Source: Escherichia coli (GTDB lineage: Bacteria; Pseudomonadota; Gammaproteobacteria; Enterobacterales; Enterobacteriaceae). From it: a stretch of 64,000 nt of DNA. Each line of letters begins with the position of its first letter. Positions within the stretch are counted from its first letter, which is position 1. The notes beneath the pieces were generated by a model. That model had not been told where the DNA came from, ran no database searches, and saw only the letters and a list, made by a program, of their open reading frames with translations. The translations under genes were made by a program, and so were the position numbers. The DNA is taken from NCBI RefSeq assembly GCF_003019035.1, contig NZ_CP027447.1. One strand, written 5' to 3'. This document shows positions 1 through 64,000 of this stretch, one piece after another.

Positions 1-415
1 ATACCTCCCCCGTACGGTCCAAAATTTGAATACCAACATTTTGGGCAGAGCCTGCCGCTGAACTCTGCAGCGCTAACGTATCGTCATTACTGGTGACAGT
101 AGTACCCAGGAATGCAACAGCTGCATTACTGGAAACATTGGTATCACAATCATTCAACTTGATATTGAAGCCAACGGCAGAGCTGAGGTCACCCGCTTTA
201 GCCAGGCGAGAAGAACGGACCTGACCCAGCTCAACCGTTTGGTTCATTGATTCTGAATCAATCGCACAAGCGGCATTTACCACTTCACCTTTAAAATGAA
301 TAACACCGCCATTAACAGTGGTCGTTACTGATTCATCACCCTCGGCTGCGCTTACCGCAGCAGACGACATCGCCAACACAGAAACGACAATCATACCGAC
401 ATGTTTGAGTTTCAT
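1..415 (-). CDS. Type 1 (FimA-family) fimbrial major subunit, partial; start codon at 413-415, 3' end runs off the window
   Basis: Reverse-strand translation [55 protein letters not shown]... has a signal peptide and the Cys-containing fimbrial subunit pattern; open frame to position 1. Confidence 0.7.
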
Positions 416-848
416 AATTCTCCAAAATTTATATTTAAGTAGCTGAATAAAGAAAGTTAACAATCAAGTCATTCTGTTATTGCTTATAAAACAAGAATCA
501 TTCTTGATGGGATATTGCCCTGAGAATATAGTTTCCGGGGTTATTACATTTCACGAAGAACGATAATATCTTTAAATTACAAGGACACCTAATCACAACA
601 AGTTTATTGCAGCACTTGTTGTAGAGAGTATTTGCAAAGACATTTTATGTCGCTAAATAACATGACAATTTCATTATGCATGTTATTTATAAACCGTGAC
701 TAAACAGAATATTATTGCGAACAAGGGAAGTGTCAGGAAAGGTCAAGAGCGACCAATGGCTTATATGGCTATAAATCATTAGCTATAGTTAATGTTTGCC
801 TGGTGTAACTAACACGGAATTGCTCTAAACAGATAAGTGCAGGGTTTA

Positions 849-1103
849 TTAAAGCTGACCGACAGACTTTCTTAACCTGGTAATATCTCTCTTAGGTGAC
901 TCTCCAAACATCCGCGAATATTCCCGACAGAAATGGGATAAGCTTTCGTAACCGACAACATAGGCTGCAGTGGTGACATCGTAATGTTCATTCAGCATCA
1001 GTCGCCTGACTTCATTGAGGCGTAGCCATTTCTGATACCGGAGTGGACTCATTCCCGCAAGCTGTCTGAAGTGTTGATGGAAAGAGGGGGTGTTCATTTG
1101 CAC
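849..1103 (-). pseudogene. yneL: AraC-family regulator C-terminal HTH fragment (yneL-like)
   Basis: 84-aa ORF carries only the second AraC-type HTH (…SPLRYQKWLRLNEVRRLMLNEHYDVTTAAYVVGYESLSHFCREYSRMFGESP); no full-length frame upstream. Confidence 0.55.
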
Positions 1104-1383
1104 GCGGTTTGCCAGCCTGACTCTTCAACGCAGGGAAGATGCGGCAAACGGCAAACCTGCATACCAGCCAGCCTATATCCGGTATGCACAGGCCAATCAT
1201 GAAAGAGGAGAGGCTTTATGTTCTGGAACCCTGAAGTAATAACGACGACCGAAAAATCGCTTCGCATCACTCAAATTACATTTAACATAATATACATTAT
1301 GCGCACCAACATAAACCAAGGGAGAATCCAGTCGTTGGCGGTCATGATTGTCCTGCTCATTAACAACGGCCAAACCCCATATC

Positions 1384-2706
1384 TTACTTAATACCGTATT
1401 CTCGGCTTAACCGACGGTGCAACCTTAACACATTGGTTTCAACTGCCGTCACCACGTTCTCCGGAAAATCTGTCGGTAATGAAGTCTTCACATGATCCAG
1501 TGCTGCCGGAATCATTCTGGCAAAGTCACTCAGGATTTCATGCATCTGCACTTGCGGAAATTTCAGCACCTTTGCTGTCGCCAGAAAATGTCGCGGATAA
1601 ATTTTATCGATTGCCGTTTTTTTGCCTTTGGATGCGTTAAGCCCCATTGCCAGTTTGAGATCGCTGATGTGTATTCCTGCGCCACCCAATACCGGAAATG
1701 CTGAAATGATGTCGTAAAATGGCGTGAGTCGATAACTGCCGCCAGCCTGAATAAATACGGAGAAGTTTTTTGCATGGCCATCCGTTGCGCCAATCAACCA
1801 CTGGAAGACCTGGAATTTCATAAAATCATAACGATCTTTCAGCGCCTCGCTGGACCCCATCAAAAAAGCCATGATCCGCGCGATGCCTGGGCCTCCATCT
1901 GATTCATATTTCACCGATGAAGGTAAACCAAATGTCTGACACATATCCTCCTGTGGCAAGCGAAGTAAAACCGTTCGCTCAGTATTCCAACGCCTGTCAA
2001 AACGTTCGACCGCTAACGCGCGCACATTTCCCGCTTTAATGATTTCTGCGTCCGGCACATTCAACCCAAGTTCTTTCGCCAGCAGCAGACAGTAATACTC
2101 ATTATCAACGCTTTGGCTGAGATCGAGCGTCGCATTGGGCTGCCTGATTTCGCCAATCGGTAATTTAATGATGTGCGTCGTCGGCGTTATTCCTTTCGGA
2201 ATGCACCAGTCATTGCCTATTCTGAGCAGTGCTGTCTTCTCCTGTGCGCCAGCAACCGAGATGCGAAAGTCATTTTCTTCTCTAATCATGCCTAGCGGGA
2301 TATCTGCTTTATAAGCCGTTAATACTTCTTCAAGTCTGGCTTCAGTAAGCTTTTCCCATGCCATTATCGGACGCGTTACGGTTTCGTCTTCGGGTATTAA
2401 CGTCACAGCACCAACGCTGTCTCGCCCTATTTCTGACAATAAATCAAACGGTTGTCTGGATTTAGCATGATAACGTTTAACGATCCGGTCACGTACAATC
2501 GGGCTATCGGGTAGCAGGTTATCGAAGAAGTTAAATACAGCATCAGAGGTGATATTCCCCCTCTGCAATGGCAGCGAAAGTGATAACGGTCTGGCATAAC
2601 GGTTGGCTAACCACTCCGGTGCATACTTAAAGGTGTGCGCGCCGTTGGCTAACTTCGTTAACTCGCCTACCCGCTGGTTGTTCATCCAGGTGACAAGTTT
2701 AGGCAT
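1384..2706 (-). CDS. hipA: HipA serine/threonine kinase toxin (440 aa from MPKLVTWMNNQRVGE)
   Basis: Full-length match to HipA; the 459-aa track ORF is an upstream extension overlapping hipB; true ATG overlaps the hipB stop by 1 nt. Confidence 0.95.
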   Translation of the reverse strand: MPKLVTWMNNQRVGELTKLANGAHTFKYAPEWLANRYARPLSLSLPLQRGNITSDAVFNFFDNLLPDSPIVRDRIVKRYHAKSRQPFDLLSEIGRDSVGAVTLIPEDETVTRPIMAWEKLTEARLEEVLTAYKADIPLGMIREENDFRISVAGAQEKTALLRIGNDWCIPKGITPTTHIIKLPIGEIRQPNATLDLSQSVDNEYYCLLLAKELGLNVPDAEIIKAGNVRALAVERFDRRWNTERTVLLRLPQEDMCQTFGLPSSVKYESDGGPGIARIMAFLMGSSEALKDRYDFMKFQVFQWLIGATDGHAKNFSVFIQAGGSYRLTPFYDIISAFPVLGGAGIHISDLKLAMGLNASKGKKTAIDKIYPRHFLATAKVLKFPQVQMHEILSDFARMIPAALDHVKTSLPTDFPENVVTAVETNVLRLHRRLSREYGIK

Positions 2707-2972
2707 TACCACTCCAGATCTTGCTGTTCTGTTGATTCTGGCGAGGCATTTTTCGTGTCGCATAGCGTCATTGAGAGTTCAAGCGACTGTAAAATCTTAA
2801 AAAATGTCGTGAGCGTGGTATTGTCAGGGTTGTTTTCGAAATTGGAAATTGTCGCCTGCTTAATACCGATTTTTTTCGCCAGCTCGCTCTGCGTCCAGCC
2901 ATTTTGCTGACGAACCAGTTTCATTGCATTCGCTAATTGCGTTGGGTTATAGATCTTCTGAAAGCTCATCAT
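2706..2972 (-). CDS. hipB: HipB antitoxin, Xre-type HTH repressor (88 aa from MMSFQK)
   Basis: Sequence recognised as HipB; position immediately upstream of and overlapping hipA. Confidence 0.9.
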   Translation of the reverse strand: MMSFQKIYNPTQLANAMKLVRQQNGWTQSELAKKIGIKQATISNFENNPDNTTLTTFFKILQSLELSMTLCDTKNASPESTEQQDLEW

Positions 2973-2993
2973 GTCATACGTCCACAGCATATT

Positions 2994-3107
2994 TATCCGC
3001 TCAAGGGGATATTATCAGTTTTATCCTTTAGTGGGGATAAAGTCAATCAGGAAACACATCTTATCCGCTCTACGGGATAAACACTGTGATATCCGCGATC
3101 GCGGATA
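2994..3107. promoter_or_regulatory. hipBA promoter-operator region with four TATCC-N8-GGATA HipB operators
   Basis: Palindromes read directly at 2994-3011, 3022-3039, 3062-3079 and 3090-3107. Confidence 0.85.
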
Positions 3108-3146
3108 AAAAGGAGGATTTAAAAGTCGTTTGAAGTCGGCAATATT

Positions 3147-3175
3147 AAGCCGCATGCATCTTCGACATGCGGCTT
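3147..3175 (-). terminator. Candidate terminator hairpin downstream of the autotransporter gene
   Basis: 10-bp perfect stem AAGCCGCATG / CATGCGGCTT; trailing U-tract on the minus strand is weak. Confidence 0.35.
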
Positions 3176-3182
3176 ATACGGT

Positions 3183-6100
3183 TTACCAGCTATATTTCAC
3201 ACCCAGCATGCCCTGAGTATCGCTATAGCCTTTATCACCTAGTTGCACACCGACATTCCCCCACAGGCTAAGGTTGTTATTTACTTTCGCCTCAACCCCG
3301 GTACGTACTTCACCGAGATTACGCGCACCATCACGGCTTACGTTTTGACCATTCATCTTCACGGCGTAGACTTTGCTGTTGTTGATCCAGTTCGCTTCAA
3401 TGTAAGGCTGGAACTCACGCTGTTTACCATTGTCACGCTGGTGATGACTGTTCTGGTAGGTTTTCACCCCAAGTCGTGTTTGCACGTTTCCGTCTCCTTC
3501 CGTTTCAATGCGTGTTCCGTCTTTCCGGGTATGGTCAGAATCTTTCACACCCATCCAGGTGATTTGTACCTGTGGCTGGACGTACCAGGTATTCAGCGTC
3601 CCTTCGCTGCCGCTAAATGTTCCCGCTTCAAAGGTATACCCACCCTCAACAGAGGCCGTCACACCGCGAGAATCATAGTCGTCAGCAGAACGGTTATCGG
3701 AACTGACGCTGTTATCAAACCAGTTATACAGCGCCCAGCTGTCAACATAAGCGCCGGTCTTATTCGCATCGTTCTGATACCAGGTCGCGTACAGTCCTGC
3801 GCTGTAACCGCTGATGCGCCCATCCGATTTATAACCCACATGATTACTCTGAGTATTACTGTGCTGATTGGCATAGCCTGCCATCACGCCGAGATGCCAG
3901 CGATCCTGCGCGTTGCTACTCCACTGCGCCAAATCGCCGCCTAGCTGCAATACATAGCGGTTAGCCTGAGTATTTAGCTGACCATCACCGGTCCTGAAAC
4001 GTTCGTGCCCTCCGACATGACGCATCCATATACTGGTTGCCGAATCCTGAACTCGCAGTGAATCTGTATACTGCGGCTCACCCAGACGGTCGTGTAAGCG
4101 ATGGCTAAACAGCGAGTTGGCTGCGGCAATGTTGCTGATATAGCTTCCGGCCTCCGGGCGATAAACTGATGGGCCTTCCGGATCCACAACAGGGGGATTA
4201 TTGATGGGATCGGGTGTATCCGCTGGCGTTACGCCGTCCCATTTACTGGTCAGATACCAGTTTTTCTCGTCATTCCCCTTCCCTTTAGCCAGCGTGTAGA
4301 CGTAAGCCCCAGCTTCGACAGTTCCGGTGGTCAGCGCGAAGTTACCTGCAGAATTACCGCCAACCTCAATGAGTTCAATACCGTTGACCGTTTGTGCACC
4401 GACGCCGCCAATGTTATTAACCCGAACGCGGGTATTGCCCTGCGTATCACCTTTTACGTTCATTTTATCCGTGGGGGAATTATCGCTACCCAGCGTCGCG
4501 TTGAACGTCATCAGGCCATTGTTTCCGGTATAGTTACCGTTAACGGTCAGTACATTCCCCGGTTTCCCCCCTTCGCTGTTCATTTGAACCGTGCCACCAT
4601 TCTCCAGGTTACCGCCGACAGTGGTTTTAGCGACACGCAGTGTCCCCCCAGGCATAACGTTCACATCACCTGCAGTGGTGACATTTCCCGACATCACACC
4701 GCTGTTATGGATATTAATGTGCTGACTTGCCATATTAATGGCAGAGTCGGAACCGAAAGCAATTTCACCACCCACGATATCCGTCGTACCCTGGTACGCC
4801 GCGGAATCGTTGTTAAGAGTCAGGATCCCGGACCCCAGTTTTGTCACACCGCCGCTACCGGTGATACTGTGCGTCATCGCCCAGCTACGCTCAGTGGAGA
4901 TGGTGAGCAGGCCATTATTGATAACGGAAGCATCACCCAGGTTTTTCTGCTCGTTGACGCTGAGCGCGCTGCCTGTATCAATGTTGAATTGCCCCACAAA
5001 GCGGCTATTATCGCCATCCAGCTCTACGTCTGTCCTGGCGGTTGCGCTCACGATACCCTTCCCGCTTATGCTATTACGCAGTTCGCCGGTCACGTTTTTT
5101 AGCGTTAACAGACCGTCATTGGCAATATTTCCTCTGCCTAACCCCTGCGTATTATCGAGGCTGACTTCCGCATTTGGGCTAACGCTGGTTAACGCATTGT
5201 AGCGTGCATTAAGCCCCTCGATAGCCAGCGTTCCCCCTGTAACATTCAGGTTTCCGCCACCTGTCAGTTCACCCTGACTGATCCCACCTTTATTCACCGT
5301 CAGCGACCCTTCTTTGAACAAAACAGTCGAACCCATCTGCCCGGTGAATGTCTCTACCGTCTGCGTCGATCCATTAAGATCGACGATGGCCGCGTTGCTG
5401 ATGTTCAGTTCCCGGGTGTTGCCCAGCGCGCCATCCGCATCGGTACGTAATGTCCCCATCTGAACGTAGGTTGCCCCCTGATAGTCGTTCTGACCGTTGG
5501 AAAGCGAAACCTGTCGCACCGTATTGATTGCCAGATCCCCTTCACCACCGATTTTTGCCGACATATCGGCCGTTGCGCCATAGGCTCCGCCATGTTCGGC
5601 TAATGTCAGCTTTTGCCCACCATGGATGTTCAGCGCTTTCAGCCCATAGTTAACGTACAAACCATCACCTGGTGCGGTCGTGAGGCGGAATCCATAATCA
5701 CCCTCGGCGACCACCGTTCCGTTTTGCGCAATGTGTAACGTTTTGTCCGCTTCCACCTCGTCGCCCTGTAAATCACGTAACGTTAATGAGCCACCCGACC
5801 CAATAACCGTTTGCGCCTTCACCAGTTGAACGCCGACATGGTTATCATCGTGTTCCAGCAAATTGAGCGTCGTCAGAGGGTTATTCGCCATGGGATCATT
5901 CCACGGTTTAGGCACGTCGATAAGCACGTCGCCCGTCCCGTTTACCTGATAGTTACGGCCTTTCCAGGTGTAGTCACCCGCGCCGACAGCCAGCGTATCG
6001 ACGCTGATATATCCCTCCGCAAGCGTCGCAGCAGGTATATCCGTATCGAAAGTGAGCGTACCGCCATTCATGGCTAGTCCACCAATGGATTGCTCTCCCA

Positions 6101-8603
6101 CGTTTACCGATGTGGTATTTTCACTGTCAGACTGAAGCATCGCGTGAGTAAGCGCAGCGGTGTTGTCGCGTTCCAGTGTGAAGGTACTGTCTTTCAGTTG
6201 GACAACACCGGCGAATTCAGTTCCTGTTGCATGGGTAAAGCCAAACATTTTGTCGGAGGATGACAGCTGCACTCGCATCAAGCCATCGCCTTTGAGCGCA
6301 TTGGTCAGCGTGTAATCTCCTGCGCTGTTCGTTGATGCGAGAATGTCGAGCGTACCGGGGCTTGCAATGGTGACTTCACTCGAACCCATGCCCGTTACCC
6401 CATCTGCCGTATGTGACGCAATGGTCAGGAGGCCGTCATTGACCAGCGTTTTACCGCTATAAGTATTCCCTGCATTGAACACCGTATGGCCTGCATCATG
6501 TATCACTTTTCCGTCTTTATCGTCACCCGTAATCAGCATATCGACCTGGTAGCCGGCATCACTGTTATTGGTATGATTAAAGACAAAAACACCTTCGCCA
6601 GAACCAAACTCTACTTTCGTCGCGTTGGCGATAAACCCGGCATCTGCCGCCGCCTCACCGTGAGCAGCACCAATGTTTAGCGTTCCTACAGCAGGTTCAA
6701 AAAGACCTAAGTAAACTTCGCCACCTTCGACATTCAGCGTGCCGTTATTCGTCAGGGTTAACGTACCCGTACCAGACGTCCCTACATTCATATTGAATGT
6801 TTCAAGAAGAGAGTTCTGCCCATCCACCCGCACGTCGCCCTTACTTTTGTCATTCAGAGCTATCTGTGTATCACGCGCTTTAACTATACCTCCGGTGGTA
6901 ATATTCAGTTCACCCGTACCTAATACACCGACCTGTAGCAATTGGGCGTTAGTAGATGACGTTTTTAAATTCCAGAGACTATCCGTTGAAATATTAACTA
7001 TCCCCTTACCGGAGGCATTTCCTCCGATAAATCCATAGCCCGTTGAATTAAGGGTGGCACCATTACTGACATTTACGATGCCGCTACCAAAATTACCGAC
7101 ATTGATACCTACAGTATCGAACGATGATGTCGCATCCATCAGGTTCAGTGTGCCGATACCGCTTGCTTTATCGCCCAAAAAAGTAATATTTTGCGATACG
7201 AACTTACCGCCATCGCTGATATTGAGGTTTCCGACGCCCGCAACACCAATGGTGGTGTAGACATTCTTATTGACCTCCCATATCCCCCCCGTGGTGATGC
7301 TAACCTTCCCGACGCCGGTTTCTCCATAACCGAGTGAACTTCCTCCGTTGCTGACAACAAGCCCCTCATTACTGATATTCATTTCGCCGTGGCCGTCATA
7401 ACCAAGATTAGTTCCGAGATTAGTGATAACGGAGTTCTTATCCTTAACAGTAATGTTGCCTGTGCCTGTTTCTTTCATCCCCGCAGTGATAATTCCCGAA
7501 TCTACTTTGCCTTCACTAGAGACATTAAGTTCACCGTCGCCAGCATCACCGATATAGATATAGCGGAAAGCTTCGCCCGTTCCGAGGAAATTCCAATGCC
7601 CTTTATCGGTCACGTTGACGACACCGTGGGAACCGTCCTGAACGCCCACCAATGAATATTCTTTGTTATTAATCAGTCCATTATTGGAAATATTGACTTT
7701 GCCATTACCGAAATATCCATTATAGAGTCTGCGTACCGTGATGACAGAGTCTTGATCCTGCACATTCAGGGTTCCGATACCGGTGGCATTGCCTCCGATA
7801 ATCGTATTTTCAGCCGTAATTAGCCCACCCTCGCGAATAGTCGCTTCCCCAGTTCCTTGATTACCAATTTGAAATTCAATTGAGGAATCGTTATTTTTTA
7901 TTAGCCACTCACCGCCCTTTTCAACGACAACCTTACCATTACTGTTCGCTTGATATCCTACAGTGGCGACTATTGAACTCGTGACGTAACCCTTATCCGT
8001 AATATTTAATGAGCCCGTACCGTAACTCCCTATTTCGAATAATTCGGTCGTCAGAACCGAGTCCTCTCCCTCAACATTAACCGTCCCGACGCCTCCTGTC
8101 GAAGAACCTATCCTTAAATATCCTCCGTCAACGTGACCCTTCTGTTTAATATTCAGCGTCCCCGTTCCGGATTGACCCACATTTAAAGGCCTTGCATTAT
8201 TTCCGCTATCATACAATCGCCAGGTCCCACCCAAAACATTAACGGTGCCCTCCGAGTCCTCATTAGCGCCAATGACGCTGGTAGTAATAGTGGTTAAGGA
8301 AGCATTACCGCCAGCCAAAATATTAAGCACTCCAGTGCCATACCAGCCAACCAGGTAGGCATCATAAGCAACATCAGTATCAATATTGGTAATCTGACCA
8401 TTATCAACTTCCAGACTCGCACCAGACGCTGAACCGCTTAGTGCCAGCAAAACACCCAGCGTCAATCTACTGAGTTTCGTTGTCAGTCCAGAGGATTTAC
8501 GCAAATTAACCGTCGATGTTTTACCTACCCTGCGAGTTAATTCAGAGCAGGCCTGAAATACCTGTAGAGTGCAATTCCATATCACGCGATAGATTCTATT
8601 CAT
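3183..8603 (-). CDS. AIDA-I-type autotransporter adhesin, 1806 aa, intact (YdeK/YneO-family locus)
   Basis: N-terminal extended signal peptide (MNRIYRVIWN...), long Gly/Thr/Asn-rich beta-helix passenger repeats, C-terminal beta-barrel ending ...LGVKYSW. Confidence 0.85.
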   Translation of the reverse strand: MNRIYRVIWNCTLQVFQACSELTRRVGKTSTVNLRKSSGLTTKLSRLTLGVLLALSGSASGASLEVDNGQITNIDTDVAYDAYLVGWYGTGVLNILAGGNASLTTITTSVIGANEDSEGTVNVLGGTWRLYDSGNNARPLNVGQSGTGTLNIKQKGHVDGGYLRIGSSTGGVGTVNVEGEDSVLTTELFEIGSYGTGSLNITDKGYVTSSIVATVGYQANSNGKVVVEKGGEWLIKNNDSSIEFQIGNQGTGEATIREGGLITAENTIIGGNATGIGTLNVQDQDSVITVRRLYNGYFGNGKVNISNNGLINNKEYSLVGVQDGSHGVVNVTDKGHWNFLGTGEAFRYIYIGDAGDGELNVSSEGKVDSGIITAGMKETGTGNITVKDKNSVITNLGTNLGYDGHGEMNISNEGLVVSNGGSSLGYGETGVGKVSITTGGIWEVNKNVYTTIGVAGVGNLNISDGGKFVSQNITFLGDKASGIGTLNLMDATSSFDTVGINVGNFGSGIVNVSNGATLNSTGYGFIGGNASGKGIVNISTDSLWNLKTSSTNAQLLQVGVLGTGELNITTGGIVKARDTQIALNDKSKGDVRVDGQNSLLETFNMNVGTSGTGTLTLTNNGTLNVEGGEVYLGLFEPAVGTLNIGAAHGEAAADAGFIANATKVEFGSGEGVFVFNHTNNSDAGYQVDMLITGDDKDGKVIHDAGHTVFNAGNTYSGKTLVNDGLLTIASHTADGVTGMGSSEVTIASPGTLDILASTNSAGDYTLTNALKGDGLMRVQLSSSDKMFGFTHATGTEFAGVVQLKDSTFTLERDNTAALTHAMLQSDSENTTSVNVGEQSIGGLAMNGGTLTFDTDIPAATLAEGYISVDTLAVGAGDYTWKGRNYQVNGTGDVLIDVPKPWNDPMANNPLTTLNLLEHDDNHVGVQLVKAQTVIGSGGSLTLRDLQGDEVEADKTLHIAQNGTVVAEGDYGFRLTTAPGDGLYVNYGLKALNIHGGQKLTLAEHGGAYGATADMSAKIGGEGDLAINTVRQVSLSNGQNDYQGATYVQMGTLRTDADGALGNTRELNISNAAIVDLNGSTQTVETFTGQMGSTVLFKEGSLTVNKGGISQGELTGGGNLNVTGGTLAIEGLNARYNALTSVSPNAEVSLDNTQGLGRGNIANDGLLTLKNVTGELRNSISGKGIVSATARTDVELDGDNSRFVGQFNIDTGSALSVNEQKNLGDASVINNGLLTISTERSWAMTHSITGSGGVTKLGSGILTLNNDSAAYQGTTDIVGGEIAFGSDSAINMASQHINIHNSGVMSGNVTTAGDVNVMPGGTLRVAKTTVGGNLENGGTVQMNSEGGKPGNVLTVNGNYTGNNGLMTFNATLGSDNSPTDKMNVKGDTQGNTRVRVNNIGGVGAQTVNGIELIEVGGNSAGNFALTTGTVEAGAYVYTLAKGKGNDEKNWYLTSKWDGVTPADTPDPINNPPVVDPEGPSVYRPEAGSYISNIAAANSLFSHRLHDRLGEPQYTDSLRVQDSATSIWMRHVGGHERFRTGDGQLNTQANRYVLQLGGDLAQWSSNAQDRWHLGVMAGYANQHSNTQSNHVGYKSDGRISGYSAGLYATWYQNDANKTGAYVDSWALYNWFDNSVSSDNRSADDYDSRGVTASVEGGYTFEAGTFSGSEGTLNTWYVQPQVQITWMGVKDSDHTRKDGTRIETEGDGNVQTRLGVKTYQNSHHQRDNGKQREFQPYIEANWINNSKVYAVKMNGQNVSRDGARNLGEVRTGVEAKVNNNLSLWGNVGVQLGDKGYSDTQGMLGVKYSW

Positions 8604-9087
8604 ATAAACGCTCCATATACAAACAATACAGCCACGAAAGAGATGAGTCGCCAGACATTAAAAATGAAACTTATTAAATTGTCAGAGGTCTGTATTGAGT
8701 GTTAGTTGGAGATGGGAAGGTGTCAATTTGGCTAATTTGCTAATGCTTTCGAATTGATAGATTAAAAATTGCATAGTTCTTATTTTATTTAAAAATGAAC
8801 TATGAGTTATTGTTGCTTAATAAGAAAAATGTTTCTTTCAATAAGAAAATTACCATCATCATATTTAACAAAGAATAGCACCAATTGCTAAAAAAGAACT
8901 CTATTAAAACTCTTTTTCATTCATTTATGCTTTTAGGAATATTCGCTATAAAATAAGGGTTATGCTTAATGCTTTAAGAAAAATAGCAATTTCCCCTTGA
9001 ATATAGTACTGGCGATGGAACGATGAATCTGCAAGCTGGCATTTAACAAGCCAGTTCTAAAAGAAGGGAAATAAGAATAACTATACT

Positions 9088-9123
9088 CAAAAACTAACAG
9101 CCACGGTCATCATGATGTGGCTG
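9088..9123 (-). terminator. Rho-independent terminator of lsrK
   Basis: Stem CAGCCAC/GTGGCTG at 9098-9123 followed on the minus strand by UUAGUUUUUGAG. Confidence 0.5.
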
Positions 9124-9132
9124 TCAATGAAA

Positions 9133-10725
9133 CTATAACCCAGGCGCTTTCCATAACGACGTCGTCAGTCCATGATCAACCAGCCCCAGCTGATCCTGAT
9201 AAACTGCCTGCCACTTATCGCGTGAATCCTGATAAAGTTCATGCTTTTCTGGGTCTGGTGTGTGCGTCCGTTCCCAGCGAACCAGGCGTTCTCCGGTTTC
9301 TGCCATTGATGAAAAAATTCCGGCACCGACGCCAGCTGCAATGGCACATCCTAATGCAGTGGCTTCTTTGACCACCGGAATATTGACGGGTAATCCCGAG
9401 ACATCAGCGAGAATTTGACTCCATAATTTCCCTTTTGAACCTCCGCCTGCAAAGACCAGAGCGGTGGGATGAATATTCGAAAAATCAGCAATTTGCTGCA
9501 AGTTACACGCTGATACAATCGCCGCATTTTCTTCCAGCGCACGGAACAATGTCGCTTTGTTACATTTATCCGGGTCAATGGACAAGTTAATAAAGGAAGG
9601 CGCAGCGTGATACCAGGTTTTAAAGCGCATTCTGTCGGAGAATATCGGCATTACGCCCCACGACCCAGGCGGCACCCGACTGGCCATCTCTTCAAGCAGC
9701 GTATAGGTGTCGATGCCTAAACGTTCGGCAATCAGTTTTTCTTCGGCACAGAAAGCATCGCGGAACCAGCGCATGGTGAGTCCGGTAAAAAAGCTTATAG
9801 ATTCAGCTTGTACCATGCCAGGAATAACATGGGGATTAACGCGCACGTTCATTTCTGGGTCTGTCACCGGCGCGGCTAAGTTTACAACTTGCTGCCAGAA
9901 TGTACCGCCAAGAACCGCGGTTTGTGCCGGACGGACAACGCCTAACCCCAGGCAACCAAGCTGCACGTCACCTCCTCCAACGACCACCGGAGTGCCCGCC
10001 TTCAGACCGCAGAGTTCCGCCGCTTGTGAACTTACCACGCCCAGCAATGTGCCGGTTTCTTTGACAGGAGAAAGAATATCGGCCCGCAGTCCGGCCATAT
10101 CCAGCAATGCAGGTTTCCAGTCACGGGTGGTTAGATCAAGAAGTCCCGTGGTGCCAGCGTTAGAGGGATCCACCGCCAGTTCGCCGCTGAGCATATAGGC
10201 CAGCCAGTCGCTGATCATGGTGATGGTCGACGCCTGTCGGTAGATATCGGAACGATGGTGCGCCAGCCAAAGTAATCTGGGGATGGCGCTTAAAGCCAGC
10301 GTTTGCCCGGTCGCTCGATAAACTTTGTTTTCAAAGGTATTGTTGTGCAGTTCTTTAAGTTCGCTAACTTCGCGCGCCGCTCTGGCATCCACATTGGCGC
10401 AGGCCCAGATCGGTGTTCCATCATTGTTATATAAAACAATGCCTTCACGCATCGAACATGCCGAAACGGCAGCGATATACTCCGGGGCTATGCCGGCGTT
10501 GTGCAGCGCCTGGCGCATACACTCACACGCCAGTTGCCAGTTTTTGTTGAGATCAAATTCCATAGAACCAGGAACGTCCGGTACTGCCAGGTGCCGCCAC
10601 TCCGCCTGTCCCACGGCTATTTGATTGCCTTCCAGGTCGAATATCACAGCCCGAATACTTCCGGTACCTGCATCCAGCGCCATCAGGTAATACTTTGATT
10701 CTGAAGGGGTAAAGAGTCGAGCCAT
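9133..10725 (-). CDS. lsrK: Autoinducer-2 kinase LsrK (530 aa)
   Basis: FGGY sugar-kinase family sequence recognised as LsrK; divergent from lsrA operon together with lsrR. Confidence 0.95.
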
Positions 10726-10803
10726 TAGATTATCCTCGGCTTATGCGTTCTGTCTGTTCCTCTATACGTTCTCCATCATTCCCGGTAATAAGGTCATGCA
10801 AAT

Positions 10804-11757
10804 TTAACTACGTAAAATCGCCGCTGCTGTATCCTGATCGGTAACCAGTGCGTTGATATAACCGCCTTTCATTGCAGCGGCAATGGCTTCGGCTTTATTT
10901 TCTCCCCCTGCCACGCCAACCCGGACGGGTATGGTCTTCAGCGCGCTTAAAGGTAAGCCAATCAGTTCGTTATGTATTTTAATATCCGTGACAACGTCAC
11001 CTTTTGCATCAAAAAAGTAGCCTAAAATGTCGCCAACCGCCCCTTTTCGACCAATCATTAACTGTTCGCCCTGGCTGATATAGCCGGAGCGAATGATTGT
11101 TGCGTCGTCTTGTTGACTCACAGCCCCAATGCCGACAATCGCTACATCCGCTGCTTGCGCGGCTAGCAGAACATCTTTGACGCAATTTTCATTTTTTAGC
11201 GTACGGGCAATGTCAGCGGAGGATGCCCGCAACGGAGCCGGAATAATATTCACACTGCACGCCGCGTTAAGCTGCCCGATACCCGTCATATAAGAACCGA
11301 CTCCACCGGAGAGCGTGACCAGGCGAATTTGCTGTGACGAAATAAAACCACTTAAGCGTTGCAGCGTATTCATGGTTGCCTCGCCAAAACCAATCGCCAG
11401 CATCTGTTGTGGTTGAAGTAAACTCATCAACATATGCGCCGCGCCTATACCTAGTCGCCCGCCGACATCAGCATCCGCAAGCCCTGGGATCACCCGGACA
11501 TGTTGCAGCGAAAACTGACGACGTAATTGTGTTTCATATTCCAGACAGCCTTCAAAGCGAGAATTAATCTGTACGCGAATAATGCCGGATTGATGCCCTT
11601 TCTCCAGTAATCGCGACACTTTCAAACGGGTCAGGCCGAGACGATCGCTGATCTCACTCTGGGTCAGCCCGTCGTGGTAGTAAAACCACGCAATCCGCGC
11701 GACCTGTTCTTCTTCACACATTCCCTGTTCTGAAATTACCGAATCGTTGATTGTCAT
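10804..11757 (-). CDS. lsrR: LsrR transcriptional repressor (SorC family, 317 aa)
   Basis: N-terminal HTH plus sugar-phosphate binding domain; position upstream of lsrK, divergent from lsrA. Confidence 0.95.
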
Positions 11758-12005
11758 AATTCATTCTTCACTTTGAACATACTTAAATCTTTAATGCAAT
11801 TGTTCAGTTCTTGCGCATTTATATCTGTGATGGCAACCACAGTTTGACTCTATGAGCATGAACAAACGCAACCGTGAAAATCAAAATAGCATAAATTGTG
11901 ATCTATTCGTCGGAAATATGTGCAATGTCCACCTAAGGTTATGAACAAATTAAAAACAGAAATACATTTGTTCAAAACTCACCTGCAAAACTGAACGGGG
12001 GAAAT
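11758..12005. promoter_or_regulatory. Divergent lsrR / lsrACDBFG promoter region with candidate CRP site
   Basis: AT-rich 248-bp intergenic region; CRP-like palindrome TGTGATGGCAACCACA at 11826-11841; weaker TGTGA half-site at 11897. Confidence 0.55.
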
Positions 12006-13541
12006 ATGCAAACGAGTGATACCCGCGCGTTACCGCTACTTTGCGCCCGCTCGGTTTATAAACAGTATTCAGGAGTTAATGTCCTGAAAGGCATCGATTT
12101 TACGTTGCATCAGGGGGAGGTCCACGCCCTGCTCGGCGGCAATGGTGCCGGTAAATCGACGTTAATGAAGATTATTGCCGGTATTACCCCTGCTGATAGC
12201 GGTACGCTGGAGATTGGGGGCAACAACTACGTCAGATTAACGCCAGTTCATGCTCATCAGCTGGGCATTTATCTCGTTCCCCAGGAACCGCTGCTTTTTC
12301 CAAGCCTGTCGATAAAAGAAAACATCCTGTTTGGTCTGGCAAAAAAACAGCTCTCCATACAGAAAATGAATAACTTGCTGGCGGCGCTGGGCTGCCAGTT
12401 TGATCTGCATAGTCTGGCAGGATCGCTGGATGTCGCCGATCGCCAAATGGTGGAAATCCTCCGCGGGCTGATGCGCGATTCGCGAATTCTGATCCTCGAT
12501 GAACCTACCGCCTCGCTTACTCCCGCCGAAACCGAACGTTTGTTTATTCGCTTGCGGGAGCTGCTTGCTACTGGCGTGGGTATTGTTTTTATCTCGCATA
12601 AGCTGCCGGAAATTCGCCAGATTGCCGACCGAATTAGCGTGATGCGCGACGGAACCATCGCCTTAAGCGGCAAAACCAGCGAACTGTCTACCGACGACAT
12701 TATTCAGGCCATTACGCCAGCGCTACGGGAAAAATCGCTCTCTGCCAGCCAAAAATTATGGCTGGAATTACCTGGCAACCGCCCACAACATGCCGCGGGA
12801 ACGCCGGTGCTGACACTGGAAAATCTGACCGGCGAAGGTTTCAGGAATGTCAGCCTGACGCTCAATGCCGGAGAAATTCTGGGCCTGGCTGGGCTGGTGG
12901 GAGCCGGACGCACAGAACTGGCCGAGACGCTCTATGGTCTGCGTACTTTGCGTGGCGGACGCATTATGCTGAATGGTAAAGAGATCAATAGATTATCCAC
13001 CGGAGAACGTTTACTGCGCGGTCTGGTTTATCTGCCGGAAGATCGCCAGTCATCCGGACTTAATCTCGATGCTTCACTGGCGTGGAACGTCTGCGCCCTT
13101 ACTCATAACCTTCGTGGATTCTGGGCGAAAACCGCGAAAGATAATGCCACCCTGGAACGATATCGTCGGGCGCTGAATATTAAATTTAACCAACCGGAAC
13201 AAGCTGCGCGGACCTTATCCGGCGGCAACCAGCAAAAAATCCTGATTGCCAAATGCCTGGAAGCCTCGCCGCAAGTATTGATTGTCGATGAGCCGACGCG
13301 CGGCGTGGATGTCTCGGCGCGTAATGATATCTACCAACTGTTGCGCAGCATCGCCGCACAGAATGTGGCTGTGCTGCTTATCTCCTCTGATCTCGAAGAG
13401 ATCGAACTGATGGCAGATCGCGTGTATGTGATGCATCAGGGCGAAATTGCCCACTCTGCACTGACCGGGCGCGATATTAATGTCGAGACCATTATGCGCG
13501 TTGCCTTCGGCGATAGTCAGCGTCAGGAGGCGTCATGCTGA
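12006..13541 (+). CDS. lsrA: AI-2 ABC transporter ATP-binding protein LsrA (511 aa)
   Basis: Two ABC cassettes with Walker A motifs GGNGAGKST and AGLVGAGRT. Confidence 0.95.
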
Positions 13542-14563
13542 AATTTATTCAGAACAACCGTGAAATCACGGCACTGCTGGCGGTGGTGCTGCTGTTTGTA
13601 TTACCCGGTTTTCTCGACCGTCAGTATTTAAGTGTGCAAACGCTGACCATGGTTTATAGCAGCGCGCAAATCCTGATCCTGCTGGCAATGGGCGCGACGC
13701 TGGTAATGCTTACGCGCAATATTGATGTTTCAGTGGGTTCGATTACCGGAATGTGCGCGGTGCTGTTGGGGATGTTACTGAACGCGGGGTATTCACTACC
13801 TGTTGCTTGTGTCGCGACTTTACTGCTTGGTTTGCTCGCGGGATTTTTCAACGGTGTCCTGGTCGCGTGGCTAAAGATCCCTGCCATTGTTGCCACCCTT
13901 GGCACGTTAGGGTTGTACAGAGGCATCATGTTGCTGTGGACTGGCGGTAAATGGATTGAGGGATTACCCGCCGAACTGAAACAACTCTCCGCCCCGCTGC
14001 TGTTTGGCGTTTCCGCGATTGGTTGGTTGACGATAATTCTGGTGGCATTTATGGCCTGGCTGCTGGCAAAGACGGCGTTTGGACGCAGTTTTTATGTCAC
14101 GGGCGATAATTTACAGGGCGCTCGTCAACTGGGCGTTCGTACGGAAGCCATTCGCATTGTGGCATTTTCGTTGAACGGCTGCATGGCGGCACTGGCGGGA
14201 ATTGTGTTTGCTTCGCAGATTGGTTTTATCCCCAACCAGACCGGTACCGGGCTGGAGATGAAAGCAATTGCAGCCTGCGTGCTGGGCGGCATTAGTTTGC
14301 TCGGCGGTTCCGGCGCGATCATCGGTGCGGTACTCGGTGCATGGTTCCTGACGCAGATCGATAGTGTACTGGTGCTGTTGCGCATTCCGGCATGGTGGAA
14401 TGATTTTATCGCGGGCATGGTTCTGCTGGCGGTGCTGGTGTTTGATGGACGCCTGCGTTGTGCGCTGGAACGTAATCTGCGGCGGCAAAAATATGCCCGC
14501 TTTATGATGCCACCGCCATCCGTTAAACCCGCTTCGTCAGGTAAAAAACGGGAGGCCGCGTAA
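13535..14563 (+). CDS. lsrC: AI-2 ABC transporter permease LsrC
   Basis: Polytopic permease; 7-nt overlap with the lsrA stop. Confidence 0.95.
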
Positions 14564-15555
14564 TGCGTATTCGCTACGGTTGGGAACTGGCTCTTGCCGC
14601 ACTGCTCGTTATTGAGATTGTTGCATTTGGTGCAATTAACCCGCGGATGTTAGATCTCAATATGTTGCTGTTCAGCACCAGTGACTTTATCTGCATTGGC
14701 ATTGTCGCCCTACCGCTGACGATGGTGATTGTCAGTGGTGGGATCGATATTTCGTTTGGTTCGACCATCGGCCTCTGCGCCATTGCATTGGGCGTACTGT
14801 TTCAAAGTGGTGTGCCGATGCCGCTGGCGATTCTTCTGACCTTACTGCTCGGCGCATTGTGCGGGTTGATCAACGCCGGATTAATTATCTATACCAAAGT
14901 TAACCCGCTGGTGATTACGCTTGGCACGCTGTATCTGTTTGCCGGAAGCGCCCTGCTGCTTTCCGGGATGGCCGGAGCGACGGGGTACGAAGGTATTGGT
15001 GGATTCCCGATGGCGTTTACAGATTTCGCTAACCTGGATGTGCTGGGACTCCCCGTTCCGCTGATTATCTTCCTGATATGTCTCCTCGTTTTCTGGCTCT
15101 GGCTGCATAAAACCCATGCCGGACGTAACGTGTTTTTAATTGGGCAAAGCCCGCGTGTGGCGGTTTATAGCGCGATTCCAGTTAACCGCACCTTGTGTGC
15201 GCTCTATGCCATGACGGGGCTGGCGTCTGCGGTCGCCGCTGTGCTGCTGGTATCGTATTTTGGTTCAGCACGTTCCGATCTCGGTGCGTCGTTTCTGATG
15301 CCCGCCATCACCGCCGTAGTGCTCGGCGGTGCCAATATTTATGGTGGTTCTGGTTCCATTATCGGCACCGCCATTGCGGTTTTATTAGTGGGATATTTGC
15401 AACAAGGTTTGCAAATGGCAGGAGTGCCAAATCAGGTGTCCAGCGCCCTTTCCGGTGCGCTACTTATCGTCGTTGTCGTAGGTCGTTCCGTTAGCCTGCA
15501 TCGCCAGCAAATTAAAGAGTGGCTGGCGCGTCGGGCCAATAACCCATTGCCATAA
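14563..15555 (+). CDS. lsrD: AI-2 ABC transporter permease LsrD
   Basis: Polytopic permease; start overlaps the lsrC stop. Confidence 0.95.
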
Positions 15556-15566
15556 AGGATATCTTC

Positions 15567-16589
15567 ATGACACTTCATCGCTTTAAGAAAATCGCCTTAA
15601 TTAGCGCGCTTGGCATTGCCGTAATCTCTATGAATGTGCAGGCGGCAGAGCGTATTGCATTTATTCCCAAACTGGTTGGCGTAGGATTTTTTACCAGCGG
15701 TGGCAACGGCGCACAACAAGCTGGTAAAGAGCTGGGCGTTGATGTGACCTACGACGGGCCGACAGAACCCAGTGTTTCTGGTCAGGTACAGTTGATTAAT
15801 AACTTCGTCAATCAGGGTTATAACGCCATTATCGTTTCTGCGGTTTCGCCTGATGGCTTGTGTCCGGCACTGAAACGCGCCATGCAACGTGGTGTGAGAG
15901 TGCTGACCTGGGACTCTGATACTAAACCGGAGTGCCGCTCTTACTACATTAATCAGGGAACGCCCGCCCAGTTGGGAGGTATGTTGGTGGATATGGCGGC
16001 GCGTCAGGTGAATAAAGACAAAGCCAAAGTCGCGTTTTTCTACTCAAGCCCCACCGTTACGGACCAAAACCAGTGGGTGAAAGAAGCGAAAGCGAAAATC
16101 GCCAAAGAGCATCCAGGCTGGGAAATTGTCACTACGCAGTTTGGCTATAACGATGCCACTAAATCATTACAAACCGCAGAAGGAATATTAAAAGCGTATA
16201 GCGATCTCGACGCTATTATCGCCCCCGATGCCAATGCCCTGCCCGCTGCCGCACAAGCCGCAGAAAACCTGAAAAATGACAAAGTTGCGATTGTCGGATT
16301 CAGTACGCCAAACGTGATGCGTCCATATGTGGAACGCGGCACGGTGAAAGAATTTGGCCTGTGGGATGTGGTTCAGCAAGGCAAAATATCAGTTTATGTC
16401 GCGGATGCATTATTGAAAAAAGGATCAATGAAAACGGGCGACAAGCTGGATATTCAGGGCGTAGGTCAGGTGGAAGTCTCGCCAAACAGCGTTCAGGGCT
16501 ATGACTACGAAGCGGATGGTAATGGCATCGTACTGTTACCGGAGCGCGTGATATTCAACAAAGAGAATATCGGCAAATACGATTTCTGA
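15567..16589 (+). CDS. lsrB: AI-2 periplasmic binding protein LsrB
   Basis: Signal peptide [26 protein letters not shown] followed by periplasmic sugar-binding fold. Confidence 0.95.
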
Positions 16590-16615
16590 TGTGCATTACT
16601 TAACCGGAGTACGTT

Positions 16616-17491
16616 ATGGCAGATTTAGACGATATTAAAGATGGTAAAGATTTTCGTACCGATCAACCGCAACAAAATATCCCTTTTACCCTGAAAGGTT
16701 GCGGTGCACTGGATTGGGGAATGCAGTCACGCTTATCGCGGATATTTAATCCGAAAACGGGTAAAACCGTGATGCTGGCCTTTGATCATGGTTATTTTCA
16801 GGGGCCGACTACCGGACTTGAACGCATTGATATAAATATCGCCCCGCTGTTTGAACATGCCGATGTATTAATGTGTACGCGCGGCATTTTGCGCAGCGTA
16901 GTCCCCCCTGCGACCAATAAGCCGGTGGTACTGCGGGCGTCAGGTGCGAACTCTATTCTGGCGGAATTAAGTAATGAAGCCGTGGCGTTATCGATGGATG
17001 ACGCCGTGCGCCTGAACAGTTGCGCGGTGGCGGCGCAGGTTTATATCGGCAGCGAATATGAACATCAGTCGATCAAAAATATTATTCAGCTGGTCGATGC
17101 CGGAATGAAAGCGGGAATGCCGACCATGGCCGTGACTGGTGTGGGCAAAGATATGGTGCGCGATCAGCGTTATTTCTCGCTCGCGACTCGAATCGCCGCT
17201 GAAATGGGGGCGCAGATTATCAAAACTTATTATGTCGATAAAGGTTTTGAACGGATTGTTGCCGGATGTCCGGTACCCATTGTTATTGCTGGCGGTAAAA
17301 AGTTACCGGAGCGCGAGGCGCTGGAAATGTGCTGGCAGGCTATCGATCAGGGCGCTTCTGGTGTGGATATGGGGCGTAATATTTTCCAGTCTGACCATCC
17401 GGTGGCGATGATGAAAGCCGTACAGGCGGTGGTACACCATAACGAAACGGCTGATCGGGCATATGAACTCTATCTGAGTGAAAAACAGTAA
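16616..17491 (+). CDS. lsrF: LsrF, 3-hydroxy-5-phosphonooxypentane-2,4-dione thiolase (aldolase-like)
   Basis: Class I aldolase-like sequence in lsr operon context. Confidence 0.95.
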
Positions 17492-17514
17492 CTGCGGATT
17501 TAAGGAGAAGAATT

Positions 17515-17805
17515 ATGCACGTCACACTGGTTGAAATTAACGTTCATGAAGACAAGGTTGACGAGTTTATCGAAGTTTTTCGCCAGAACCACCTGGGCTC
17601 GGTACAGGAAGAAGGCAATTTGCGCTTCGATGTCTTACAGGACCCGGAAGTGAATTCGCGCTTTTATATCTACGAAGCTTATAAAGATGAAGACGCAGTG
17701 GCGTTCCATAAAACCACGCCCCACTACAAAACCTGTGTCGCAAAACTGGAAGCTTTAATGACCGGGCCGCGTAAAAAACGTCTGTTCAATGGATTGATGC
17801 CGTGA
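17515..17805 (+). CDS. lsrG: LsrG, phospho-AI-2 isomerase (96 aa)
   Basis: Small ABM-monooxygenase-like protein at the operon end. Confidence 0.9.
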
Positions 17806-17861
17806 GGCGAATTTATCAGTTTTATCTACACTAGGGGTAACGCGCTGACGGGAGTAAAAAT

Positions 17862-18620
17862 ATGTCTGACTGGAACCCCTCTTTATATCTGCACTTTGCC
17901 GCTGAACGATCGCGTCCGGCGATGGAGCTGCTTGCCAGAGTGCCGCTGGAGAATATCGAATACGTTGCCGATCTTGGCTGTGGCCCAGGTAACAGCACCG
18001 CACTGCTGCATCAACGTTGGCCTGCGGCCAGGATAACAGGCATCGACTCGTCTCCGGCGATGATTGCTGAAGCGCGCAGTGCTTTGCCAGACTGCCAGTT
18101 CGTGGAAGCAGACATCCGCAACTGGCAACCGGAACAGGCACTCGATCTGATTTTTGCTAATGCCTCACTGCAATGGCTGCCCGACCACTACGAATTGTTC
18201 CCTCATCTGGTTTCTTTACTTAATTCGCATGGTGTGTTGGCAGTACAGATGCCAGATAACTGGCTAGAGCCAACCCATGTGCTCATGCGCGAAGTCGCCT
18301 GGGAACAAAATTATCCGGATCGCGGGCGTGAGCCGCTGGCTGGCGTTCATGCTTACTACGATATTTTGAGCGAAGCCGGATGTGAGGTCGATATCTGGCG
18401 AACCACTTACTATCACCAGATGCCGTCGCACCAGGCGATTATCGATTGGGTGACCGCCACTGGATTACGTCCGTGGTTACAGGATCTGACCGAGAGCGAA
18501 CAGCAGCATTTTCTTACGCGCTACCATCAGATGCTGGAAGAGCAGTATCCACTGCAAGAGAACGGAGAGATACTGCTGGCATTTCCGCGTCTGTTTATTG
18601 TTGCCCGCCGTACGGAGTAA
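17862..18620 (+). CDS. tam: Trans-aconitate 2-methyltransferase
   Basis: SAM-binding motif [12 protein letters not shown]; position after lsrG. Confidence 0.9.
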
Positions 18621-18623
18621 TTA

Positions 18624-19538
18624 TCACGTCAGCTGGTAATGGCGATCGGGAAGAATTTTCGCTGGAATTTCTGCTTCATCGTTCATCTGTAACAGGTCAA
18701 TTTCAATAGCGTTGCAGATGGCATCCAGCGGTAAGTCATTGTTTTCAGTACCGAAGGGATCTTCCAGTTCTTCCGCCAGACAATCCAGCGAAATAAAAGT
18801 GTAGGAAATCAGCACAGAGATAAAAGGCGTCATGTAATGCAGGTCCACGACCAGCGCAAACGGCAGCATGATACAAAACAGATAAACGGTACGATGCAAA
18901 ATCAGGGTGTAGGCAAAGGGAATTGGCGTATAGGCAATGCGCTCGCAGCCTGCCAGAACCGCTGAAATATCATTAAGCCGATCGTTGAGGCTAATAAACA
19001 GGATATCTGAAAGCTGCCCATTGCGGCGCTGAACCGCCAACCACTCCCCCATTATTAACAAGATGCGGTTAGCTGGAGAGTTCGAAGCCAGTACACGCTG
19101 AAGATCTTCCGTCTTGAGATAATGAGCCAGCACTTCCGCCTGTGGCTGTTTGCGTAATGTCATGCGCAAACAGTGGGCGAAGGCGATTTGCAGCCGGGCA
19201 AACTCCCTTACACTTGCCGAATCCGGTAATGTCGTTTTTACCTCGCGCAGTAACGACCGCGAGGCAATCATCAACTGCCCCCAAAGTTTTCGCGCTTCAA
19301 CGTAACGGGCGTAACCGGCATTATTACGAAAACCAAGAAAAATGGCGATGGCGACACCGAGAATGCTGAACGGTGCGAGGGTGAATTTAATGCCCAAATG
19401 CGTGTACCAGGGCAGCATGAAAATAACAGCGATCGAAAAGAGAAAATTGAGTAGTAAGCGCGAGGATATCTTGGATAATACTGAACCGTGCCAGACAAAA
19501 ATACGGCGCAGCCAGTGTTGTTGTGGACGAACAATCAT
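18624..19538 (-). CDS. yneE: Bestrophin-like membrane protein YneE (304 aa from MIVRPQQHW; the 321-aa track ORF is an extension)
   Basis: UPF0187/bestrophin-family membrane protein; convergent with tam, 3-nt gap between stops. Confidence 0.85.
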   Translation of the reverse strand: MIVRPQQHWLRRIFVWHGSVLSKISSRLLLNFLFSIAVIFMLPWYTHLGIKFTLAPFSILGVAIAIFLGFRNNAGYARYVEARKLWGQLMIASRSLLREVKTTLPDSASVREFARLQIAFAHCLRMTLRKQPQAEVLAHYLKTEDLQRVLASNSPANRILLIMGEWLAVQRRNGQLSDILFISLNDRLNDISAVLAGCERIAYTPIPFAYTLILHRTVYLFCIMLPFALVVDLHYMTPFISVLISYTFISLDCLAEELEDPFGTENNDLPLDAICNAIEIDLLQMNDEAEIPAKILPDRHYQLT

Positions 19539-19697
19539 GGTTATCTTCAGGCGTGGAAAAGTCGCCCTATTAAACGTGATTACGATCACATTCTCAAGAC
19601 ACTACTTACAAATTACCTACAAGCTTACAACATTAACAGGTGCTGCATGTAGCACCTGTTAATGATAAAGGCACATAGGATGTTGTAACTAATATAG

Positions 19698-19727
19698 TGA
19701 AATAAGAAACCCGGTCGAAACCGGGTT
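19698..19727 (-). terminator. Rho-independent terminator of uxaB
   Basis: Stem AACCCGG/CCGGGTT with loop TCGAAA at 19708-19727, followed on the minus strand by UUCUUAUUUC. Confidence 0.5.
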
Positions 19728-19734
19728 CAGAGTA

Positions 19735-21186
19735 TTAGCACAACGGACGTACAGCTTCGCGCATTCCTTTTTCGAGAATCGCATCCAGGTCATTAGCCAC
19801 CTGCTCGACCAGACCAGGCACTTGCGTCAGGTCCTGCTCCCAGTGGTCTTTTTCAGCCAACACAATAGCAACCAGTTCCTGGGTGCCGATAACACGGTCA
19901 CGATGCTGGCTCCAGAGTTGCTGATAACGTTCCAGCCAGTGGGCATCGTCCTGTACCGGATATGTTTCTCCATTACGCTCACCGCGATAAAACGCAATCA
20001 ATGCCGCTAATGCGAAAGTAAGGCGCGCCGGAAGTGTGCCGTTTGCCTTCTGCCCTGCCAGCAGCTGCGGCAGGATACGGGTGCGGAACTTGGTCATACC
20101 GTTAAGCGCGATAGACAGCAGCTGATGCTTAATGTACGGATTACGGAAACGTCCGGTGACTGCACTGGCGAAAGATTCCAGTTCATCACGAGGCAAATCC
20201 AGTACCGGAATAATCTCTTCGTAGATGGCTTTTTCAACGAATGCACAAATTTCAGCATCGTTCATCGCTTCACCTACGGTATCCAGCCCTGCCTGGAACG
20301 CCACCGGCACCAGCGCGGTGTGCGCACCGTTGAGGATTGCCACTTTGCGTTCTTTATACGGTTTAATATCGTCAACAATCAGCACGTTGAGCGGATATTT
20401 GTCCAGACGCAGTTCAGTCGCTAAGGATTTCGGCCCCTGAATCACAAACAGGTAAAAGTGTTCAGCGGTGTCGAGGAAACCATCGTGATAACCCAGTTCT
20501 TCTTCCAGTTTAGCCACTTCATCACGCGGATAGCCGGTAACGATACGGTCCACCAGCGTAGAACAGAAGCTGTTAGCCTGATCCAGCCATTGAATAAATG
20601 CTTCTGGCAGTGCCCACTCTTGCGCATAGCGCAGCACCAGTTCACGCAACGCGTCGCCATTGTAGTCGATCAACTCACACGGGATGATGATCCAACCTTT
20701 ATCCAGCGCACCGTTGAAATGGCTAAAACGTTCGAACAGCAGACGGGTCAGTTTTGCCGGATAACTTACCGCTGGCGCGTCATCGAATTTATCGCCCGCA
20801 TGGTAGCTGATACCCGCTTCGGTGGTGTTAGAGAAAACAAAGCGCATTTCCGGGTTGTGCGCCAGTTTCAGGAATTCATCGTATTCACTGTAGACGCTGA
20901 TTTCACGATTAACAGAGCGAATCAGACGTGCGTCGCTGACCGCTTCCCCCTTCTCGTTCAGACCACGGATAATGGTGGTGTACAGACCATCCTGCGTGCT
21001 CAGTGACGGCGGGAATGAAGTTTCAATCGGACGAACAACGACCACGCCAGAATTCAGATCGGTGTGCTCATTCAGGAGATCGATTTGCCAGTCAACAAAG
21101 GCGCGCAGGAAGTTACCTTCACCAAACTGAATGATACGTTCTGGATACTGTGCACCGGGAAAATCGCGACGATTTAGTGTTTTCAC
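19735..21186 (-). CDS. uxaB: Altronate oxidoreductase (tagaturonate reductase)
   Basis: Mannitol dehydrogenase family, 483 aa, recognised as UxaB. Confidence 0.95.
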
Positions 21187-21213
21187 AATGGGTTCCCTTC
21201 TGATTAGTCATAC

Positions 21214-21240
21214 AACCTGTTTGAATTGGTACGACAGGTT
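21214..21240. promoter_or_regulatory. Candidate ExuR/UxuR operator in the uxaB promoter
   Basis: Inverted repeat AACCTGT-N13-ACAGGTT about 30-55 bp upstream of the uxaB start; assignment to ExuR is inferred from the gene's known regulation. Confidence 0.3.
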
Positions 21241-21413
21241 AGCAAACTTTAATACGCCGAACCCCTGTTTTGATCAACTCCTGATGATTAATGAGCAGTT
21301 TTATGAGAAAAGTGTGGCGCGGATCATGGTTTAATCGAGGAACTACGCCTTTTATTCGCTCAATAAAGTGGTAGAACACATTCCATTTAAATCGCTGTGA
21401 ATGAATAAAGATG

Positions 21414-22832
21414 TCAGACAACTTCCTCACCGTAACGCATAGTGCTGGTACGGTTGCGCCCATCTTTCTTCGAGCGATACAGACATGTATCGGCTTCGAC
21501 CATCAATTTATTAAAGTCATCGGTCAGCGTTCGGTACGATGCGCAACCACTACCGACGCCAATACTTACCGTGAGATAAAGCGTTTTTTGTTGCCAGGTG
21601 AACGGTTGCAGTTCAACGCCTTTACGGATTTTTTCCGCCATTAGCAGACCATCGACAGGATTCACCGATGGCACTGCAACAGCAAATTCCTCGCCGCCCA
21701 TTCGCGCCACCAGCCCCTTATCACCGACAATCTTCTGAATATGCTGGGCAAACACGCTTAACACTTTATCGCCACATTCATGTCCATAGTTATCGTTAAT
21801 GCTTTTGAAATAGTCGATATCAAGCAGCATGACAGTCAGATGTTGTGTCTGTTTCAGCGATGGACTTTTCAGCGCCTCATAAAGACCGGACCGTGAGTAA
21901 ACCTGAGTCAGAAAATCAAAGTCGGCTCGCAGCGCAACTTGCTTCATTAGCGAATTGATCGCTGCCACGCTAAAAGAAACCATAATTGGGCATATCGCCA
22001 TCGTGGCAATACCGAGACGTGCGGAGAACATTTGCGGAATGGAGAACGGCGAACCGACCGAGATATCAATCACCGAATTTGCCACCATTACGATTTCCAC
22101 CGCACCGGTGACAAAGGTCAACAGACATGTTACCTGCGGCGTATAGCGCACTGCACACCAGATTAATGCAGGCAGCGGGAACGCCAGACTCCCCGCTCCG
22201 CCAATGACTACCGAGGCAATAACCGACACAATAAGCGCGATAGCGGGCATCATCTGTTCTGCTTTAAAGCGCGGCAGCACTCCAGGAATTGCCAACGTCA
22301 GCATACAAGGCACGATCAACACGCCCGTTGAGAATTGCTCACTGAACCAGTCGGCAAGCAAAGGCCAGAAATCCAGACTATCAATACTGACCGAACCAAT
22401 CGCCCCGACAATAGCGCATAATAATGCGGCAATCAGACAGTAATTAAATAGCCGTAAGGCACTTACTGGCTCGTACTTATTTTTCCCCAGACGCTTATCC
22501 CGCGCGACCAGTAAGGCGACGGTAACAATAAACATCATATTGGAGAAATTGATAGCCAGTGAAACCAGCCCCCATTCGGTGGTTATGGCATCATAAACCA
22601 GCATCGCCACATAACTGATCGCATAGTAATGCAGTCGATTAAGCCAGACATAGCGGGCAAACACCCCCGCCATTACGCCATTCAGCGGCCAGAAAAGAGA
22701 AAGTTCGTGAACCAGCCGTAACTCTGCACCAATAAAATAGAACAGCGTGGTTAGCGCAAAAATAGCGATGCTATTACGTAGCAGATGACCTTCCTGGAAC
22801 AAACGGAAAGTTGAAATGGGCTGTACATGCAT
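21414..22832 (-). CDS. dgcF: Membrane-anchored diguanylate cyclase (GGDEF) YneF/DgcF
   Basis: N-terminal multi-TM domain then GGDEF domain with GGEEF active-site motif (…ARMGGEEFAV…); N-terminal start not certain. Confidence 0.8.
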   Translation of the reverse strand: MHVQPISTFRLFQEGHLLRNSIAIFALTTLFYFIGAELRLVHELSLFWPLNGVMAGVFARYVWLNRLHYYAISYVAMLVYDAITTEWGLVSLAINFSNMMFIVTVALLVARDKRLGKNKYEPVSALRLFNYCLIAALLCAIVGAIGSVSIDSLDFWPLLADWFSEQFSTGVLIVPCMLTLAIPGVLPRFKAEQMMPAIALIVSVIASVVIGGAGSLAFPLPALIWCAVRYTPQVTCLLTFVTGAVEIVMVANSVIDISVGSPFSIPQMFSARLGIATMAICPIMVSFSVAAINSLMKQVALRADFDFLTQVYSRSGLYEALKSPSLKQTQHLTVMLLDIDYFKSINDNYGHECGDKVLSVFAQHIQKIVGDKGLVARMGGEEFAVAVPSVNPVDGLLMAEKIRKGVELQPFTWQQKTLYLTVSIGVGSGCASYRTLTDDFNKLMVEADTCLYRSKKDGRNRTSTMRYGEEVV

Positions 22833-22970
22833 TAATTATCTGTCCATACAATTGCGGGTGGCAATTATCTCAACGTAATAAGTAAATTCTTATAAAGGAT
22901 AGCATGTTCGCTGACAGCGGCGGCAAATAAAGATACCTAATGAATGCCATTTTATCGATTTCCGTAATTA

Positions 22971-23330
22971 TCATGGCTGATTCATCTGTATAACCAGCCA
23001 GTGATAGATTACCGTCACAATATAACGTTGTTGCTCCTCACTTAACGCTTCCCCCTGAGGAATGTTATGCCACTTAGCCAGACAACCGCGACAACAGGTC
23101 GCGGTGGCGTGTTGAGCGATAAAAACCGGATGCCCGCGCATGGGGGTTTGCTTACCGTCGTTAGCCGGTAATGCCGGAGCAAGACGTTTAGCGACAAAAT
23201 CTGCCGCATGTTGTTCAATGACTGGCGCGCCTTTCTCCAGACAATACTGACGCTCTTTCACACCCAAACGAAAGCGAGAGCGAAATTTTGAACGGGATAA
23301 ACGCGCGAAGAGTGGATCGAGAGACTGCAT
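22971..23330 (-). CDS. yneG: YneG, DUF4186-family protein (119 aa)
   Basis: Conserved small protein; start overlaps the glsB stop. Confidence 0.75.
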   Translation of the reverse strand: MQSLDPLFARLSRSKFRSRFRLGVKERQYCLEKGAPVIEQHAADFVAKRLAPALPANDGKQTPMRGHPVFIAQHATATCCRGCLAKWHNIPQGEALSEEQQRYIVTVIYHWLVIQMNQP

Positions 23331-37490: not shown

Positions 37491-38390
37491 TTAGCCTCTA
37501 ACCTTTACCGCTTTACGCCACCGCAAGCCAAATACATTGATATACAGCCCGGTCATAATGAGCACCGCACCGAAAAATTGTAGACCCGTTAAGCGTTCAT
37601 CCAACAATAGTGCCGCACTTGCCAGTCCTACTACGGGCACCAGTAACGATAACGGTGCAACCCGCCAGGTTTCATAGCGTCCCAGTAACGTCCCCCAGAT
37701 CCCATAACCAACAATTGTCGCCACAAACGCCAGATACATCAGAGACAAGATGGTGGTCATATCGATAGTAACCAGACTGTGAATCATGGTTGCGGAACCA
37801 TCGAGAATCAGCGAGGCAACAAAGAAGGGAATGATTGGGATTAATGCACTCCAGATTACCAGCGACATCACCGCCGGACGCGTTGCGTGCGACATGATCT
37901 TTTTATTGAAGATGTTGCCACACGCCCAACTAAATGCTGCCGCCAGGGTCAACATAAAGCCGAGCATCGCCACATGCTGACCGTTCAGACTATCTTCGAT
38001 TAACACCAGTACGCCAAAAATCGCTAAGGCGATCCCCGCCAATTGTTTGCCATGCAGTCGCTCACCGAAAGTAAACGCTCCAAGCACGATAGTAAAAAAC
38101 GCCTGTGCCTGTAACACCAGCGAAGCCAGTCCAGCAGGCATACCGAAGTTAATGGCACAAAAAAGAAAAGCAAACTGCGCAAAACTGATGGTTAATCCAT
38201 ACCCCAGCAGCAAATTCAGTGGTACTTTCGGTCGTGCGACAAAAAAGATAGCCGGAAAAGCAACCAGCATAAAGCGCAAACCGGCCAACATCAGCGGTGG
38301 CATGTTATGAAGCCCCACTTTGATGACCACAAAATTTAGCCCCCATACGACCACTACCAGTAGCGCCAACACCCCATCTTTTCGCGACAT
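37491..38390 (-). CDS. eamA: O-acetylserine/cysteine exporter EamA (YdeD), 299 aa from MSRKDG
   Basis: DMT-superfamily 10-TM transporter; the track ORF is a 7-codon upstream extension. Confidence 0.9.
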   Translation of the reverse strand: MSRKDGVLALLVVVVWGLNFVVIKVGLHNMPPLMLAGLRFMLVAFPAIFFVARPKVPLNLLLGYGLTISFAQFAFLFCAINFGMPAGLASLVLQAQAFFTIVLGAFTFGERLHGKQLAGIALAIFGVLVLIEDSLNGQHVAMLGFMLTLAAAFSWACGNIFNKKIMSHATRPAVMSLVIWSALIPIIPFFVASLILDGSATMIHSLVTIDMTTILSLMYLAFVATIVGYGIWGTLLGRYETWRVAPLSLLVPVVGLASAALLLDERLTGLQFFGAVLIMTGLYINVFGLRWRKAVKVRG

Positions 38391-38584
38391 TCTACCGCCT
38401 CTGAATTTCATCTTTTGTAAGCAATCAACTTAGCTGAATTTACGTTTCTTTAACAGTTGATTCGTTAGTCGCCGATTACGACGGCATTAATGCGCAAATA
38501 AGTCGCTATACTTCGGATTTTTGCCATGCTATTTCTTTACATCTCTAAAACAAAACATAACGAAACGCACTGCCGGACAGACAA

Positions 38585-39772
38585 ATGAACTTATCCCTAC
38601 GACGCTCTACCAGCGCCCTTCTTGCCTCGTCGTTGTTATTAACCATCGGACGCGGCGCTACGCTGCCGTTTATGACCATTTACTTGAGTCGCCAGTACAG
38701 CCTGAGTGTCGATCTAATCGGTTATGCGATGACAATTGCGCTCACTATTGGCGTCGTTTTTAGCCTCGGTTTTGGTATCCTGGCGGATAAGTTCGACAAG
38801 AAACGCTATATGTTACTGGCAATTACCGCCTTCGCTAGCGGTTTTATTGCCATTCCTTTAGTGAATAACGTGACGCTGGTGGTGCTCTTTTTTGCCCTTA
38901 TTAACTGCGCCTACTCCGTTTTTGCTACCGTGCTGAAAGCCTGGTTTGCCGACAATCTTTCCTCCACCAGCAAAACGAAAATCTTCTCAATCAACTACAC
39001 CATGCTCAACATTGGCTGGACCATCGGTCCGCCGCTCGGCACGCTGTTGGTGATGCAGAGCATCAATCTGCCCTTTTGGCTGGCAGCTATCTGTTCCGCG
39101 TTTCCCATGCTTTTCATTCAAATTTGGGTAAAGCGCAGCGAGAAAATCATCGCCACGGAAACAGGCAGTGCCTGGTCGCCGAAAGTTTTATTACAAGATA
39201 AAGCACTGTTGTGGTTTACCTGCTCTGGTTTTCTGGCTTCCTTTGTTAGCGGCGCATTTGCTTCATGCATTTCACAATATGTGATGGTGATTGCTGATGG
39301 GGATTTTGCCGAAAAGGTGGTCGCGGTTGTTCTTCCGGTGAATGCCGCCATGGTAGTTACGTTGCAATATTCCGTGGGCCGCCGCCTTAACCCGGCTAAC
39401 ATCCGCGCGCTGATGACAGCAGGCACCCTCTGTTTCGTCATCGGTCTGGTTGGTTTTATTTTTTCCGGCAACAGCCTGCTAATGTGGGGTATGTCAGCTG
39501 CGGTATTTACTGTCGGTGAAATCATTTATGCGCCGGGCGAGTATATGTTGATTGACCATATTGCGCCGCCAGGAATGAAAGCCAGCTATTTTTCCGCCCA
39601 GTCTTTAGGCTGGCTTGGTGCTGCGATTAACCCATTAGTGAGTGGCATAGTACTTACCAGTCTGCCGCCTTTCTCGCTGTTTATCATCTTAGCGTTGGTG
39701 ATCGTTGCTGCGTGGGTGCTGATGTTAAAAGGAATTCGTGCAAGACCGTGGGGGCAGCCCGCGCTTTGTTGA
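38585..39772 (+). CDS. ydeE: MFS transporter YdeE
   Basis: 12-TM major facilitator, 395 aa. Confidence 0.9.
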   Translation: MNLSLRRSTSALLASSLLLTIGRGATLPFMTIYLSRQYSLSVDLIGYAMTIALTIGVVFSLGFGILADKFDKKRYMLLAITAFASGFIAIPLVNNVTLVVLFFALINCAYSVFATVLKAWFADNLSSTSKTKIFSINYTMLNIGWTIGPPLGTLLVMQSINLPFWLAAICSAFPMLFIQIWVKRSEKIIATETGSAWSPKVLLQDKALLWFTCSGFLASFVSGAFASCISQYVMVIADGDFAEKVVAVVLPVNAAMVVTLQYSVGRRLNPANIRALMTAGTLCFVIGLVGFIFSGNSLLMWGMSAAVFTVGEIIYAPGEYMLIDHIAPPGMKASYFSAQSLGWLGAAINPLVSGIVLTSLPPFSLFIILALVIVAAWVLMLKGIRARPWGQPALC

Positions 39773-39898
39773 TTTAAGTCGAACACAATAAAAATTTAAT
39801 TCAGCCTTCGTTTAGGTTACCTCTGCTAATATCTTTCTCATTGAGATGAAAATTAAGGTAAGCGAGGAAACACACCACACCATAAACGGAGGCAAATA

Positions 39899-39994
39899 AT
39901 GCTGGGTAATATGAATGTTTTTATGGCCGTACTGGGAATAATTTTATTTTCTGGGTTTCTGGCCGCGTATTTCAGCCACAAATGGGATGACTAA
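39899..39994 (+). CDS. mgtS: Small membrane protein MgtS (YneM), 31 aa
   Basis: Read by hand below the track cutoff: MLGNMNVFMAVLGIILFSGFLAAYFSHKWDD with stop at 39992-39994; Shine-Dalgarno GGAGG upstream. Confidence 0.85.
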   Translation: MLGNMNVFMAVLGIILFSGFLAAYFSHKWDD

Positions 39995-40021
39995 TGAACG
40001 GAGATAATCCCTCACCTAACC

Positions 40022-40060
40022 GGCCCCTTGTTACAGTTGTGTACAAGGGGCCTGATTTTT
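40022..40060 (+). terminator. Rho-independent terminator of mgtS
   Basis: 10-bp perfect stem GGCCCCTTGT / ACAAGGGGCC followed by TGATTTTTA. Confidence 0.7.
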
Positions 40061-40067
40061 ATGACGG

Positions 40068-40172
40068 CGAAAAAAAACCGCCAGTAAACCGGCGGTGAAT
40101 GCTTGCATGGATAGATTTGTGTTTTGCTTTTACGCTAACAGGCATTTTCCTGCACTGATAACGGATCGTTGA
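40068..40172 (-). ncRNA. mgrR: Putative PhoP-dependent sRNA MgrR (boundaries approximate)
   Basis: Minus-strand promoter with PhoP box at 40202-40218 and minus-strand intrinsic terminator at 40068-40096 (CCGCC stem plus 7-8 U); about 100 nt with no ORF; position between mgtS and dgcZ. Confidence 0.45.
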
Positions 40173-40201
40173 CACAGTAGCATCAGTTTTCTCAATGAAT
40201 G

Positions 40202-40218
40202 TTAAACGGAGCTTAAAC
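40202..40218 (-). promoter_or_regulatory. PhoP box (direct repeat GTTTAA-N5-GTTTAA) for the putative mgrR promoter
   Basis: Perfect hexamer direct repeat with 11-bp periodicity on the minus strand; overlaps the dgcZ stop codon. Confidence 0.45.
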
Positions 40219-41103
40219 TCGGTGAATCACGTTTTGTTCGTCAATAAACATACAGCGATTTCTTCCGGTTTGCTTACCCTCATACATTGCCCGGTCCGCT
40301 CTTCCAATGACCACATCCAGAGGCTCTTCAGGAAATGCGCGACTCACACCAGCAGTCACGGTAATGTTGATATGCCCTTCAGAATGTGTGATGGCATGGT
40401 TATCGACTAACTGGCAAATTCTGACACCTGCACGACATGCTTCTTCATCATTAGCCGCTTTGACAATAATGATAAATTCTTCGCCACCGTAGCGATAAAC
40501 CGTTTCGTAATCGCGCGTCCAACTGGCTAAGTAAGTTGCCAGGGTGCGTAATACTACATCGCCGATAAAATGCCCGTAGGTATCATTAACCAATTTAAAT
40601 CGGTCAATATCCAACAACATTAAATAAAGATTCAGAGGATCAGCGTTGCGTAACTGATGATCAAAGGATTCATCAAGAACCCGACGCCCCGGCAATCCCG
40701 TCAGAACATCCATATTGCTACGGATCGTCAGCAAATAAATTTTGTAATCGGTTAATGCCGCAGTAAAAGAAAGCAACCCTTCCTGAAAAGCGTCGAAATG
40801 CGCGTCCTGCCAGTGATTTTCAACAATAGCCAGCATTAATTCCCGACCACAGTTATGCATATGTTGATGGGCAGAATCCATTAGCCGAACGTAAGGTAAT
40901 TCATCGTTATCGAGTGGCCCCAGATGATCAATCCACCGACCAAACTGGCACAGTCCATAAGAATGGTTATCCGTTATTTCTGGCTTACTGGCATCTCTCG
41001 CGACCACGCTGTGAAACATACTTACCAGCCACTGGTAGTGGGCATCGATAGCCTTATTGAGATTTAACAAGATGGCATCAATTTCCGTTGTCTTCTTGAT
41101 CAT
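40213..41103 (-). CDS. dgcZ: Zinc-regulated diguanylate cyclase DgcZ (YdeH), 296 aa from MIKKTTE
   Basis: CZB zinc-binding domain plus GGDEF domain with GGEEF motif (…YRYGGEEFII…). Confidence 0.9.
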   Translation of the reverse strand: MIKKTTEIDAILLNLNKAIDAHYQWLVSMFHSVVARDASKPEITDNHSYGLCQFGRWIDHLGPLDNDELPYVRLMDSAHQHMHNCGRELMLAIVENHWQDAHFDAFQEGLLSFTAALTDYKIYLLTIRSNMDVLTGLPGRRVLDESFDHQLRNADPLNLYLMLLDIDRFKLVNDTYGHFIGDVVLRTLATYLASWTRDYETVYRYGGEEFIIIVKAANDEEACRAGVRICQLVDNHAITHSEGHINITVTAGVSRAFPEEPLDVVIGRADRAMYEGKQTGRNRCMFIDEQNVIHRV

Positions 41104-41357
41104 TGCCACTCCTTTTTCACAGTTCCTTGTGCGCGCTATTCTAACGGGAGAAAAGCAAAATTACGTCAATATTTTCATAGAAATCCGAAGTTATGAGTCA
41201 TCTCTGAGATAACATTGTGATTTGAAACAAAATCAGCAGATAAAAAAGTGTTTAATTCTGTAAATTAACCCTGCATTATCGCAATTAAAAGGATGACAAA
41301 TAACATAACCCAATAACCTAATGGCCCCGTAGTTCAGGCCATCAGGCTAATTTATTT

Positions 41358-41750
41358 TTATTTCTGCAAATGAGTGACCCGAACGACGGCCGGAGCGCTT
41401 TTCTTATCCAGACTTCCGCTAATGTTGATCATCTGGTCCGGCTGAACTTCTCGTCCATCAAAGACTGCCGCAGGAATAACAACATTAATTTCACCGCTCT
41501 TATCGCGAAAAACGTAACGGTCTTCTCCTTTGTGAGAAATCAAATTACCGCGCAGTGAAACCGAAGCGCCATCATGCATGGTTTTTGCGAAATCAACGGT
41601 CATTTTTTTTGCATCATCGGTTCCGCGATAGCCATCTTCTATTGCATGAGGCGGCGGTGGCGCTGCATCCTGTTTTAATCCGCCCTGGTCATCTGCCAAC
41701 GCATAAGGCATGACAAGAAAACTTGCTAATACAATGGCCTGAAATTTCAT
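41358..41750 (-). CDS. ydeI: Periplasmic OB-fold stress protein YdeI (BOF/YgiW family)
   Basis: Signal peptide [19 protein letters not shown]; 130 aa. Confidence 0.85.
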
Positions 41751-41993
41751 ACTGACTCCTTAATTGCGTTTGGTTTGACTTATAAAGTCTGGTTGCTATT
41801 TTTATAATTGCCAAATAAGAATACTGCCAATTGTTATAAGGCATTTAAAATCAGGCTACTAACTGTCAAATATTCAGAGAATTTAACTCACTAAGGTTAA
41901 GAAGAAGATTAAAGAGTCTTAAACATATTTCAGAACAATCAGATTTATAAATTTGAAAATTATTATAACGGAAGAGTATACAAAAAAAGTAAT

Positions 41994-42071
41994 TTTGCTG
42001 GCGACTGCGAAACGGCATTCGCATTAGCGGTGAAGTTTGCCCTCGCCCAACTGCTGCAATTACTGCTATAA
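41994..42071 (+). pseudogene. ydeJ: 3' remnant of a CinA-family gene (ydeJ-like), about 26 codons
   Basis: In-frame tail …AGDCETAFALAVKFALAQLLQLLL* resembles the C-terminus of CinA/PncC-family proteins; no start codon or upstream homology, only AT-rich sequence precedes it. Confidence 0.35.
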
Positions 42072-42115
42072 CGAGGCTGGTCTGGCGATAAATCCAGGCC
42101 AGCCATTGGTGGTGT

Positions 42116-44161
42116 TTATACGTTCAAGCCACGATGTTGCAGCATCGGCATAATCTGAGGTGCCTTACCGCGCCATTGTCGATACAGGCGTTCCAGATCT
42201 TCGCTGTTACCTCTGGAAAGAATCGCCTCGCGAAAACGCAGCCCATTTTCACGCGTTAATCCGCCCTGCTCAACAAACCACTGATAACCATCATCGGCCA
42301 ACATTTGCGTCCACAGATAAGCGTAATAACCCGCGGCATATCCGCCACCAAAAATATGGGCGAAATAACTGCTGCGATAGCGTGGCGGTATAGCGGGAAG
42401 ATCCATATTTTCCGCCACCAGCGCCCGCAATTCGAAATCATCGACATCCTGCATTGCTTCGTTTTCTTCCAGGCAATGCCAGCGCATATCGAGAAGTGCG
42501 GCGCTAAGCAGTTCGCTCATCTCATACCCTTTATTGAACAGGCTGGCATTACGCATTTTCTGTTGCAGTTCGTCAGGCATCGCTGCCCCGCTCTGATAAT
42601 GCCGGGCGTAGCGAGCGAATACCTGCGGATGCGTTGCCCAGTGTTCGTTGATTTGCGACGGAAATTCGACAAAATCACGCGGCGTGTTGGTGCCGGAAAG
42701 CGTGGCATAACGCTGGCAGGCAAACAGGCCGTGCAGCGTATGACCAAATTCATGGAATAAGGTTATTACATCATCCCAGAGTAACAACGCAGGCTCCCCA
42801 GCAGCGGGTTTCTGATAATTGCAGACGTTATAAATTACCGGGTGCGTTTCATTCAGCGTTGATTGCTCAACAAAATTGCCCATCCATGCGCCGCCGCTTT
42901 TTGAATCACGGGCGAAGAAATCACCGTAAAATAACGCCAGCCCCACGCCATTATGATCAAAAATTTCCCACACCCGAACGTCAGGATGGTAGACAGGAAT
43001 ATCAAAACGTTCGACAAACTTAATACCGAAGAGCTGATTCGCGGTCCAGAATACACCTTCATTCAACACCGTGTTTAATTCAAAATATGGCTTGAGCTGC
43101 GACTCATCGAGATCGAATTTCTCACGTCTTACCTGCTCGGCATAAAATGCCCAGTCCCACGGCTGCGCGCTAAACCCGCCCTGCTGCTTATCGATAACCG
43201 CCTGTATGGAGGCTAATTCATCGCTTGCACGTTGACGCGCCGCTGGAACAATTTCCCGCATAAAGTTGAGTGCTGCTTCAGGTGTTTTTGCCATCTGATC
43301 GGCGATTTTCCATGCGGCATAATGAGGAAAACCAAGTAATGTTGCCTGTTGTGCACGGATCTCCACCAGACGTTGAATGATAGCGCGGGTATCATTGGCA
43401 TCATTTTTTTCCGCTCGCGTCCAGCCCGCAATAAACAGTTTTTCACGCGTCGCACGATCGCGCAGTTCAGCAAGCGCTGGTTGCTGGGTGGTATTCAGCA
43501 GCGGAATCAGCCATTTGTTATCCAGACCTTTCTCGCGAGCCGCCTCTGCCGCCAGCGCAATCTCTTGCTCACTCATTCCTGCCAGCTGCGCGATATCGTT
43601 CACAACCAGACCGCCGGATTTATTTGCTGCCAGTAACCGCTGGTTAAACTGGCTGGTCAGGGTCGCAGCTTCTGTATTCAGTACTTTTAATTTTGCTTTA
43701 TCAGCTTGCTTAAGTTTGGCTCCGGCAAGGACAAAACGTTGATGAATCACCTCCACCAGGCGGATGGATTCACTATCAAGCCCCAGGGATTCACGGCGCT
43801 GCCAGACAGCATCTACCCGCGCGAATAATTCCCCGTTCAGATAGATATCATTCGCAAGTTCCGCCAGTTCAGCGGAAAACTGTTCATCAAGACGCTGTAA
43901 TTCATCATTGGTATGCGCCGCAGTCATCGCAAAAAAGACGCTGGTAACGCGGGTAAGTAATTCTCCGCTTTGTTCCAGTGCCAGAATAGTATTGTTGAAA
44001 TCAGGCGTTTGCGGGTTAAGCGCGATGGCAGTAATTTCTGCCCGCTTTTGCAGCATTCCCTCATCGAATGCCGGGCGATAGTGATGATTGGCAATTTGAT
44101 CAAAATGGGGAGCCAGATACGGCAGTGTGCTTTGCACAAGGAAAGGATTCATTGTTGTCAT
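42116..44161 (-). CDS. dcp: Dipeptidyl carboxypeptidase II (M3 metallopeptidase), 681 aa from MTTMNPF
   Basis: HEFGH zinc-binding motif (…TLFHEFGHTLHG…); the track ORF is a 22-codon upstream extension. Confidence 0.9.
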   Translation of the reverse strand: MTTMNPFLVQSTLPYLAPHFDQIANHHYRPAFDEGMLQKRAEITAIALNPQTPDFNNTILALEQSGELLTRVTSVFFAMTAAHTNDELQRLDEQFSAELAELANDIYLNGELFARVDAVWQRRESLGLDSESIRLVEVIHQRFVLAGAKLKQADKAKLKVLNTEAATLTSQFNQRLLAANKSGGLVVNDIAQLAGMSEQEIALAAEAAREKGLDNKWLIPLLNTTQQPALAELRDRATREKLFIAGWTRAEKNDANDTRAIIQRLVEIRAQQATLLGFPHYAAWKIADQMAKTPEAALNFMREIVPAARQRASDELASIQAVIDKQQGGFSAQPWDWAFYAEQVRREKFDLDESQLKPYFELNTVLNEGVFWTANQLFGIKFVERFDIPVYHPDVRVWEIFDHNGVGLALFYGDFFARDSKSGGAWMGNFVEQSTLNETHPVIYNVCNYQKPAAGEPALLLWDDVITLFHEFGHTLHGLFACQRYATLSGTNTPRDFVEFPSQINEHWATHPQVFARYARHYQSGAAMPDELQQKMRNASLFNKGYEMSELLSAALLDMRWHCLEENEAMQDVDDFELRALVAENMDLPAIPPRYRSSYFAHIFGGGYAAGYYAYLWTQMLADDGYQWFVEQGGLTRENGLRFREAILSRGNSEDLERLYRQWRGKAPQIMPMLQHRGLNV

Positions 44162-44297
44162 TTTCTTCTCCTGAACGCGAGGTGTTCCATAGCGTAGGCT
44201 TACTGATAACGGAGTGCAATCTTGCAAACCAGTATTACCCGCTCTTAAGCATCACGTGCTATGTTATTGACACACAAAAGCGTTGAGGAACAGTGAG

Positions 44298-45044
44298 ATG
44301 ATCGTTTTAGTAACTGGAGCAACGGCAGGTTTTGGTGAATGCATTACTCGTCGTTTTATTCAACAAGGGCATAAAGTTATCGCCACTGGCCGTCGCCAGG
44401 AGCGGTTGCAGGAGTTAAAAGACGAACTGGGAGATAATCTGTATATCGCCCAACTGGACGTTCGCAACCGCGCCGCTATTGAAGAGATGCTGGCCTCGCT
44501 CCCTGCCGAGTGGAGTAATATTGATATCCTGGTAAACAATGCCGGCCTGGCGTTGGGCATGGAGCCTGCGCATAAAGCCAGCATTGAAGACTGGGAAACG
44601 ATGATTGATACCAACAACAAAGGCCTGGTATATATGACGCGCGCCGTCTTACCGGGTATGGTTGAACGTAATCATGGTCATATTATTAACATTGGCTCAA
44701 CGGCAGGTAGCTGGCCGTATGCCGGTGGTAACGTTTACGGTGCGACGAAAGCGTTTGTTCGTCAGTTTAGCCTGAATCTGCGTACGGACCTGCATGGTAC
44801 GGCGGTGCGCGTCACCGACATCGAACCGGGTCTGGTGGGTGGCACCGAGTTTTCCAATGTCCGCTTTAAAGGCGATGACGGTAAAGCGGAAAAAACCTAT
44901 CAAAATACCGTTGCATTGACGCCAGAAGATGTCAGCGAAGCCGTCTGGTGGGTGTCAACGCTGCCTGCTCACGTCAATATCAATACCCTGGAAATGATGC
45001 CGGTTACCCAAAGCTATGCCGGACTGAATGTCCACCGTCAGTAA
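44298..45044 (+). CDS. ydfG: NADP-dependent 3-hydroxy acid dehydrogenase YdfG (SDR family), 248 aa from MIVLVTG
   Basis: SDR cofactor motif TGATAGFG and YxxxK active site. Confidence 0.9.
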   Translation: MIVLVTGATAGFGECITRRFIQQGHKVIATGRRQERLQELKDELGDNLYIAQLDVRNRAAIEEMLASLPAEWSNIDILVNNAGLALGMEPAHKASIEDWETMIDTNNKGLVYMTRAVLPGMVERNHGHIINIGSTAGSWPYAGGNVYGATKAFVRQFSLNLRTDLHGTAVRVTDIEPGLVGGTEFSNVRFKGDDGKAEKTYQNTVALTPEDVSEAVWWVSTLPAHVNINTLEMMPVTQSYAGLNVHRQ

Positions 45045-45052
45045 TTTTTATA

Positions 45053-45080
45053 CCCGGCGTAACTGCCGGGTTATTGCTTG
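45053..45080 (+). terminator. Rho-independent terminator of ydfG
   Basis: Stem CCCGGC/GCCGGG with loop GTAACT followed by TTATTGCTTG. Confidence 0.6.
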
Positions 45081-45132
45081 TCACAAAAAAGTGGTAGACT
45101 CATGCAGTTAACTCACTCACAAGCAAGAACGA

Positions 45133-45819
45133 ATGACCGTCGAAACGCAACTTAATCCCACACAGCCTGTCAATCAGCAGATTTATCGTATTCTTCGTCG
45201 CGACATTGTCCATTGCCTGATTGCTCCAGGCACACCGTTGTCGGAAAAAGAAGTTTCTGTTCGTTTCAATGTGTCACGCCAGCCAGTTCGTGAAGCCTTT
45301 ATTAAACTGGCGGAAAACGGCCTGATTCAAATTCGTCCGCAGCGTGGCAGCTACGTCAACAAAATTTCCATGGCCCAGGTGCGCAACGGCAGTTTTATCC
45401 GTCAGGCCATTGAGTGTGCGGTGGCGCGTCGGGCGGCGAGCATGATTACCGAAAGCCAGTGCTACCAACTGGAACAAAATCTTCACCAGCAACGCATTGC
45501 CATTGAGCGCAAGCAACTGGATGATTTTTTTGAACTTGATGACAACTTCCATCAACTCCTGACGCAGATTGCCGACTGTCAACTGGCGTGGGATACCATT
45601 GAGAACCTGAAAGCGACCGTTGATCGCGTGCGCTATATGAGTTTCGACCACGTTTCTCCACCAGAAATGCTGTTACGCCAGCATCTTGAGATTTTCTCTG
45701 CCCTGCAAAAACGTGATGGCGATGCGGTAGAACGTGCAATGACGCAACATTTGCAGGAAATCAGCGAATCCGTGCGCCAGATCCGCCAGGAAAACAGCGA
45801 CTGGTTTAGCGAAGAGTAA
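45133..45819 (+). CDS. rspR: GntR/FadR-family regulator RspR (YdfH)
   Basis: N-terminal GntR HTH plus FCD domain, 228 aa. Confidence 0.9.
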
Positions 45820-45901
45820 TTCATTTCCTCTCATCCCATCCGGGGTGAGAGTCTATTCGCCCCGCCTTATGGCTCATGCATGCATCAAAAAAGATGTGAG
45901 C

Positions 45902-45915
45902 TTGATCAAAAACAA
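45902..45915 (+). promoter_or_regulatory. Candidate FNR site upstream of ydfZ
   Basis: TTGAT-CAAA-AACAA (9 of 10 to the TTGAT-N4-ATCAA consensus), centred about 89 bp upstream of the ydfZ ATG. Confidence 0.3.
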
Positions 45916-45996
45916 AAAATATTTCACTCGACAGGAGTATTTATATTGCGCCCGTTACGTGGGCTTCGACTGTAAATCAGAAAGGAGAAAACACCT

Positions 45997-46200
45997 ATGA
46001 CGACCTACGATCGTAACCGTAACGCAATCACCACTGGCAGCCGTGTTATGGTTAGCGGCACCGGTCACACTGGCAAGATCCTGTCGATTGATACTGAAGG
46101 TCTGACCGCTGAGCAAATCCGCCGCGGAAAAACCGTAGTTGTTGAAGGTTGTGAAGAGAAACTGGCACCTCTGGACCTGATTCGTCTCGGCATGAACTAA
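45997..46200 (+). CDS. ydfZ: YdfZ (67 aa)
   Basis: Small conserved protein [29 protein letters not shown]…; the overlapping 90-aa minus-strand ORF is treated as spurious. Confidence 0.85.
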
Positions 46201-46207
46201 GCGTGTG

Positions 46208-46237
46208 AATGCCGCCGATGGCGGCATTGCTTTTTTT
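46208..46237 (+). terminator. Rho-independent terminator of ydfZ
   Basis: Stem AATGCCGCC/GGCGGCATT followed by GCTTTTTTT. Confidence 0.65.
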
Positions 46238-47696
46238 ACTTCACGGAATATTTCGCCACGGTCGCTTTCGCACCATGCGCTAATAAAGACAAGTACGCTT
46301 CCGTCACTTTTGCAGTAAACAAGCTATTGTCTGGCAAATCATCACCAAAGATCGCCTTAATCGCCAGCAATGACTGGACGCGCGCTTTCCCTTCGGCACT
46401 ACTTTGTACAGCCTTCTGAATAACAGGTAACAGTGGGTCACTGATTTCTATCGGATTTCCCTGTTCATCAACACCACCGACATAACGCATCCAACCTGCG
46501 ACGCCCAGCGCCAGCAGATCGAACTTGCTGTCATGCGCCAGATGCCAGCGAACAGAATCCAACATCCGCTGTGGCAATTTCTGGCTGCCATCCATCGCAA
46601 TCTGCCAGGTTCGATGACGTAGCGCCGGGTTGCTATAGCGTTCAATTAATCGGTTAGCGTAATCTTGCAAATCAACGCCCTGCACTTTCAGCGTCGGCGC
46701 TTGTTCCTGCAACATCAAGGCATACGCTGCATGACGATAATGTTCATCTTCCATGCAGTCATTAATGTGCTGATATCCGGCAAGATAACCCAGATACGCC
46801 AGGAATGAATGACTGCCGTTGAGCATGCGCAACTTCATCTCTTCATAAGGCAGCACATCACTAACCAGTTCGGCTCCCGCTTTTTCCCATTCCGGACGTC
46901 CGGCAACAAAGTTATCTTCTATTACCCACTGGCGGAAAGGTTCACAGGCAACGCCAGCAGGATCGCGCACACCGGTAAGTTGTTCGATTTTCGCCAGCGT
47001 ATCCTCTGTCACTGCGGGCACAATACGGTCCACCATTGTTGATGGGAAAGTCACGTTTTCTTCGATCCATTGTGCCAGTTTTACATCAACAGCTTGCGCG
47101 TAGGAAGTGACAACGTCACGCATAACATGACCGTTTTCTGGCATGTTGTCACATGACATGACGGTAAATGCGGGAAGTCCTGCCGCTTTACGGCGAGCCA
47201 GCGCCTCAACAATCACCCCTGTTGCAGTTTTCGGCTGGTGGGGATTTTGTAAGTCGGCAACGACCATCGGGTGATCGAGCATTAACTGTCCGGTCGCCGG
47301 AGAGTGGAAATACCCTTTTTCGGTGATTGTCAGAGAGACAATCGCGATTTGCGGTTCACACATCGCAGCCAACACGGTTTCTAAGCCATCAATCTGTACG
47401 TGCAAGGCTTTTTTAACGACGCCAACGACGCGAGCCGTCCACGCATCGGCCGACATTTCCGCAACGGTATAAAGATTATCTTGCTGTTGTAAATCGGCAA
47501 TTTGCTGTTCGCCGCCGATTAAATTGACCTCATAATATCCCCAGTCACTGAAATGTTCCGTAGCAAGAATATCGGCATACACACCCTGATGCGCACGGTG
47601 AAATGCACCAAAGCCTAAATGAACAATTCTTGGGGCCAGGTTATTACGATCATAAACAGGGAGCGTCGCTTTTGCTGATAACAAATTATTTCCCAT
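46236..47696 (-). CDS. ydfI: Mannitol-dehydrogenase-family oxidoreductase YdfI
   Basis: Same fold family as UxaB/UxuB; 486 aa. Confidence 0.9.
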
Positions 47697-47784
47697 AACA
47701 ATTCCTTAAATATAAATATGGCAAGCTACATGTTTTGTTATATGAATAAAAATCCCCTCTCCGGTAAGAGAAGGGATGGAGGAT

Positions 47785-49068
47785 TTAAAGACTTCTGGAA
47801 GGTTGCGCAGCTCTGACAACATGCGGTTGATCTTCCGCAGCGTCTTCCAGCGCACTTAAATCACGGTCTTTCACTTCTGGCATTTTCAGCGCAGAAATTA
47901 AACCAATCACTGAATATGCCATGATCATAATTGCGATCGGATACCAGGATTCCGTCATGGTGCAGAAAATACCCGCCAGGATAGGACCAAAACCGGAAGC
48001 GATAAGACCACCAATTTCTTTAGAAATGGCCATCCGGGTAAAGCGGTTTTTACAGCCGAACATTTCTGCCATGGTAATGTTTTCCAGAGCAAATAATCCA
48101 AGCACCGCACAGTTATGAATCACAATCAGTGCAACCATAATGGTGCTCGGGGCATAGCTTTTATCTACGATGATAGAAAGCATTGGCCATGCCAGCACAA
48201 TCGCAGAGGTATTCATAATAATATACGGGATCCGGCGACCAATTTTATCGGATAACCAACCAAGGAACGGAATGGTCATAAAGCCGAGAATCGAACTGAT
48301 CATCAATGCATCTGTTGGAATTGCTTTGTTAAACAATAACGTCTGCACTAAATAGCCTGCAAGGAAAGTCTGAATTAAACCTGAGTTACCAGCCTGACCA
48401 AAACGCAGCCCTGTTGCCAGCCAGAAGGATTTGCTCTGGAACATGCTACCAGCAGGTGCAGGTTTTGCTGTAGGTTGGTTGCTGTCGTTAACCTTCTCAA
48501 AGACCGGGCTTTCTTTCAGATTCATACGCAACCAGATAGCAAAGACCATCACGACAACGCTCGCCAGGAACGGTATACGCCATCCCCACGCCAACAGTTC
48601 CTCTTTACTGAGAATGAAGAACATAAAGGCCCAGATTGCCGTTGCGCTCAAGGTTCCGCAGTTAGTCCCCATAGCAACAAATGAGGAGATAATTCCGCGC
48701 TTACCTTTTGGCGCATATTCCGCCAGCATCGTACCGGCACCGGAAATTTCCGCGCCTGCCCCCAGCCCCTGAATAATACGCAGCGTCACCAGCAAAATTG
48801 GCGCAAACACACCAATTTGTGCATAGGTCGGCAGCACACCAATTAAGGTGGTACAGATCCCCATCATGGTGATGGTAATAAAGAGCACTTTTTTACGCCC
48901 TATTCTGTCGCCCATTTTGCCGAAAATAAATGCTCCGACAATACGTGCCACATAACCTGCACCATAGGTTCCCATTGCCAGAATTAACGCCATTGCCGTT
49001 GACGATTCAGGAAAAAATATTTCATGAAAAACTAACGCTGCGCCGAGCGAATATAACTGGAAATCCAT
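47785..49068 (-). pseudogene. ydfJ: MFS metabolite:H+ symporter YdfJ, 5'-truncated at the prophage junction
   Basis: The 427-aa ORF begins inside what aligns to TM1 of ProP/ShiA-family transporters (MDFQLYSLGAALVF… matches the …MEWFDFGVYGF… region), so the N-terminal tail and part of TM1 are missing; prophage genes start immediately upstream. Confidence 0.7.
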
Positions 49069-49853
49069 AATTCACAGGTGTTTTTTCCCATCCTGTGGTT
49101 TCCTTGGCGTTTTCTAGGTTTTTTCAGATAGTTGCATTTTTTAAAAAGCATCCTAAGTTCGATCTCAGTGTCTATCTGGGGCCTATTTCTGTCCCATATA
49201 TGCCCCAAAAAAACTCCCCAACAGATAAGTAGTTTTTTCATGGATTTATGCGTAAAATCAAGAACGGCTGGAAATCATTCAATACTCACACTATCGAAAA
49301 ATTTACCAGCCAACCGCAGCACGTTCTTGCATAAGGCGTGTCTGCGGTTTTTCAACTATTCAGATACATCACTCCCATCACATTCATTCCTCCGCATCAA
49401 AGGCATATAGGCTATATCACCTTGATATTTTTCTTTTTCAGATAAAAACTGTTATCTATGTATACTTTTAAACCCAATCCGTGTAGAGTCTCTGCATAAG
49501 ATAGTTTGCAGTTGCCGCTTCAGCTTGCGCCATAAACCGCCTGATTTTTGCTGCCACCTGTTAGCATTCCTGTATACCTGAAACGACAATGTTTATCTAC
49601 GAACTTTAAGAACACCCAAGATAAAAATTGTCAACTATATCATATATAACACATTACTAATTCGAGGCTATATGAACAGCATACTGATAATCACTTCTCT
49701 CCTTATCATATTCAGCATTTTTAGTCATGCCCTAATAAAATTAGGGATTGGCATATCCAATAACCCAGACAAAACCGATGTATAAGTCAACATATCCTGA
49801 ATCAGACATACAATATCGCAATGAAAATCAATAATATTTTAAGGAATATCTTC

Positions 49854-50087
49854 ATGAAATCAAAAGACACCCTAAAGTGGTTCCCTGCGCAGCTTCCTGA
49901 AGTAAGAATTATCCTAGGGGATGCTGTAGTGGAAGTAGCAAAACAGGGAAGACCTATCAATACCAGAACATTGCTTGATTACATTGAAGGAAACATAAAG
50001 AAAAAATCATGGCTGGATAACAAAGAATTATTACAAACAGCGATATCAGTTCTTAAAGACAACCAAAATTTAAATGGTAAAATGTAA
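49854..50087 (+). CDS. ydfK: Prophage small protein YdfK (77 aa from MKSKDTLKWF)
   Basis: Start chosen at the ATG with AAGGA Shine-Dalgarno (49854) rather than the track ATG at 49821; recognised as YdfK/YnaE family. Confidence 0.75.
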   Translation: MKSKDTLKWFPAQLPEVRIILGDAVVEVAKQGRPINTRTLLDYIEGNIKKKSWLDNKELLQTAISVLKDNQNLNGKM

Positions 50088-50403
50088 TATAATAAACTTA
50101 CTTTTTTATCATTTTTCCACTTTAACAACATTTTGCTCCACTTTTCCACGACCAAACAACTTGAAATCTGGTTAAAATAACACGCAACACTATTCTTCTT
50201 CCTTGAGTCCGCCCGGAACTCGAAAAACAAACCGAGTTAAAGCCATTTCTCACAAAACCGATTTTGGGTCTCACCAAAATTACGGGGTTGCATACGCATT
50301 CGTTTATTTTCGAACGTGTACATACAAATATGCACAAAAATAATCAAAATTATTTTCTGAGATGCATTATGATATGAACACCAATTTCGTATAGAGTCTC
50401 ACT

Positions 50404-50994
50404 ATGTCTCGAATTTTTGCTTACTGTCGGATATCAACGCTGGATCAGACCATCGAAAATCAACGCCGGGAAATCGAAAGTGCAGGTTTTAAAATCAAAC
50501 CTCAGCAAATAATCGAAGAACACATTAGCGGCTCAGCAGCAACCAGTGAGCGTCCTGGTTTTAACCGGTTGCTTGCTCGCCTGAAATGTGGTGATCAATT
50601 GATTGTGACAAAACTGGATCGCCTTGGTTGTAATGCAATGGATATCAGGAAAACAGTGGAACAACTGACCGAAACAGGTATCAGAGTGCATTGCTTAGCA
50701 TTGGGGGGCATTGACCTGACCAGTCCAACAGGAAAAATGATGATGCACGTAATTTCAGCAGTCGCTGAATTTGAACGAGACCTTTTACTTGAACGCACTC
50801 ATTCCGGGATAGTAAGAGCCCGCGGCGCAGGGAAACGTTTTGGTCGACCACCTGTGTTAAATGAAGAACAGAAACAGGTGGTATTCGAACGAATTAAGTC
50901 AGGTGTAAGTATAAGTGCCATTGCCCGGGAATTCAAAACCTCGCGGCAAACCATTTTAAGAGCCAAAGCAAAACTTCAGACACCTGATATATAA
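50404..50994 (+). CDS. pin: Serine recombinase, Pin/Gin/Hin-family DNA invertase (196 aa)
   Basis: N-terminal resolvase catalytic domain (…[10 protein letters not shown]…) and C-terminal HTH; convergent with the tail-fibre genes. Confidence 0.9.
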
Positions 50995-51091
50995 AAAATA
51001 ATCTCGGTGTGAGATGCTTTACGTCTTCCAAGCCCCCTTCCTTGCCGTAAATGGAAAGATACATCTAATTATAGAATTTATATGTTTTACC

Positions 51092-51208
51092 CTACGGCAG
51101 TGCTGGCCATTCAATATCCTGTGCAGTTGACGTATCAACACGGTTCAGCAATACCCGATACTTTTTCCATGCTTCCAGCAACGAGGTTTCTTCCTCCGTT
51201 GCATATAC
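51092..51208 (-). pseudogene. tfa: 3' remnant of a tail-fibre assembly gene (tfa), about 38 codons
   Basis: Frame encodes …[38 protein letters not shown], matching the conserved Tfa C-terminus; homology stops abruptly upstream. Confidence 0.6.
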
Positions 51209-51221
51209 AGCCCACCTTTTT

Positions 51222-51515
51222 TCACCCACGATTAACCAACAGCCAGACCAGCAGACACGCCACCACCGGCACAGCAAAATCCATCAGGCTTGCCACATCC
51301 CACGCGCGCGGATCAAAACCGCCCCACCACGGCATATTCATTCGCTTGCCATGCCCGAACATTTCAATCCAGCGATATTCTGCCTGGGTATGTTCACGCG
51401 CAATGAAGAACGTACAACCGGCTATCGCTCCGTAAGCCCAGTTTCCGGTAAAAAGACCAACCAGTATCTGCGCAGCCACAGCACAAAGTGCATGAAGTAA
51501 GGGGCTTATATCCAT
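51222..51515 (-). CDS. Hypothetical small membrane protein (97 aa, two predicted TM segments)
   Basis: Hydrophobic stretches [28 protein letters not shown] and [15 protein letters not shown]; no lipobox; lies where the tfa body is expected. Confidence 0.5.
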
Positions 51516-51527
51516 TATTTCCTCCTT

Positions 51528-51806
51528 TCAGCTCCATTCCCGAAGCGGTGTTTCCAGCTCCACGACATAATCAGAGAATACAGAAACATCAAACAAGTCA
51601 TCAAGAATGCGAATGTTGACAAAATAACCGTTATTCCGGATACAGACAGGTTCTCCCTCTTCAGTTACCCCTGTTTCTGTGTAGGTGAAACCAATTTCAT
51701 CGACTAACAGTTTATTCTGGAGGTCTTCATCTTCCTCCCAGTCAAGAGATGACAGGAAGGATTTAAACTCTCTGTTACCAGGAAATTTCAAAGTTAAATC
51801 TTTCAT
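51528..51806 (-). CDS. Hypothetical small acidic protein (92 aa); possible fibre chaperone or moron product
   Basis: ORF immediately downstream of, and 4-nt overlapping, stf; Asp/Glu-rich; no resemblance to Tfa that I can see. Confidence 0.5.
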   Translation of the reverse strand: MKDLTLKFPGNREFKSFLSSLDWEEDEDLQNKLLVDEIGFTYTETGVTEEGEPVCIRNNGYFVNIRILDDLFDVSVFSDYVVELETPLREWS

Positions 51807-53833
51807 ACTGCCTCCTTGATTTGCCTGTCATTTAATTCTTTAAACCAGACTCTGAAATTTCTGATGTGTCCAAACAAATGACGCGTTCCTGCTGCGGTCT
51901 GCCCACCAAACCGGTACGATGTTGCTGTAACTCCAAATATTTTACCATTAAGGTTTGTTGTATAATTACCATTGCATATTGCATTTACTGATAAATCAGA
52001 TTTAGCTCTCACACCCACAATGAACCTTTCTCCATCTGAGGAAATTTGTGGCTGAACCATTCCTACGTTGGCGCTTATCTTTCCTGTTGAAACAAACCCC
52101 AGCGATAAATAATTATCATCAATACTGTGCCCTCCAACATCAAATATCCTTGGCGCAACATTGGGCGGTGTACTCCAGTTCCTCCTTACTTCGCACAATA
52201 CTGTAAAAGGCCGTGTTGACAGGTTATTCGCCGAGGGGATAGTAACCACATCACTTGCGCGTGTTGTTGGCATTGTAGTTACAATAAATGACGATGCCGT
52301 ATTGCCCAGTTCAATTTGCGGCGTCGTCATGGTTAATGTTGAGTCATCATAGAATGGCTCATTACTTATTTTATTTGTCATATAAAAAGCACAGTTAACG
52401 GTATCAATGTCCGTATTAGCTGTATAAGTGGCCTCATAGTAGGTCCACTCGCCCTGTTGTTCAGCTTTGGCTGTTATAAGGGATGTATTACCGCTTACTG
52501 TTGCGATCCGGGTATCCAGATCAAGATAAGAGTCAGCAGAGAATGTATCTGTTCCACCAATAATAACTGAAACTCTTAACCTGCATCGTGCTTTAGCGCC
52601 TTTAACCCGGCACGAAAAAGTGAAACATTCACCACTTGCCAGCGGGAATCTGTCTGCTGCAACCACACCATGCACAGTATAGCCACCTGTTGTTCCCACT
52701 ATACTTTCCGTGGGTGTCACCGTGGCATAATTGAACCCCTGTTTATCAGTGCCAAATGTTTTATTCAGTGCGGAATGAACAGTCCATGAGTCTGGTTTAT
52801 TTGAGTTCCTCAGATAATTTGTCCTCTGTCCTTCAATCAATAAGCCATCGCGCTCAAATCGCGGTTCGTCAACTTCAGCAAGCTTGAGTTGGCCGGACTT
52901 ATTAATATACGTTGCTGTTGAAGCACGTTTAAACTTAACAATCTTGTCGCCTGGCATTGTTATTTCATCGTCACCAATAACAATCTTTTTATAAGATGGC
53001 GAAAAACCCGTAATCATATCCAGCGAATCGTTAAACGGTATCCACACATCAGGCAGCGGCGGCACTATATTCGCATAGGGCTCTGCAGTCACTTCCGCTG
53101 CGGCTTCTGCGCGGTCTGCCGCCTTTTCAGCTCGTGTCGCTGCCGACAGAGCCTCATCCTTTTTCTGCCCGGCCTTTGTTGCGTCTGCTGCGGCCTCCCG
53201 CGCTTTTGTGGTGGCGACTCCGGCATTTTCAGCGGCTGACTCTGCATTACGGCGGGAAGCCTCTTCACTGTCTGCGGAGGCTTCTTCTGACGCACGGGCA
53301 TTTGTCTCTGAACGTTCTGCCGCTGTTGCTGCGTTTTGTGCGGCTGTTTTTGAAGAAGCTGCCGCTTTCGCGCTGTTACCTGCATTCGTCTCTGATGTTT
53401 TCGCCGCGTTCCTGGACGATGCCGCTGCTGTTTCTGATTTCTTTGCTGCCGCTGCGCTCTGAGAGGCGGCTTCAGCGTTGCGTGCTGCTTCTTCCACCAT
53501 TGCCTCAAAACGACGCAATGCCTCCGGCATGACATCATCTTCCGTCATGGCACCGAGAAAATCATTCAGCGTACCAGGTCTGGAACCTTCATAGACGGTA
53601 ATGGTTCCGGCATGTGAAGGCGGAAAACCTTCAACCAGCAGGGTGACGCTGTACTGGCCATACTCGACATCCATGCTGTAACGCCCGGCTTCATCCGGAT
53701 TTTCAGAGGCTACCGTGTTCACCAGTACCGTGGTGCTGTTACGCTTTGCCTTCAGTTGAATAGTGCAGTTCTGTATTGGTTTTCCCGCACCATCTTTCAG
53801 CACACCTGAGATTTTTACTGCTGCCATATCCAC
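51803..53833 (-). CDS. stf: Side tail fibre protein Stf (676 aa) with lambda-type N-terminus and lectin-like C-terminal domain
   Basis: N-terminus MDMAAVKISGVLKDGAGKPIQNCTIQLKAKRN… matches lambda Stf; Ala-rich coiled segment; C-terminus …HLFGHIRNFRVWFKELNDRQIKEAV resembles the terminal strand of Laminin-G/concanavalin-like domains. Confidence 0.85.
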   Translation of the reverse strand: MDMAAVKISGVLKDGAGKPIQNCTIQLKAKRNSTTVLVNTVASENPDEAGRYSMDVEYGQYSVTLLVEGFPPSHAGTITVYEGSRPGTLNDFLGAMTEDDVMPEALRRFEAMVEEAARNAEAASQSAAAAKKSETAAASSRNAAKTSETNAGNSAKAAASSKTAAQNAATAAERSETNARASEEASADSEEASRRNAESAAENAGVATTKAREAAADATKAGQKKDEALSAATRAEKAADRAEAAAEVTAEPYANIVPPLPDVWIPFNDSLDMITGFSPSYKKIVIGDDEITMPGDKIVKFKRASTATYINKSGQLKLAEVDEPRFERDGLLIEGQRTNYLRNSNKPDSWTVHSALNKTFGTDKQGFNYATVTPTESIVGTTGGYTVHGVVAADRFPLASGECFTFSCRVKGAKARCRLRVSVIIGGTDTFSADSYLDLDTRIATVSGNTSLITAKAEQQGEWTYYEATYTANTDIDTVNCAFYMTNKISNEPFYDDSTLTMTTPQIELGNTASSFIVTTMPTTRASDVVTIPSANNLSTRPFTVLCEVRRNWSTPPNVAPRIFDVGGHSIDDNYLSLGFVSTGKISANVGMVQPQISSDGERFIVGVRAKSDLSVNAICNGNYTTNLNGKIFGVTATSYRFGGQTAAGTRHLFGHIRNFRVWFKELNDRQIKEAV

Positions 53834-53891
53834 TCCACAAAAAAGCCCGCCTGAACCGGCGGGCTGTCATAACACTGTGTTACCTGGCTAA

Positions 53892-54491
53892 TCAGAATTT
53901 ATAACCGACACCCACGATGAAACCGTCAGTGCGCCAGTCACCACTGCCGGAACCTTCATAAGCAAGGTCAATGGCCACGGATTCGGTCGGGTTAAACTGC
54001 ACGCCAGCCCCCCACGCCAGAGACGTGTTGCTGTGGCGACCGTCATCACTTCCGGTCAGCACATCGTGCGTTTTCCCCTTGTTGTCAGTTACGCGGAGAT
54101 AATCCCCGGAGAAGGTCGACACACGGCTGTAAGCCATACCCGCCATCGCATACGCGCTGAACCATTCATTCACGCGCACAGACGGCCCCGCCATCACGCT
54201 GAACCAGCGGTTACGCACGGAATCTTCATGCCAGCGGGTATCGCTGTAATGCGTTTTTTGCTCATCTTTGGCATTGGCATAACTGAATGACGTCACCAGC
54301 CCCAGCGTGTCCGTAAACTCATAACGGTATTTCACGTTAATCCCGTTCAGATCATCGCTGCCGGGAACGTTCGTCGAGGCATGAAGATACCCCGCGCTCA
54401 GCGTGGACTGATGTTCAGACGCCCATGCAGGCGCACCGGATACGGCCAGACAAATGGCTACGGACAAAATGGCGGCATAAAGTTTACGCAT
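53892..54491 (-). CDS. lom: Lom outer-membrane protein (Ail/PagC/Lom family)
   Basis: Signal peptide plus 8-strand beta-barrel family sequence ending …GFIVGVGYKF. Confidence 0.9.
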   Translation of the reverse strand: MRKLYAAILSVAICLAVSGAPAWASEHQSTLSAGYLHASTNVPGSDDLNGINVKYRYEFTDTLGLVTSFSYANAKDEQKTHYSDTRWHEDSVRNRWFSVMAGPSVRVNEWFSAYAMAGMAYSRVSTFSGDYLRVTDNKGKTHDVLTGSDDGRHSNTSLAWGAGVQFNPTESVAIDLAYEGSGSGDWRTDGFIVGVGYKF

Positions 54492-54557
54492 AATTACCTC
54501 TCGCTTTTCTGCAATAAAAAAGGCGTCATTTCTGACGCCCGTTATGGGTTATAAAAT

Positions 54558-57500
54558 TCAGCTGATACTGATGCCTGCGGTGGCTTTCTTCATCACCACA
54601 ACCAGCAAATCGCTGATACTTGCTGTGGGATACCAGTCATTTACCAGCCATGCTGACACCGAAAACTCCAGCGTCATGTGGCCGTGACCAGCTGGCATAT
54701 CAATAACGCCACTGTAAATCAGCGTATTATCCAGCGCGGTACGGTTATAAATTTCAGCACCGTTTTTCCGCACTATCAGACGGCATGAGGAGTAAATATC
54801 AGTATGCTCTCTCTCATGTTTAGCACCGCTGAATGCCACCGCCGGAATAACAATCTGCCGGTCAAACGGCTGATCGTCATAAATCCTGACGGTAATGGTC
54901 CCTGATGGCCACCGCTCCGGTGCCCGGGAGTCCCGCGGGAAAGCCTTACCCACTGTTTTGACAATATCGCCTTCAATCTGGTTGGCTGACAGTTTCCCTT
55001 TAATCTGACAGTTCTCATTTATCGTAACGTTGTTGAGCGTCCCGGCGTTCGCATTCACACTGCCACTGATATCCGCATTTTTCGCCGTCAGTCGCCCGTC
55101 CGGTGTCAGGGAAAATGCCGGAGGATTACCGCCGCTGGTAATGGTGGGAGCCGTCAGATATTTCAGGAACACGTCATTCATGAATATCTGATCGCCCTGA
55201 CCAACAAACATCGGCTTTGTGTTGCCATTCGCAGGATTAATCATCGCAATCCTGTCTGCCGCCAGCAGCACCTGACTCTGCATGCCGTCGGGGGTGTTCT
55301 CAATACCGGCACCGATACCCGCAATATAAAGGCGTCCGTCCTGCATCTGCTGCAGCTTCACTGCCCACATGCTGTTCAGGTTATTATTTGTATCAACCTG
55401 AACCTTCTGTATCTGCTGGATCGCTGCACTCTGGTCTTCCAGTTTCTTATTGACGGTCTGTGTTATTTCATTGCTGACATCCGTTATGGACGTCCTGATT
55501 TCAGTCAGGTCAGGCGCAAGCTGACCGTTATCAATCTGCGTCCACAGCTCCTGAGCCAGATGGGTTTTCCCTATCTCGCCTTTGAAAAAATCCAGATAGC
55601 CGGATGCATCATCACTCGGCTGACCAACAGCCTCCACGAATGCCGATTTGCCAACGGTGTTCACACTGCGAACATAAAAATAATAATCATGGCCCGGTTT
55701 GATATTGATACTGGCGGCTATCCAGTACAGCGCCGTACCAAGATAACGCGCGCTGGTTTCAACCTGCCTGATATCAGCAATCCGTTTTTCCGAGAACCAG
55801 AACTCAAACTGTACCGTCGGATCATAAACCGCAAGATGCGGCGTGGCGGTTATCTGAAAATAGCCCGGCGTCAGCTCAATCCGCGACGGCGCTGCCGGTG
55901 CGGCAATCCGGAACGATACCGACGCCGGATCGCCCTGCTGCCCCCACGCATTTACTGCCCGGACTGTCAGCCTGTAGTTCCCCAGAGCCAGTTGTGTGAA
56001 GCGGTAAGTGGTTTCCGTCGTCCGGGCCGTGCTGACCAGCCGCTCACTGCCGTCATCCGCTGCCACGGTCAGGCGAAGCAGGAAGCTCACGCCCTTCACC
56101 ACCTTCGGTGTGTCCCATCGCGCCAGCACCTGATATTCCCCGCTGTCTGCAGTGACTTCTGCGGTCAGGTGCTGCACTGCTGGCGGCGTGACACCATTCA
56201 CCGTGCCGCTCTGGTCACCGTCAAAGTGCGCCCCGTTATCCACGATGGCTTCTTTCTCCGGTACATGCTGCACGGCAGTGATGGCATACGTACCGTCATC
56301 GTTCTCACGGATACTCACACAGCGGAACAGACGCTGGCGCAGCGTCGGCAGCTTCAGCCCCCATACGCTGTATTCAGCAACACCGTCAGGAACACGGCTC
56401 ACTTTTACCTTCACGCCGTCGGTGACGGACTGAACCTCCACGCTGACCGGATTGCCACTTCCGTCAACCAGGCTTATCAGCGTGGTACCGGAGGATGGCA
56501 GCGTGATTTCACGGTCGAGCGTCAGCGTCCGGGTCTGGCTGTTCACCGCCAGCACGCGACCACCGATGCTGATACCGGCATAGTCATCATCACAGATTTC
56601 AATGACATCGCCCGGTACATGGCGAAGCCCTTCTGCGCCCACGCTGAAGTCCACGGTCTGCGTTTCCAGCAGTTCCGTTTTAATCAGCCACAGCCCGGCG
56701 CGGTGCGCCTGCCCCCGGCTGGTACAGCCAAAAGCATCCATCTTCGTGACGTTACGACCGTAACGGGCAATGGCCTGCGTGTCCTCCACAAGCTCTGTTG
56801 CCGTTTCCCAGCCGTTATCCGGGTCAATCCAGTTCACTTCAACGGCATTATGGCGGTCCTTCAGGGCGCTGAAGCTGTAGCGGAACGGCGCGCCATCATC
56901 CGGCATCACCACATTACTGCGGTTATAGGTCCACACCTTATCCGACGGTCGGTCCTGCACGAACGTCAGCGTCTGCCCGTTCCATACCGGCATACAGCGC
57001 ATCGCCGAGCAGAAATCACTGAGCACATCCCACGCCTTGCGCTGTGTGGTCAGGTACGCATTACAGGTAATGCGCGGCTCCGTGCCGCCAAAGCCGTCCG
57101 GCACCGACTGGTCGCAGTACTGGCCGATGACATACAGCGCCCATTTATCCACATCCGCCGCACCAAGACGTTTCCCCATGCCGTAGCGCGGATGGGTCAG
57201 CATATCCCACAGACACCAGGCCATGTTGTTGCTGTATGCTGGCTTAAACGTTCCGTCCCAGATACCGCTGTATTGCCGCGTCAGCGGGTTATAGTTCGAC
57301 GGCACCTGCAGAATACGCCCGCGCAGATGATAATTACGGCTCACCTGCTGGCTGCCGAACTGCTCCGAGTCCACCTGCACGCCGACCAGTGCCGTGTTCG
57401 GGTAGCACTGTTTCACATCGATGATTTCGGTGTATGACGACCAGAGCGTTTTGTTCTGCAGCTGGTCTGTAGTGCTGTCCGGCGTCATCCTGCGCATCCG

Positions 57501-58034
57501 GATACTGAACGGGCGCGGCGGCAGGTTACCCACCACCACCGAGGCCAGATACTGTGAGGTGGTTTTGCCTTTAATGGTGATGTCTTTTTCCGTCACCCAG
57601 CCACCGTTACGTTGTATCTGAACCAGCAGGCGGACTTCCGACGGATTCCGGTCACCCTTTGAGGTGGTTTCCACCAGTGCCTGCACACCAAAGGTAAAGC
57701 GCAGACGGTCGATATTTGCAGACGTGATGGTGCGGGTTATCGGCGTGTCGTATTTCACTTCCGTACCCAGCACCGTCTCGGAGCCGGAGGATTCAAAACC
57801 CTCCGGCGGTGTCTGCTCCTGCTCACCGGCCCGGAACACCACCGTGACACCGGCGATGTTGGTATTCCCTTCGCTATCCAGCACCGGCGTACTGTTCAGC
57901 AGCACGCTTTTTAATCCATCCACCGGACCTTCAATCGGCCCTTCGCTGATGGCATCGATCACACTCAGTAACTGCGTGGATTTCAGGTTGTCCTTCGCTT
58001 CGCGCGGGGTATGCCCCTTACTGCTGCCTTTACC
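54558..58034 (-). CDS. J: Tail tip host-specificity protein J (start at [15 protein letters not shown])
   Basis: N-terminal ~850 aa match lambda J as I recall it; C-terminal ~300 aa diverge; the track ORF extends 16 codons upstream. Confidence 0.9.
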
Positions 58035-58097
58035 CATTCCTAACGCTCCATAAACGACAAAACCGCCCGGAGGCGGTTTCACATAAAATATTTTGCA

Positions 58098-64000: not shown

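What the first reader, a model, noticed from the sequence alone, without database searches (positions are those of the whole stretch)
1..848. FimA-like major subunit gene at the window edge, next to the AraC-type yneL fragment
The first gene encodes a type 1 fimbrial major subunit with signal peptide, reading leftwards out of the window from an AT-rich ~430-bp promoter region (418-848). The adjacent AraC-family gene is only a C-terminal fragment. This suggests a chaperone-usher operon whose dedicated regulator has decayed; the K-12 equivalent (ydeQRST) is, as I recall, further degraded.
Basis: partly seen in the sequence, partly recalled or inferred. Interest (0 to 1): 0.3.

Follow-up and report, generated by a model that had tools for sequence, protein, structure and literature searches.

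The report
Start of the known F9 fimbrial operon
The window's left edge holds the start of the well-studied E. coli F9 (Fml) adhesive-hair operon and its mapped, H-NS-silenced promoter; the broken regulator gene beside it is debris from an unrelated gene cluster, so the finding is ordinary.

Summary
A minus-strand gene starts at ATG 415-413 and runs off the left edge (138 codons, no stop). It encodes a signal peptide and a pilin 70% identical to FimA. Positions 416-848 are an AT-rich gap (32.8% GC against 49% for the window). Positions 849-1103 encode only the last ~87 residues of an AraC-type regulator (yneL).

The window's first 11.4 kb is identical to E. coli SCU-301. That genome continues with an intact chaperone, an 883-aa usher, two minor pilins and the FmlH adhesin. 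This is the F9/Fml (ydeQRST) operon, already characterised. Its published promoter (-35 TAGTCA, -10 CATAAT, start site 251 nt before the ATG) is present at 702-666. It is repressed by H-NS at 37 °C and expressed at about 20 °C.

There is no sign of a phase switch: 0 of about 5,000 genomes carry either candidate inversion, against 247 for the fimS control.

The "decayed dedicated regulator" idea is not supported. yneL is the tail of a 304-aa AraC_N-type regulator that elsewhere pairs with a hydrolase gene. Positions 849-1383 are a string of scraps of that cluster, and B2 strains with intact f9 lack yneL. Already known; low interest.

The parts
1..415 (-). 5' three-quarters (138 of 187 codons) of the F9/Fml fimbrial major subunit gene. 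PGAP calls it 'fimA'. It is the first gene of the f9 operon and continues beyond the left edge of the window.
   Evidence: Translation has no stop. The first 11.4 kb of the window is 100% identical to SCU-301, where the CDS is 564 bp. Pfam Fimbrial and the NCBIfam FimA equivalog both match. 70% identical to K-12 FimA. Best solved-structure match is FimA, E 7.5e-68.
347..415 (-). Signal peptide coding region: 23 residues, [23 protein letters not shown], with predicted cleavage after VSA.
   Evidence: Read from the sequence. Alignment to mature FimA chains starts at about residue 29-31. No cleavage-site predictor was run.
416..666 (-). 251-nt AT-rich 5' leader of the f9 mRNA, with the ribosome-binding site GGAG at 423-420.
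   Evidence: Wurpel 2014 mapped the start site as a G 251 nt upstream of the ATG. Window base 666 is C on the + strand, which is G on the - strand. The leader folds no better than shuffled sequence (z -1.56). No Rfam match.
673..702 (-). f9 sigma-70 promoter: -35 TAGTCA (702-697), 18-bp spacer, -10 CATAAT (678-673).
   Evidence: Found by the promoter scan. It matches the 5'-RACE-mapped CFT073 promoter (-35 TAGTCG, -10 CATAAT, 18-bp spacer; PMC3966885). B2 strains carry the TAGTCG form.
654..689 (.). Perfect 11-bp inverted repeat, TAAATAACATG-N14-CATGTTATTTA, spanning -23 to +13 across the -10 box and the start site. It is a candidate operator or H-NS nucleation site, not described as such in the sections of the paper read here.
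   Evidence: the repeat finder pair I1. Only 1.3% of dinucleotide shuffles give a short-gap repeat of 11 nt or more. Both arms are unchanged in 6 of 7 lineages aligned; the seventh has one mismatch.
416..848 (.). f9 regulatory intergenic region, 433 bp at 32.8% GC. It is the target of H-NS silencing.
   Evidence: GC content. H-NS binding to the f9 promoter fragment is shown in PMC3966885. The region is full-length in 3,414 of 5,426 genomes.
849..1115 (-). yneL pseudogene. It is the C-terminal ~87 residues (second half of the DNA-binding domain) of a 304-aa AraC_N/HTH_18 regulator, with an in-frame stop further upstream.
   Evidence: Pfam HTH_18 only. 89% identical to residues 217-303 of WP_000622442.1. 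Three-frame translation shows the upstream stop. PGAP marks it 'missing N-terminus'.
1118..1306 (.). Three further scraps of the same ancestral cluster: an alpha/beta-hydrolase fragment (1118-1177), the DUF2255 gene start region (1199-1243), and a 32-bp distal piece (1275-1306).
   Evidence: blastn against the Klebsiella-type loci L003/L005 and the intact E. coli cassette L014 gives 91-97% identity, collinear. The shared peptide motif EDAANGKPAYQPAY appears.

Best explanation
Window 1-848 is the promoter-proximal end of the E. coli F9 (Fml, 'Yde') chaperone-usher fimbrial operon, a paralogue of the type 1 fim operon.

Shown: transcription starts at base 666 (minus strand) from a sigma-70 promoter at 702-673. 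It runs through a 251-nt AT-rich leader into the major pilin gene (415 to 1) and on, outside the window, into chaperone, usher, two minor pilins (YdeS, YdeR) and the tip adhesin YdeQ/FmlH. All six genes are intact in the source genome.

Inferred from family knowledge: pilins cross the inner membrane by the Sec pathway. They are held by the PapD-type chaperone and polymerised at the usher by donor-strand exchange into a rod tipped with FmlH.

From the literature: FmlH binds terminal Gal/GalNAc epitopes (Gal-beta1-3-GalNAc and Gal-beta1-3-GlcNAc). H-NS bound to the AT-rich promoter region keeps the operon silent at 37 °C, and repression is relieved at about 20-28 °C. There is no invertible-DNA switch and no adjacent dedicated regulator.

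The neighbouring yneL stub is an inert remnant of an unrelated regulator-plus-hydrolase cluster. That cluster once lay between hipBA and f9 and has been whittled down by different deletions in different lineages.
For: Identity to SCU-301 and the intact six-gene operon.
Domain content (Fimbrial, PapD_N/C, PapC_N/Usher/PapC_C, FimH_man-bind).
45-70% identity to Fim proteins, gene for gene.
The adhesin lectin domain matches solved FmlH structures (6AOW, E 2e-107). All six ligand-contact residues named by Kalas 2018 (F1, Y46, D53, K132, N140, R142) are conserved.
The promoter and start site coincide exactly with the 5'-RACE map of Wurpel 2014.
H-NS and temperature control.
No inversion in about 5,000 genomes, against 247 for the fimS control.
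yneL origin.
B2 strains lack yneL but keep f9.
Against: Expression, H-NS binding and receptor specificity were measured in CFT073, UTI89 and O157, not in this strain. The -35 box differs by one base (TAGTCA here, TAGTCG in CFT073). The part of the operon outside the window is inferred from an identical public genome rather than seen in the window itself. Regulators other than H-NS, which the conserved palindrome over the -10 box might indicate, are not excluded.
Confidence: 0.93

Rival explanations
1. One reading: yneL was the dedicated AraC-type regulator of this fimbrial operon, and its decay has orphaned the operon.
For: yneL lies immediately upstream of the f9 promoter on the same strand. 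AraC-family activators such as Rns, CfaD and AggR do control some chaperone-usher fimbriae (general knowledge). One database entry calls a fragment 'putative fimbrial operon transcriptional regulator' (P0099).
Against: Intact homologues (89% identical in the shared part) are AraC_N+HTH_18 proteins paired divergently with hydrolase or alcohol dehydrogenase genes. No fimbrial genes lie within ±8 kb in Klebsiella or in the E. coli argW island. Scraps of that hydrolase and of a DUF2255 gene lie next to yneL in the window. Klebsiella has the regulator without f9. The two B2 E. coli strains examined have f9 and its promoter without yneL, and B2 strain CFT073 makes functional F9 pili. Wurpel 2014 found no link between these regulators and f9.
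Confidence: 0.05
2. The AT-rich region 416-848 contains a fimS-like invertible promoter element that gives phase-variable F9 expression.
For: F9 is a close paralogue of type 1 fimbriae, which use the fimS switch. An 8-bp inverted repeat (471-478 / 703-710) brackets the promoter, and another (450-457 / 866-873) brackets the whole region.
Against: Neither inversion occurs in any of about 4,900-5,100 complete genomes that hold the region. The same test finds fimS flipped in 247 of 4,718 genomes. 8-bp inverted repeats are at chance level in this sequence: 3 observed, 2.4±1.5 expected. No recombinase gene adjoins the operon. The word 'phase' does not occur in the main text of the F9 regulation paper.
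Confidence: 0.02
3. Besides H-NS, a dimeric site-specific regulator binds the conserved 11-bp palindrome over the -10 box and start site (654-689) and acts as an operator for f9.
For: The perfect 11-nt arms with a 14-nt gap are matched in only 1.3% of shuffles. The repeat is centred on -5, over the -10 box and the start site. It is conserved in all lineages aligned, including K-12, with a single mismatch in one.
Against: The whole promoter region is 93-100% conserved within the species, so conservation alone carries little weight. AT-rich DNA gives palindromes fairly easily, and 1.3% is not compelling after looking at many features. No candidate protein has been identified. Published putative H-NS motifs at +8 and +14 overlap one arm.
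Confidence: 0.2

Closest known systems
F9 / Fml fimbriae of E. coli (c1931-c1936 in CFT073; ydeQRST remnant in K-12; adhesin FmlH/FmlD)
   Same: Same locus between ydeP and hipBA. Same six-gene order. Same mapped promoter and 251-nt leader. The adhesin lectin domain is near-identical to the solved FmlH structures, with all ligand-contact residues conserved.
   Different: Only allelic differences. The -35 box is TAGTCA rather than TAGTCG as in CFT073. The upstream junk is the yneL-type allele rather than the B2-type allele.
Type 1 fimbriae (fimAICDFGH with the fimB/fimE/fimS switch)
   Same: Same gamma-1-type chaperone-usher architecture. The proteins are 45-70% identical gene for gene. The adhesin has a FimH-like two-domain layout.
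   Different: No fimI equivalent, no fimB/fimE recombinases and no invertible element. Per the literature, it is galactoside-specific rather than mannose-specific and is expressed at low temperature. PGAP's label 'fimA' for this gene is a paralogue over-call by the NF011741 equivalog model.
AraC_N (PF06719) + HTH_18 regulators, e.g. WP_000622442.1 in the E. coli argW/intS island and its Klebsiella counterpart
   Same: The yneL fragment is 89% identical to residues 217-303. The neighbouring hydrolase scrap matches the divergent hydrolase gene of the same cassette.
   Different: yneL lacks residues 1 to about 213, which is the whole AraC_N domain and most of the first helix-turn-helix. It has an in-frame stop upstream. 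K-12 and other lineages have an additional frameshift.

Membership tests
Chaperone-usher fimbrial operon (gamma-1 / type-1-like clade) | Major pilin with Sec signal peptide and Fimbrial (PF00419) domain | tested here: met
Chaperone-usher fimbrial operon (gamma-1 / type-1-like clade) | PapD-type periplasmic chaperone and a full-length usher (PapC_N, Usher, PapC_C) encoded in the same operon | tested here: met
   Both lie outside the window, in the 100%-identical genome SCU-301: L001 8779-9489 and 6086-8737.
Chaperone-usher fimbrial operon (gamma-1 / type-1-like clade) | Two-domain tip adhesin (lectin domain plus pilin domain) | tested here: met
   YdeQ has FimH_man-bind plus a Fimbrial domain. 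It matches the FmlH lectin-domain structures.
F9/Fml fimbriae specifically | Chromosomal position between ydeP and hipBA, with gene order major pilin, chaperone, usher, two minor pilins, adhesin | tested here: met
   compared with the description in Wurpel 2014.
F9/Fml fimbriae specifically | Mapped promoter: -10 CATAAT, 18-bp spacer, start site a G 251 nt upstream of the ATG | tested here: met
   This is sequence coincidence only; transcription was not measured in this strain.
F9/Fml fimbriae specifically | FmlH galactoside-binding pocket residues F1, Y46, D53, K132, N140, R142 | tested here: met
F9/Fml fimbriae specifically | H-NS repression at 37 °C, pili made at about 20 °C, Gal-beta1-3-GlcNAc/GalNAc binding | not testable with these tools
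   Experimental properties taken from PMC3966885 and PMC5866590. The low GC content (32.8%) is consistent with an H-NS target.
fimS-type invertible phase switch | Promoter segment flanked by inverted repeats and found in both orientations in populations or genomes | tested here: not met
   0 genomes carry either candidate inversion, against 247 for the fimS control. The inverted repeats are at chance level.
fimS-type invertible phase switch | Adjacent tyrosine recombinase genes (fimB/fimE-like) | tested here: not met
   No such gene lies between ydeO and lsrR in the annotated locus.
Functional AraC-family transcription factor (for yneL) | Complete ~100-aa two-HTH DNA-binding domain plus an N-terminal sensing or dimerisation domain | tested here: not met
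   Only residues equivalent to 217-303 of 304 are present. AraC_N is absent and there is an upstream in-frame stop.

The most novel reading that the evidence does not exclude
The conserved perfect palindrome TAAATAACATG-N14-CATGTTATTTA across the f9 -10 box and start site could be the operator of an unidentified site-specific repressor or anti-silencer. Such a factor, together with H-NS, might set the low-temperature or inflammation-induced expression of F9 pili. Separately, the hipA-f9 gap records stepwise, lineage-specific erosion of a ~6-kb regulator/hydrolase cluster.
Probability: 0.15. Interest if true: 0.3.

Novelty: already known. Interest (0 to 1): 0.1.

Why it matters
F9/Fml pili matter in their own right. 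They aid uropathogenic E. coli persistence in inflamed bladder and kidney, bind plant xyloglucan in O157, and FmlH is a drug and vaccine target. All of this is published, and the window adds only another intact allele.

The practical value of this check is corrective, in three ways. First, the gene labelled 'fimA' by automated annotation here is the F9 major pilin, not type 1 FimA. Second, yneL should not be read as a lost fimbrial regulator. Third, reported 'YneL proteins with a FimA domain' are deletion-generated chimeric ORFs.

Tried and rejected
1. Invertible switch. I built two artificially inverted versions of the promoter region (479-702 and 458-865) and searched 5,426 complete E. coli genomes. 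Neither gave a full-length match. The fimS positive control gave 247. Rejected.

2. Structured leader or riboswitch-like element in the 251-nt 5' UTR. The fold z-score is -1.56 and there was no Rfam hit at E≤1 in 1-3200. Nothing found. The 9-bp hairpin at 595-622 is conserved but shows no covariation.

3. Search for a full-length YneL at the f9 locus in E. coli. The protein search returned only fragments and chimeras of 160 aa or less. Full-length copies exist only at another locus, the argW/intS island.

4. Fur-box or other known operator resemblance of the palindrome. An alignment by eye to the 19-bp Fur consensus gave about 10 of 19 matches, which is unconvincing, so I did not pursue it.

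5. Context of the more distant homologue P0022. It sits among transposases in a metagenome contig and is uninformative.

Full report
**What is in the sequence**

On the minus strand an ATG at 415-413 opens a reading frame that runs without a stop to the left edge of the window (138 codons). The product begins with a typical Sec signal peptide ([29 protein letters not shown]).

Window 1-1400 is 100% identical to E. coli SCU-301, NZ_CP051751.1. The first 11,400 bases of the window match that genome with zero mismatches. I therefore used that record (locus L001) to see what lies beyond the edge.

There the gene is a 187-aa CDS. It is followed by five more genes, none flagged as a pseudogene:
- a 236-aa chaperone
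- an 883-aa usher
- ydeS
- ydeR
- ydeQ

Pfam gives Fimbrial; PapD_N + PapD_C; PapC_N + Usher + PapC_C; Fimbrial; Fimbrial; and FimH_man-bind + Fimbrial. Gene for gene, the proteins are 45-70% identical to K-12 FimA, C, D, F, G and H. The major subunit is 70% identical to FimA.

**Which operon this is**

The position between ydeP and hipBA and the six-gene order are those of the F9 (Fml) fimbrial operon described by Wurpel et al. 2014 (PMC3966885).

The adhesin's lectin domain matches the solved FmlH structures (6AOW, E 1.8e-107). It keeps all six ligand-contact residues named by Kalas et al. 2018: F1, Y46, D53, K132, N140 and R142.

PGAP's name 'fimA: type 1 fimbrial major subunit FimA' arises because the protein scores 174 bits against the NF011741 equivalog cut-off of 140. 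It is a paralogue, not type 1 FimA.

**The AT-rich gap**

Positions 416-848 have 32.8% GC, against 49% for the window.

The promoter scan found TAGTCA-18 bp-CATAAT on the minus strand at 702-673. Wurpel et al. mapped the f9 start site in CFT073 by 5'-RACE as a G 251 nt upstream of the start codon. They reported it preceded by -10 CATAAT and -35 TAGTCG with an 18-bp spacer.

In the window, the base 251 nt upstream of the ATG is 666. It is a C on the plus strand, so a G on the coding strand. The published promoter is therefore present at exactly the expected place, with one difference in the -35 box. B2 strains carry the TAGTCG form.

The same paper shows three things:
- H-NS binds this promoter fragment.
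- H-NS represses F9 at 37 °C.
- Pili are made at 20 °C.

The 251-nt leader shows no significant structure (z -1.56). There is no Rfam match in 1-3200.

**Phase-variation switch**

Two 8-bp pairs bracket the promoter or the whole region. Such pairs occur at chance frequency here: 3 observed, 2.4±1.5 in dinucleotide shuffles.

I built the two hypothetical inverted forms and searched 5,426 complete E. coli genomes. No genome carries either form. The same test applied to fimS found the flipped orientation in 247 of 4,718 genomes.

No recombinase gene adjoins the operon. There is no evidence for an invertible switch.

**K-12**

In MG1655 the locus reads ydeQ-ydeR-ydeS-ydeT(1,149 bp)-yneL'.

Alignment shows one 3,281-bp deletion, L001 7313-10593. 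It removes the N-terminal ~57% of the usher gene, the chaperone, the major pilin and the leader down to window base 593. It retains the promoter and the first 73 nt of the leader.

Across 5,426 genomes, 3,644 (67%) hold at least 80% of the operon in one piece. The K-12-type deletion is common among the rest. This is in line with the 60% intact figure reported in 2014.

**yneL**

The ORF at 849-1103 matches only HTH_18/HTH_AraC. A search of 5.8 billion proteins returned only fragments and chimeras of 160 aa or less in E. coli. It also returned longer pieces from Klebsiella that extend into an AraC_N-type N-terminal domain.

In Klebsiella-type genomes the gene is about 300 aa, AraC_N + HTH_18. 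In those error-prone assemblies it is split by frameshifts. It lies divergent from an alpha/beta hydrolase, followed by DUF2255, a DJ-1/PfpI-AraC gene and a GAPDH-like gene. On the other side is a DeoR/FGGY/DeoC sugar cluster. There are no fimbrial genes.

Eighty-six E. coli genomes carry an intact 304-aa copy next to the hydrolase and an alcohol dehydrogenase, in an intS/argW island. The window's fragment is 89% identical to its residues 217-303.

blastn shows that window 1118-1177, 1199-1243 and 1275-1306 are further collinear scraps of the same cluster, at 91-97% identity. K-12, ATCC 25922 and CUVET20 retain different scraps. So the hipA-f9 gap is the eroded remnant of a roughly 6-kb regulator/hydrolase cluster.

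B2 strains such as ATCC 25922 have an intact f9 major-subunit gene and f9 promoter but no yneL at all. F9 is functional in B2 strain CFT073. Wurpel et al. had already noted that the 5' region is variable, with three hypothetical regulators and no evidence linking them to f9.

The 'decayed dedicated regulator' reading is therefore not supported.

**Side observations**

(a) A perfect 11-bp palindrome (654-664 / 679-689) spans -23 to +13 of the promoter. It is matched in only 1.3% of shuffles. It is conserved in six of seven lineages aligned, with one mismatch in the seventh. It is a candidate operator, but the evidence is weak.

(b) Database proteins P0103 and P0081 join the yneL stub in frame to residues 65-187 or 118-187 of the F9 major pilin. 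These are deletion-generated chimeras. They explain the 'FimA domain inserted in YneL' reported for BL21 in PMC9308461.

**Verdict**

The feature is the already characterised F9/Fml operon start with its published promoter. Novelty: already known. Interest: low.

Noticed in passing
window 849-1383: The yneL-hipA gap is a collinear chain of four small remnants of a ~6-kb cluster still intact in Klebsiella: the AraC_N regulator tail, an alpha/beta-hydrolase piece, the DUF2255 start and a distal 32-mer. K-12, ATCC 25922 and CUVET20 keep different scraps, which implies several lineage-specific deletions.
   Followed up: yes
window 654-689: A perfect 11-bp inverted repeat, TAAATAACATG-N14-CATGTTATTTA, is centred on the f9 -10 box and start site. 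It is matched in 1.3% of shuffles and conserved across lineages. It could be an operator.
   Followed up: partly
window 594 (K-12 deletion endpoint); L001 7313-10593: The K-12 deletion ends inside the f9 leader, right at the foot of a 9-bp hairpin (595-603 / 614-622). K-12 therefore keeps the f9 promoter and 73 nt of leader fused to the truncated usher ydeT. The remnant genes may still be transcribed from the f9 promoter.
   Followed up: partly
proteins P0103, P0081 (E. coli): These are in-frame chimeric ORFs joining the yneL stub to the C-terminal part of the F9 major pilin. They were created by deletions that remove the whole f9 promoter. They account for the published claim that YneL of BL21 contains a FimA-like domain (PMC9308461).
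   Followed up: yes
window 1-415 / L001 9852-10415: RefSeq/PGAP names the F9 major pilin 'fimA: type 1 fimbrial major subunit FimA', and in some genomes names ydeS/ydeR 'fimF/fimG'. The NCBIfam equivalog cut-offs admit the paralogues.
   Followed up: partly
window 3183-8603 (minus strand): An intact 1,806-aa autotransporter ('ECSE_1600 family'). It corresponds to the yneO pseudogene of K-12.
   Followed up: no
L014 9035-12479 (E. coli WP2-S18-ESBL-07): An intact copy of the YneL-type regulator, with a truncated alcohol dehydrogenase and the alpha/beta hydrolase (weakly similar to UilS-type lactonases). It sits in an intS/argW island in 86 E. coli genomes and is 92.6% identical to the Klebsiella-type locus L005, which suggests horizontal transfer of the cassette.
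   Followed up: partly
window 1059-1185 vs K-12 L002: The stretch just upstream of the yneL stub is unrelated between this strain and K-12. They are two alleles, each derived from a different part of the hydrolase gene region. K-12 and several other lineages also carry a 1-bp frameshift in yneL that this strain lacks.
   Followed up: partly

What the first reader, a model, noticed from the sequence alone, without database searches (positions are those of the whole stretch)
2706..3180. hipBA module with four-operator array insulated from the upstream autotransporter
Four evenly spaced TATCC-N8-GGATA palindromes (2994-3107) precede hipB, and the hipB stop overlaps the hipA start (ATGA). A 10-bp-stem hairpin (3147-3175) sits between the autotransporter stop and the operators and may shield the tightly autoregulated TA promoter from read-through. 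This is a known system, flagged because HipA alleles affect persistence.
Basis: partly seen in the sequence, partly recalled or inferred. Interest (0 to 1): 0.3.

Follow-up and report, generated by a model that had tools for sequence, protein, structure and literature searches.

The report
Ordinary E. coli hipBA toxin-antitoxin locus
This is the well-studied E. coli hipBA toxin-antitoxin operon with its four known repressor-binding sites and a wild-type toxin gene; the neighbouring hairpin belongs to the upstream adhesin gene and does not look like an efficient transcription stop.

Summary
The window is E. coli chromosome, 100% identical to strain SCU-301. On the minus strand lie an intact 1806-aa ECSE_1600-family autotransporter (8603..3183), a stem-loop (3176..3146), four exact TATCC-N8-GGATA HipB operators (O4 3107..3090 to O1 3011..2994), hipB (2972..2706) and hipA (2706..1384).

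- Operator gaps are 10/22/10 bp, not even.
- The hipB/hipA overlap is TAATG (1 nt), not ATGA.
- The stem is 11 bp.

HipA is 98% identical to K-12. It is wild type at G22, D291, P86, D88 and the catalytic residues.

The hipBA reading is textbook. The "insulator hairpin" reading is weak. The hairpin has no U-tract and scores far below terminator thresholds. It occurs only with the autotransporter and is absent from about 1000 genomes that keep the same hipBA promoter.

Comparison added detail:
- The 28-bp operator period is conserved from Escherichia to Vibrio.
- A -35 TTGACT abuts O2, and the inferred -10 starts in O2's last TA.
- E. coli is dimorphic for the O2-O3 gap: 22 bp in 2727 genomes, the K-12-type 21 bp in 2058.
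- A canonical terminator next to O4 in some strains and in Pseudocitrobacter is deleted here.

Already known; low interest.

The parts
1384..2706 (-). hipA, Ser/Thr kinase toxin, 440 aa (stop codon 1384-1386)
   Evidence: Pfam Couple_hipA and HipA_C domains. 430/440 identical to K-12 HipA. PDB 3dnt/2wiu/3tpd at E about 1e-292. RefSeq annotation. G22, P86, D88, S150, K181, D291, D309 and D332 are all wild type.
2706..2972 (-). hipB, Xre-type HTH antitoxin and repressor, 88 aa (stop codon 2706-2708)
   Evidence: NCBIfam equivalog NF007271 at 183.6 bits against a cut-off of 79. Pfam HTH_3. 85/88 identical to K-12 HipB, with the C-terminal W88 kept. PDB 2wiu_B and 5k98_B.
2704..2708 (-). TAATG junction: hipB stop TAA and hipA start ATG share base 2706; GGAG Shine-Dalgarno 9 nt upstream of the hipA ATG
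   Evidence: Read directly from the sequence. A 1-bp overlap is reported for E. coli in PMC4150777.
2994..3011 (.). Operator O1 (TATCCCCTTGAGCGGATA on the hipB-sense strand), nearest hipB; covers the inferred transcription start
   Evidence: The K-12 O1O2 oligonucleotide in PMC3376134 matches this site and O2, with 3 substitutions outside the half-sites.
3022..3039 (.). Operator O2; fills the spacer between the inferred -35 and -10
3062..3079 (.). Operator O3
3090..3107 (.). Operator O4, a fully palindromic 18-mer TATCCGCGATCGCGGATA
   Evidence: I8.
3041..3046 (-). Inferred -35 hexamer TTGACT, 1 nt upstream of O2
   Evidence: Sequence. TTGAC[A/T/G] lies 0-1 nt upstream of an operator in 12 of 22 hipBA loci from several genera. 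Inferred only; no start-site data could be retrieved.
3018..3023 (-). Inferred -10 hexamer TAAAAC, 17-nt spacer; its TA is the last TA of O2
   Evidence: TAAAAC/G is conserved in all Escherichia and Pseudocitrobacter loci. The GATAAT/TATAAT in the O2-O1 gap is not conserved. Inferred.
3108..3145 (-). Unstructured interval between hairpin and O4. It lacks the 12-bp segment that in K-12 carries a degenerate small hairpin and the IHF-like CATCAACGCCTTA. Homology with autotransporter-less genomes ends at about 3124.
   Evidence: Haplotype counts.
3146..3176 (-). Stem-loop TAAGCCGCATG-N9-CATGCGGCTTA, 6 nt after the autotransporter stop; no U-tract
   Evidence: Single copy per genome, and always at the autotransporter 3' end.
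3183..8603 (-). ECSE_1600-family (AIDA-I-type) autotransporter, 1806 aa and intact here; ortholog of the K-12 yneO pseudogene
   Evidence: NCBIfam NF011422 at 4110 bits. Pfam ESPR, Pertactin, AC_1 and Autotransporter domains. Annotated as frameshifted in BW25113.

Best explanation
The region is the canonical chromosomal hipBA type II toxin-antitoxin operon of E. coli.

Shown elsewhere for K-12:
- HipB dimers, alone or carrying HipA, bind cooperatively to the four TATCC-N8-GGATA operators and repress the operon.
- HipB neutralises the HipA kinase.
- Free HipB is degraded by Lon.

Inferred here:
- The promoter is -35 TTGACT (3046-3041), a 17-nt spacer, then -10 TAAAAC (3023-3018).
- O2 therefore occupies the spacer and O1 covers the start site, so bound HipB occludes RNA polymerase.
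- O3 and O4 lie upstream and add cooperativity.
- hipA translation is coupled to hipB through the TAATG junction.

The HipA allele is a natural wild-type variant, not a high-persistence allele.

The 11-bp stem-loop at 3176-3146 is the 3'-end hairpin of the upstream autotransporter mRNA. It lies in the terminal part of the autotransporter segment, which ends at about 3124, not in the hipBA cassette. Because it lacks a U-tract, it most likely acts as a weak or factor-assisted stop, or as a barrier to 3' exonucleases. It is not an efficient intrinsic terminator that insulates hipBA. This part is inferred and not tested.
For: Identity:
- The window is 100% identical to the SCU-301 chromosome, where hipA, hipB and the autotransporter are annotated at these positions.
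- HipA is 98% and HipB 97% identical to K-12.
- Domains and equivalog models match, and the proteins match solved HipA/HipB structures.

Operators:
- Four exact sites against 0.05 expected.
- Consensus, four-site cooperativity and the O1O2 sequence are in PMC3376134 and PMC3920265.
- All 22 loci compared (the window plus 21 hipA loci from Escherichia to Vibrio) carry 3-5 such sites. Of 56 start-to-start intervals, 45 are 28 bp. Half-sites are near-invariant and the spacer centre is free.

Promoter:
- TTGAC[A/T/G] lies 0-1 nt upstream of an operator in 12 of 22 loci.

Hairpin:
- Perfect 11-bp stem, about -18 kcal/mol.
- Sits 6 nt after the stop codon.
- Present in 4277 of 5426 complete genomes, single copy, always under or next to the autotransporter.
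- The paired stem bases are identical in all 11 autotransporter-bearing E. coli loci read, apart from the outer two pairs lost to a deletion in GPEC1354. The loop has two forms.
- Absent where the autotransporter is absent and tam is the divergent neighbour.
Against: - No transcript 5' or 3' end data for hipB or yneO could be retrieved. Promoter placement and hairpin function therefore rest on sequence and comparison only.
- The inferred -10 TAAAAC lacks the usual final T. The simple promoter scan does not report it.
- K-12 has a perfect TATAAT in the O2-O1 gap that could serve as an alternative -10.
- The invariant stem gives no covariation, so selection on the RNA structure is not demonstrated.
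- Hairpins without U-tracts can still terminate in vivo with NusA/NusG or Rho, so some insulation is not excluded.
Confidence: 0.9

Rival explanations
1. The hairpin is an effective transcriptional insulator. It stops autotransporter transcription before it reaches the hipBA operators and so protects HipB autoregulation.
For: - The autotransporter and hipBA are co-directional, and the hairpin lies between them, 6 nt after the stop codon.
- The stem is strong and invariant.
- Another small structure occupies the hairpin-to-O4 interval in other haplotypes. A canonical terminator, GGCGC-ATCA-GCGCC-T6, is there in 198 genomes and in Pseudocitrobacter. This shows that terminators do occur at this boundary.
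Against: - No U-tract; the tail is AAUAUUGCC. The scan finds 0 terminators and the score is -40 to -49.
- About 1000 genomes keep identical operators and promoter without the hairpin.
- The canonical terminator next to O4 has decayed in 1682 genomes and is deleted in 517, including this one. This argues against strong selection for insulation at that spot.
Confidence: 0.2
2. The palindrome has no RNA function. It is a junction relic at the end of the autotransporter-lsr segment. It matters only as a DNA secondary-structure hotspot that promotes local deletions.
For: - It lies within about 25 bp of the point where homology with autotransporter-less genomes ends, at about 3124.
- Three independent deletions abut or flank it. 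The 12-bp loss here, a 27-bp loss in strain 405 and an internal autotransporter deletion ending at 3174/3175 in GPEC1354.
- No covariation is available to show selection on pairing.
Against: - Its position 6 nt after a stop codon is typical of mRNA 3' hairpins.
- The paired stem bases are unchanged in all autotransporter-bearing loci read, except the outer pairs lost to the GPEC1354 deletion. The loop and both flanks vary.
- Strong gene-end hairpins are enriched in the window. There are 7 distinct sites, and the raw tally is 14 against 0.6 in shuffles.
Confidence: 0.2
3. The 11-bp inverted repeat is a DNA binding site for a dimeric regulator acting on hipBA or on the autotransporter.
For: The repeat has perfect dyad symmetry. 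It lies 100 bp upstream of the inferred -35.
Against: - The arms are longer and more GC-rich than typical operator half-sites.
- No second copy exists in any genome.
- hipBA loci without it keep the same promoter.
- No literature support was found.
Confidence: 0.03

Closest known systems
E. coli K-12 hipBA operon (hipB b1508 / hipA b1507) with operators O1-O4
   Same: - Same genes at 97-98% protein identity, and the same 1-nt TAATG overlap.
- All eight TATCC/GGATA half-sites are the same.
- The same upstream autotransporter and hairpin stem.

   Different: - The O2-O3 gap is 22 bp here against 21 bp in K-12 (PMC4150777). The inferred -35/-10 spacer is therefore 17 rather than 16.
- A 12-bp segment with the IHF-like site and a degenerate small hairpin upstream of O4 is missing here.
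- There are 10 HipA and 3 HipB substitutions, none at known persistence positions.
- The autotransporter is intact here and a pseudogene in K-12.
Shewanella oneidensis HipBA (PDB 4PU3-4PU8)
   Same: HipB-HipA module with four palindromic operators upstream and autoregulation (PMC4150777). The HipA fold family is the same (E = 7e-30).
   Different: - The operator is GTGTA-N6-TACAC, equally spaced by 34 bp, and one lies inside hipB.
- The genes are separated by 3 bp.
- No cooperativity was reported.
Canonical Rho-independent terminator
   Same: GC-rich stem-loop immediately downstream of a stop codon.
   Different: There is no U-tract, so it fails the scan and the score. A true example sits next to O4 in strain 12867 and in Pseudocitrobacter.

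Membership tests
HipBA type II toxin-antitoxin system (E. coli HipA/HipB orthologs) | HipA kinase with an N-terminal Couple_hipA domain and a C-terminal HipA_C kinase domain | tested here: met
   PF13657 at 95.7 bits and PF07804 at 176.4 bits. 98% identical to K-12 HipA. Matches PDB HipA chains at E about 1e-292.
HipBA type II toxin-antitoxin system (E. coli HipA/HipB orthologs) | Catalytic and autophosphorylation residues retained (S150, K181, D309, D332; positions taken from established HipA structural work) | tested here: met
   All four are present.
HipBA type II toxin-antitoxin system (E. coli HipA/HipB orthologs) | Xre-type HTH antitoxin HipB encoded immediately upstream, ending in the conserved C-terminal Trp | tested here: met
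   NF007271 equivalog at 183.6 bits against a cut-off of 79. W88 is present. Its conservation and role are described in PMC3376134.
HipBA type II toxin-antitoxin system (E. coli HipA/HipB orthologs) | hipB and hipA overlap by 1 bp | tested here: met
   TAATG at 2708-2704. PMC4150777.
HipBA type II toxin-antitoxin system (E. coli HipA/HipB orthologs) | Four TATCC-N8-GGATA operators in the promoter region | tested here: met
   Four exact matches against 0.05 expected.
HipBA type II toxin-antitoxin system (E. coli HipA/HipB orthologs) | Operator gaps of 10, 21 and 10 bp, as described for K-12 | tested here: not met
   The gaps here are 10, 22 and 10 bp. This is a common natural variant: 22 bp in 2727 complete genomes and 21 bp in 2058. 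It does not affect membership.
HipBA type II toxin-antitoxin system (E. coli HipA/HipB orthologs) | HipA toxicity, neutralisation by HipB, and repression of the promoter by HipB | not testable with these tools
   Shown for K-12 in the literature and inferred here from 97-98% identity.
High-persistence hipA alleles (hipA7 G22S + D291A; clinical P86L, D88N) | Substitution at G22, D291, P86 or D88 | tested here: not met
   All four positions are wild type. G22S and D291A are named in PMC3376134. P86L and D88N are recalled from Schumacher et al. 2015, which could not be opened.
Intrinsic (Rho-independent) terminator | Stable GC-rich stem-loop | tested here: met
   11 perfect pairs, -17 to -18 kcal/mol.
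Intrinsic (Rho-independent) terminator | U-rich tract directly 3' of the stem | tested here: not met
   The tail is AAUAUUGCC. The scan finds 0 sites and the score is -40 to -49. As a positive control, the scan flags the terminator in strain 12867.
Intrinsic (Rho-independent) terminator | Measured termination or a mapped RNA 3' end | not testable with these tools
   No hipB or yneO entries in the Term-seq supplements that were held.
REP/BIME-type repeated extragenic palindromes | Many dispersed copies per genome | tested here: not met
   Median 1 and maximum 2 places per genome in a sensitive blastn search.
IHF binding site upstream of hip (WATCAANNNNTTR) | Match to the consensus between the hairpin and O4 | tested here: not met
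   K-12 has CATCAACGCCTTA, matching 12 of 13 positions. The window has no match with 1 mismatch or fewer in 2990-3185. The consensus is weak: 15 matches against about 7 expected in 6.8 kb.

The most novel reading that the evidence does not exclude
Natural variation in the hipBA control region is functional and contributes to strain-to-strain differences in basal hipBA expression and persister frequency.

Two kinds of variation are involved:
- The 1-bp dimorphism in the O2-O3 gap. It changes the inferred -35/-10 spacer between 17 and 16 nt, and it shifts the phasing of the O3O4 pair relative to O1O2.
- Four haplotypes between the autotransporter hairpin and O4. These are a canonical terminator, a decayed terminator with an IHF-like site, a short palindrome, and the deletion seen here.

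The K-12 arrangement used for all structural work would then be only one of several regulatory states.
Probability: 0.12. Interest if true: 0.35.

Novelty: already known. Interest (0 to 1): 0.1.

Why it matters
hipBA is the founding persistence locus, so confirming a wild-type HipA and an intact four-operator array tells a reader that this strain carries no known high-persistence allele. The only new material is descriptive population detail. The reference K-12 operator spacing is one of two common forms, and the sequence just upstream of O4 is an indel hotspot where an ancestral terminator has decayed or been lost. Nothing here challenges current understanding.

Tried and rejected
- **Primary papers.** Black et al. 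1994, Schumacher et al. 2009 and 2015, and Thomason et al. 2015 are not held. The mapped hipB start site could not be cited, and the promoter is inferred.
- **Term-seq supplements.** Searches for hipB, hipA and yneO gave no entries, or no files were held.
- **Rfam.** A scan of the whole window found nothing in or near the finding. The only hit is STnc560/MgrR at 39988-40201. No tRNAs were found.
- **REP-like repeat idea.** Rejected because the hairpin is single-copy.
- **IHF site.** Absent in this strain, and the consensus is too degenerate to weigh.
- **Covariation test of the hairpin.** Not possible. The stem is invariant in E. coli, and the other Escherichia species retrieved lack the autotransporter next to hipBA.
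- **Promoter scan.** The tool does not report the inferred promoter because it requires T at -10 position 6.
- **Terminator scan.** The tool missed the Pseudocitrobacter terminator, probably because its stem extension consumes the T-run. My own score, with the formula recalled from d'Aubenton-Carafa et al. 1990 and ViennaRNA energies, was used instead and is approximate.

Full report
**What is there.** The window is E. coli chromosome. Positions 2600-3400 are 100% identical to strain SCU-301 (NZ_CP051751), and 5266 of 5426 complete E. coli genomes match at least part of that stretch. RefSeq annotates the following, all on the window's minus strand:
- an ECSE_1600-family autotransporter, 8603..3183
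- hipB, 2972..2706
- hipA, 2706..1384
- an AraC-type pseudogene fragment
- a fimA-like gene

Domain and family searches agree:
- HipA has Couple_hipA and HipA_C domains.
- HipB is an HTH_3 protein that passes the HipB equivalog model, 183.6 bits against a cut-off of 79.
- The 1806-aa protein is a full-length ESPR/pertactin/autochaperone/beta-barrel autotransporter.
- HipA and HipB match the solved E. coli structures at E about 1e-292 and 1e-53.

**Checking the observation.** The four TATCC-N8-GGATA sites are exact and sit at the stated coordinates. They are the only four in 64 kb, against 0.05 expected by chance. Their start-to-start distances are 28, 40 and 28 bp, giving gaps of 10, 22 and 10 bp, so they are paired rather than evenly spaced.

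The hipB stop and hipA start form TAATG and share only base 2706. This is not ATGA, and it is the 1-bp overlap described for E. coli (PMC4150777). The true hipB start is the annotated MMSFQ at 2972, not the longer ORF from 2990.

The inverted repeat is real and slightly larger than stated. Its arms are 3146-3156 and 3166-3176, with 11 perfect pairs and a 9-nt loop. It lies 6 nt after the autotransporter stop codon and 38 nt before O4.

**The hipBA module.** The literature establishes several points for K-12 (PMC3376134, PMC3920265, PMC8262856):
- HipB binds cooperatively to four operators of this consensus, with HipA as co-repressor.
- HipB is degraded by Lon through its unstructured C-terminal 16 residues.
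- W88 is conserved.
- hipA7 is G22S plus D291A.

HipA here differs from K-12 at ten positions: S35N, H112R, A242T, T343A, R382K, E385Q, N405H, S424T, G431R and S439I. Nine of these states are shared with other Escherichia or Pseudocitrobacter loci, so they are lineage polymorphisms. Only N405H is unique in my small sample. G22, D291, P86, D88, S150, K181, D309 and D332 are unchanged. HipB differs at S9N, A73T and N85D and keeps W88. This is a wild-type module, not a high-persistence allele.

**Comparative anatomy of the operator array.** I retrieved 21 hipA loci from one genome per species (Escherichia, Pseudocitrobacter, Enterobacter, Serratia, Pantoea, Erwinia, Vibrio, Grimontia, Enterovibrio), making 22 loci with the window.
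- All 22 loci have 3-5 operators of the same consensus upstream of hipB.
- Of 56 neighbouring intervals, 45 are exactly 28 bp.
- The 39/40-bp central interval is confined to Escherichia and Pseudocitrobacter.
- Half-sites carry about 2 bits per position, while the centre of the N8 spacer carries about 0.

Even spacing is therefore the ancestral state. The Escherichia array has an extra 11-12 bp, roughly one helical turn, in the central gap.

In 12 of the 22 loci a TTGAC[A/T/G] hexamer lies 0-1 nt upstream of an operator, usually the second from hipB. That operator's terminal TA begins a TAnnnn hexamer. For the window I infer:
- -35 TTGACT at 3046-3041
- a 17-nt spacer filled by O2
- -10 TAAAAC at 3023-3018
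- a start site near 3011, inside O1

This is inference. The papers with the mapped start site were not available.

**Differences from the K-12 reference.**
- K-12's operator gaps are 10, 21 and 10 bp (PMC4150777; confirmed in BW25113). The window has 22 bp in the centre, from one extra T between TTGACT and O2.
- Exact-word searches show both forms are common. The 22-bp gap is in 303 + 2424 genomes and the 21-bp gap in 2058.
- The 22-bp form is shared with other Escherichia species and Pseudocitrobacter, so it is probably ancestral.

**The hairpin.** As RNA on the autotransporter sense strand it folds at about -17 to -18 kcal/mol. The 91-nt context has z = -3.4. The stem is followed by AAUAUUGCC. 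The terminator scan finds nothing in 2500-3500. A d'Aubenton-Carafa-type score, with the formula recalled from memory and so approximate, is -40 to -49.

The element is single-copy, which excludes a REP-type repeat. It occurs in 4277 of 5426 genomes, always at the autotransporter's 3' end. The paired stem bases are identical in all 11 autotransporter-bearing loci I read, apart from the outer pairs lost to a deletion in GPEC1354. The loop has two forms. Covariation therefore cannot be assessed.

In roughly 1000 genomes without the autotransporter-lsr segment, homology to the window stops at about 3124. There tam is the divergent neighbour of hipB, and the four operators and promoter are unchanged. 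The hairpin belongs to the autotransporter segment rather than to hipBA, and hipBA works in many strains without it.

**The interval between hairpin and O4.** This stretch is an indel hotspot with four main haplotypes:
- The window type has no predicted structure. It occurs in 517 genomes.
- The K-12 type carries 12 extra bp, with a degenerate GGCG/CGCC hairpin and the IHF-like CATCAACGCCTTA. It occurs in 1682 genomes.
- A type with a canonical terminator, GGCGC-ATCA-GCGCC-TTTTTT, occurs in 198 genomes. It scores +20 and is flagged by the scan.
- A type with the palindrome GGCTTTAAAGCC occurs in 1362 genomes.

Pseudocitrobacter has the canonical terminator at the same position, ending a small co-directional upstream gene. 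The terminator therefore looks ancestral to this boundary. In most E. coli it has decayed or been deleted.

That pattern fits either of two readings. Selection for insulation may be weak, or the large hairpin may have made the small terminator redundant. In this strain no U-tract terminator remains between the autotransporter and hipBA.

**Verdict.** The finding is a correct recognition of a textbook system with small descriptive errors. Its one speculative element, the insulating hairpin, is not supported by sequence criteria and remains untested. The novel content is limited to population-level description of regulatory-region polymorphism. Whether that polymorphism has any phenotype is unknown.

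Noticed in passing
window 3040-3061; The O2-O3 gap is dimorphic in E. coli. It is 22 bp in 2727 complete genomes, including this one, and 21 bp (the K-12 type used in all published biochemistry) in 2058. The extra T lies between the inferred -35 and O2, so it changes the inferred -35/-10 spacer from 16 to 17.
   Followed up: yes
window 3108-3145; L002, L032, L031, L010, L011: The interval between the hairpin and O4 has four haplotypes. A canonical terminator, GGCGC-ATCA-GCGCC-T6, is shared with Pseudocitrobacter and present in 198 E. coli genomes. It is decayed in K-12-type strains (1682 genomes), where it overlaps the IHF-like site, and deleted in this strain's type (517 genomes).
   Followed up: yes
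L004 (E. coli O157:H7 strain 4276), locus about 3040-3120: A deletion runs from the middle of O3 to about codon 70 of hipA. This O157:H7 genome therefore has no hipB and an N-terminally truncated hipA, while O4 and the hairpin remain.
   Followed up: partly
L035 (strain 405) and L005 (strain GPEC1354): In strain 405 a 27-bp deletion brings the hairpin to 17 nt from O4, and hipA is annotated only as an N-terminal-domain protein. In GPEC1354 an internal autotransporter deletion ends at the outer edge of the hairpin (window 3174/3175). This suggests palindrome-associated deletion.
   Followed up: partly
window 3183-8603: The ECSE_1600-family autotransporter is an intact 1806-aa ORF here. It is annotated as a frameshifted pseudogene in K-12 BW25113, and as frameshifted or truncated in 8 of the 13 autotransporter-bearing genomes inspected.
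   Followed up: partly
L008 (JARKOR010000214.1): A contig labelled 'Candidatus Nanosynbacter sp.' MAG carries a K-12-type hipBA, operators, hairpin and autotransporter 3' end at 98% identity. It is almost certainly E. coli contamination or misbinning.
   Followed up: no
window 39988-40201 (-): Rfam STnc560 (Hfq-binding sRNA) hit at 282 bits, which I recall, without checking, to be the MgrR family. It lies on the strand opposite the annotated small ORFs mgtS and mgtT and overlaps mgtT's coordinates.
   Followed up: no
window 19631-19664: A perfect palindrome with 14-bp arms, CATTAACAGGTGCT-N6-AGCACCTGTTAATG, lies about 70 nt after the uxaB stop. It also has no T-run. It is the longest perfect hairpin in the window.
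   Followed up: no
window about 31300-37500: A block of GntR regulator, PTS IIB/IIC/IIA, carbohydrate porin and 6-phospho-beta-glucosidase lies between marB and eamA. It looks like a strain-variable sugar-utilisation island. I did not compare it with K-12.
   Followed up: no
window about 50500-64000: A lambdoid prophage tail region in which seven consecutive tail genes are annotated as frameshifted. It is inserted next to a truncated ydfJ. This is either a decaying prophage or homopolymer sequencing errors in the source assembly.
   Followed up: no
window 849-1103 (-): An 84-aa AraC-type HTH C-terminal fragment lies just downstream of hipA. It is annotated as a pseudogene missing its N-terminus.
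   Followed up: no

Follow-up and report, generated by a model that had tools for sequence, protein, structure and literature searches.

The 64,000-nt stretch of Escherichia coli DNA analysed here (the window) carries, at positions 3183–8603 on the minus strand, what is very probably an intact allele of the chromosomal ECSE_1600-family autotransporter gene, i.e., the functional counterpart of yneO, a pseudogene in K-12, a reading that takes in its mechanism, its regulation and its status in populations. The gene is a known E. coli surface-protein gene in an intact copy, and its pattern of intact, disrupted and absent copies has been known since 2008. The allele in the window is a clean, slip-resistant one on which functional work on YneO/ECSE_1600 could be based, whereas K-12 is unusable for such a study.

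Gene identity and genomic locus

The reading frame begins with an ATG and encodes 1806 amino acids plus a stop codon, with zero internal stops in the translation of the listed ORF. It represents a complete coding sequence of the ECSE_1600/YneO family of type Va autotransporters: the NCBIfam model NF011422 (“ECSE_1600 family autotransporter”) is matched with 4110.2 bits (cutoff 2335), protein residues 1–1806 aligning to profile positions 1–1806 of 1806, and the locus of strain SCU-301, which is 100% identical to the window, is annotated with an intact CDS of the same family name (WP_096986979.1) between hipB and lsrK. The initial annotation had described an uninterrupted 1806-aa frame from MNRIYRVIWN to a C-terminal barrel, and this description is accurate in its start codon, in its lack of internal stops and in the barrel, which is matched by Pfam; its view of the product as an intact classical autotransporter is likewise confirmed by Pfam, NCBIfam and structure-sequence matches.

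The order hipBA – gene – lsrK, with the same neighbours, is annotated in SCU-301, K-12 and 14 other strains, and the chromosomal position is orthologous in SE11, HS and K-12. The window gene, ECSE_1600 of SE11 and yneO of K-12 are thus the same gene in the same position and of the same NF011422 family, the SE11 form also having 1806 aa. According to a 2008 report (PMC2608844), SE11 and HS have ECSE_1600 (1806 aa) in intact form, MG1655, E24377A and O157 Sakai have disrupted copies, and B2 strains lack the gene. Given that a curated NCBI model exists and that the distribution in E. coli was tabulated in 2008, the discovery value of the gene itself is small.

At the nucleotide level, the window allele is about 97% identical to other E. 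coli alleles and represents a minority haplotype, with 6 of 5,343 records being at least 99% identical to it. Diversifying selection on the gene was considered as a cause of this 3% divergence and rejected, because the flanking genes have diverged to an equal degree: hipA, lsrK, lsrR and lsrA also differ from K-12 by 2–4%. Three antisense ORFs lie within the gene on the plus strand (3243–3944, 4392–5102 and 4738–5202). Two of them have synonymous to nonsynonymous substitution ratios of 11:114 and 49:163, compared to 78:47 and 162:50 for the sense frame; the third is interrupted by stops in other alleles, and none of the three has a Pfam match. They were therefore rejected as real genes, as the initial annotation, which regarded them as artefacts, had anticipated.

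Disruption of the gene in K-12

The K-12 orthologue, yneO, consists of ydeK (b1510) and ydeU (b1509), is annotated as “frameshifted” and is split in two ORFs, 1325 and 466 aa long. Alignment to the window gives 96.85% nucleotide identity and a single additional G in a poly-G run (tract 2, see below), so that the b1509–b1510 region is indeed the same gene in disrupted form, as the initial annotation had stated. The comparison shows that the K-12 lesion arose in two steps: an A>G substitution lengthened a run of six G to seven, and a +1 slip followed. Where the locus is mentioned in PMC7858067 and PMC4350175, the subject is IS or large insertions that arose during K-12 evolution experiments and not the G runs, and a Keio ydeU mutant is merely listed in a blue-light screen (PMC10782963).

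Protein architecture and proposed secretion

The sequence features expected of a type Va autotransporter can be recognized, namely a Sec signal peptide of the ESPR type, a C-terminal barrel of the 12-stranded translocator type in the same polypeptide, and a beta-helical passenger with an autochaperone next to the barrel. The extended signal peptide region comprises aa 1–48 (8460–8603, minus strand as for all features of the gene; Pfam PF13018, E 2.6e-14) and is followed by the hydrophobic core and a probable signal-peptidase site at about aa 47–63. The N-terminal passenger (aa ~64–630; 6714–8414) is assigned as a three-stranded beta-helix on the basis of its repeat spacing, TIGR04393, AlphaFold2 and Foldseek. 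The repeat, G-x-G-x-L-N-I in units of ~25 aa, accounts for about 22 rungs with a motif spacing of 24–26 aa; the segment also has nine matches to the T5SS/PEP-CTERM repeat TIGR04393 and is modelled by AlphaFold2 as all-beta with pLDDT above 90 over aa 64–633. Searched with Foldseek, this model retrieves Ag43 (4kh3, E 1.7e-7) and TibA (4q1q, E 6e-5), each with a probability of 1.00.

The AlphaFold2 run covered aa 54–1253 and drew on an alignment of 18 sequences, mostly 97–98% identical; the model is informative at its ends and uninformative for aa 635–1053. The latter correspond to the central passenger (aa ~631–1053; 5445–6713), which has pLDDT below 50 on a shallow alignment and in which, over its ~420 aa, searches of Pfam and NCBIfam detected neither a Pfam domain nor an enzymatic domain. 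The C-terminal passenger (aa ~1054–1331; 4611–5444) is beta-rich and AIDA-I-like: alignment to the AIDA-I model NF033176 begins at aa 1070, a PATR repeat lies at aa 1253–1281, TIGR02601 matches as well, and aa 1054–1253 are modelled as all-beta with pLDDT 62–83. The passenger is of the Gly/Asn/Thr-rich beta-solenoid type in composition throughout and has zero cysteines.

An autochaperone domain follows at aa 1332–1438 (4290–4610; Pfam AC_1, E 6.2e-26; Pertactin, E 1.4e-10), whose sequence also matches that of the IcsA autochaperone in structures 3ml3 and 5ke1. A Pro-rich linker (TPADTPDPINNPPVVDPEGPS), recognized by its composition, and the segment that precedes and enters the barrel occupy aa 1439–1524 (4032–4289) within the match to the AIDA-I structure 4mee. 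The outer membrane beta-barrel translocator comprises aa 1525–1806 (3186–4031), as indicated by PF03797 (aa 1525–1784, E 1.2e-41), TIGR01414 (E 6e-121) and 4mee (aa 1345–1806, E 9.8e-87).

The following sequence of secretion steps rests on what is known of classical (type Va) autotransporters, combined with the domains found here. The ESPR-type signal peptide would direct the 1806-aa precursor through Sec, and the C-terminal domain (aa 1525–1806) would, assisted by BAM, form a beta-barrel in the outer membrane. The ~1,400-aa passenger (aa ~64–1460) would then be exported with its C-terminal end first, and the autochaperone (aa 1332–1438) would be the first part to fold, nucleating a long right-handed beta-helix. 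The ~570 residues at the N-terminal end of the helix, with their ~22 rungs of the 25-aa repeat, would be of the Ag43/TibA structural type, and the passenger is expected to be displayed at the cell surface.

Upstream spacer and transcription signals

The gene is separated from lsrK by an intergenic spacer of 529 bp (8604–9132), which is considered a regulatory region. Its GC content is 0.312 and falls to 0.266 in the core (8700–9000), whereas the gene has 0.502 and the whole window 0.49; just 0.09% of the 529-nt segments of the 64 kb are at least as AT-rich, in keeping with an AT-rich promoter region. The strong AT bias noted in the initial annotation is thus a real property of the spacer, and it is also seen (GC 0.33–0.36) in orthologues of 83–85% nucleotide identity that have a different upstream neighbour. 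The small ORFs within the spacer were rejected as genes; they are just 25–30 aa long and consist of low-complexity, AT-rich codons.

A putative σ70 promoter, CTGACA-17-TTTAAT, lies at 8657–8685 on the minus strand. It is identical to the promoter listed for yneO of K-12 (PMC3946193), is the sole exact match in the window (0.03 expected by chance), and its –10 hexamer ends 54 nt before the ATG. A Shine-Dalgarno motif, GGAG, can be read 8 nt upstream of the start codon (8611–8614, minus strand). Directly after the lsrK stop, a hairpin at 9093–9128 on the minus strand (–17.4 kcal/mol, z –3.5), followed by the U-run UUAGUUUUU, is likely to be the lsrK terminator, in which case the autotransporter gene would form a separate transcription unit. 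At the other end, a 12-bp GC-rich hairpin begins 7 nt past the stop codon (3146–3176, minus strand; –18.9 kcal/mol, z –3.2) and, despite a weak U-run, is likely to be where the autotransporter transcript ends or is terminated. Transcription would start from the gene’s own promoter in the 529-bp spacer of 31% GC. A generic promoter and terminator scan returned no more hits than shuffled sequence did and, owing to its own limits, missed the spacer promoter as well as both hairpins; an Rfam scan of positions 2500–9500 at E≤1 found no match and hence no known RNA element in spacer or gene.

In genomic SELEX, the yneO-lsrK spacer of K-12 was flagged as bound by HNS and RpoD (PMC3946193), and an RpoS SELEX peak has been assigned to the same ydeK-lsrK spacer (PMC5493296). 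The H-NS binding data were obtained in vitro with K-12 DNA rather than with the window allele. Because the K-12 spacer binds RpoD and RpoS holoenzymes together with H-NS in vitro, silencing of the gene under laboratory conditions is probable. Matches to the high-affinity H-NS motif TCGATAAATT with up to two mismatches are not above chance (88 versus 74.5 expected).

Intact, broken and absent alleles

The initial annotation implied that an intact copy is a rarity, which overstates the case: among E. coli strains with the gene, about half possess an intact copy, and such copies had been published in 2008 (PMC2608844). An intact gene is present in 9 of 16 sampled complete genomes and on 19 of 35 metagenome contigs, and the 1806-aa proteins form two clusters with 5,726 and 18,868 member sequences (~24,600). 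About a quarter of complete genomes lack the gene, and of the strains that have it, about half carry a broken copy. Besides the indels in G runs described below, many alleles are inactivated by nonsense mutations, deletions, an 8-bp duplication or IS elements, and several frameshifted alleles bear additional lesions. The finding in the window is therefore real but ordinary, intact copies being common in wild strains, and the gene is dispensable and repeatedly being lost.

Loss on this scale raises the question of whether even the intact ORF of the window strain is already a functionless relic, permanently silent and with its disabling mutation still to come. Apart from the large share of E. 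coli in which the gene is lost or broken, such a reading could draw on the AT-rich spacer, which is bound by H-NS in K-12, and on the fact that no function has been reported for the protein in the searchable literature. However, intact alleles that are up to 184 SNPs apart retain the full 1806-aa frame, and codon differences between one intact allele and another are synonymous rather than nonsynonymous at about 2:1 (e.g., 104:51). Moreover, full-length 1806-aa orthologues persist in divergent Escherichia lineages at 83–85% nucleotide identity, and for 5.4 kb to stay open in this way, purifying selection would be needed. A relic is hence improbable, and the window gene is probably a functional allele, although an open frame by itself is no proof of expression.

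Short G runs and the question of phase variation

In our samples, four short G runs that together make up 0.5% of the gene account for about half of the independent inactivations and for almost all single-base indels. Tract 1 (gene nt 3831–3838; 4766–4773, minus strand) is G8 in most E. coli, whereas the window has the interrupted version GGGTGGTG; genome counts (4,154 genomes) give G8 in 2637, the window type in 715, G9 in 358 and G7 in 295. Tract 2 (gene nt 3955–3960; 4644–4649, minus strand) is G6 followed by A in the window and G8, i.e., frameshifted, in K-12; among 4,126 genomes, G7 occurs in 1396, G6A in 1214 and G8 in 407. The remaining two are a G7 run (gene nt 1314–1320; 7284–7290, minus strand), with a –1 frameshift in two metagenome alleles, and a G6 run (gene nt 4033–4038; 4566–4571, minus strand), with a –1 frameshift in one. 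In the orthologues of 83–85% identity, tract 1 reads AGTGGTG or GGGGGGTG and tract 2 reads G6A. Judged by these sequences, G8 at tract 1 and G7 or G8 at tract 2 are derived states, and at both main runs the window allele has an ancestral-like version that resists slippage.

Runs of this kind could in principle form a programmed, reversible ON/OFF switch based on slipped-strand mispairing, such that K-12-like strains would be OFF-phase variants and not pseudogenes. The concentration of indels in 0.5% of the gene would fit such a switch, as would the recurrence of G9 at tract 1 (three or more allele backgrounds) and of the –1 change at nt 1314 (two). In addition, K-12 and the G9 alleles lie just 3 SNPs from an intact allele and are free of a second lesion, and the presence of G9 at tract 1 (5 of 52) and G8 at tract 2 (4 of 52) in short-read metagenome contigs means that these two variants are not merely long-read errors. 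G7 at tract 1 was seen in 0 of 52 such contigs. Tract length thus varies across isolates at the population level in a way that shifts the frame, although tract 1 is interrupted in the window and tract 2 is just G6. If true, this would be simple-repeat phase variation of a large surface adhesin, which is unusual for E. coli, and the K-12 “pseudogene” would be a revertible OFF phase. Phase variation in E. coli normally proceeds via invertible elements or Dam methylation.

Several observations argue against a switch. Tracts of G6–G8 count as short for contingency loci and for a mismatch-repair-proficient species. The longer states of tracts 1 and 2 are derived and missing from the orthologues of 83–85% identity, so the tracts are not conserved features, and tract 1 is missing altogether from 17% of genomes, the window included. 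G runs of at least six are about as numerous in the window allele as its G-rich composition predicts (3 observed, 2.3 expected). The nonsense mutations, deletions, 8-bp duplication, IS elements and secondary lesions, furthermore, look like erosion. A programmed switch is consequently unlikely, and it is equally doubtful that the G8 at nt 3831, the G7 at nt 3955, the G7 at nt 1314 and the G6 at nt 4033 would serve as its elements, with window-like alleles “locked ON”. Rather, the repeated loss of this gene proceeds mainly through short G runs, providing a worked example of hotspot-driven pseudogenization of a surface protein that is probably silenced. “Frameshifted” calls at such runs in long-read assemblies need a read-level check.

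Function and relation to known autotransporters

A search of the accessible literature for functional studies (adhesion, biofilm, expression) of ydeK, ydeU, yneO or ECSE_1600 returned none. Based on fold and family, the beta-helix rod most plausibly has a role in adhesion, aggregation or biofilm formation. That the passenger has some other activity, as a protease, lipase or toxin, is highly improbable: the ~420 residues at aa 635–1053, with their low-confidence model and no domain assignment, leave room for it, but Pfam and NCBIfam gave no match to a SPATE protease, a lipase or any other enzymatic domain, the passenger is of beta-solenoid composition without cysteines throughout, and its closest relatives in sequence and structure are the adhesins AIDA-I, MisL, ShdA, YfaL/EhaC, Ag43 and TibA.

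Among these adhesins, AIDA-I, which mediates diffuse adherence of E. coli, has the same architecture, with a distal passenger followed by autochaperone, linker and barrel, and its translocator structure 4mee covers the C-terminal part of the window protein. However, the protein scores 343 bits against the AIDA-I model NF033176, whose cutoff is 1200, and aligns to it over aa 1070–1805 only, which places it outside that family. Its N-terminal passenger has rungs of 24–26 aa in contrast to the 19-aa repeat of AIDA/TibA/Ag43, and so does not belong to that repeat type. AIDA-I and TibA are, moreover, accompanied by an adjacent heptosyltransferase gene, whereas the window gene has hipB and lsrK as neighbours and no glycosyltransferase. 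The fibronectin-binding adhesins MisL and ShdA of Salmonella have a similar C-terminal translocation unit (MisL, 467 bits over aa 1480–1806; ShdA, 206 bits), but neither score comes near its equivalog cutoff (1297 and 2249, respectively), the passengers cannot be aligned, and their genes are located elsewhere in the genome. The self-associating autotransporters Ag43 and TibA (4kh3, 7koh, 4q1q; E 1.7e-7 to 2e-4) are the top structural matches of the modelled N-terminal passenger, as three-stranded right-handed beta-helices, yet sequence identity is 12–14% and the TM-scores are low (0.27–0.41 per target).

With respect to regulation, Ag43 is phase-variable via Dam/OxyR, and nothing comparable was seen at the window gene. 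The homopolymer-tract autotransporters of Bordetella, Neisseria and Haemophilus resemble the E. coli gene in having poly-G within the coding sequence, in tract lengths that differ by strain, and in the resulting switch of frame. Unlike at those loci, the tracts in E. coli are short, derived and not conserved, and lesions of other kinds occur just as often.

Identity of the gene and of its K-12 counterpart

The minus strand of the window carries an uninterrupted 1806-aa ORF (3183..8603; ORF list and translation of the window), whose ATG start is preceded, on direct reading of the sequence, by a GGAG motif 8 nt upstream. By megablast, the locus is 100% identical over 6.3 kb to that of SCU-301, whose annotation lists it as an intact "ECSE_1600 family autotransporter" flanked by hipBA and lsrK, and almost all of 5,426 complete E. 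coli genomes give a chromosomal match. The NCBIfam model NF011422 covers the protein from the first to the last residue (4110 bits; cutoff 2335). Pfam recovers the full classical autotransporter layout: an ESPR extended signal peptide (aa 1-48, E 2.6e-14), a passenger-associated repeat (PATR, aa 1253-1281, E 7.2e-05, which at 23.2 bits lies below the Pfam cutoff of 27), an AC_1 autochaperone/pertactin-like region (aa 1332-1452, E 6.2e-26 and 1.4e-10), and the Autotransporter beta-domain (aa 1525-1784, E 1.2e-41). The intact 1806-aa autotransporter described in the initial annotation is thus real; its coordinates and description are accurate, and its interpretation is essentially right. The gene is known, named and widespread in E. 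coli, and its intact status relative to K-12 was published in 2008.

The disruption of the K-12 b1509-b1510 locus, noted initially, is borne out by alignment: the orthologous locus of MG1655 is annotated as "frameshifted" and is split into a 1325-aa and a 466-aa ORF, i.e., ydeK (b1510) and ydeU (b1509) of the yneO pseudogene (names as given in PMC10782963). The sole indel between the window and K-12 across 5,421 nt is one additional G in K-12 at nt 3955 of the coding sequence ("gene nt"; K-12 CCTGGGGGGGGCAC vs. window CCTGGGGGGACAC), which shifts the frame.

The gene contains three antisense ORFs of 154-236 aa. Among seven intact alleles, codon changes in the two longest are nearly all nonsynonymous (synonymous:nonsynonymous 11:114 and 49:163), as opposed to 78:47 and 162:50 in the sense frame across the same stretches; the third is interrupted by one or two stops in other alleles, and no Pfam domain passes the threshold in any of them. 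They were therefore rejected as genes and are artefacts, as had been proposed.

Intact, broken and absent copies in E. coli

According to the SE11 genome paper of 2008, SE11 and HS carry an intact ECSE_1600 (1806 aa), MG1655, E24377A and O157 Sakai have a disrupted copy, and the B2 strains CFT073, UTI89 and 536 have none (PMC2608844). An intact copy is not unusual: when 16 alleles were sampled by even steps down the ranked megablast list of complete genomes, nine were annotated as intact (one of them with in-frame deletions) and seven were frameshifted, while further rows of the list showed IS1, IS3 or IS5 insertions or a missing gene. Of 35 metagenome contigs covering the 5' part, 19 encode the full 1806 aa, and a large protein collection contains two clusters of 1806-aa proteins (5,726 and 18,868 member sequences) as well as many variants shortened to 1,450-1,700 aa by in-frame deletions.

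Many E. coli alleles carry in-frame passenger deletions that leave products of ~1,450-1,780 aa with ESPR and barrel retained; that of STEC1587, annotated as intact with 1776 aa, has lost two segments of 78 nt and 12 nt (gene nt 1447 and 3011). The pattern resembles repeat-mediated variation in the length of the beta-helix. A few database entries (P0061, P0078, P0073) are chimeric ORFs, in which the autotransporter is fused to FGGY-kinase (PF00370) or HipA (PF07804/PF13657) domains; lsrK is the adjacent kinase gene, and these fusions presumably stem from deletions or read-through at the borders of the locus.

Intact alleles differ by up to 184 SNPs, with synonymous and nonsynonymous codon changes at about 2:1 (104:51 between the window and one sampled allele, L004), and divergent Escherichia lineages encode full-length 1806-aa orthologues at 83-85% nucleotide identity. 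Intact copies of the protein are thus under purifying selection. The window allele is ~3% diverged from most E. coli, which reflects its lineage rather than the gene, because hipA, lsrK, lsrR and lsrA are equally diverged.

Frameshifts at G runs: decay or phase variation

In the 16 sampled genomes, all single-base frameshifts are confined to two G runs. Most sampled alleles have G8 at tract 1 (gene nt 3831-3838, window 4766-4773), and five broken alleles have G7, G9 or G12 there. At tract 2 (gene nt 3955, window 4644-4649), G6A and G7 are in frame, and K-12 and one other sampled allele read G8. The O157:H7 lesion is an 8-bp tandem duplication 29 nt beyond tract 2. Variants were counted across all complete genomes by exact matching of short queries. 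At tract 1 (4,154 genomes), the in-frame forms are G8 (2,637) and the window type GGGTGGTG (715), the frameshifted forms G9 (358) and G7 (295), and 149 genomes have other forms. At tract 2 (4,126 genomes), G7 (1,396) and G6A (1,214) are in frame, the K-12-type G8 (407) is frameshifted, and about 1,100 genomes have flank-SNP haplotypes or other forms; the O157-type duplication, also a frameshift, is present in 290 genomes. An O104:H4 genome (row H73) shares the tract-2 G8 frameshift of K-12, by independent slippage or as a shared allele.

Because long-read assemblies carry homopolymer errors, metagenome contigs were retested with one gapped pattern. G9 at tract 1 was recovered in 5/52 contigs, on two different tract-2 backgrounds, and the K-12-type G8 at tract 2 in 4/52; the +1 events are therefore real. 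G7 at tract 1 was found in none of the 52 short-read contigs with this pattern. Many of the G7 calls may therefore stem from deletions made in assembly, and long-read homopolymer errors of this kind would account for a sizeable share of the "frameshifted" annotations at tract 1. The 295 complete genomes with G7 include the K-12-derived lab strain ER1709 and an O157:H7. In the metagenome contigs, -1 frameshifts also affect two further G runs, the one at nt 1314 in two cases with differing backgrounds and the one at nt 4033 in a single case; three nonsense mutations, large deletions and several other indels occur as well. Broken alleles are typically 1-24 SNPs away from an intact one, and K-12 and two sampled G9 alleles (L010, L059) are each 3 SNPs from one common intact allele, so the inactivations are recent and independent. 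About half of these events fall within 29 nt of the 5.4-kb gene, a hotspot pattern that adds a small new detail to the initial annotation.

Clustered slippage in G runs could in principle constitute a reversible ON/OFF switch, i.e., phase variation, but we consider this improbable. The orthologues of 83-85% identity have GTGAGTGGTG or GTGGGGGGTG at tract 1 and, in 3/3, G6A at tract 2, so that G8 at tract 1 and G7/G8 at tract 2 are recent derived states rather than conserved elements. G runs of at least six are about as frequent as expected from the G-rich coding strand (3 vs. 2.3), other lesion types are as frequent as G-run lesions, and several frameshifted alleles have since accumulated extra damage. 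The pattern is probably better described as hotspot-driven decay of a gene that is dispensable and probably silenced. The window allele retains ancestral-like forms at both tracts (GGT GGT and G6A), and its intactness is consistent with this.

Upstream region and flanking genes

The 529-bp spacer between the gene and the lsrK stop at 9133 (window 8604-9132) has a GC content of 0.312 (core 0.266), compared to 0.502 for the gene and 0.49 for the window, and only 0.09% of 529-bp windows across the 64 kb are equally AT-rich, which substantiates the AT-rich upstream region noted initially. Neither an Rfam match nor a credible small ORF was found in the spacer. Directly after the lsrK stop lies a hairpin (-17.4 kcal/mol, z -3.5) with a trailing U-run, so the autotransporter gene is most likely a separate transcription unit. 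In K-12, genomic SELEX assigned the constitutive RpoD promoter CTGACA-17-TTTAAT to yneO and flagged the yneO-lsrK spacer as holding an H-NS site (PMC3946193), and an RpoS-holoenzyme peak was later placed in the same region (PMC5493296). This promoter sequence occurs once in the window (8657-8685, minus strand; 0.03 expected by chance). The gene may thus reasonably be taken as a candidate for H-NS silencing, with the K-12 literature as indirect support; matches to the H-NS motif were no more frequent than chance. The only other stretches of the 64 kb with 529-nt windows at ≤36% GC, at ~270-960 and ~49320-50550, may be H-NS-type AT-rich islands as well.

In the divergent orthologues hipBA still adjoins the gene, with a small Pmp3-family gene in between, and the upstream neighbor differs: instead of lsrK, a Fer2/FAD_binding_5 oxidoreductase pair or an MlrA-like regulator is found (L069-L071). 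The hipBA-side junction is therefore ancestral and the lsr-side junction is not. Spacer GC is 0.33-0.36 in these orthologues despite the different upstream gene, so the AT-rich control region belongs to the autotransporter gene.

In the window, the hipBA toxin-antitoxin module (1384-2972, minus strand) lies directly downstream, with four perfect HipB operator palindromes (TATCC-N8-GGATA; 0.05 expected) at 2994-3107. Positions 1-1500 align poorly with K-12 (11-42% mismatches, hundreds of gap columns); the SCU-301 counterpart carries an HTH pseudogene and, from a chaperone-usher fimbrial operon, the genes of a fimA-like major subunit and a chaperone, and K-12 has only a truncated usher (ydeT).

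Passenger fold and relation to known adhesins

Across residues ~64-630, a ~25-aa G-x-G-x-L-N-I unit is repeated about 22 times, and TIGR04393 matches the protein nine times. An AlphaFold2 model of aa 54-1253, built from a shallow alignment, is all-beta with three short strands per repeat at aa 64-633 (pLDDT >90), all-beta at aa 1054-1253 (pLDDT 62-83), and below pLDDT 50 at aa 635-1053. Foldseek places the modelled passenger closest to the Ag43 passengers 4kh3 (E 1.7e-7), 7koh, 7ko9 and 7kob, with TibA (4q1q, E 6e-5) also among the top PDB matches. Among solved structures, the AIDA-I translocator 4mee is closest in sequence (aa 1345-1806, E 9.8e-87), followed by IcsA autochaperone structures; Pfam and NCBIfam searches detected no enzymatic domain. 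By its domains, repeats, model and structural matches, the protein has an AIDA-I-type adhesin fold and architecture. It scores below the cutoff of the AIDA-I model (343 vs. 1200 bits), its repeats are of 25 aa instead of 19 aa, and a glycosyltransferase partner is missing from the locus.

What the first reader, a model, noticed from the sequence alone, without database searches (positions are those of the whole stretch)
11758..12005. Complete AI-2 lsr locus with recognisable CRP site in the divergent promoter
All eight lsr genes are intact and syntenic. The intergenic region has a good CRP palindrome (TGTGATGGCAACCACA, 11826-11841) positioned to serve both divergent promoters. This is an established system, recorded for completeness.
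Basis: established knowledge. Interest (0 to 1): 0.15.

Follow-up and report, generated by a model that had tools for sequence, protein, structure and literature searches.

The report
Known E. coli lsr locus, CRP sites

Summary
Window 9133-17805 carries all eight lsr genes (lsrK, lsrR, lsrA, lsrC, lsrD, lsrB, lsrF, lsrG). Each is the same length as in K-12, has no internal stop and scores above its NCBIfam equivalog cut-off. The window is base-identical to E. coli strain SCU-301 over 1-24005. The 248-bp spacer is 11758-12005 and TGTGATGGCAACCACA sits at 11826-11841.

The palindrome is more than chance. Across 14 taxa from eight named genera plus one unclassified Enterobacteriaceae MAG, its half-sites are 100% and 96% conserved while its 6-bp spacer is 43% conserved. 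It is the site the literature calls CRPII.

It also missed the two LsrR operators (TGAACA-N21-TGTTCA, 11774-11806 and 11942-11974). CRPII keeps a fixed distance to the lsrR-side operator in all 14 taxa. Its distance to the lsrA-side elements varies by 2 bp. Each CRP centre lies 29.5 bp from a -10-like hexamer of the nearer gene, which implies -41.5. So "one CRP site per promoter" fits better than "one site serving both". No reliable start-site data were available to confirm this.

The one possibly undescribed item is a degenerate third LsrR-like box at 11859-11891. Already known; low interest.

The parts
9133..10725 (-). lsrK, autoinducer-2 kinase, 530 aa
   Evidence: NF008187 equivalog 999 bits (cut-off 528). 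Same length as K-12, 6 aa substitutions, no stops.
10804..11757 (-). lsrR, SorC/DeoR-type repressor, 317 aa
   Evidence: NF011947 equivalog 620 bits (cut-off 486). 2 aa substitutions vs K-12.
11758..12005 (.). lsrR-lsrA divergent control region, 248 bp
   Evidence: 100% identical to SCU-301, and at least 80% of it is found in 4171 of 5426 complete E. coli genomes. 4 SNPs vs K-12, none in a CRP half-site. Spacer length is 248-251 bp in 8 genera plus an unclassified Enterobacteriaceae MAG.
11774..11806 (.). LsrR operator 1 (p-lsrR box): TGAACA-N21-TGTTCA
   Evidence: Half-sites 100% and 96% conserved in 14 taxa. Lies inside the p-lsrR box placed at -237 to -197 from the lsrA start in PMC5137460, which is window 11769-11809.
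11799..11804 (-). Candidate -10 of the lsrR promoter, AACAAT on the minus strand (inferred)
   Evidence: First base is 29.5 bp from the CRPII centre in the 12 taxa correctly parsed, which implies CRPII at -41.5. Sequence inference only; it overlaps LsrR operator 1.
11826..11841 (.).
   Evidence: Named in the PMC5137460 Fig. 2 legend. FIMO score 16.1, p = 1.5e-6 in Table S4 of the 2026 preprint.
11859..11891 (.). Candidate third LsrR-like box, TGAACA-N21-ATAGCA (degenerate in Escherichia)
   Evidence: Orthologous position in all 14 taxa, with 1-4 mismatches to the TGAACA/TGTTCA half-sites. The PWM score beats everything in the 64-kb window except the two known boxes in 9 of 14 taxa; empirical P = 1.8e-4 for this window's copy.
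11897..11912 (.). CRP site 'CRPI', TGTGATCTATTCGTCG, centre 11904.5. Good left half, poor right half.
   Evidence: GTGATC is invariant in 14 taxa. Adjacent to TGTGCAAT as described in PMC5137460. FIMO score 10.5, p = 3.8e-5.
11919..11926 (+). TGTGCAAT, proposed CytR half-site and location of the published promoter-up mutations
   Evidence: PMC5137460; located. Not conserved across genera.
11934..11939 (+). Candidate -10 of the lsrA promoter, TAAGGT (inferred)
   Evidence: The T, A and final T (the key TAnnnT positions) are invariant in 14 taxa (columns T177, A178, T182). The first base is 29.5 bp from the CRPI centre, which implies CRPI at -41.5.
11942..11974 (.). LsrR operator 2 (p-lsrA box): TGAACA-N21-TGTTCA
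   Evidence: Both half-sites 100% conserved in 14 taxa.
11993..12001 (+). lsrA ribosome-binding region, GAACGGGGG
   Evidence: 94% mean column identity (GAACGGAGG in most taxa).
12006..13541 (+). lsrA, ABC transporter ATPase, 511 aa
   Evidence: NF011967 954 bits (cut-off 586). 9 aa substitutions vs K-12.
13535..14563 (+). lsrC, permease, 342 aa
   Evidence: NF011961 665 bits (cut-off 388).
14563..15555 (+). lsrD, permease, 330 aa
   Evidence: NF011612 597 bits (cut-off 500).
15567..16589 (+). lsrB, periplasmic AI-2 binding protein, 340 aa
   Evidence: NF011937 700 bits (cut-off 384).
16616..17491 (+). lsrF, 3-hydroxy-5-phosphonooxypentane-2,4-dione thiolase, 291 aa
   Evidence: NF006081 560 bits (cut-off 297).
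17515..17805 (+). lsrG, phospho-DPD isomerase, 96 aa
   Evidence: NF007791 191 bits (cut-off 135).
17862..18620 (+). tam, trans-aconitate methyltransferase, downstream of lsrG as in K-12
   Evidence: NF002463 447 bits (cut-off 297).

Best explanation
**What it is.** This is the canonical E. coli lsr regulon: lsrRK and lsrACDBFG-tam transcribed divergently from a 248-bp control region.

**Shown here.**
- All eight genes are intact.
- The control region contains two invariant LsrR-type operators, TGAACA-N21-TGTTCA, one abutting each gene.
- Between the operators lie two CRP-type sites. The other is a half-site-dominated element (CRPI, centre 11904.5, on the lsrA side).

**From the literature.** lsr expression needs cAMP-CRP and is repressed by LsrR until phospho-AI-2, made by LsrK, releases it.

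**Inferred.**
- Each CRP site is a class II (-41.5) activator site for the promoter nearest to it.
- CRPII would drive lsrRK, with -10 AACAAT (reverse complement of 11799-11804) and a start near 11792.
- CRPI would drive lsrACDBFG, with -10 TAAGGT (11934-11939) and a start near 11946.
- Each LsrR operator overlaps the -10 and start region of its promoter. Repression would then work by occlusion, and catabolite control and AI-2 control would be integrated at each promoter separately.

Confidence is about 0.95 for the identification and about 0.5 for the one-site-per-promoter class II geometry.
For: **Gene identity and integrity:**

**The two named CRP sites, and their order** (p-lsrR box, CRPII, CRPI, p-lsrA box): PMC5137460 Fig. 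2 legend and text. Both appear as FIMO hits in E. coli and in Salmonella in Table S4 of the 2026 preprint.

**CRP dependence of Plsr:** shown with delta-crp and complementation in the same preprint.

**Phylogenetic footprint over 14 taxa**:
- LsrR half-sites 96-100% conserved.
- CRPII half-sites 100% and 96% against 43% for the spacer.
- CRPI GTGATC invariant.
- TAnnnT of the candidate lsrA -10 invariant.

**Modularity**:
- CRPII to box 1 is 43.5 bp in all taxa.
- CRPI to box 2 is 53.5 bp in all taxa.
- The CRPII-CRPI distance varies from 69 to 71 bp.
- The only gaps in the alignment upstream of the lsrA leader fall between CRPII and the central box.
- Both CRP centres are 29.5 bp from the first base of a -10-like hexamer.
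Against: - No reliable transcription start is available.
- The consensus sigma-70 scan found no promoter in 11700-12060. That is expected for activator-dependent promoters, but it gives no support either.
- The only start on record (Kim et al. 2012, PMC3415461, supplementary file 2; 3 reads) is 7 nt upstream of the lsrR ATG, at window 11764. That would place CRPII at -69.5, not -41.5.
- AACAAT is invariant anyway because it is part of the LsrR operator, so its conservation says nothing about a -10 role.
- The CRPI right half (CGTCG) matches only 1 of 5 consensus positions.
- The primary binding and mutagenesis papers (Wang et al. 2005, J Bacteriol 187:2066; Xue et al. 2009, Cell Res 19:1258) are not held in the library, so I could not check which site was shown to bind CRP or to be required.
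Confidence: 0.8

Rival explanations
1. The single palindrome at 11826-11841 is the CRP site of the region and activates both divergent promoters from one position.
For: It is by far the best consensus match in the spacer: 9 of 10 core positions and FIMO 16.1 against 10.5 for CRPI. Both lsrR and lsr expression are described as cAMP-CRP dependent.
Against: - It is 172.5 bp from the lsrA ATG.
- To sit at -92.5 or closer, the lsrA start would have to be at or before 11926. That would put CRPI at about -21 or closer, which is an occluding position.
- A second conserved and already named CRP site exists on the lsrA side.
- The spacing of CRPII to the lsrA-side elements drifts by 2 bp among genera, about 70 degrees of helical phase. 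Its spacing to the lsrR side is fixed.
Confidence: 0.12
2. CRPII is a class I site at about -70 for an lsrR promoter that starts only 7 nt upstream of the ATG. CRPI serves lsrA.
For: The only mapped lsrR 5' end on record is at window 11764 (Kim et al. 2012, supplementary file 2). 11833.5 - 11764 = 69.5, which is close to the class I positions -61.5 and -71.5.
Against: - Only 3 reads support the start.
- A 7-nt leader leaves no room for a ribosome-binding site.
- There is no -10-like hexamer at -12 to -7 (TCAAAG).
- -69.5 is 2 bp off the canonical helical face.
- The 5' end lies inside the region an LsrR-bound operator would cover and could be a processing product.
Confidence: 0.2
3. The two sites act together on lsrA as tandem (class III-like) CRP sites. 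CRPI would sit at -41.5 and CRPII would be an upstream helper, acting through DNA bending or contact with the RNA polymerase alpha C-terminal domain. CRPII could serve lsrR as well.
For: Both sites are conserved. Tandem CRP sites are a known architecture (own knowledge of class III promoters).
Against: A centre-to-centre distance of 69-71 bp would put CRPII near -112. That is beyond the upstream positions (about -74 to -103) at which tandem sites have been shown to synergise (own knowledge, not checked here). The phase is also not conserved.
Confidence: 0.12
4. The palindrome is a chance match with no function.
For: One-mismatch matches to TGTGA-N6-TCACA are not enriched in the window as a whole: 4 against 1.95 expected.
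Against: The half-sites are conserved at 96-100% over 14 taxa while the spacer and flanks are free to vary. An orthologue is also present in Salmonella (CGTGATTAACGCCACA). The site is already named in the literature.
Confidence: 0.03

Closest known systems
E. coli K-12 MG1655 lsr regulon (b1511-b1518) and its lsrR-lsrA intergenic region with the p-lsrR box, CRPII, CRPI and the p-lsrA box
   Same: Same eight genes in the same order with the same lengths. The 248-bp spacer is 98.4% identical. Both CRP sites and all four LsrR half-sites are identical (PMC5137460).
   Different: There are 4 SNPs in the spacer (11782, 11815, 11853, 11956). Two fall in the variable N21 interiors of the LsrR operators, and the C at 11782 is at a column that is T in the other 13 aligned sequences. 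There are 30 amino-acid substitutions over the eight proteins. The flanks differ: the neighbouring autotransporter is intact here but is the pseudogene yneO in K-12.
Salmonella enterica lsr locus
   Same: Divergent lsrRK / lsrACDBFG with a spacer of about 254 bp. Table S4 of the 2026 preprint shows orthologues of both CRP sites (CGTGATTAACGCCACA and AAACGTGATCTGG...) and of LsrR box 2.
   Different: Both Salmonella CRP hits are weak (FIMO 10.6 and 9.7). The E. coli CRPII is a much better palindrome (16.1). I did not align the Salmonella spacer myself.
Class II CRP-dependent promoters (CRP centred at -41.5, weak or absent -35), combined with a sugar-phosphate-responsive SorC/DeoR-family repressor
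   Same: The predicted geometry is -41.5 for each site. No -35 is recognisable. The repressor operators overlap the -10 and start region. LsrR is a tetrameric SorC/DeoR-family protein, like B. subtilis DeoR (PMC11229326).
   Different: The geometry is inferred from sequence and conservation only. No start site or footprint was available here.

Membership tests
Enterobacterial lsr AI-2 uptake/processing locus | All eight proteins (LsrK, R, A, C, D, B, F, G) match their specific equivalog models over full length | tested here: met
   every protein scores 1.2-2.1 times the curated NCBIfam cut-off, with end-to-end coverage.
Enterobacterial lsr AI-2 uptake/processing locus | Divergent lsrRK / lsrACDBFG organisation, syntenic with the reference | tested here: met
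   identical order, strands and overlaps as in K-12 and SCU-301.
Enterobacterial lsr AI-2 uptake/processing locus | ORFs uninterrupted (no frameshift or premature stop) | tested here: met
   lengths equal to K-12, 0 internal stops; identical to a genome in which PGAP calls none of them a pseudogene.
Enterobacterial lsr AI-2 uptake/processing locus | LsrR operators in the intergenic region | tested here: met
   Two perfect TGAACA-N21-TGTTCA boxes at 11774-11806 and 11942-11974. The first lies inside the published p-lsrR box, -237 to -197 from lsrA.
Enterobacterial lsr AI-2 uptake/processing locus | AI-2 import, phosphorylation and degradation activity | not testable with these tools
   Needs an AI-2 uptake assay.
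cAMP-CRP binding site | Match to TGTGA-N6-TCACA | tested here: met
   9 of 10 positions at 11826-11841. FIMO p = 1.5e-6 for the identical sequence.
cAMP-CRP binding site | Half-sites conserved and spacer free in orthologous regions | tested here: met
   100% and 96% against 43% over 14 taxa.
cAMP-CRP binding site | Centre at an activating position relative to a mapped start (-41.5, -61.5, -71.5 and so on) | tested here: inconclusive
   Predicted -41.5 to lsrR from the -10-like AACAAT. The only mapped 5' end (3 reads) gives -69.5. No lsrA start was found.
cAMP-CRP binding site | Physical binding by cAMP-CRP | not testable with these tools
   The primary paper (Wang et al. 2005) is not held. PMC5137460 only labels the site as CRPII.
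   The second named site, CRPI, is at 11897-11912.
   Distance to the lsrR-side operator is invariant at 43.5 bp. Distance to CRPI and the lsrA-side elements is 69-71 bp.

The most novel reading that the evidence does not exclude
The lsr control region may carry a third, central LsrR-type operator (window 11859-11891, TGAACA-N21-ATAGCA) that the held literature does not mention. It is positionally conserved in all 14 taxa examined and is near-perfect in Serratia sp. H1w, Edwardsiella, Kluyvera and Mangrovibacter. It sits a fixed 29.5 bp (centre to centre) upstream of CRPI and 83 bp, about 8 helical turns, from operator 2. If a third LsrR tetramer binds there, it would flank CRPI on both sides and could modulate CRP access or stabilise repression of lsrACDBFG. 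In Escherichia the element has decayed to a left half-site.
Probability: 0.3. Interest if true: 0.3.

Novelty: already known. Interest (0 to 1): 0.08.

Why it matters
It matters little beyond correct annotation, because the lsr system and its dual control by CRP and LsrR are textbook material for E. coli.

The practical point is that the control region has two CRP sites and two (perhaps three) LsrR operators, arranged as two modules. People who use Plsr as a synthetic-biology part, or who infer catabolite control of quorum sensing from one motif, should take that into account.

The conserved spacings found here give a concrete and cheaply testable promoter model.

Tried and rejected
**Promoter scan.** The consensus sigma-70 and terminator scan of 11700-12060 found nothing.

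**Primary papers.** I tried to read these and none is held:
- Wang et al. 2005
- Xue et al. 2009
- Xavier & Bassler 2005
- Thomason et al. 2015, start-site map
- Ha et al. 2013 and Wu et al. 2013

**Other literature searches.**
- A full-text search for the exact site sequences found no paper.
- The PredCRP and Crp ChIP-exo supplements contain no lsr entry.
- No supplements are held as text for the mBio 2014 operon-architecture paper.

**Ideas dropped.**
- After a first look at Table S4, I thought CRPII was Escherichia-specific and only CRPI was widely conserved. My own 14-taxon alignment and the Salmonella CRPII-like row rejected this.
- I considered TGCAAT (11921-11926) as the native lsrA -10, because the published up-mutations move it toward TATAAT. 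I rejected it because it is not conserved and would put CRPI at -28.5.
- I considered a CytR-CRP sandwich. The two CRP centres are 71 bp apart, against about 52-53 bp in classical CytR promoters (own knowledge), and the proposed CytR half-site is not conserved.

**Rfam.** There is no RNA family hit in the lsr region.

Full report
**What is there**

The window is E. coli chromosome. The 248-bp stretch 11758-12005 is 100% identical to strain SCU-301, and at least 80% of it is present in 4171 of 5426 complete E. coli genomes. The window is base-for-base identical to SCU-301 over 1-24005.

Six-frame ORF listing and NCBIfam give these genes:

| Gene | Coordinates | Strand |
|---|---|---|
| lsrK | 9133-10725 | - |
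| lsrR | 10804-11757 | - |
| lsrA | 12006-13541 | + |
| lsrC | 13535-14563 | + |
| lsrD | 14563-15555 | + |
| lsrB | 15567-16589 | + |
| lsrF | 16616-17491 | + |
| lsrG | 17515-17805 | + |
| tam | 17862-18620 | + |

Each matches its own equivalog model end to end, above the curated cut-off. Against K-12 MG1655 (locus L002) all eight have the same length and no internal stop. Each carries 1-9 amino-acid substitutions, 30 in all. So "all eight lsr genes intact and syntenic" is confirmed at the sequence level. Function itself cannot be tested here.

**The palindrome**

TGTGATGGCAACCACA is exactly at 11826-11841. It matches 9 of 10 specified positions of TGTGA-N6-TCACA.

Counting alone is weak evidence. 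At up to one mismatch the window holds 4 matches against 1.95 expected from shuffles. For a 248-bp target the expectation is only about 0.008.

The stronger evidence is comparative. One scan of species-representative genomes with LsrR returned 26 loci. In Escherichia spp., Citrobacter, Kluyvera, Superficieibacter, Serratia sp. H1w, Mangrovibacter, Izhakiella, Edwardsiella and an unclassified Enterobacteriaceae MAG, the lsrR-lsrA spacer is 248-251 bp. It aligns almost without gaps at 71% mean identity (alignment A2).

In that alignment the TGTGA half is 100% conserved and the CCACA half 96%. The six bases between them are 43% conserved and the flanks 49-63%. This is the classical signature of a dimeric factor's site.

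Table S4 of bioRxiv 10.64898/2026.06.09.730415 scores the identical 46-mer at FIMO 16.1, p = 1.5e-6. It also lists an orthologue in Salmonella, CGTGATTAACGCCACA.

The literature names two CRP boxes in this spacer. The Fig. 2 legend of PMC5137460 gives the order p-lsrR box, CRPII, CRPI, p-lsrA box. It places CRPI "very close" to TGTGCAAT, which is at 11919-11926.

CRPI is TGTGATCTATTCGTCG at 11897-11912, with centre 11904.5.

CRPI has a perfect left half (TGTGATCTA matches the extended consensus) and a poor right half (1 of 5). Its GTGATC is invariant in all 14 taxa. The preprint scores it at FIMO 10.5, p = 3.8e-5.

The most conserved elements of the spacer are two 33-bp inverted repeats, TGAACA-N21-TGTTCA, at 11774-11806 and 11942-11974. 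The first lies within the published p-lsrR box, -237 to -197 from the lsrA start, which is window 11769-11809. These are the LsrR operators.

**How it most likely works**

From the literature:
- Plsr needs cAMP-CRP. Delta-crp abolishes activity and complementation restores it.
- Plsr is repressed by LsrR until phospho-AI-2 is made.
- LsrR is a tetrameric SorC/DeoR-family repressor (PMC11229326).

From the sequence, the spacer looks like two modules:

| Distance | Value across the 14 taxa |
|---|---|
| CRPII centre to operator 1 centre | 43.5 bp in all |
| CRPI centre to operator 2 centre | 53.5 bp in all |
| CRPII centre to CRPI centre | 71, 70 or 69 bp |

The only gaps upstream of the lsrA leader fall just to the right of CRPII. 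The script mis-picked CRPII for the two Mangrovibacter rows, so I took their values.

Both CRP centres lie 29.5 bp from the first base of a -10-like hexamer of the nearer gene.
- For lsrA the hexamer is TAAGGT at 11934-11939. Its T, A and final T are invariant in 14 taxa.
- For lsrR the hexamer is AACAAT, the reverse complement of 11799-11804.

With a hexamer at -12 to -7, each CRP site is centred at -41.5, the class II position. The predicted starts are near 11946 for lsrA and 11792 for lsrR. Each LsrR operator then covers the -10 and start region of its promoter.

This geometry is inference. I give it about 0.5.

**Evidence against the geometry, and gaps**

- No consensus promoter is detectable.
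- The one 5' end on record for lsrR is at window 11764, seven nucleotides before the ATG (Kim et al. 2012, 3 reads). It would put CRPII at -69.5. I regard that end as weak. It leaves no room for a ribosome-binding site, and no -10 lies upstream of it. It still keeps a class I reading alive.
- No lsrA start was found.
- The primary CRP and LsrR binding papers are not in the held library. I could not verify which site was shown to bind or to be required.

**The claim "positioned to serve both divergent promoters"**

CRPII is 76.5 bp from the lsrR ATG and 172.5 bp from the lsrA ATG. For it to lie at -92.5 or closer to lsrA, the lsrA start would have to be at or before 11926. That would turn CRPI into an occluding site.

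Together with the existence of CRPI and the drifting CRPII-to-lsrA spacing, this makes the shared-site reading unlikely (about 0.12). An auxiliary contribution of CRPII to lsrA is not excluded.

**Comparison with known systems, and novelty**

This is the K-12-type lsr regulon. The spacer differs from MG1655 at four positions (11782, 11815, 11853, 11956). None is in a CRP half-site or an LsrR half-site.

The only element I could not find in the held literature is a third LsrR-like box at 11859-11891, between the two CRP sites.
- It occupies the same position in all 14 taxa.
- It has 1-2 mismatches to TGAACA-N21-TGTTCA in seven of them and 4 in Escherichia.
- A PWM built from the known boxes scores it above everything else in the 64-kb window in 9 of 14 taxa. 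For this window's copy the empirical P is 1.8e-4.

There are caveats. The PWM was trained on the same species, AT-rich intergenic DNA is favoured against a mostly coding background, and the primary LsrR footprint paper could not be read.

**Verdict**

The feature is already known and of low interest.

Noticed in passing
window 11859-11891: A third LsrR-box-like element, TGAACA-N21-ATAGCA, lies between CRPII and CRPI. It is at the orthologous position in all 14 aligned taxa and is near-perfect in Serratia sp. H1w, Edwardsiella, Kluyvera and Mangrovibacter but degenerate in Escherichia. It sits a fixed 29.5 bp (centre to centre) from CRPI and 83 bp from operator 2. The held literature does not mention it.
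   Followed up: partly
window 11921-11926: The promoter-up mutations of PMC5137460 (TGTGCAAT to TGTACAAT, and to TGTGTAAT) turn TGCAAT into TACAAT or TGTAAT. Both changes move toward the -10 consensus TATAAT. Creating or improving a -10 element is a simpler explanation than the loss of CytR binding the authors proposed. The hexamer is not conserved across genera.
   Followed up: partly
window 11782: C here (T in K-12) lies in the interior of LsrR operator 1, next to the TTAAATCTT motif. That column is T in the other 13 aligned sequences. The C allele is common in E. coli, since it appears in several Table S4 rows.
   Followed up: partly
window 11764: This is the only mapped lsrR 5' end found (Kim et al. 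2012, 3 reads), 7 nt upstream of the ATG, with no -10-like hexamer at the expected distance. It may be a processing product.
   Followed up: partly
window 3183-8603 (-): An intact 1806-aa ECSE_1600-family autotransporter lies next to lsrK. The same locus is the pseudogene yneO in K-12.
   Followed up: no
window 21414-22832 (-): The diguanylate cyclase at the dgcF position is 472 aa here, annotated as sensor domain-containing. In K-12 dgcF is 948 bp, about 315 aa. The K-12 copy therefore appears truncated.
   Followed up: no
window 19575-19590, 31133-31148, 45895-45910: These are the three other one-mismatch matches to TGTGA-N6-TCACA. CGTGATTACGATCACA lies about 44 bp upstream of the annotated yneE start, between uxaB and yneE. 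The second maps inside marB. The third lies between rspR and ydfZ.
   Followed up: no
window 39988-40201 (-): This is the only Rfam gathering-score hit in the window: STnc560, an Hfq-binding sRNA, at 282 bits. It lies just downstream of dgcZ by mapping to SCU-301.
   Followed up: no
window ~31270-37446: A gene block sits between marB and eamA: a GntR regulator, PTS IIB, IIC and IIA (lactose/cellobiose type), a carbohydrate porin and a 6-phospho-beta-glucosidase. Coordinates come from mapping to the SCU-301 annotation. From my own knowledge this block is absent from K-12 at this position; I did not check that here.
   Followed up: no
window ~51500-64000: This stretch holds lambdoid prophage tail genes (tape measure, tail proteins, gpJ, tail fibre). 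They are only about 95% identical to the SCU-301 prophage, whereas 22480-51528 is 99.85% identical. The window therefore comes from a related but different strain, or carries a different prophage variant.
   Followed up: no
loci L020-L026 (Buttiauxella): Buttiauxella lsrR-lsrA spacers are 195-317 bp. They keep a perfect LsrR box only on the lsrA side, and their CRP-like matches are poor (2-3 mismatches). This is a different control-region architecture.
   Followed up: no

What the first reader, a model, noticed from the sequence alone, without database searches (positions are those of the whole stretch)
39840..40220. PhoP-type sRNA locus between mgtS and dgcZ, with the PhoP box overlapping the dgcZ stop codon
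A perfect GTTTAA-N5-GTTTAA direct repeat (minus strand, 40202-40218) lies ~100 nt upstream of a strong minus-strand intrinsic terminator (40068-40096) with no ORF between, matching the known position of MgrR. Divergent mgtS (31 aa, missed by the ORF track) has its own perfect-stem terminator at 40022-40060. The box sits on the last codons of dgcZ, so PhoP binding and dgcZ transcription termination share sequence.
Basis: partly seen in the sequence, partly recalled or inferred. Interest (0 to 1): 0.35.

Follow-up and report, generated by a model that had tools for sequence, protein, structure and literature searches.

The report
Known E. coli sRNA gene mgrR
This is the well-studied E. coli mgtS–mgtT–mgrR–dgcZ locus: the 98-nt magnesium-responsive small RNA MgrR with its documented PhoP binding site. 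The site does overlap the last codon and stop codon of dgcZ, but the locus is ordinary and already annotated.

Summary
The region is 100% identical to many E. coli chromosomes. It aligns without indels to K-12 ydeE–mgtS–mgtT–mgrR–dgcZ.

- **mgrR:** the annotated K-12 gene (b4698, 98 nt) maps to window 40070–40167 (−), with 97 of 98 bases identical. Rfam STnc560, the Salmonella name, hits at 281.9 bits against a gathering score of 55.
- **PhoP box:** GTTTAA-N5-GTTTAA lies at 40218–40202 (−). An exact copy is expected 0.01 times per window. It falls at −52 to −36 from the annotated 5′ end, which is the position attributed to Moon & Gottesman 2009.
- **Overlap with dgcZ:** the upstream half-site is the last dgcZ codon (GTT) plus the stop codon (TAA).

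Corrections:
- mgtS and mgrR are convergent, not divergent.
- The overlap is with dgcZ's translation stop, not a transcription terminator. No terminator lies before mgrR's own.
- The box has two mismatches to the canonical (T/G)GTTTA consensus.
- mgtT (34 aa) runs through the "mgtS terminator" and overlaps the MgrR 3′ end antisense.

The overlap itself is lineage-specific. It is absent in Citrobacter, shifted in E. albertii and extended in one divergent Escherichia genome. In Salmonella the flanking gene is listed as ydeI. Interest is low.

The parts
40202..40219 (-). PhoP box of the mgrR promoter. AGTTTA-AGCTC-CGTTTA occupies 40219-40203, which is -52..-36.
   Evidence: The position matches the documented -52 to -36 site (PMC8313858 citing Moon & Gottesman 2009). 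The proximal GTTTA is invariant in 19 Escherichia/Citrobacter loci.
40174..40179 (-). Probable -10 hexamer TACTGT (-12..-7). There is no -35 hexamer; the PhoP box lies just upstream of that position.
   Evidence: Read from the sequence, placed relative to the annotated 5' end. The TAnnnT pattern is kept in the alignment. No complete sigma-70 consensus promoter was found, as expected for an activator-dependent promoter. Inferred, not mapped here.
40070..40167 (-). mgrR, a 98-nt Hfq-dependent sRNA (K-12 b4698). The window copy differs from K-12 at one base, +4 (C in place of T).
   Evidence: K-12 annotation, indel-free alignment and the Rfam STnc560 hit. The numbering fits G41 and U55-A68 as described in PMC6239178.
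40133..40163 (-). MgrR 5' stem-loop (nt 5-35).
   Evidence: Minimum-free-energy fold. The same helix appears in the Rfam consensus structure.
40100..40131 (-). A-rich (ARN)-type Hfq-binding stretch (nt 37-52) and the target-pairing region U55-A68.
   Evidence: Predicted almost entirely single-stranded, with only a weak 3-pair helix. Function as described in PMC6239178 and bioRxiv 2021.06.30.450655. Invariant across 19 loci, although 18 of these bases were the search pattern.
40070..40096 (-). Intrinsic terminator of mgrR. It is an 8-bp stem with a 4-nt loop; the run of eight U's includes the last stem base. It is also the only candidate intrinsic terminator downstream of dgcZ.
   Evidence: Stem changes in Citrobacter keep the pairing.
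40213..41103 (-). dgcZ (ydeH), a diguanylate cyclase. Its last codon GTT (40218-40216) and stop codon TAA (40215-40213) form the distal PhoP half-site.
39899..39994 (+). mgtS (yneM), a 31-aa PhoQP-induced membrane protein, convergent with mgrR.
   Evidence: PhoQP dependence and convergent orientation are documented.
39994..40098 (+). mgtT, a 34-aa ORF whose start overlaps the mgtS stop (TAATG). It runs through the mgtS hairpin and overlaps the last 29 nt of mgrR antisense.
   Evidence: Weaver et al. preprint 10.1101/511675; PMC11429745.
40022..40060 (+). Terminator-like hairpin (40022-40052) plus T5 (40056-40060) downstream of mgtS and inside mgtT.
   Evidence: Fold. The hairpin is conserved in Escherichia and in nearly all Citrobacter loci, where it is preceded by a run of about 6-8 A's on the mgrR strand, i.e. 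T's after it on the mgtS strand.
39988..40201 (-). Extent of the Rfam RF01407 (STnc560) model match. It is wider than the RNA: it also covers 34 nt of promoter, the mgtS hairpin in antisense and the end of the mgtS coding sequence.
   Evidence: One search compared.

Best explanation
The region is the E. coli mgrR gene and its promoter.

Under low Mg2+/Ca2+, PhoQ phosphorylates PhoP. PhoP~P binds the direct repeat AGTTTA-N5-CGTTTA at -52..-36, which lies just upstream of a missing -35 hexamer. It recruits sigma-70 RNA polymerase to a weak -10 (TACTGT). Transcription starts at window 40167 and ends at the hairpin and U-run at 40096-40070, giving the 98-nt MgrR. MgrR binds Hfq through its A-rich ARN stretch and U-tail. 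It pairs through nt ~55-68 with mRNAs such as eptB, ygdQ and pitA.

mgtS-mgtT, also PhoQP-induced, is transcribed convergently from the other side.

In E. coli the dgcZ-mgrR spacer is so short that the distal half-site is made of the last dgcZ codon plus its stop codon.

What is shown here: the identity, the coordinates, the box, the terminator and the overlap. What is taken from the literature: PhoP dependence, Hfq binding and the targets. What is inferred: the -10 assignment, and that dgcZ transcripts run through mgrR to the mgrR terminator.
For: -: 100% identical to many E. coli chromosomes; the locus is present in 5416 of 5426 complete genomes.
- K-12 annotates ncRNA mgrR (98 nt) between mgtT and dgcZ. 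The alignment has no indels, and 97 of 98 bases are identical.
- Rfam STnc560 matches at 281.9 bits (gathering score 55, E = 2e-65).
- an exact box is expected 0.01 times per window.
- the published PhoP site is at -52..-36, which equals 40219-40203 here. A protein-occupancy (IPOD-HR) peak has been reported at that motif.
- terminator and fold (z-score -2.9).
- PhoQP dependence of mgrR and mgtS, the convergent arrangement, the 98-nt length, the ARN motif, and the numbering of G41 and U55-A68 all fit this sequence.
- STnc560 is a ~90-nt RNA enriched 29-fold with Hfq in Salmonella. It shares an intergenic region with the yneM mRNA.
- the 32-mer spanning the box and stop codon is exact in 5223 of 5426 complete E. 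coli genomes.
- the proximal half-site, the TAnnnT -10 and the RNA core are conserved in Escherichia and Citrobacter.
Against: Nothing substantive.
- No expression data exist for this particular strain.
- The -10 matches consensus at only 3 of 6 positions.
- The box has two mismatches to the canonical consensus at the K positions.
- The primary paper (Moon & Gottesman 2009) was not held. The -52..-36 site is therefore cited second-hand, and there it is described as found by 'consensus motif identification', not by footprinting.
Confidence: 0.97

Rival explanations
1. MgrR is mainly a 3'-UTR product of dgcZ. dgcZ transcripts read through to the mgrR terminator and are processed to the ~98-nt RNA, and the GTTTAA repeat merely reflects the dgcZ C-terminus.
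For: No intrinsic terminator lies between the dgcZ stop (40213) and the mgrR terminator, so read-through is plausible. dgcZ-mgrR synteny is kept in Citrobacter.
Against: - MgrR is reported as PhoQ/PhoP-dependent, whereas nothing found here links dgcZ to PhoP.
- In Salmonella the same ~90-nt RNA is listed with ydeI, not a dgcZ homologue, as the flanking gene.
- In Citrobacter the conserved proximal half-site and -10 lie in non-coding DNA about 27 nt past the dgcZ stop. The promoter is therefore conserved independently of the coding sequence.
Confidence: 0.02
2. The functional RNA is the longer ~214-nt STnc560 unit defined by Rfam (39988-40201), not the 98-nt species.
For: The Rfam model aligns end to end over 214 nt with conserved hairpins.
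Against: - The model's first 34 nt lie upstream of the annotated 5' end.
- The strong hairpin-plus-U-run terminator sits in the middle of the model.
- The second hairpin has no U-run on the minus strand and is the mgtS terminator on the other strand.
- The observed sizes are ~90 nt in Salmonella and 98 nt in E. coli.
- Conservation of the extra sequence is explained by mgtS/mgtT and their hairpin.
Confidence: 0.01

Closest known systems
MgrR sRNA of E. coli K-12 (b4698; Moon & Gottesman 2009), equivalent to Salmonella STnc560 (Rfam RF01407)
   Same: It occupies the same locus between mgtS/mgtT and dgcZ. 97 of 98 bases are identical. The terminator, ARN stretch and pairing region are the same, and the PhoP box sits at -52..-36.
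   Different: There is one SNP at +4 (C in place of T). Nothing else differs. This is an allele of the known gene.
PhoP-activated promoters with a PhoP box in place of the -35 hexamer (for example mgtA, mgrB and phoPQ P1; consensus (T/G)GTTTA-N5-(T/G)GTTTA, quoted in PMC7667037)
   Same: It has a direct repeat with 11-bp periodicity and both GTTTA cores intact. The box is immediately upstream of the -35 position, and there is no -35 hexamer.
   Different: Both hexamers start with a non-consensus base (A and C). The distal hexamer doubles as the Val-stop codons of the upstream gene dgcZ. That overlap is present in 96% of complete E. coli genomes but absent at the canonical position in E. albertii and in Citrobacter. 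In Salmonella the flanking gene is listed as ydeI.

Membership tests
MgrR / STnc560 (Rfam RF01407) | Covariance-model score above the family's gathering threshold | tested here: met
   281.9 bits against 55, E = 2.3e-65, full model 1-214.
MgrR / STnc560 (Rfam RF01407) | Orthologous position: between mgtS (yneM) and dgcZ (ydeH), convergent with mgtS | tested here: met
   Gene order is ydeE-mgtS-mgtT-mgrR-dgcZ-ydeI. Convergent orientation is stated.
MgrR / STnc560 (Rfam RF01407) | Sequence identity to the annotated 98-nt K-12 RNA, including the ARN stretch and pairing region U55-A68 | tested here: met
   97 of 98 bases identical with no indels. The numbering of G41 and U55-A68 fits.
MgrR / STnc560 (Rfam RF01407) | Rho-independent terminator with a long U-tail (Hfq proximal-face site) | tested here: met
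   An 8-bp G+C-rich stem followed by a run of eight U's that includes the last stem base.
MgrR / STnc560 (Rfam RF01407) | PhoQ/PhoP-dependent expression, Hfq binding, and repression of eptB, ygdQ and pitA | not testable with these tools
   Known from the literature for K-12 and Salmonella only.
PhoP box promoter | Direct repeat (T/G)GTTTA-N5-(T/G)GTTTA with at most 2 mismatches | tested here: met
   AGTTTAAGCTCCGTTTA has 2 mismatches. The consensus and the two-mismatch limit are quoted in PMC7667037.
PhoP box promoter | Box at or next to the -35 region of a promoter that lacks its own -35 hexamer | tested here: met
   The box lies at -52..-36 from the annotated 5' end. No full sigma-70 consensus was found.
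PhoP box promoter | Physical PhoP binding | not testable with these tools
   Only an IPOD-HR occupancy peak over the motif is reported (PMC8313858). No footprint was found in the papers held.

The most novel reading that the evidence does not exclude
The mgrR PhoP box is built on the dgcZ stop codon, and dgcZ has no terminator of its own. The two genes may therefore be mechanistically coupled in E. coli.

dgcZ transcripts may carry a complete MgrR in their 3' UTR. That would give a PhoP-independent source of MgrR or an Hfq handle on dgcZ mRNA. Conversely, PhoP bound at the box, or firing of the mgrR promoter, may impede or truncate dgcZ transcription. This would link Mg2+ sensing to c-di-GMP synthesis.

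Nothing found here tests this, and no paper held mentions it.
Probability: 0.1. Interest if true: 0.35.

Novelty: already known. Interest (0 to 1): 0.07.

Why it matters
It matters little beyond confirming that the scan can recover a real sRNA gene and its regulator site from raw sequence. MgrR, its PhoP dependence, mgtS and mgtT are all annotated and published.

The one slightly fresh detail is that the distal PhoP half-site is the Val-stop codon pair of dgcZ and that dgcZ lacks its own terminator. This is a consequence of a compact spacer. It is lineage-specific, and it would matter only if read-through or roadblock coupling between dgcZ and mgrR were shown experimentally.

Tried and rejected
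- **Primary papers not held.** I tried to read Moon & Gottesman 2009, Wang et al. 2017, Yin et al. 2019 and Moon et al. 2013. The -52..-36 site is therefore cited through PMC8313858.
- **No literature on dgcZ read-through.** Searches for dgcZ/ydeH together with MgrR, 'mgrR promoter' and STnc560 plus MgrR found nothing on read-through or on the overlap. PMC8545128 lists dgcZ only as a flanking gene.
- **Limited taxon sample.** The single genome-contig scan used an exact 18-mer from the MgrR core. It recovered only Escherichia, Citrobacter and one MAG labelled Raoultella, plus about 19 chance hits in unrelated taxa. Salmonella, Klebsiella and Enterobacter were not sampled. The Salmonella context comes from Sittka et al. 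2008.
- **No good PhoP box for mgtS.** None with three or fewer mismatches lies upstream of mgtS. The best is AATTCA-GCCTT-CGTTTA at 39798-39814, matching 8 of 12 positions.
- **Stop-loss allele.** I tested whether the dgcZ stop-loss allele seen in L012 occurs in complete E. coli genomes. It does not.
- **Rejected readings.** A chance repeat is excluded by an expectation of 0.01 together with the documented site. A 214-nt RNA and a purely 3'-UTR origin are covered under the rival explanations.

Full report
**What is in the sequence.** The window between 39600 and 41110 carries these features, in order:
- the 3′ end of an MFS transporter gene on the plus strand, ending at 39772;
- a 31-codon plus-strand ORF at 39899–39994;
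- a 34-codon plus-strand ORF at 39994–40098, whose ATG overlaps the previous stop (TAATG);
- a non-coding stretch;
- a minus-strand GGDEF-protein gene whose stop codon TAA is at 40215–40213.

On the minus strand the repeat GTTTAAGCTCCGTTTAA occupies 40218–40202. It is the only exact match to GTTTAA-N5-GTTTAA in the 64-kb window, where shuffles give 0.01. With one mismatch allowed the expectation rises to 0.47.

A terminator lies 105 nt downstream on the same strand. Its stem is at 40096–40077 (8 pairs, 6 G-C, 4-nt loop). The run of eight T's is at 40077–40070, its first T being the last stem base.

The plus-strand hairpin at 40022–40052 is followed by T5 at 40056–40060. It folds as a 10-bp perfect stem, a one-base bulge, three more pairs and a tetraloop.

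**Identity.** A 481-nt query covering the finding is 100% identical to many E. coli chromosomes and is found in 5416 of 5426 complete genomes. RefSeq annotates ydeE, mgtS, mgtT, dgcZ and ydeI there.

In K-12 MG1655 the same stretch also carries ncRNA mgrR (b4698, 98 nt, minus strand) between mgtT and dgcZ. The window aligns to K-12 with no indels. mgrR therefore maps to window 40070–40167 (−), with a single difference at +4.

Rfam RF01407 (STnc560) matches at 39988–40201 (−) with 281.9 bits against a gathering score of 55. STnc560 was described as a ~90-nt RNA, enriched 29-fold with Hfq. It lies in the Salmonella ydeI/ydeE intergenic region, beside the yneM (mgtS) mRNA (PMC2515195).

The numbering from 40167 fits the published description of the 98-nt MgrR: G41 lies inside the A-rich (ARN)5-like stretch, and the pairing region is U55–A68 (PMC6239178; fold).

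**The promoter.** With +1 at 40167, the hexamer TACTGT is at −12..−7. The extended box AGTTTA-AGCTC-CGTTTA (40219–40203) is at −52..−36. This is exactly the position given for the PhoP site of mgrR in PMC8313858, which cites Moon & Gottesman 2009. That paper also reports a condition-dependent protein-occupancy peak over the motif.

Against the canonical consensus (T/G)GTTTA-N5-(T/G)GTTTA (quoted in PMC7667037) the box has two mismatches. Both are at the first base of a hexamer. The two GTTTA cores are intact.

No complete sigma-70 consensus promoter is present. This fits an activator-dependent promoter in which the box stands in for the −35 element.

In an alignment of 19 loci (four Escherichia, fourteen Citrobacter and one MAG labelled Raoultella), several features are conserved. 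The loci were found through an 18-mer inside the RNA and not through the promoter. The conserved features are the proximal GTTTA, a CATTG motif, the TAnnnT −10 and the RNA core. The distal half-site is looser.

**The overlap with dgcZ.** The 32-mer spanning the box and stop codon is exact in 5223 of 5426 complete E. coli genomes.

The arrangement is not ancient:
- **Citrobacter sp. On2M:** the dgcZ homologue ends with TGA about 27 nt upstream of the box.
- **E. albertii:** the GTT-TAA of dgcZ lies 22 nt upstream of the proximal half-site, with a degenerate GTTTTG between them.
- **One divergent Escherichia genome (L012):** TAA has become TTA, and DgcZ runs seven codons further (…RVLAPFNIH*), through the whole box. 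No complete E. coli genome has that allele.
- **Salmonella:** the flanking gene is listed as ydeI, not dgcZ.

The overlap is therefore a by-product of a compact spacer in E. coli and its closest relatives. It is not a conserved design.

1. mgtS (+) and mgrR (−) are convergent. [quoted passage not shown]
2. What shares sequence with the box is the translation stop of dgcZ. No intrinsic terminator lies between the dgcZ stop and the mgrR terminator. dgcZ transcripts most likely run through the mgrR promoter and gene and stop at 40070, unless Rho acts. This is an inference; I found no paper on it.
3. The space between mgtS and mgrR is not empty. mgtT (34 aa) was found by ribosome profiling and confirmed by tagging. 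It is co-regulated with mgtS by PhoQP. It runs through the 'mgtS terminator' hairpin and ends at 40098, inside the MgrR terminator on the opposite strand. Full-length mgtT mRNA must therefore read through that hairpin and be antisense to the last 29 nt of MgrR.
4. The Rfam match (214 nt) is wider than the RNA. It includes promoter sequence, the mgtS hairpin in antisense and the end of the mgtS coding sequence.

**Mechanism.** Low Mg2+ activates PhoQ. PhoP~P binds the box and activates transcription of the 98-nt MgrR. MgrR binds Hfq through its ARN stretch and U-tail, and represses eptB, ygdQ, pitA and other mRNAs by pairing through nt ~55–68.

Shown here are the identity, the coordinates and the conservation. 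Regulation and targets come from the literature. The −10 assignment and dgcZ read-through are inferred.

**Verdict.** The finding is a correct rediscovery of a known, annotated sRNA gene and its documented PhoP site. Novelty: already known. The only reading with any novelty is functional coupling of dgcZ and mgrR through the shared sequence and shared terminator. It is untested and of modest interest.

Noticed in passing
window 690-706 (-): This is a zero-mismatch canonical PhoP box, TGTTTAGTCACGGTTTA. My own arithmetic gives about 0.03-0.05 expected per window. It lies in the intergenic region about 275 nt upstream of a fimA-like fimbrial subunit gene (chaperone-usher operon next to hipBA) and downstream of an HTH pseudogene. 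CATAAT follows 11 nt after the box. I know of no report that PhoP controls this fimbrial operon.
   Followed up: partly
window 39994-40098 (+): mgtT overlaps the mgtS stop, runs through the mgtS terminator hairpin and ends inside the MgrR terminator on the other strand. Among Escherichia species its conserved residues coincide with the two hairpin stems, and its variable residues with the hairpin loop (VTVVY, VTTAY, VAVMH). No mgtT-like ORF of 30 aa or more follows mgtS in Citrobacter L027. The protein's conservation may therefore be driven by RNA structure.
   Followed up: partly
window 39798-39832 (+): The mgtS promoter region has no PhoP box with three or fewer mismatches. The best candidate is AATTCA-GCCTT-CGTTTA (8 of 12 positions). 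Only its proximal half-site is good, and it lies 12 nt upstream of a TAATAT -10. That is one helical turn closer than in mgrR, yet mgtS is PhoQP-dependent.
   Followed up: partly
L012 10030-10060 (Escherichia 'coli' SCPM-O-B-8794): The dgcZ stop codon TAA is mutated to TTA. DgcZ is extended by seven residues, so the entire mgrR PhoP box is coding sequence. The allele is absent from 5426 complete E. coli genomes.
   Followed up: yes
L006 8740-8790 (E. albertii): Three GTTT(A/T) elements occur at 12- and 10-nt spacing: GTTTAA-CAGCTA-GTTTTG-CGCT-GTTTAA. Relative to E. coli, about 11 nt has been inserted, which moves the dgcZ stop off the canonical distal half-site.
   Followed up: partly
window 39988-40201 (-): The boundaries of the Rfam RF01407 model extend well beyond the mapped 98-nt RNA on both sides. 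An Rfam hit here should not be read as transcript coordinates.
   Followed up: yes

What the first reader, a model, noticed from the sequence alone, without database searches (positions are those of the whole stretch)
41751..42115. ydeJ appears deleted, leaving a short 3' remnant in an AT-rich gap
Between ydeI and dcp there is only 365 bp with no ORF of 60 codons or more, yet an in-frame tail …GDCETAFALAVKFALAQLLQLLL* (41994-42071) resembles the C-terminus of CinA/PncC-family proteins such as YdeJ. This suggests an ancestral ydeJ whose 5' portion was lost and replaced by AT-rich sequence. A GC-rich imperfect hairpin follows at ~42073-42102.
Basis: inference. Interest (0 to 1): 0.3.

Follow-up and report, generated by a model that had tools for sequence, protein, structure and literature searches.

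The report
Old ydeJ deletion scar in E. coli
This E. coli strain lost most of the small gene ydeJ through one clean 475-base deletion; about 30% of sequenced E. coli genomes share the same scar and RefSeq already annotates it as a pseudogene, so the finding is real but ordinary.

Summary
Window 41751-42115 is a 365-bp gap between ydeI and dcp. It has no ORF of 60 codons or more. It contains an 80-nt 3' remnant of ydeJ (about 41992-42071, + strand), followed by a GC-rich hairpin (core 42075-42104).

Alignment with K-12 shows one clean 475-bp deletion. It removed the last ~36 bp of the ydeI-ydeJ spacer and the first ~439 bp of ydeJ.

The AT-rich 240 bp is the native ydeI-ydeJ spacer: ~90% identical to K-12, with 27.5% versus 28.4% GC.

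The window is 100% identical, over the 2 kb compared, to strain SCU-301 (phylogroup F). NCBI's pipeline already annotates the remnant there as an incomplete CDS.

The same junction occurs in 1643 of 5426 complete E. coli genomes. It was verified by string match in phylogroup D, F and B2 strains. B2 strains carry a second, 505-bp deletion that also destroyed ydeI. ydeJ is intact in about 3618 genomes.

This is an ancient, single-origin, lineage-marking gene loss. It is already known and of low interest. The one point of mild interest is that Salmonella YdeJ (RdsA) is reported to affect DNA supercoiling.

The parts
41358..41750 (-). ydeI (YdeI-family OB-fold stress-tolerance protein, 130 aa). 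It is intact and forms the left boundary of the interval.
   Evidence: ORF. Annotated as ydeI, WP_000671737.1, in SCU-301, K-12 and SCU-313.
41751..41991 (.). Retained part of the native divergent ydeI-ydeJ spacer (27.5% GC). It presumably carries the ydeI promoter and regulatory sites and the upstream part of the former ydeJ promoter region.
   Evidence: Aligns colinearly with K-12 L002 2001-2239/2240 at ~90% identity. The K-12 spacer is 275 bp with 28.4% GC. RcdA is reported to bind the ydeI-ydeJ spacer (PMC3535384).
41991..41993 (.). Deletion junction (GTA|A|TTTTG). 475 bp of the K-12-type sequence is missing here, with a 1-nt ambiguity (A at 41992) and no inserted bases.
   Evidence: Alignment A1 and breakpoint mapping. 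The same 28-nt junction string is present in the window, SCU-313 (D) and JJ1887 (B2), and absent from K-12. An 80-bp junction query matches 1643 of 5426 genomes.
41992..42071 (+). ydeJ 3' remnant: the last 26 codons plus the stop codon of a 172-aa CinA-domain protein. It is a pseudogene fragment with no usable start codon.
   Evidence: PGAP pseudogene CDS at window 41991-42071, noted 'incomplete; missing N-terminus'. NF002972 E 1.2e-06, positions 148-172/175. BLASTP against K-12 YdeJ E 1e-07. No ORF of 20 aa or more ends at 42071 in this frame.
42072..42108 (.). GC-rich hairpin in the 44-bp gap between the convergent ydeJ remnant and dcp. The core is an 11-bp stem (42075-42085 with 42094-42104) and an 8-nt loop. 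It is probably a bidirectional transcript-end or stabiliser element, but not a canonical intrinsic terminator. A T at 42081 in this lineage makes the stem imperfect.
   Evidence: Folds at -23.5 (+) and -18.2 (-) kcal/mol, with 0 of 200 shuffles folding as well. K-12 and SCU-313 have C at that stem position, and the K-12 sequence folds with an uninterrupted stem. The terminator scan did not call it because there is no T-run.
42116..44161 (-). dcp (peptidyl-dipeptidase Dcp, 681 aa). It is intact and forms the right boundary. Its stop codon lies 11 nt from the hairpin.
   Evidence: ORF. Annotated as dcp in SCU-301.

Best explanation
The interval is the scar of one ancient 475-bp deletion. The deletion removed the last ~36 bp of the ydeI-ydeJ spacer, which held the ribosome-binding region and probably the proximal promoter, together with the first ~439 bp of ydeJ. 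What remains is the native AT-rich spacer joined directly to the last 80 nt of ydeJ, followed by the hairpin that ydeJ shares with the convergent dcp. The junction has only 1 nt of ambiguity and no filler DNA, so I infer an illegitimate (homology-independent) deletion. An IS element, a recombination site or a gene replacement is not indicated. The remnant cannot be translated as YdeJ: it lacks a start codon and 85% of the CinA domain. The strain is therefore a natural ydeJ null, while ydeI and dcp stay intact. The identical junction in phylogroups D, F and B2 points to a single event deep in the E. coli tree. B2 later lost most of ydeI through a second, 505-bp deletion nested against the first. 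Shown here: the anatomy, the junction, the homology and the population frequency. Inferred: the deletion mechanism, the role of the hairpin, and any phenotypic consequence.
For: - **Source.** The window is 100% identical over 41000-43000 to E. coli SCU-301. The literature assigns that strain to phylogroup F / ST967 (PMC11251922).
- **Reference arrangement.** K-12 has ydeI, a 275-bp spacer, a 519-bp ydeJ, a 43-bp gap and dcp.
- **Alignment.** The three-way alignment shows one gap and colinear flanks.
- **Breakpoints.** They fall at K-12 L002 2240/2241-2714/2715, a 475-bp gap.
- **No replacement.** Spacer GC is 27.5% versus 28.4% in K-12 and identity is 90.4%.
- **Identity of the lost gene.** YdeJ is a CinA-domain protein (PF02464, E 9e-48) and matches the equivalog NF002972 (E 5e-99). 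The remnant hits NF002972 positions 148-172.
- **Existing annotation.** PGAP annotates the remnant as an incomplete pseudogene in SCU-301, SCU-313 and JJ1887.
- **Survey of 5426 complete genomes.** The ydeJ 5' part is present in 3618. The junction is present in 1643. The full 365-bp window-type interval is present in 770.
- **Shared junction.** The junction string is identical in F, D and B2 strains and absent from K-12.
- **Second deletion in B2.** It is 505 bp with 2-nt AA microhomology.
- **Full-length relatives elsewhere.** YdeJ homologues with the same FAGDCET tail exist outside Escherichia: K. pneumoniae L043, 57% identity, and Salmonella ydeJ/rdsA (PMC7387798).
Against: - No Escherichia outgroup (E. 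fergusonii, E. albertii, cryptic clades) was retrieved. My genome contigs pattern was too degenerate. Polarity therefore rests on the logic that a 3' fragment homologous to a full-length conserved gene must be derived.
- Single origin is inferred from junction identity. Spread of the allele between lineages by homologous recombination is not excluded.
- Phylogroup assignment was checked for only a handful of named strains.
- About 165 genomes show neither state and were not characterised.
- The hairpin lacks a U-tract, so its role as a terminator is unproven.
Confidence: 0.95

Rival explanations
1. Replacement: the 5' part of ydeJ was replaced by foreign or unrelated AT-rich DNA.
For: The left 240 bp of the interval has only 27.5% GC, against 49% for the window as a whole.
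Against: Those 240 bp align colinearly with the K-12 ydeI-ydeJ spacer at ~90% identity, and the K-12 spacer is just as AT-rich at 28.4% GC. About 66% of the 365-bp query (positions 1-242) matches genomes with an intact ydeJ, upstream of that gene. No extra bases sit at the junction.
Confidence: 0.01
2. Reverse polarity: the short interval is ancestral, and ydeJ was inserted in the A/B1/E lineages.
For: No Escherichia outgroup was examined here. In K. pneumoniae the YdeJ homologue is not next to ydeI or dcp.
Against: The window keeps 80 nt that are homologous to, and in frame with, the 3' end of a complete CinA-domain gene. An insertion cannot leave a pre-existing homologous tail. The missing segment also includes 36 bp of spacer, so its limits are not gene-shaped. 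Full-length YdeJ occurs in Salmonella and Klebsiella.
Confidence: 0.02
3. The remnant region is still functional: a residual ydeJ promoter drives a short non-coding RNA or micropeptide that ends at the hairpin, or the deletion fusion created a new promoter for ydeI.
For: Promoter-like sites occur on the + strand at 41775-41802 and 41824-41851. One on the - strand, at 42004-41975, spans the junction. The hairpin is retained. The Salmonella ydeJ promoter is active and supercoiling-sensitive (PMC7387798).
Against: The number of promoter-like sites is no higher than in shuffles (3 versus 2.2 +/- 1.4). Rfam gives no match. No ORF of 20 aa or more ends at the remnant's stop codon in its frame. The remnant accumulates non-synonymous changes between lineages, for example L to P and A to T in SCU-313. 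B2 strains deleted most of the spacer without keeping these sites.
Confidence: 0.05
4. Assembly or sequencing artefact in this one genome.
For: None specific. Neighbouring prophage genes in the source record carry many frameshift flags.
Against: The same junction is found in 1643 independent complete genomes.
Confidence: 0

Closest known systems
E. coli K-12 ydeJ (b1537), also called Salmonella RdsA; a single-domain CinA/PncC-like protein (Pfam PF02464; NCBIfam NF002972)
   Same: It sits at the same chromosomal position between ydeI and dcp on the same strand. The last 26 codons and the stop codon are homologous, and the remnant plus the downstream gap is 91% identical at DNA level. The downstream hairpin is the same.
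   Different: The window lacks codons 1-146 and the 36 bp upstream, so no CinA domain is detectable (Pfam gives no hit). It is a pseudogene fragment and not a gene.
RefSeq/PGAP pseudogene annotation of the same remnant (e.g. HHJ43_RS24375 in SCU-301, HHJ46_RS25840 in SCU-313, AX202_RS30880 in JJ1887)
   Same: Identical feature and coordinates (window 41991-42071), noted as 'incomplete; partial in the middle of a contig; missing N-terminus'.
   Different: The annotation gives no account of the deletion size, junction or population distribution. It also carries a product name ('2-oxo-tetronate isomerase') that the literature assigns to a different protein, YgbM.
B2-type ydeI-ydeJ double scar (UTI89, ST131, Nissle 1917, ATCC 25922, the type strain ATCC 11775)
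   Same: Same ydeJ deletion junction, same remnant and same hairpin.
   Different: B2 has an additional 505-bp deletion that removes the first ~304 bp of ydeI and ~200 bp of the spacer. The window keeps ydeI and the spacer intact.
Rho-independent bidirectional terminators between convergent genes
   Same: A GC-rich 11-bp stem-loop lies in a 44-bp convergent gap, 3 nt after the ydeJ stop and 11 nt after the dcp stop. It is stable on both strands.
   Different: There is no U-tract on either strand, and the consensus scan does not call it. Its function is untested.

Membership tests
CinA/PncC-domain protein (Pfam PF02464); YdeJ equivalog NF002972 | A complete CinA domain of ~155 aa that scores above the curated cut-off | tested here: not met
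   The remnant (26 aa) has no Pfam hit. Its NF002972 score is 28.3 bits against a cut-off of 201. K-12 YdeJ scores 162 bits (Pfam) and 329 bits (NF002972).
CinA/PncC-domain protein (Pfam PF02464); YdeJ equivalog NF002972 | Sequence homology of the fragment to the YdeJ C-terminus | tested here: met
   NF002972 E 1.2e-06 at profile positions 148-172 of 175. BLASTP E 1e-07. The DNA of the remnant plus its 3' gap is 91% identical to K-12.
CinA/PncC-domain protein (Pfam PF02464); YdeJ equivalog NF002972 | Orthologous position: between ydeI and dcp, convergent with dcp | tested here: met
   K-12, SCU-301, SCU-313 and JJ1887 annotations.
Expressed gene (as opposed to pseudogene) | An in-frame start codon and translation-initiation region | tested here: not met
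   The remnant's frame is open from ~41913, but no ORF of 20 aa or more ends at 42071. The native start codon and 36 bp upstream are deleted.
Simple deletion scar (as opposed to replacement or insertion) | Colinear flanks, with no non-homologous DNA at the junction | tested here: met
   Alignment A1 shows a single 475-bp gap with a 1-nt junction ambiguity.
Simple deletion scar (as opposed to replacement or insertion) | Single origin: the same junction in all carriers | tested here: met
   The identical 28-nt junction string is present in F, D and B2 representatives. An 80-bp junction query matches 1643 genomes at 95-100% identity. Transfer of the allele by recombination is not excluded.
Intrinsic (Rho-independent) terminator | A GC-rich stem-loop | tested here: met
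   11-bp core stem, -23.5 and -18.2 kcal/mol on the two strands, z -3.9 and -3.5.
Intrinsic (Rho-independent) terminator | A U-tract immediately 3' of the stem | tested here: not met
   The terminator scan does not call it. The tails are AUUGGUGGUGUUUAU on the + strand and UCGUUAUAGCAGUAA on the - strand.
Intrinsic (Rho-independent) terminator | Transcript 3' ends map to the hairpin | not testable with these tools
   This needs Term-seq or 3' RACE.
Known RNA family (Rfam 15) | A covariance-model match in 41000-42600 | tested here: not met
   No match at E <= 1.

The most novel reading that the evidence does not exclude
The ydeJ deletion is a fixed, ancient marker of the D/F/B2 side of E. coli, and B2 later also lost ydeI. 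On this reading the two deletions are stepwise, possibly adaptive decay of a stress and supercoiling module. These lineages, which include the main extraintestinal pathogens, would lack the YdeJ/RdsA brake on negative supercoiling reported in Salmonella. They would then differ from A/B1/E strains in supercoiling set-point or in ydeI regulation.
Probability: 0.1. Interest if true: 0.35.

Novelty: already known. Interest (0 to 1): 0.08.

Why it matters
It matters little. This is a correctly spotted pseudogene scar that public annotation already flags.

It has modest practical value:
- It is a clean three-state marker at one locus: ydeJ intact; ydeJ deleted; ydeJ and ydeI both deleted. The states separate A/B1/E-type, D/F-type and B2-type genomes among the strains I checked.
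- About a third of E. coli are natural ydeJ nulls. That is relevant for anyone who extends the Salmonella RdsA/supercoiling result, or the ydeJ-promoter supercoiling reporter, to E. coli.
- The product name attached to ydeJ in current RefSeq annotation appears to be wrong.

Tried and rejected
- **Outgroup scan.** I scanned genome contigs with a degenerate pattern for FAGDCET (TTYGCNGGNGAYTGYGARAC) to find outgroup loci. The pattern was too loose. Only K. pneumoniae L043 held a real YdeJ homologue, and it is not syntenic.
- **RcdA box.** I searched for TTGTNNACA in the K-12 locus. There is no match in the ydeI-ydeJ spacer, so I could not place the reported RcdA site.
- **Rfam.** A search of 41000-42600 at E <= 1 found nothing.
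- **Promoter and terminator scan.** The counts are no higher than in shuffles, and the hairpin is not called.
- **Counting the B2 haplotype.** I used an 80-bp query across the second junction. The figure of 1122 is inflated, because the tool joins the two half-matches that lie 505 bp apart in window-type genomes. I use 1643 - 770, or about 873, instead.
- **Literature searches.** Two searches were badly phrased and gave nothing useful. One search then showed that '2-oxo-tetronate isomerase' belongs to YgbM.
- **Explanations rejected.** Replacement by foreign DNA, insertion of ydeJ in K-12-type strains, an assembly artefact, and IS-mediated deletion (no IS sequence or target duplication at the junction).

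Full report
**What is in the window.** The region reads dgcZ (40213-41109, -), ydeI (41358-41750, -), a 365-bp gap (41751-42115), dcp (42116-44161, -) and ydfG (from 44283, +). No ORF of 60 codons or more overlaps the gap; the longest are 52, 51 and 47 aa. The gap has two different halves. Positions 41751-41990 have 27.5% GC and 41991-42115 have 52.8% GC, against 49% for the whole window. The frame that ends at 42071 reads ...NFAGDCETAFALAVKFALAQLLQLLL*.

**Source and existing annotation.** Window 41000-43000 is 100% identical to E. coli strain SCU-301, NZ_CP051751.1. This is a human commensal that the literature assigns to phylogroup F / ST967 (PMC11251922). In that RefSeq record the tail is already annotated as a pseudogene CDS at the equivalent of window 41991-42071. 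The feature is therefore already known to public annotation.

**What happened.** K-12 has ydeI, a 275-bp spacer, a 519-bp ydeJ (172 aa), a 43-bp gap and dcp. A three-way alignment of the window, K-12 and the B2 strain JJ1887 shows colinear flanks and one large gap.

Breakpoint mapping puts the missing K-12 segment at L002 2240/2241-2714/2715. That is 475 bp: the last ~36 bp of the spacer plus the first ~439 bp of ydeJ. The junction in the window reads ...AAAAAAAGTA|A|TTTTGCTGG.... It has a single ambiguous A (41992) and no filler bases. No IS sequence, target-site duplication or long direct repeat is present. I therefore infer an illegitimate, essentially homology-independent deletion. That mechanism is an inference.

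The AT-rich left half is not replacement DNA. It aligns base for base with the K-12 ydeI-ydeJ spacer at 90.4% identity. The K-12 spacer is equally AT-rich, at 28.4% GC. In genomes with an intact ydeJ, positions 1-242 of the 365-bp query match just upstream of ydeJ.

**Identity of the lost gene.** K-12 YdeJ is a single-domain CinA protein. It matches Pfam PF02464 (E 9.2e-48), TIGR00199 PncC_domain (E 1.5e-60) and the equivalog NF002972 (E 5e-99).

The 26-residue remnant gives no Pfam hit. It matches NF002972 positions 148-172 of 175 (E 1.2e-06) and K-12 YdeJ residues 147-162 (BLASTP E 1e-07).

The remnant's frame is open back to about 41913. However, no ORF of 20 aa or more ends at 42071 in that frame. 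The native start codon and the 36 bp upstream of it are gone. The strain is a ydeJ null.

The literature describes E. coli YdeJ as an inactive paralogue of the NMN deamidase PncC/YgaD (PMC3855486). In Salmonella the gene was renamed rdsA. Its promoter is supercoiling-sensitive, and its deletion makes DNA more negatively supercoiled (PMC7387798).

**Population survey (5426 complete E. coli genomes).**

| State | Genomes |
|---|---|
| First 438 bp of ydeJ present | 3618 |
| 80-bp junction query matches at 80% coverage or more | 1643 |
| Whole 365-bp window-type interval present | 770 |

The remaining ~873 junction carriers have the B2-type arrangement. This number is derived by subtraction. About 165 genomes show neither state. 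Some of them carry IS1 or IS5 events at the locus (rows H8, H28, H40).

The exact 28-nt junction string is present in the window (F), SCU-313 (phylogroup D / ST69) and JJ1887 (B2). It is absent from K-12. Junction carriers listed include UTI89, an O25b:H4-ST131 strain, the type strain DSM 30083 (ATCC 11775), Nissle 1917 and ATCC 25922. Intact ydeJ is seen in K-12, O157:H7, O104:H4 and O111:H2.

Among genomes with the window-type interval, identity to the window ranges from 94.5% to 100%. The spacer and tail differ from K-12 by 9-10%, whereas flanking genes differ by 2-3%. That contrast is what I would expect of weakly constrained sequence between long-separated lineages.

Together these results indicate one old deletion that is inherited by, or shared among, the D, F and B2 lineages.

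**Second deletion in B2.** JJ1887 keeps only the last 90 bp of ydeI. That stub is joined to the spacer at the equivalent of window 41950. The deletion is 505 bp with a 2-nt (AA) microhomology. It removes ~304 bp of ydeI and ~200 bp of the spacer. Because the B2 arrangement carries the same ydeJ junction, I infer that it derives from the window-type haplotype. The locus thus shows stepwise decay: intact, then ydeJ lost (D, F), then ydeJ and ydeI both lost (B2).

**The hairpin.** The core stem GGCUGGUCUGG (42075-42085) pairs with CCAGGCCAGCC (42094-42104) around an 8-nt loop. It folds at -23.5 kcal/mol on the + strand and -18.2 kcal/mol on the - strand, and no shuffle of 200 does as well.

It lies 3 nt after the ydeJ stop and 11 nt after the dcp stop, and it is conserved in K-12. 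K-12 and SCU-313 have C where the window has T at 42081, and the K-12 sequence folds with an uninterrupted stem.

No U-tract follows on either strand, and the consensus scan does not call it. I read it as a probable shared transcript-end or stabiliser element for the convergent pair. That reading is an inference and is untested.

**Polarity and outgroups.** My single genome-contig scan used a pattern that was too degenerate and returned almost only chance matches. The one true homologue it found is in K. pneumoniae ATCC 13883. That protein is 170 aa, 57% identical, and ends ...CFAGDCETVV.... It sits between an Hsp20-like gene and a BLUF-EAL gene, not beside ydeI or dcp.

Polarity therefore rests on logic. 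An 80-nt in-frame fragment homologous to the 3' end of a conserved full-length gene, sitting at that gene's exact position, must be derived. The missing segment also includes non-coding spacer, which an inserted gene cassette would not explain.

**Other checks.** Rfam gives no match in 41000-42600. Promoter-like sites are no more frequent than in shuffles. The RcdA box consensus has no exact match in the K-12 spacer, although RcdA is reported to bind that spacer (PMC3535384).

**Verdict.** The feature is an ordinary, ancient, lineage-marking deletion pseudogene that RefSeq already annotates. Novelty: already known. Interest: low.

Noticed in passing
window 41991-42071; L002 2276-2794: RefSeq/PGAP and NCBIfam NF002972 name YdeJ (a CinA-domain protein) '2-oxo-tetronate isomerase'. 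The papers I found assign that activity (EC 5.3.1.35) to b2739 YgbM/OtnI (PMC12506659, PMC12821715). YdeJ is described as an inactive PncC paralogue or as RdsA. The product name looks like an error in the naming model.
   Followed up: partly
L003 1914-2166 (JJ1887), equivalent to window 41447-41951: B2 strains (UTI89, ST131, Nissle 1917, ATCC 25922, the type strain ATCC 11775) carry a second 505-bp deletion with 2-nt microhomology. It removes most of ydeI and ~200 bp of the spacer, on top of the same ydeJ junction. These strains lack both YdeI and YdeJ.
   Followed up: yes
window 31270-37446: A ~6.2-kb accessory block lies between eamA and marB: a GntR regulator, PTS IIB/IIC/IIA components, a carbohydrate porin and a 6-phospho-beta-glucosidase. 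In the D strain SCU-313, eamA is followed directly by marB.
   Followed up: no
window 42081: A T at this position in the left arm of the hairpin, where K-12 and SCU-313 have C, weakens the stem on the dcp-sense strand (A·C mismatch; -18.2 kcal/mol versus -24.9 kcal/mol in K-12) but not on the + strand (G·U pair).
   Followed up: partly
window ~50400-64000: A lambdoid prophage tail region is followed by pinQ, ydfK and ynfT and a 5'-truncated ydfJ. Six of the phage genes (gpG, tape measure, minor tail L, C40 peptidase, tail assembly, gpJ) are flagged as frameshifted in the source record. This may be real decay or homopolymer sequencing errors.
   Followed up: no
window 41751-41990 compared with flanking genes: The spacer and the ydeJ tail differ from K-12 by 9-10%, whereas dgcZ, ydeI and dcp differ by 2-3%. 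The YdeI protein is identical (WP_000671737.1) in A, D and F strains. ydeI is therefore under strong constraint even though its upstream region is diverged.
   Followed up: partly
rows H8, H28, H40 (other E. coli genomes): The same locus carries independent IS1 and IS5 insertions or deletions in some strains, for example IS1 between ydeJ and dcp in MB46 and IS1 with loss of ydeI and ydeJ in RM10740. This short region is repeatedly rearranged.
   Followed up: no
S. flexneri ydeJ/SF1559 intergenic region (literature): A Shigella sRNA screen lists two candidate sRNAs (Ssr13, Ssr37) next to ydeJ (PMC4782007). I did not map them onto the window, and Rfam shows nothing here.
   Followed up: no

What the first reader, a model, noticed from the sequence alone, without database searches (positions are those of the whole stretch)
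47785..49853. Prophage junction inside ydfJ with a long AT-rich leader before ydfK
The ydfJ ORF starts inside the first transmembrane helix when aligned to ProP-family transporters, and phage genes follow within ~750 bp, so the prophage is integrated in the 5' part of ydfJ. The 49069-49853 stretch is AT-rich, contains no convincing ORF, and should hold the att core and the ydfK promoter and leader. The other ydfJ fragment and the integrase should lie at the far end of the prophage, outside this window.
Basis: partly seen in the sequence, partly recalled or inferred. Interest (0 to 1): 0.4.

Follow-up and report, generated by a model that had tools for sequence, protein, structure and literature searches.

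The report
Qin-type prophage junction in ydfJ
This is the well-known right-hand junction of a Qin-type lambdoid prophage that has integrated into the start of the E. coli transporter gene ydfJ. The AT-rich stretch beside it is a patchwork of phage attachment-site arm, a terminator and a small annotated gene, not one long ydfK leader.

Summary
The junction is real and exact. Window ORF 47785-49068 (-) is ydfJ lacking its first 28 codons; an uninterrupted allele encodes 455 aa. Host homology ends at an 11-bp core, GAAATCCATAA (49060-49070). The same core is present in attB, in the attP of an isolated phage (PhiR42_1), and at the integrase-side junction of two related genomes. In strain GF131 (99.9% identical over the 16.4 kb compared), the ydfJ 5' fragment, integrase and excisionase lie 45,132 bp away, outside the window.

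E. coli K-12 has the same junction at the same base, annotated as cryptic prophage Qin, and the 28-codon truncation is published. The finding is therefore already known.

It is not a single ORF-free leader. It holds:
- a phage att arm with tandem TGYCCCA motifs, candidate Int arm sites;
- a dinI-less remnant ending in a strong intrinsic terminator (49312-49349);
- about 320 bp of promoter region shared with Rac;
- the annotated 37-aa small-protein gene ynfT (49672-49785).

The att core overlaps the first codons of the truncated ORF rather than lying in the spacer. Interest is low.

The parts
47752..47777 (-). terminator-like hairpin plus T-run immediately after the ydfJ stop codon
   Evidence: Consensus scan: 11-pair stem followed by TTTTTATT.
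47785..49068 (-). ydfJ' : MHS-family MFS transporter gene lacking codons 1-28. The ORF starts at what is Met29 of the intact 455-aa protein.
   Evidence: PGAP annotates it as 'incomplete; missing N-terminus' in L002, L003 and L006. In K-12 it is b1543.
49060..49070 (.). 11-bp att core GAAATCCATAA. It occurs once in the 64-kb window. This copy is the junction on the side away from int, called attR here.
   Evidence: The same 11-mer, with the expected recombinant flanks, is present in attB (L001 5461-5471), attP (L007 2986-2996), the int-side junctions (L003 48798-48808; L004 8444-8454, - strand) and the window. The K-12 'cryptic prophage Qin' feature starts at the equivalent base.
49071..49074 (.). 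TTCA: an imperfect extension of the core. attB reads ATTCA here, a 1-nt A difference.
49071..49220 (+). Phage att arm on the side away from int. It is shared at 88-90% identity by unrelated-cargo prophages integrated at the same site.
   Evidence: Identical to PhiR42_1 attP to the right of the core. Shared with M24FEP and an O157-type prophage.
49190..49207 (+). Tandem TGTCCCA / TGCCCCA motifs 11 bp apart, proposed as arm-type Int binding sites. A degenerate third copy, CTCCCCA, lies at 49214-49220 and an inverted GGCCCCA at 49177-49183.
   Evidence: The motif occurs only 9 times in 64 kb. The pair is invariant in three different prophages. A second tandem pair with the same 11-bp spacing sits in the int-side arm of attP (L007 2909 and 2920), next to an exact IHF consensus (L007 2958-2970). 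Binding is inferred, not shown.
49221..49351 (+). Remnant or boundary region. O157-type prophages carry a dinI-like ORF of about 205 bp between 49220 and 49228. The downstream ~100 nt recurs in many lambdoid phages.
49312..49352 (+). Strong intrinsic terminator: hairpin 49312-49349 (G+C stem 49314-47) whose last two paired Us begin the T-run 49348-52. It is preceded by a second hairpin at 49266-49311.
   Evidence: -20.7 kcal/mol, z -3.3. With the upstream hairpin: -35.5 kcal/mol, z -4.3, 0 of 200 shuffles as stable. In attP it lies about 330 nt downstream of the int stop codon on the same strand.
49352..49671 (+). Non-coding region upstream of ynfT, 99-100% identical to the Rac prophage end. 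It should hold the ynfT/ydfK promoter. A weak predicted promoter, TTCAGA-18-TATACT, lies at 49437-49466, and a palindrome or hairpin at 49585-49632.
   Evidence: The promoter is a consensus match only: 7 were found against 8.6 expected in shuffles.
49672..49785 (+). ynfT, a 37-aa small hydrophobic protein of the YnaM/YnfT family
49854..50087 (+). ydfK, cold shock protein YdfK (77 aa), with AAGGAA 8 nt before the ATG
   Evidence: Cold induction is cited in PMC10654059.
50404..50994 (+). pinQ, a serine recombinase/invertase

Best explanation
Window 47785-49853 is one junction of a Qin-type lambdoid prophage: the junction on the side away from int. The prophage entered the chromosome by Int-mediated site-specific recombination between its attP and an attB inside codons 27-31 of ydfJ.

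Strand exchange took place within the 11-bp identity GAAATCCATAA (49060-49070). To its left is host DNA: ydfJ codons 29-455, then ydfI. To its right is phage DNA. The insertion removes ydfJ's first 28 codons (half of transmembrane helix 1), its ribosome-binding site, and its link to the upstream rspAB transcription unit. The 427-aa ORF is therefore most likely a silent remnant.

The other half of the gene sits about 45 kb away, next to int and xis. There the first 31 ydfJ codons run into phage sequence to give the 36-aa protein YnfP.

The AT-rich 783 bp after the core is a mosaic of four parts:
1. The att arm, with candidate Int arm sites.
2. A remnant region ending in an intrinsic terminator. 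In the excised phage this terminator lies downstream of int.
3. A promoter region shared with Rac.
4. The small gene ynfT, directly upstream of ydfK. The two are probably one cold-inducible unit.

Shown: the breakpoint, the core, the recombinant structure of the junctions, the far-end fragment, and the identity to K-12 Qin. Inferred: Int binding at the TGYCCCA motifs, loss of ydfJ function, co-transcription of ynfT and ydfK, and the role of the terminator.
For: Breakpoint and core:
- The window is identical to an intact ydfJ-rspB locus up to 49070 and then diverges.
- The four-way alignment of attP (phage PhiR42_1), attL (GF131), attR (window) and attB shows the exact reciprocal pattern around GAAATCCATAA.

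Far end:
- In GF131, 99.9% identical to window 47600-64000, the second core is 45,132 bp away. It is followed by ydfJ codons 1-31 and rspB, and preceded by an integrase and an excisionase.
- The integrase has Arm-DNA-bind_2 plus Phage_integrase domains; the excisionase matches DUF1233.

Identity to K-12 Qin:
- K-12 is 98.4% identical across the junction. Its Qin feature starts at the equivalent of 49060, with ydfJ b1543, ynfT, ydfK and pinQ in the same order and ynfP at the far end.
[quoted passage not shown] YnfP and YnaM/YnfT are listed among small proteins identified by chromosomal epitope tagging (PMC6001520).

Independent support:
- Divergence between the window and K-12 steps at the core. 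It is 2.65% in ydfJ' and 0.2-0.9% on the phage side.
- Of 5426 complete E. coli genomes, 2009 have the intact site and 1985 have this same junction.
Against: - The window itself does not contain the second junction, so the far end is read from near-identical and related genomes, not from this genome.
- No experiment here shows that ydfJ' is silent. The ORF is intact, and in K-12, M24FEP and an O157-type strain it differs from the intact allele only by synonymous changes (31-33 synonymous, 0 nonsynonymous).
- Current K-12 annotation lists ydfJ as a CDS, not a pseudogene.
- The arm-site and IHF assignments rest on motif repetition only.
Confidence: 0.95

Rival explanations
1. The whole of 49069-49853 is one long untranslated 5' leader of ydfK, possibly a riboswitch or thermosensor.
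For: - Papers report short, prematurely terminated transcripts from the ynaE and ydfK 5' leaders, and binding of these to Hfq (PMC5089854; PMC4152368).
- ydfK is cold-induced.
- A hairpin at 49585-49632 folds better than shuffles (z -3.8).
Against: - A strong + strand intrinsic terminator lies at 49312-49349.
- 49071-49220 is the att arm, shared by prophages that lack ydfK altogether.
- ynfT (49672-49785) is an annotated gene that is conserved as a protein.
- In Salmonella-type loci, homology starts only at 49619, and the non-coding parts are less conserved than both ORFs: 55-66% against 77-86%.
- No Rfam family matches.
- The 401-nt fold is not unusual (z -1.2).
Confidence: 0.05
2. A shorter leader, roughly 49470-49853, carries a real regulatory RNA element. 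It could be cold-responsive or Hfq-bound, with ynfT acting as a leader peptide ORF that controls ydfK.
For: - ynfT and ydfK are always adjacent, on the same strand and 68-72 nt apart, in Qin-type, Rac-type and Salmonella-type loci.
- Leader fragments are reported to bind Hfq.
- A palindrome or hairpin lies just upstream of the ynfT ribosome-binding site.
Against: - No covariation could be tested. Only E. coli and Salmonella versions exist in the collections searched.
- The intergenic ynfT-ydfK stretch is only 66% conserved.
- No terminator-like structure lies between ynfT and ydfK.
Confidence: 0.25
3. The truncated ydfJ' is still expressed from Met29 by a phage-side promoter and keeps some function.
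For: - The ORF is intact in all six loci examined, with 0 nonsynonymous against 31-33 synonymous differences to the intact allele.
- K-12 RefSeq lists it as a CDS.
Against: - It lacks half of TM1, including the start of the conserved motif.
- There is no Shine-Dalgarno sequence within 15 nt of the ATG, and no predicted - strand promoter nearby.
- Phage-side DNA is 3-10 times less diverged than ydfJ' between strains. The synonymous-only pattern can therefore predate a recent integration.
- PGAP flags it as incomplete in other genomes.
Confidence: 0.1
4. ydfJ is simply a shorter gene here, or was truncated by a deletion or an IS element rather than by site-specific integration.
For: None beyond the presence of an in-frame ATG at 49066-49068.
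Against: - The missing 84 nt plus the rspB-ydfJ spacer are intact at the other prophage end in related genomes.
- The flanks are exactly attB x attP recombinants.
- There is no IS element at the junction.
Confidence: 0.01

Closest known systems
Cryptic prophage Qin of E. coli K-12 MG1655 (ydfJ b1543 / ynfT / ydfK / pinQ end; ynfP / intQ end)
   Same: - Same insertion base: the Qin feature starts at the equivalent of window 49060.
- Same 28-codon truncation of ydfJ.
- Same gene order ynfT-ydfK-pinQ.
- 98.4% identity over 47785-50400.
- Same YnfP fusion at the far end in the near-identical strain GF131.
   Different: K-12 Qin is a 20.5-kb defective remnant with intQ disrupted next to an IS2. The prophage here carries full lambda-like tail genes within the window. 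In GF131 it is 45.1 kb, with uninterrupted int, xis, replication, lysis and head genes. A near-identical att region is found in the deposited phage genome PhiR42_1 from ECOR13.
Phage lambda attP/attB system (heterobivalent tyrosine integrase, Xis, IHF; int-attP-sib/tI layout)
   Same: - Short identical core in attP and attB.
- int and xis adjacent to attP.
- Int with an N-terminal arm-binding domain.
- Tandem repeated motifs on both arms at 11-bp spacing, and an exact IHF consensus between the arm repeats and the core on the int side.
- An intrinsic terminator across attP, about 330 nt downstream of int. This is the position of tI/sib in lambda (from my own knowledge of lambda).
   Different: - The core is 11 bp and lies inside a coding sequence, not between gal and bio.
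- The arm motif TGYCCCA is unrelated to lambda's.
- No binding data exist.
- No extended RNase III-type stem was seen around the terminator, so a sib-like role is only an analogy.
Rac prophage end at ttcA (ynaM-ynaE-pinR)
   Same: Window 49310-50500 is 99% identical to the Rac-type end next to uspF in strain ET729. The small-protein gene, the ydfK/ynaE gene and the invertase gene have the same layout.
   Different: The att arm and core (49060 to about 49310) are specific to ydfJ-integrating phages and are absent from the Rac end.

Membership tests
Site-specific (tyrosine integrase) prophage att junction | The same core sequence is present in attB, attP and both prophage junctions, and the flanks are exact reciprocal recombinants. 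| tested here: met
   GAAATCCATAA with the expected flanks in L001 (attB), L007 (attP), the window, and L003/L004 (the other junction)..
Site-specific (tyrosine integrase) prophage att junction | A tyrosine integrase, with an arm-binding domain, and an excisionase are encoded next to attP. | tested here: met
   GF131 integrase: PF12167 at 5.5e-24 plus PF00589 at 3.9e-18. Excisionase: PF06806 at 1.6e-31. Tested on the near-identical genome; the genes lie outside the window.
Site-specific (tyrosine integrase) prophage att junction | Arm-type Int sites and IHF sites lie on the att arms. | tested here: inconclusive
   Tandem TGYCCCA pairs on both arms, an exact IHF consensus on the int side, and only a 2-mismatch IHF-like site on the window side. 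This is motif evidence only.
Site-specific (tyrosine integrase) prophage att junction | Excision restores attB and releases a circular attP. | not testable with these tools
   Indirect evidence only: the phage genome PhiR42_1 carries the contiguous attP, and 2009 of 5426 genomes carry the empty site.
Qin prophage (E. coli K-12 definition) | Integration at ydfJ codon 28/29, with ynfT-ydfK-pinQ at this end. | tested here: met
Qin prophage (E. coli K-12 definition) | A defective 20.5-kb remnant with disrupted intQ. | tested here: not met
   The window holds a full lambda-like tail gene set. GF131 has a 45.1-kb prophage with intact int and xis. This is therefore a Qin-type prophage at the Qin site, not the K-12 remnant itself.
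MHS-family MFS transporter (TIGR00883), YdfJ | Full-length match to the family profile, including TM1. | tested here: not met
   The score of 453.5 exceeds the cutoff of 443.45, but the match starts at profile position 7. Matches to the ProP and ShiA profiles start at positions 40 and 37, and 28 residues are missing relative to the 455-aa allele.
YnaM/YnfT small protein family | Match to PF23676 / NF041477 over the full length. | tested here: met
   PF23676 at 6.5e-28 over 1-37 of 37. NF041477 at 63.9 bits against a cutoff of 35. The sequence is identical to K-12 YnaM/YnfT.
Riboswitch or other curated cis-regulatory RNA in the ydfK leader | Match to a curated RNA family, or a conserved structure with covariation. 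| tested here: not met
   No Rfam match at gathering score, and only chance-level hits at E<10. Too few divergent homologues exist to test covariation.

The most novel reading that the evidence does not exclude
The roughly 380 nt between the terminator and ydfK, including ynfT and the AGATAA/TTATCT palindromes at 49440-49457 and 49585-49632, may form a still-uncharacterised cold-responsive or Hfq-dependent control unit. In this reading, translation of the leader ORF ynfT, or an RNA or operator palindrome, gates ydfK. The hairpin pair at 49266-49349, which recurs next to attP in many lambdoid phages, might act as a sib-like retroregulator of int.
Probability: 0.2. Interest if true: 0.3.

Novelty: already known. 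Interest (0 to 1): 0.08.

Why it matters
The finding matters little beyond correct annotation. It confirms that about 63% of complete E. coli genomes lack an intact site in ydfJ, and 37% carry this exact junction. Integration splits the transporter gene from the rspAB cluster. From memory, this cluster is implicated in L-gulonate/D-mannonate catabolism; I could not retrieve that paper.

For a genome scan, the useful outcome is a base-exact map:
- core at 49060-49070;
- att arm;
- terminator;
- ynfT;
- ydfK.

The scan should also correct the reading that the spacer is one ORF-free leader.

Tried and rejected
- **Rfam.** The gathering scan of the whole window found only STnc560, far from the finding. 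The permissive scan of 49000-50420 gave only sub-threshold hits. The best, CssrB on the - strand, matches only through the terminator hairpin.
- **Folding.** A fold of a 401-nt putative leader gave z -1.2, which is unremarkable.
- **Promoter scan.** It found 7 sites against 8.6 expected by chance, so no promoter can be called from sequence.
- **More divergent ydfK loci for covariation.** IMG/VR gave 28 loci in only two sequence types, and tblastn against phages found only E. coli and Salmonella. I ran no further search on this.
- **Pin-type inverted repeats.** A search around pinQ and the tail fibre genes found none of 18 nt or more.
- **Papers not held in the library.** Raghavan 2011 (ydfK/ynaE leader transcripts), a dRNA-seq TSS paper, and the L-gulonate pathway paper. 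Statements about them are second-hand or from memory.
- **Synonymous-only divergence of ydfJ' as evidence of function.** Rejected as decisive, because the phage side is much less diverged than the host side.
- **Kyte-Doolittle hydropathy.** On its own it does not sharply delimit TM1. The 'inside TM1' statement rests mainly on profile alignment positions and the conserved motif.

Full report
**What is in the window.** The left part of the window is the E. coli chromosomal segment dcp-ydfG-rspR-ydfZ-ydfI-ydfJ. ORF 47785-49068 on the - strand encodes 427 aa. It scores above the curated cutoff of the metabolite/H+ symporter model TIGR00883 (453.5 vs 443.45 bits). Its alignments to the ProP and shikimate-transporter profiles begin only at profile positions 40 and 37. 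To its right come ynfT, ydfK, pinQ and then a complete set of lambda-like tail genes. The stretch 49071-49853 is 36.8% GC. Host DNA to the left is 48% GC and the remaining prophage DNA is 54%.

**The breakpoint.** Strain 2012C-4502 has an uninterrupted locus, ydfI-ydfJ-rspB-rspA, with a 455-aa YdfJ. The window is identical to it up to 49070 and unrelated beyond. On the - strand a TGA stop (49072-49074) lies one codon upstream of the ORF's ATG, after a single ATT codon. That ATG is Met29 of the intact protein, inside the motif GTALEFMDFQLY of the first hydrophobic segment. It rests on profile positions and the motif rather than on a solved topology.

**The core and the four att sites.** The sequence GAAATCCATAA (49060-49070) occurs once in the window. 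I compared four sites:
- attB, from 2012C-4502;
- attP, from the deposited phage genome PhiR42_1 from ECOR13, where int is contiguous with the window's 49071 onwards;
- the int-side junction, from GF131 and MEC2025-PR;
- the window junction.

Each prophage junction is an exact left/right recombinant of attB and attP around this 11-mer. A further TTCA matches if one A is skipped. The core lies in ydfJ codons 27-31. It therefore overlaps the start of the truncated ORF and is not in the AT-rich spacer.

**The far end.** GF131 matches window 47600-64000 at 99.9% over 100% of the length, and 58645-64000 at 99.98%. In GF131 the second core copy is 45,132 bp away. It is preceded by an excisionase (DUF1233) and an integrase with Arm-DNA-bind_2 and Phage_integrase domains. 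It is followed by the 84-nt ydfJ 5' fragment, the ydfJ-rspB spacer and rspB. Neither this fragment nor int/xis has any significant match inside the window. At that end the first 31 ydfJ codons run into phage DNA to give MTIEKHERSTKDLVKAAVSGWLGTALEFMDFKSHAC. This is identical to the K-12 small protein YnfP listed by VanOrsdel et al. (PMC6001520).

**Already known.** K-12 MG1655 is 98.4% identical over 47785-50400. Its RefSeq record annotates 'cryptic prophage Qin' beginning at the base equivalent to 49060. It lists ydfJ (b1543, 427 aa), ynfT, ydfK and pinQ at this end, and intQ (pseudogene) and ynfP at the other. [quoted passage not shown] Among 5426 complete E. coli genomes, 2009 carry the intact site and 1985 carry this same junction through ydfK. 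Most of the rest have other prophages at the same core. The prophage here differs from K-12 Qin in being full-sized rather than a 20.5-kb remnant.

**Anatomy of the AT-rich spacer.** It is a mosaic, not one leader.
1. **49071-49220, att arm.** It is identical to attP of PhiR42_1. It is shared at 88-90% identity by prophages that carry quite different cargo, for example M24FEP (no ydfK) and an O157-type prophage with dinI-like and nleG7 genes.
   - It contains TGTCCCA and TGCCCCA 11 bp apart (49190, 49201). This pair is invariant in all three prophages.
   - The motif occurs only 9 times in the 64-kb window.
   - A second tandem pair with the same spacing sits in the int-side arm, next to an exact IHF consensus.
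   - I propose these as arm-type Int sites. That is inference.
2. **49221-49351, remnant region.** O157-type prophages have a dinI-like ORF of about 205 bp inserted here.
   - The last ~100 nt recur at 80-88% identity in many lambdoid phages.
   - The region folds into two hairpins. The second (49312-49349, followed by a T-run) is a strong intrinsic terminator on the + strand.
3. **49310 onward, Rac-shared block.** The sequence is 99% identical to the Rac prophage end, ynaM-ynaE/ydfK-pinR.
4. **49672-49785, ynfT.** It is identical to K-12 YnaM/YnfT and matches Pfam and NCBIfam models.
   - It is preserved in frame and length in Salmonella-type loci, with 11-12 synonymous and 9-10 mostly conservative codon changes.
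   - In those loci, homology begins only at 49619. Both ORFs are better conserved than the flanking non-coding DNA.

**The ydfK leader.** Second-hand reports say that ynaE and ydfK leaders give short, prematurely terminated transcripts that bind Hfq and were proposed as riboswitch-like elements (PMC5089854; PMC4152368). I could not read the primary paper. My analyses neither confirm nor exclude a regulatory RNA downstream of 49352:
- there is no Rfam match;
- the overall fold is unremarkable;
- one local hairpin or palindrome lies at 49585-49632 (z -3.8);
- there are too few divergent homologues for covariation.

The short 'leader' transcripts may in part be ynfT mRNA.

**Is ydfJ' alive?** The ORF is intact in every lysogen examined. 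It differs from the intact allele by 31-33 synonymous and 0 nonsynonymous codons in K-12, M24FEP and an O157-type strain. However, between the window and K-12 the host side is 1.8-2.7% diverged and the phage side only 0.2-0.9%. The phage DNA is therefore the more recently shared, and the synonymous-only pattern can predate integration. There is no Shine-Dalgarno sequence or predicted promoter in front of Met29. I rate residual function as unlikely (about 0.1).

**Verdict.** The secondary claims (no ORF, one long leader, core in the spacer) are wrong or unsupported. Novelty: already known. Interest: low.

Noticed in passing
window 39988-40201 (-): Full-length Rfam match to the Hfq-binding sRNA STnc560 (281.9 bits, gathering score 55). 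It is unrelated to the finding.
   Followed up: no
window 49252-49351 (+): A ~100-nt two-hairpin element ending in an intrinsic terminator recurs at 80-88% identity in many lambdoid phages. In HK633 it lies 72 nt after int and is annotated as attP. In lambda imm21 it lies between ea31 and ea47. It is also in phi80, HK106 and 21. It may be a shared module-boundary or int-distal terminator sequence.
   Followed up: partly
window 49315-49452 (-): Sub-threshold match (25 bits, gathering score 76) to the Shigella sRNA family CssrB. Only the terminator hairpin aligns, read on the opposite strand.
   Followed up: partly
window 49220/49228; L006 4601-4843: O157-type prophages at the same att site carry a dinI-like ORF of about 205 bp exactly where the window has none. 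They then carry nleG7 effector cargo instead of ynfT-ydfK. The att arm is shared while the cargo differs.
   Followed up: partly
window 47371-50994 vs K-12 (L038): Sequence divergence steps at the core: ydfI 1.84% and ydfJ' 2.65%, against 0.2-0.9% on the phage side. This implies that the prophage end is more recently shared than the host genes.
   Followed up: yes
window 47785-49068 (-) and the same gene in L002, L006, L038: Truncated ydfJ' copies differ from an intact allele by 31-33 synonymous and 0 nonsynonymous codons, and none has an internal stop.
   Followed up: partly
window 49440-49457, 49585-49598, 49619-49632: Repeated AGATAA/TTATCT palindromic motifs. One lies between the hexamers of a predicted promoter (49437-49466). 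Two form a 14-nt inverted repeat just upstream of the ynfT ribosome-binding site. These could be an operator or an RNA hairpin.
   Followed up: partly
L022 643-1253: In Salmonella-type loci the ynfT-ydfK pair is preceded by a 70-aa distant YdfK-like ORF and a 133-aa lipoprotein-like ORF, instead of the E. coli non-coding region.
   Followed up: no
L004 8340-8454 (GF131), outside the window: The ydfJ 5' fragment fused to phage DNA encodes a 36-aa ORF identical to K-12 YnfP, so the int-side junction creates a chimeric small-protein gene.
   Followed up: yes
window 50300-54200: pinQ is followed by tail-fibre-assembly fragments. No inverted repeat of 18 nt or more that could bound an invertible segment was found. 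The tail fibre region differs between the window/GF131 and MEC2025-PR.
   Followed up: partly
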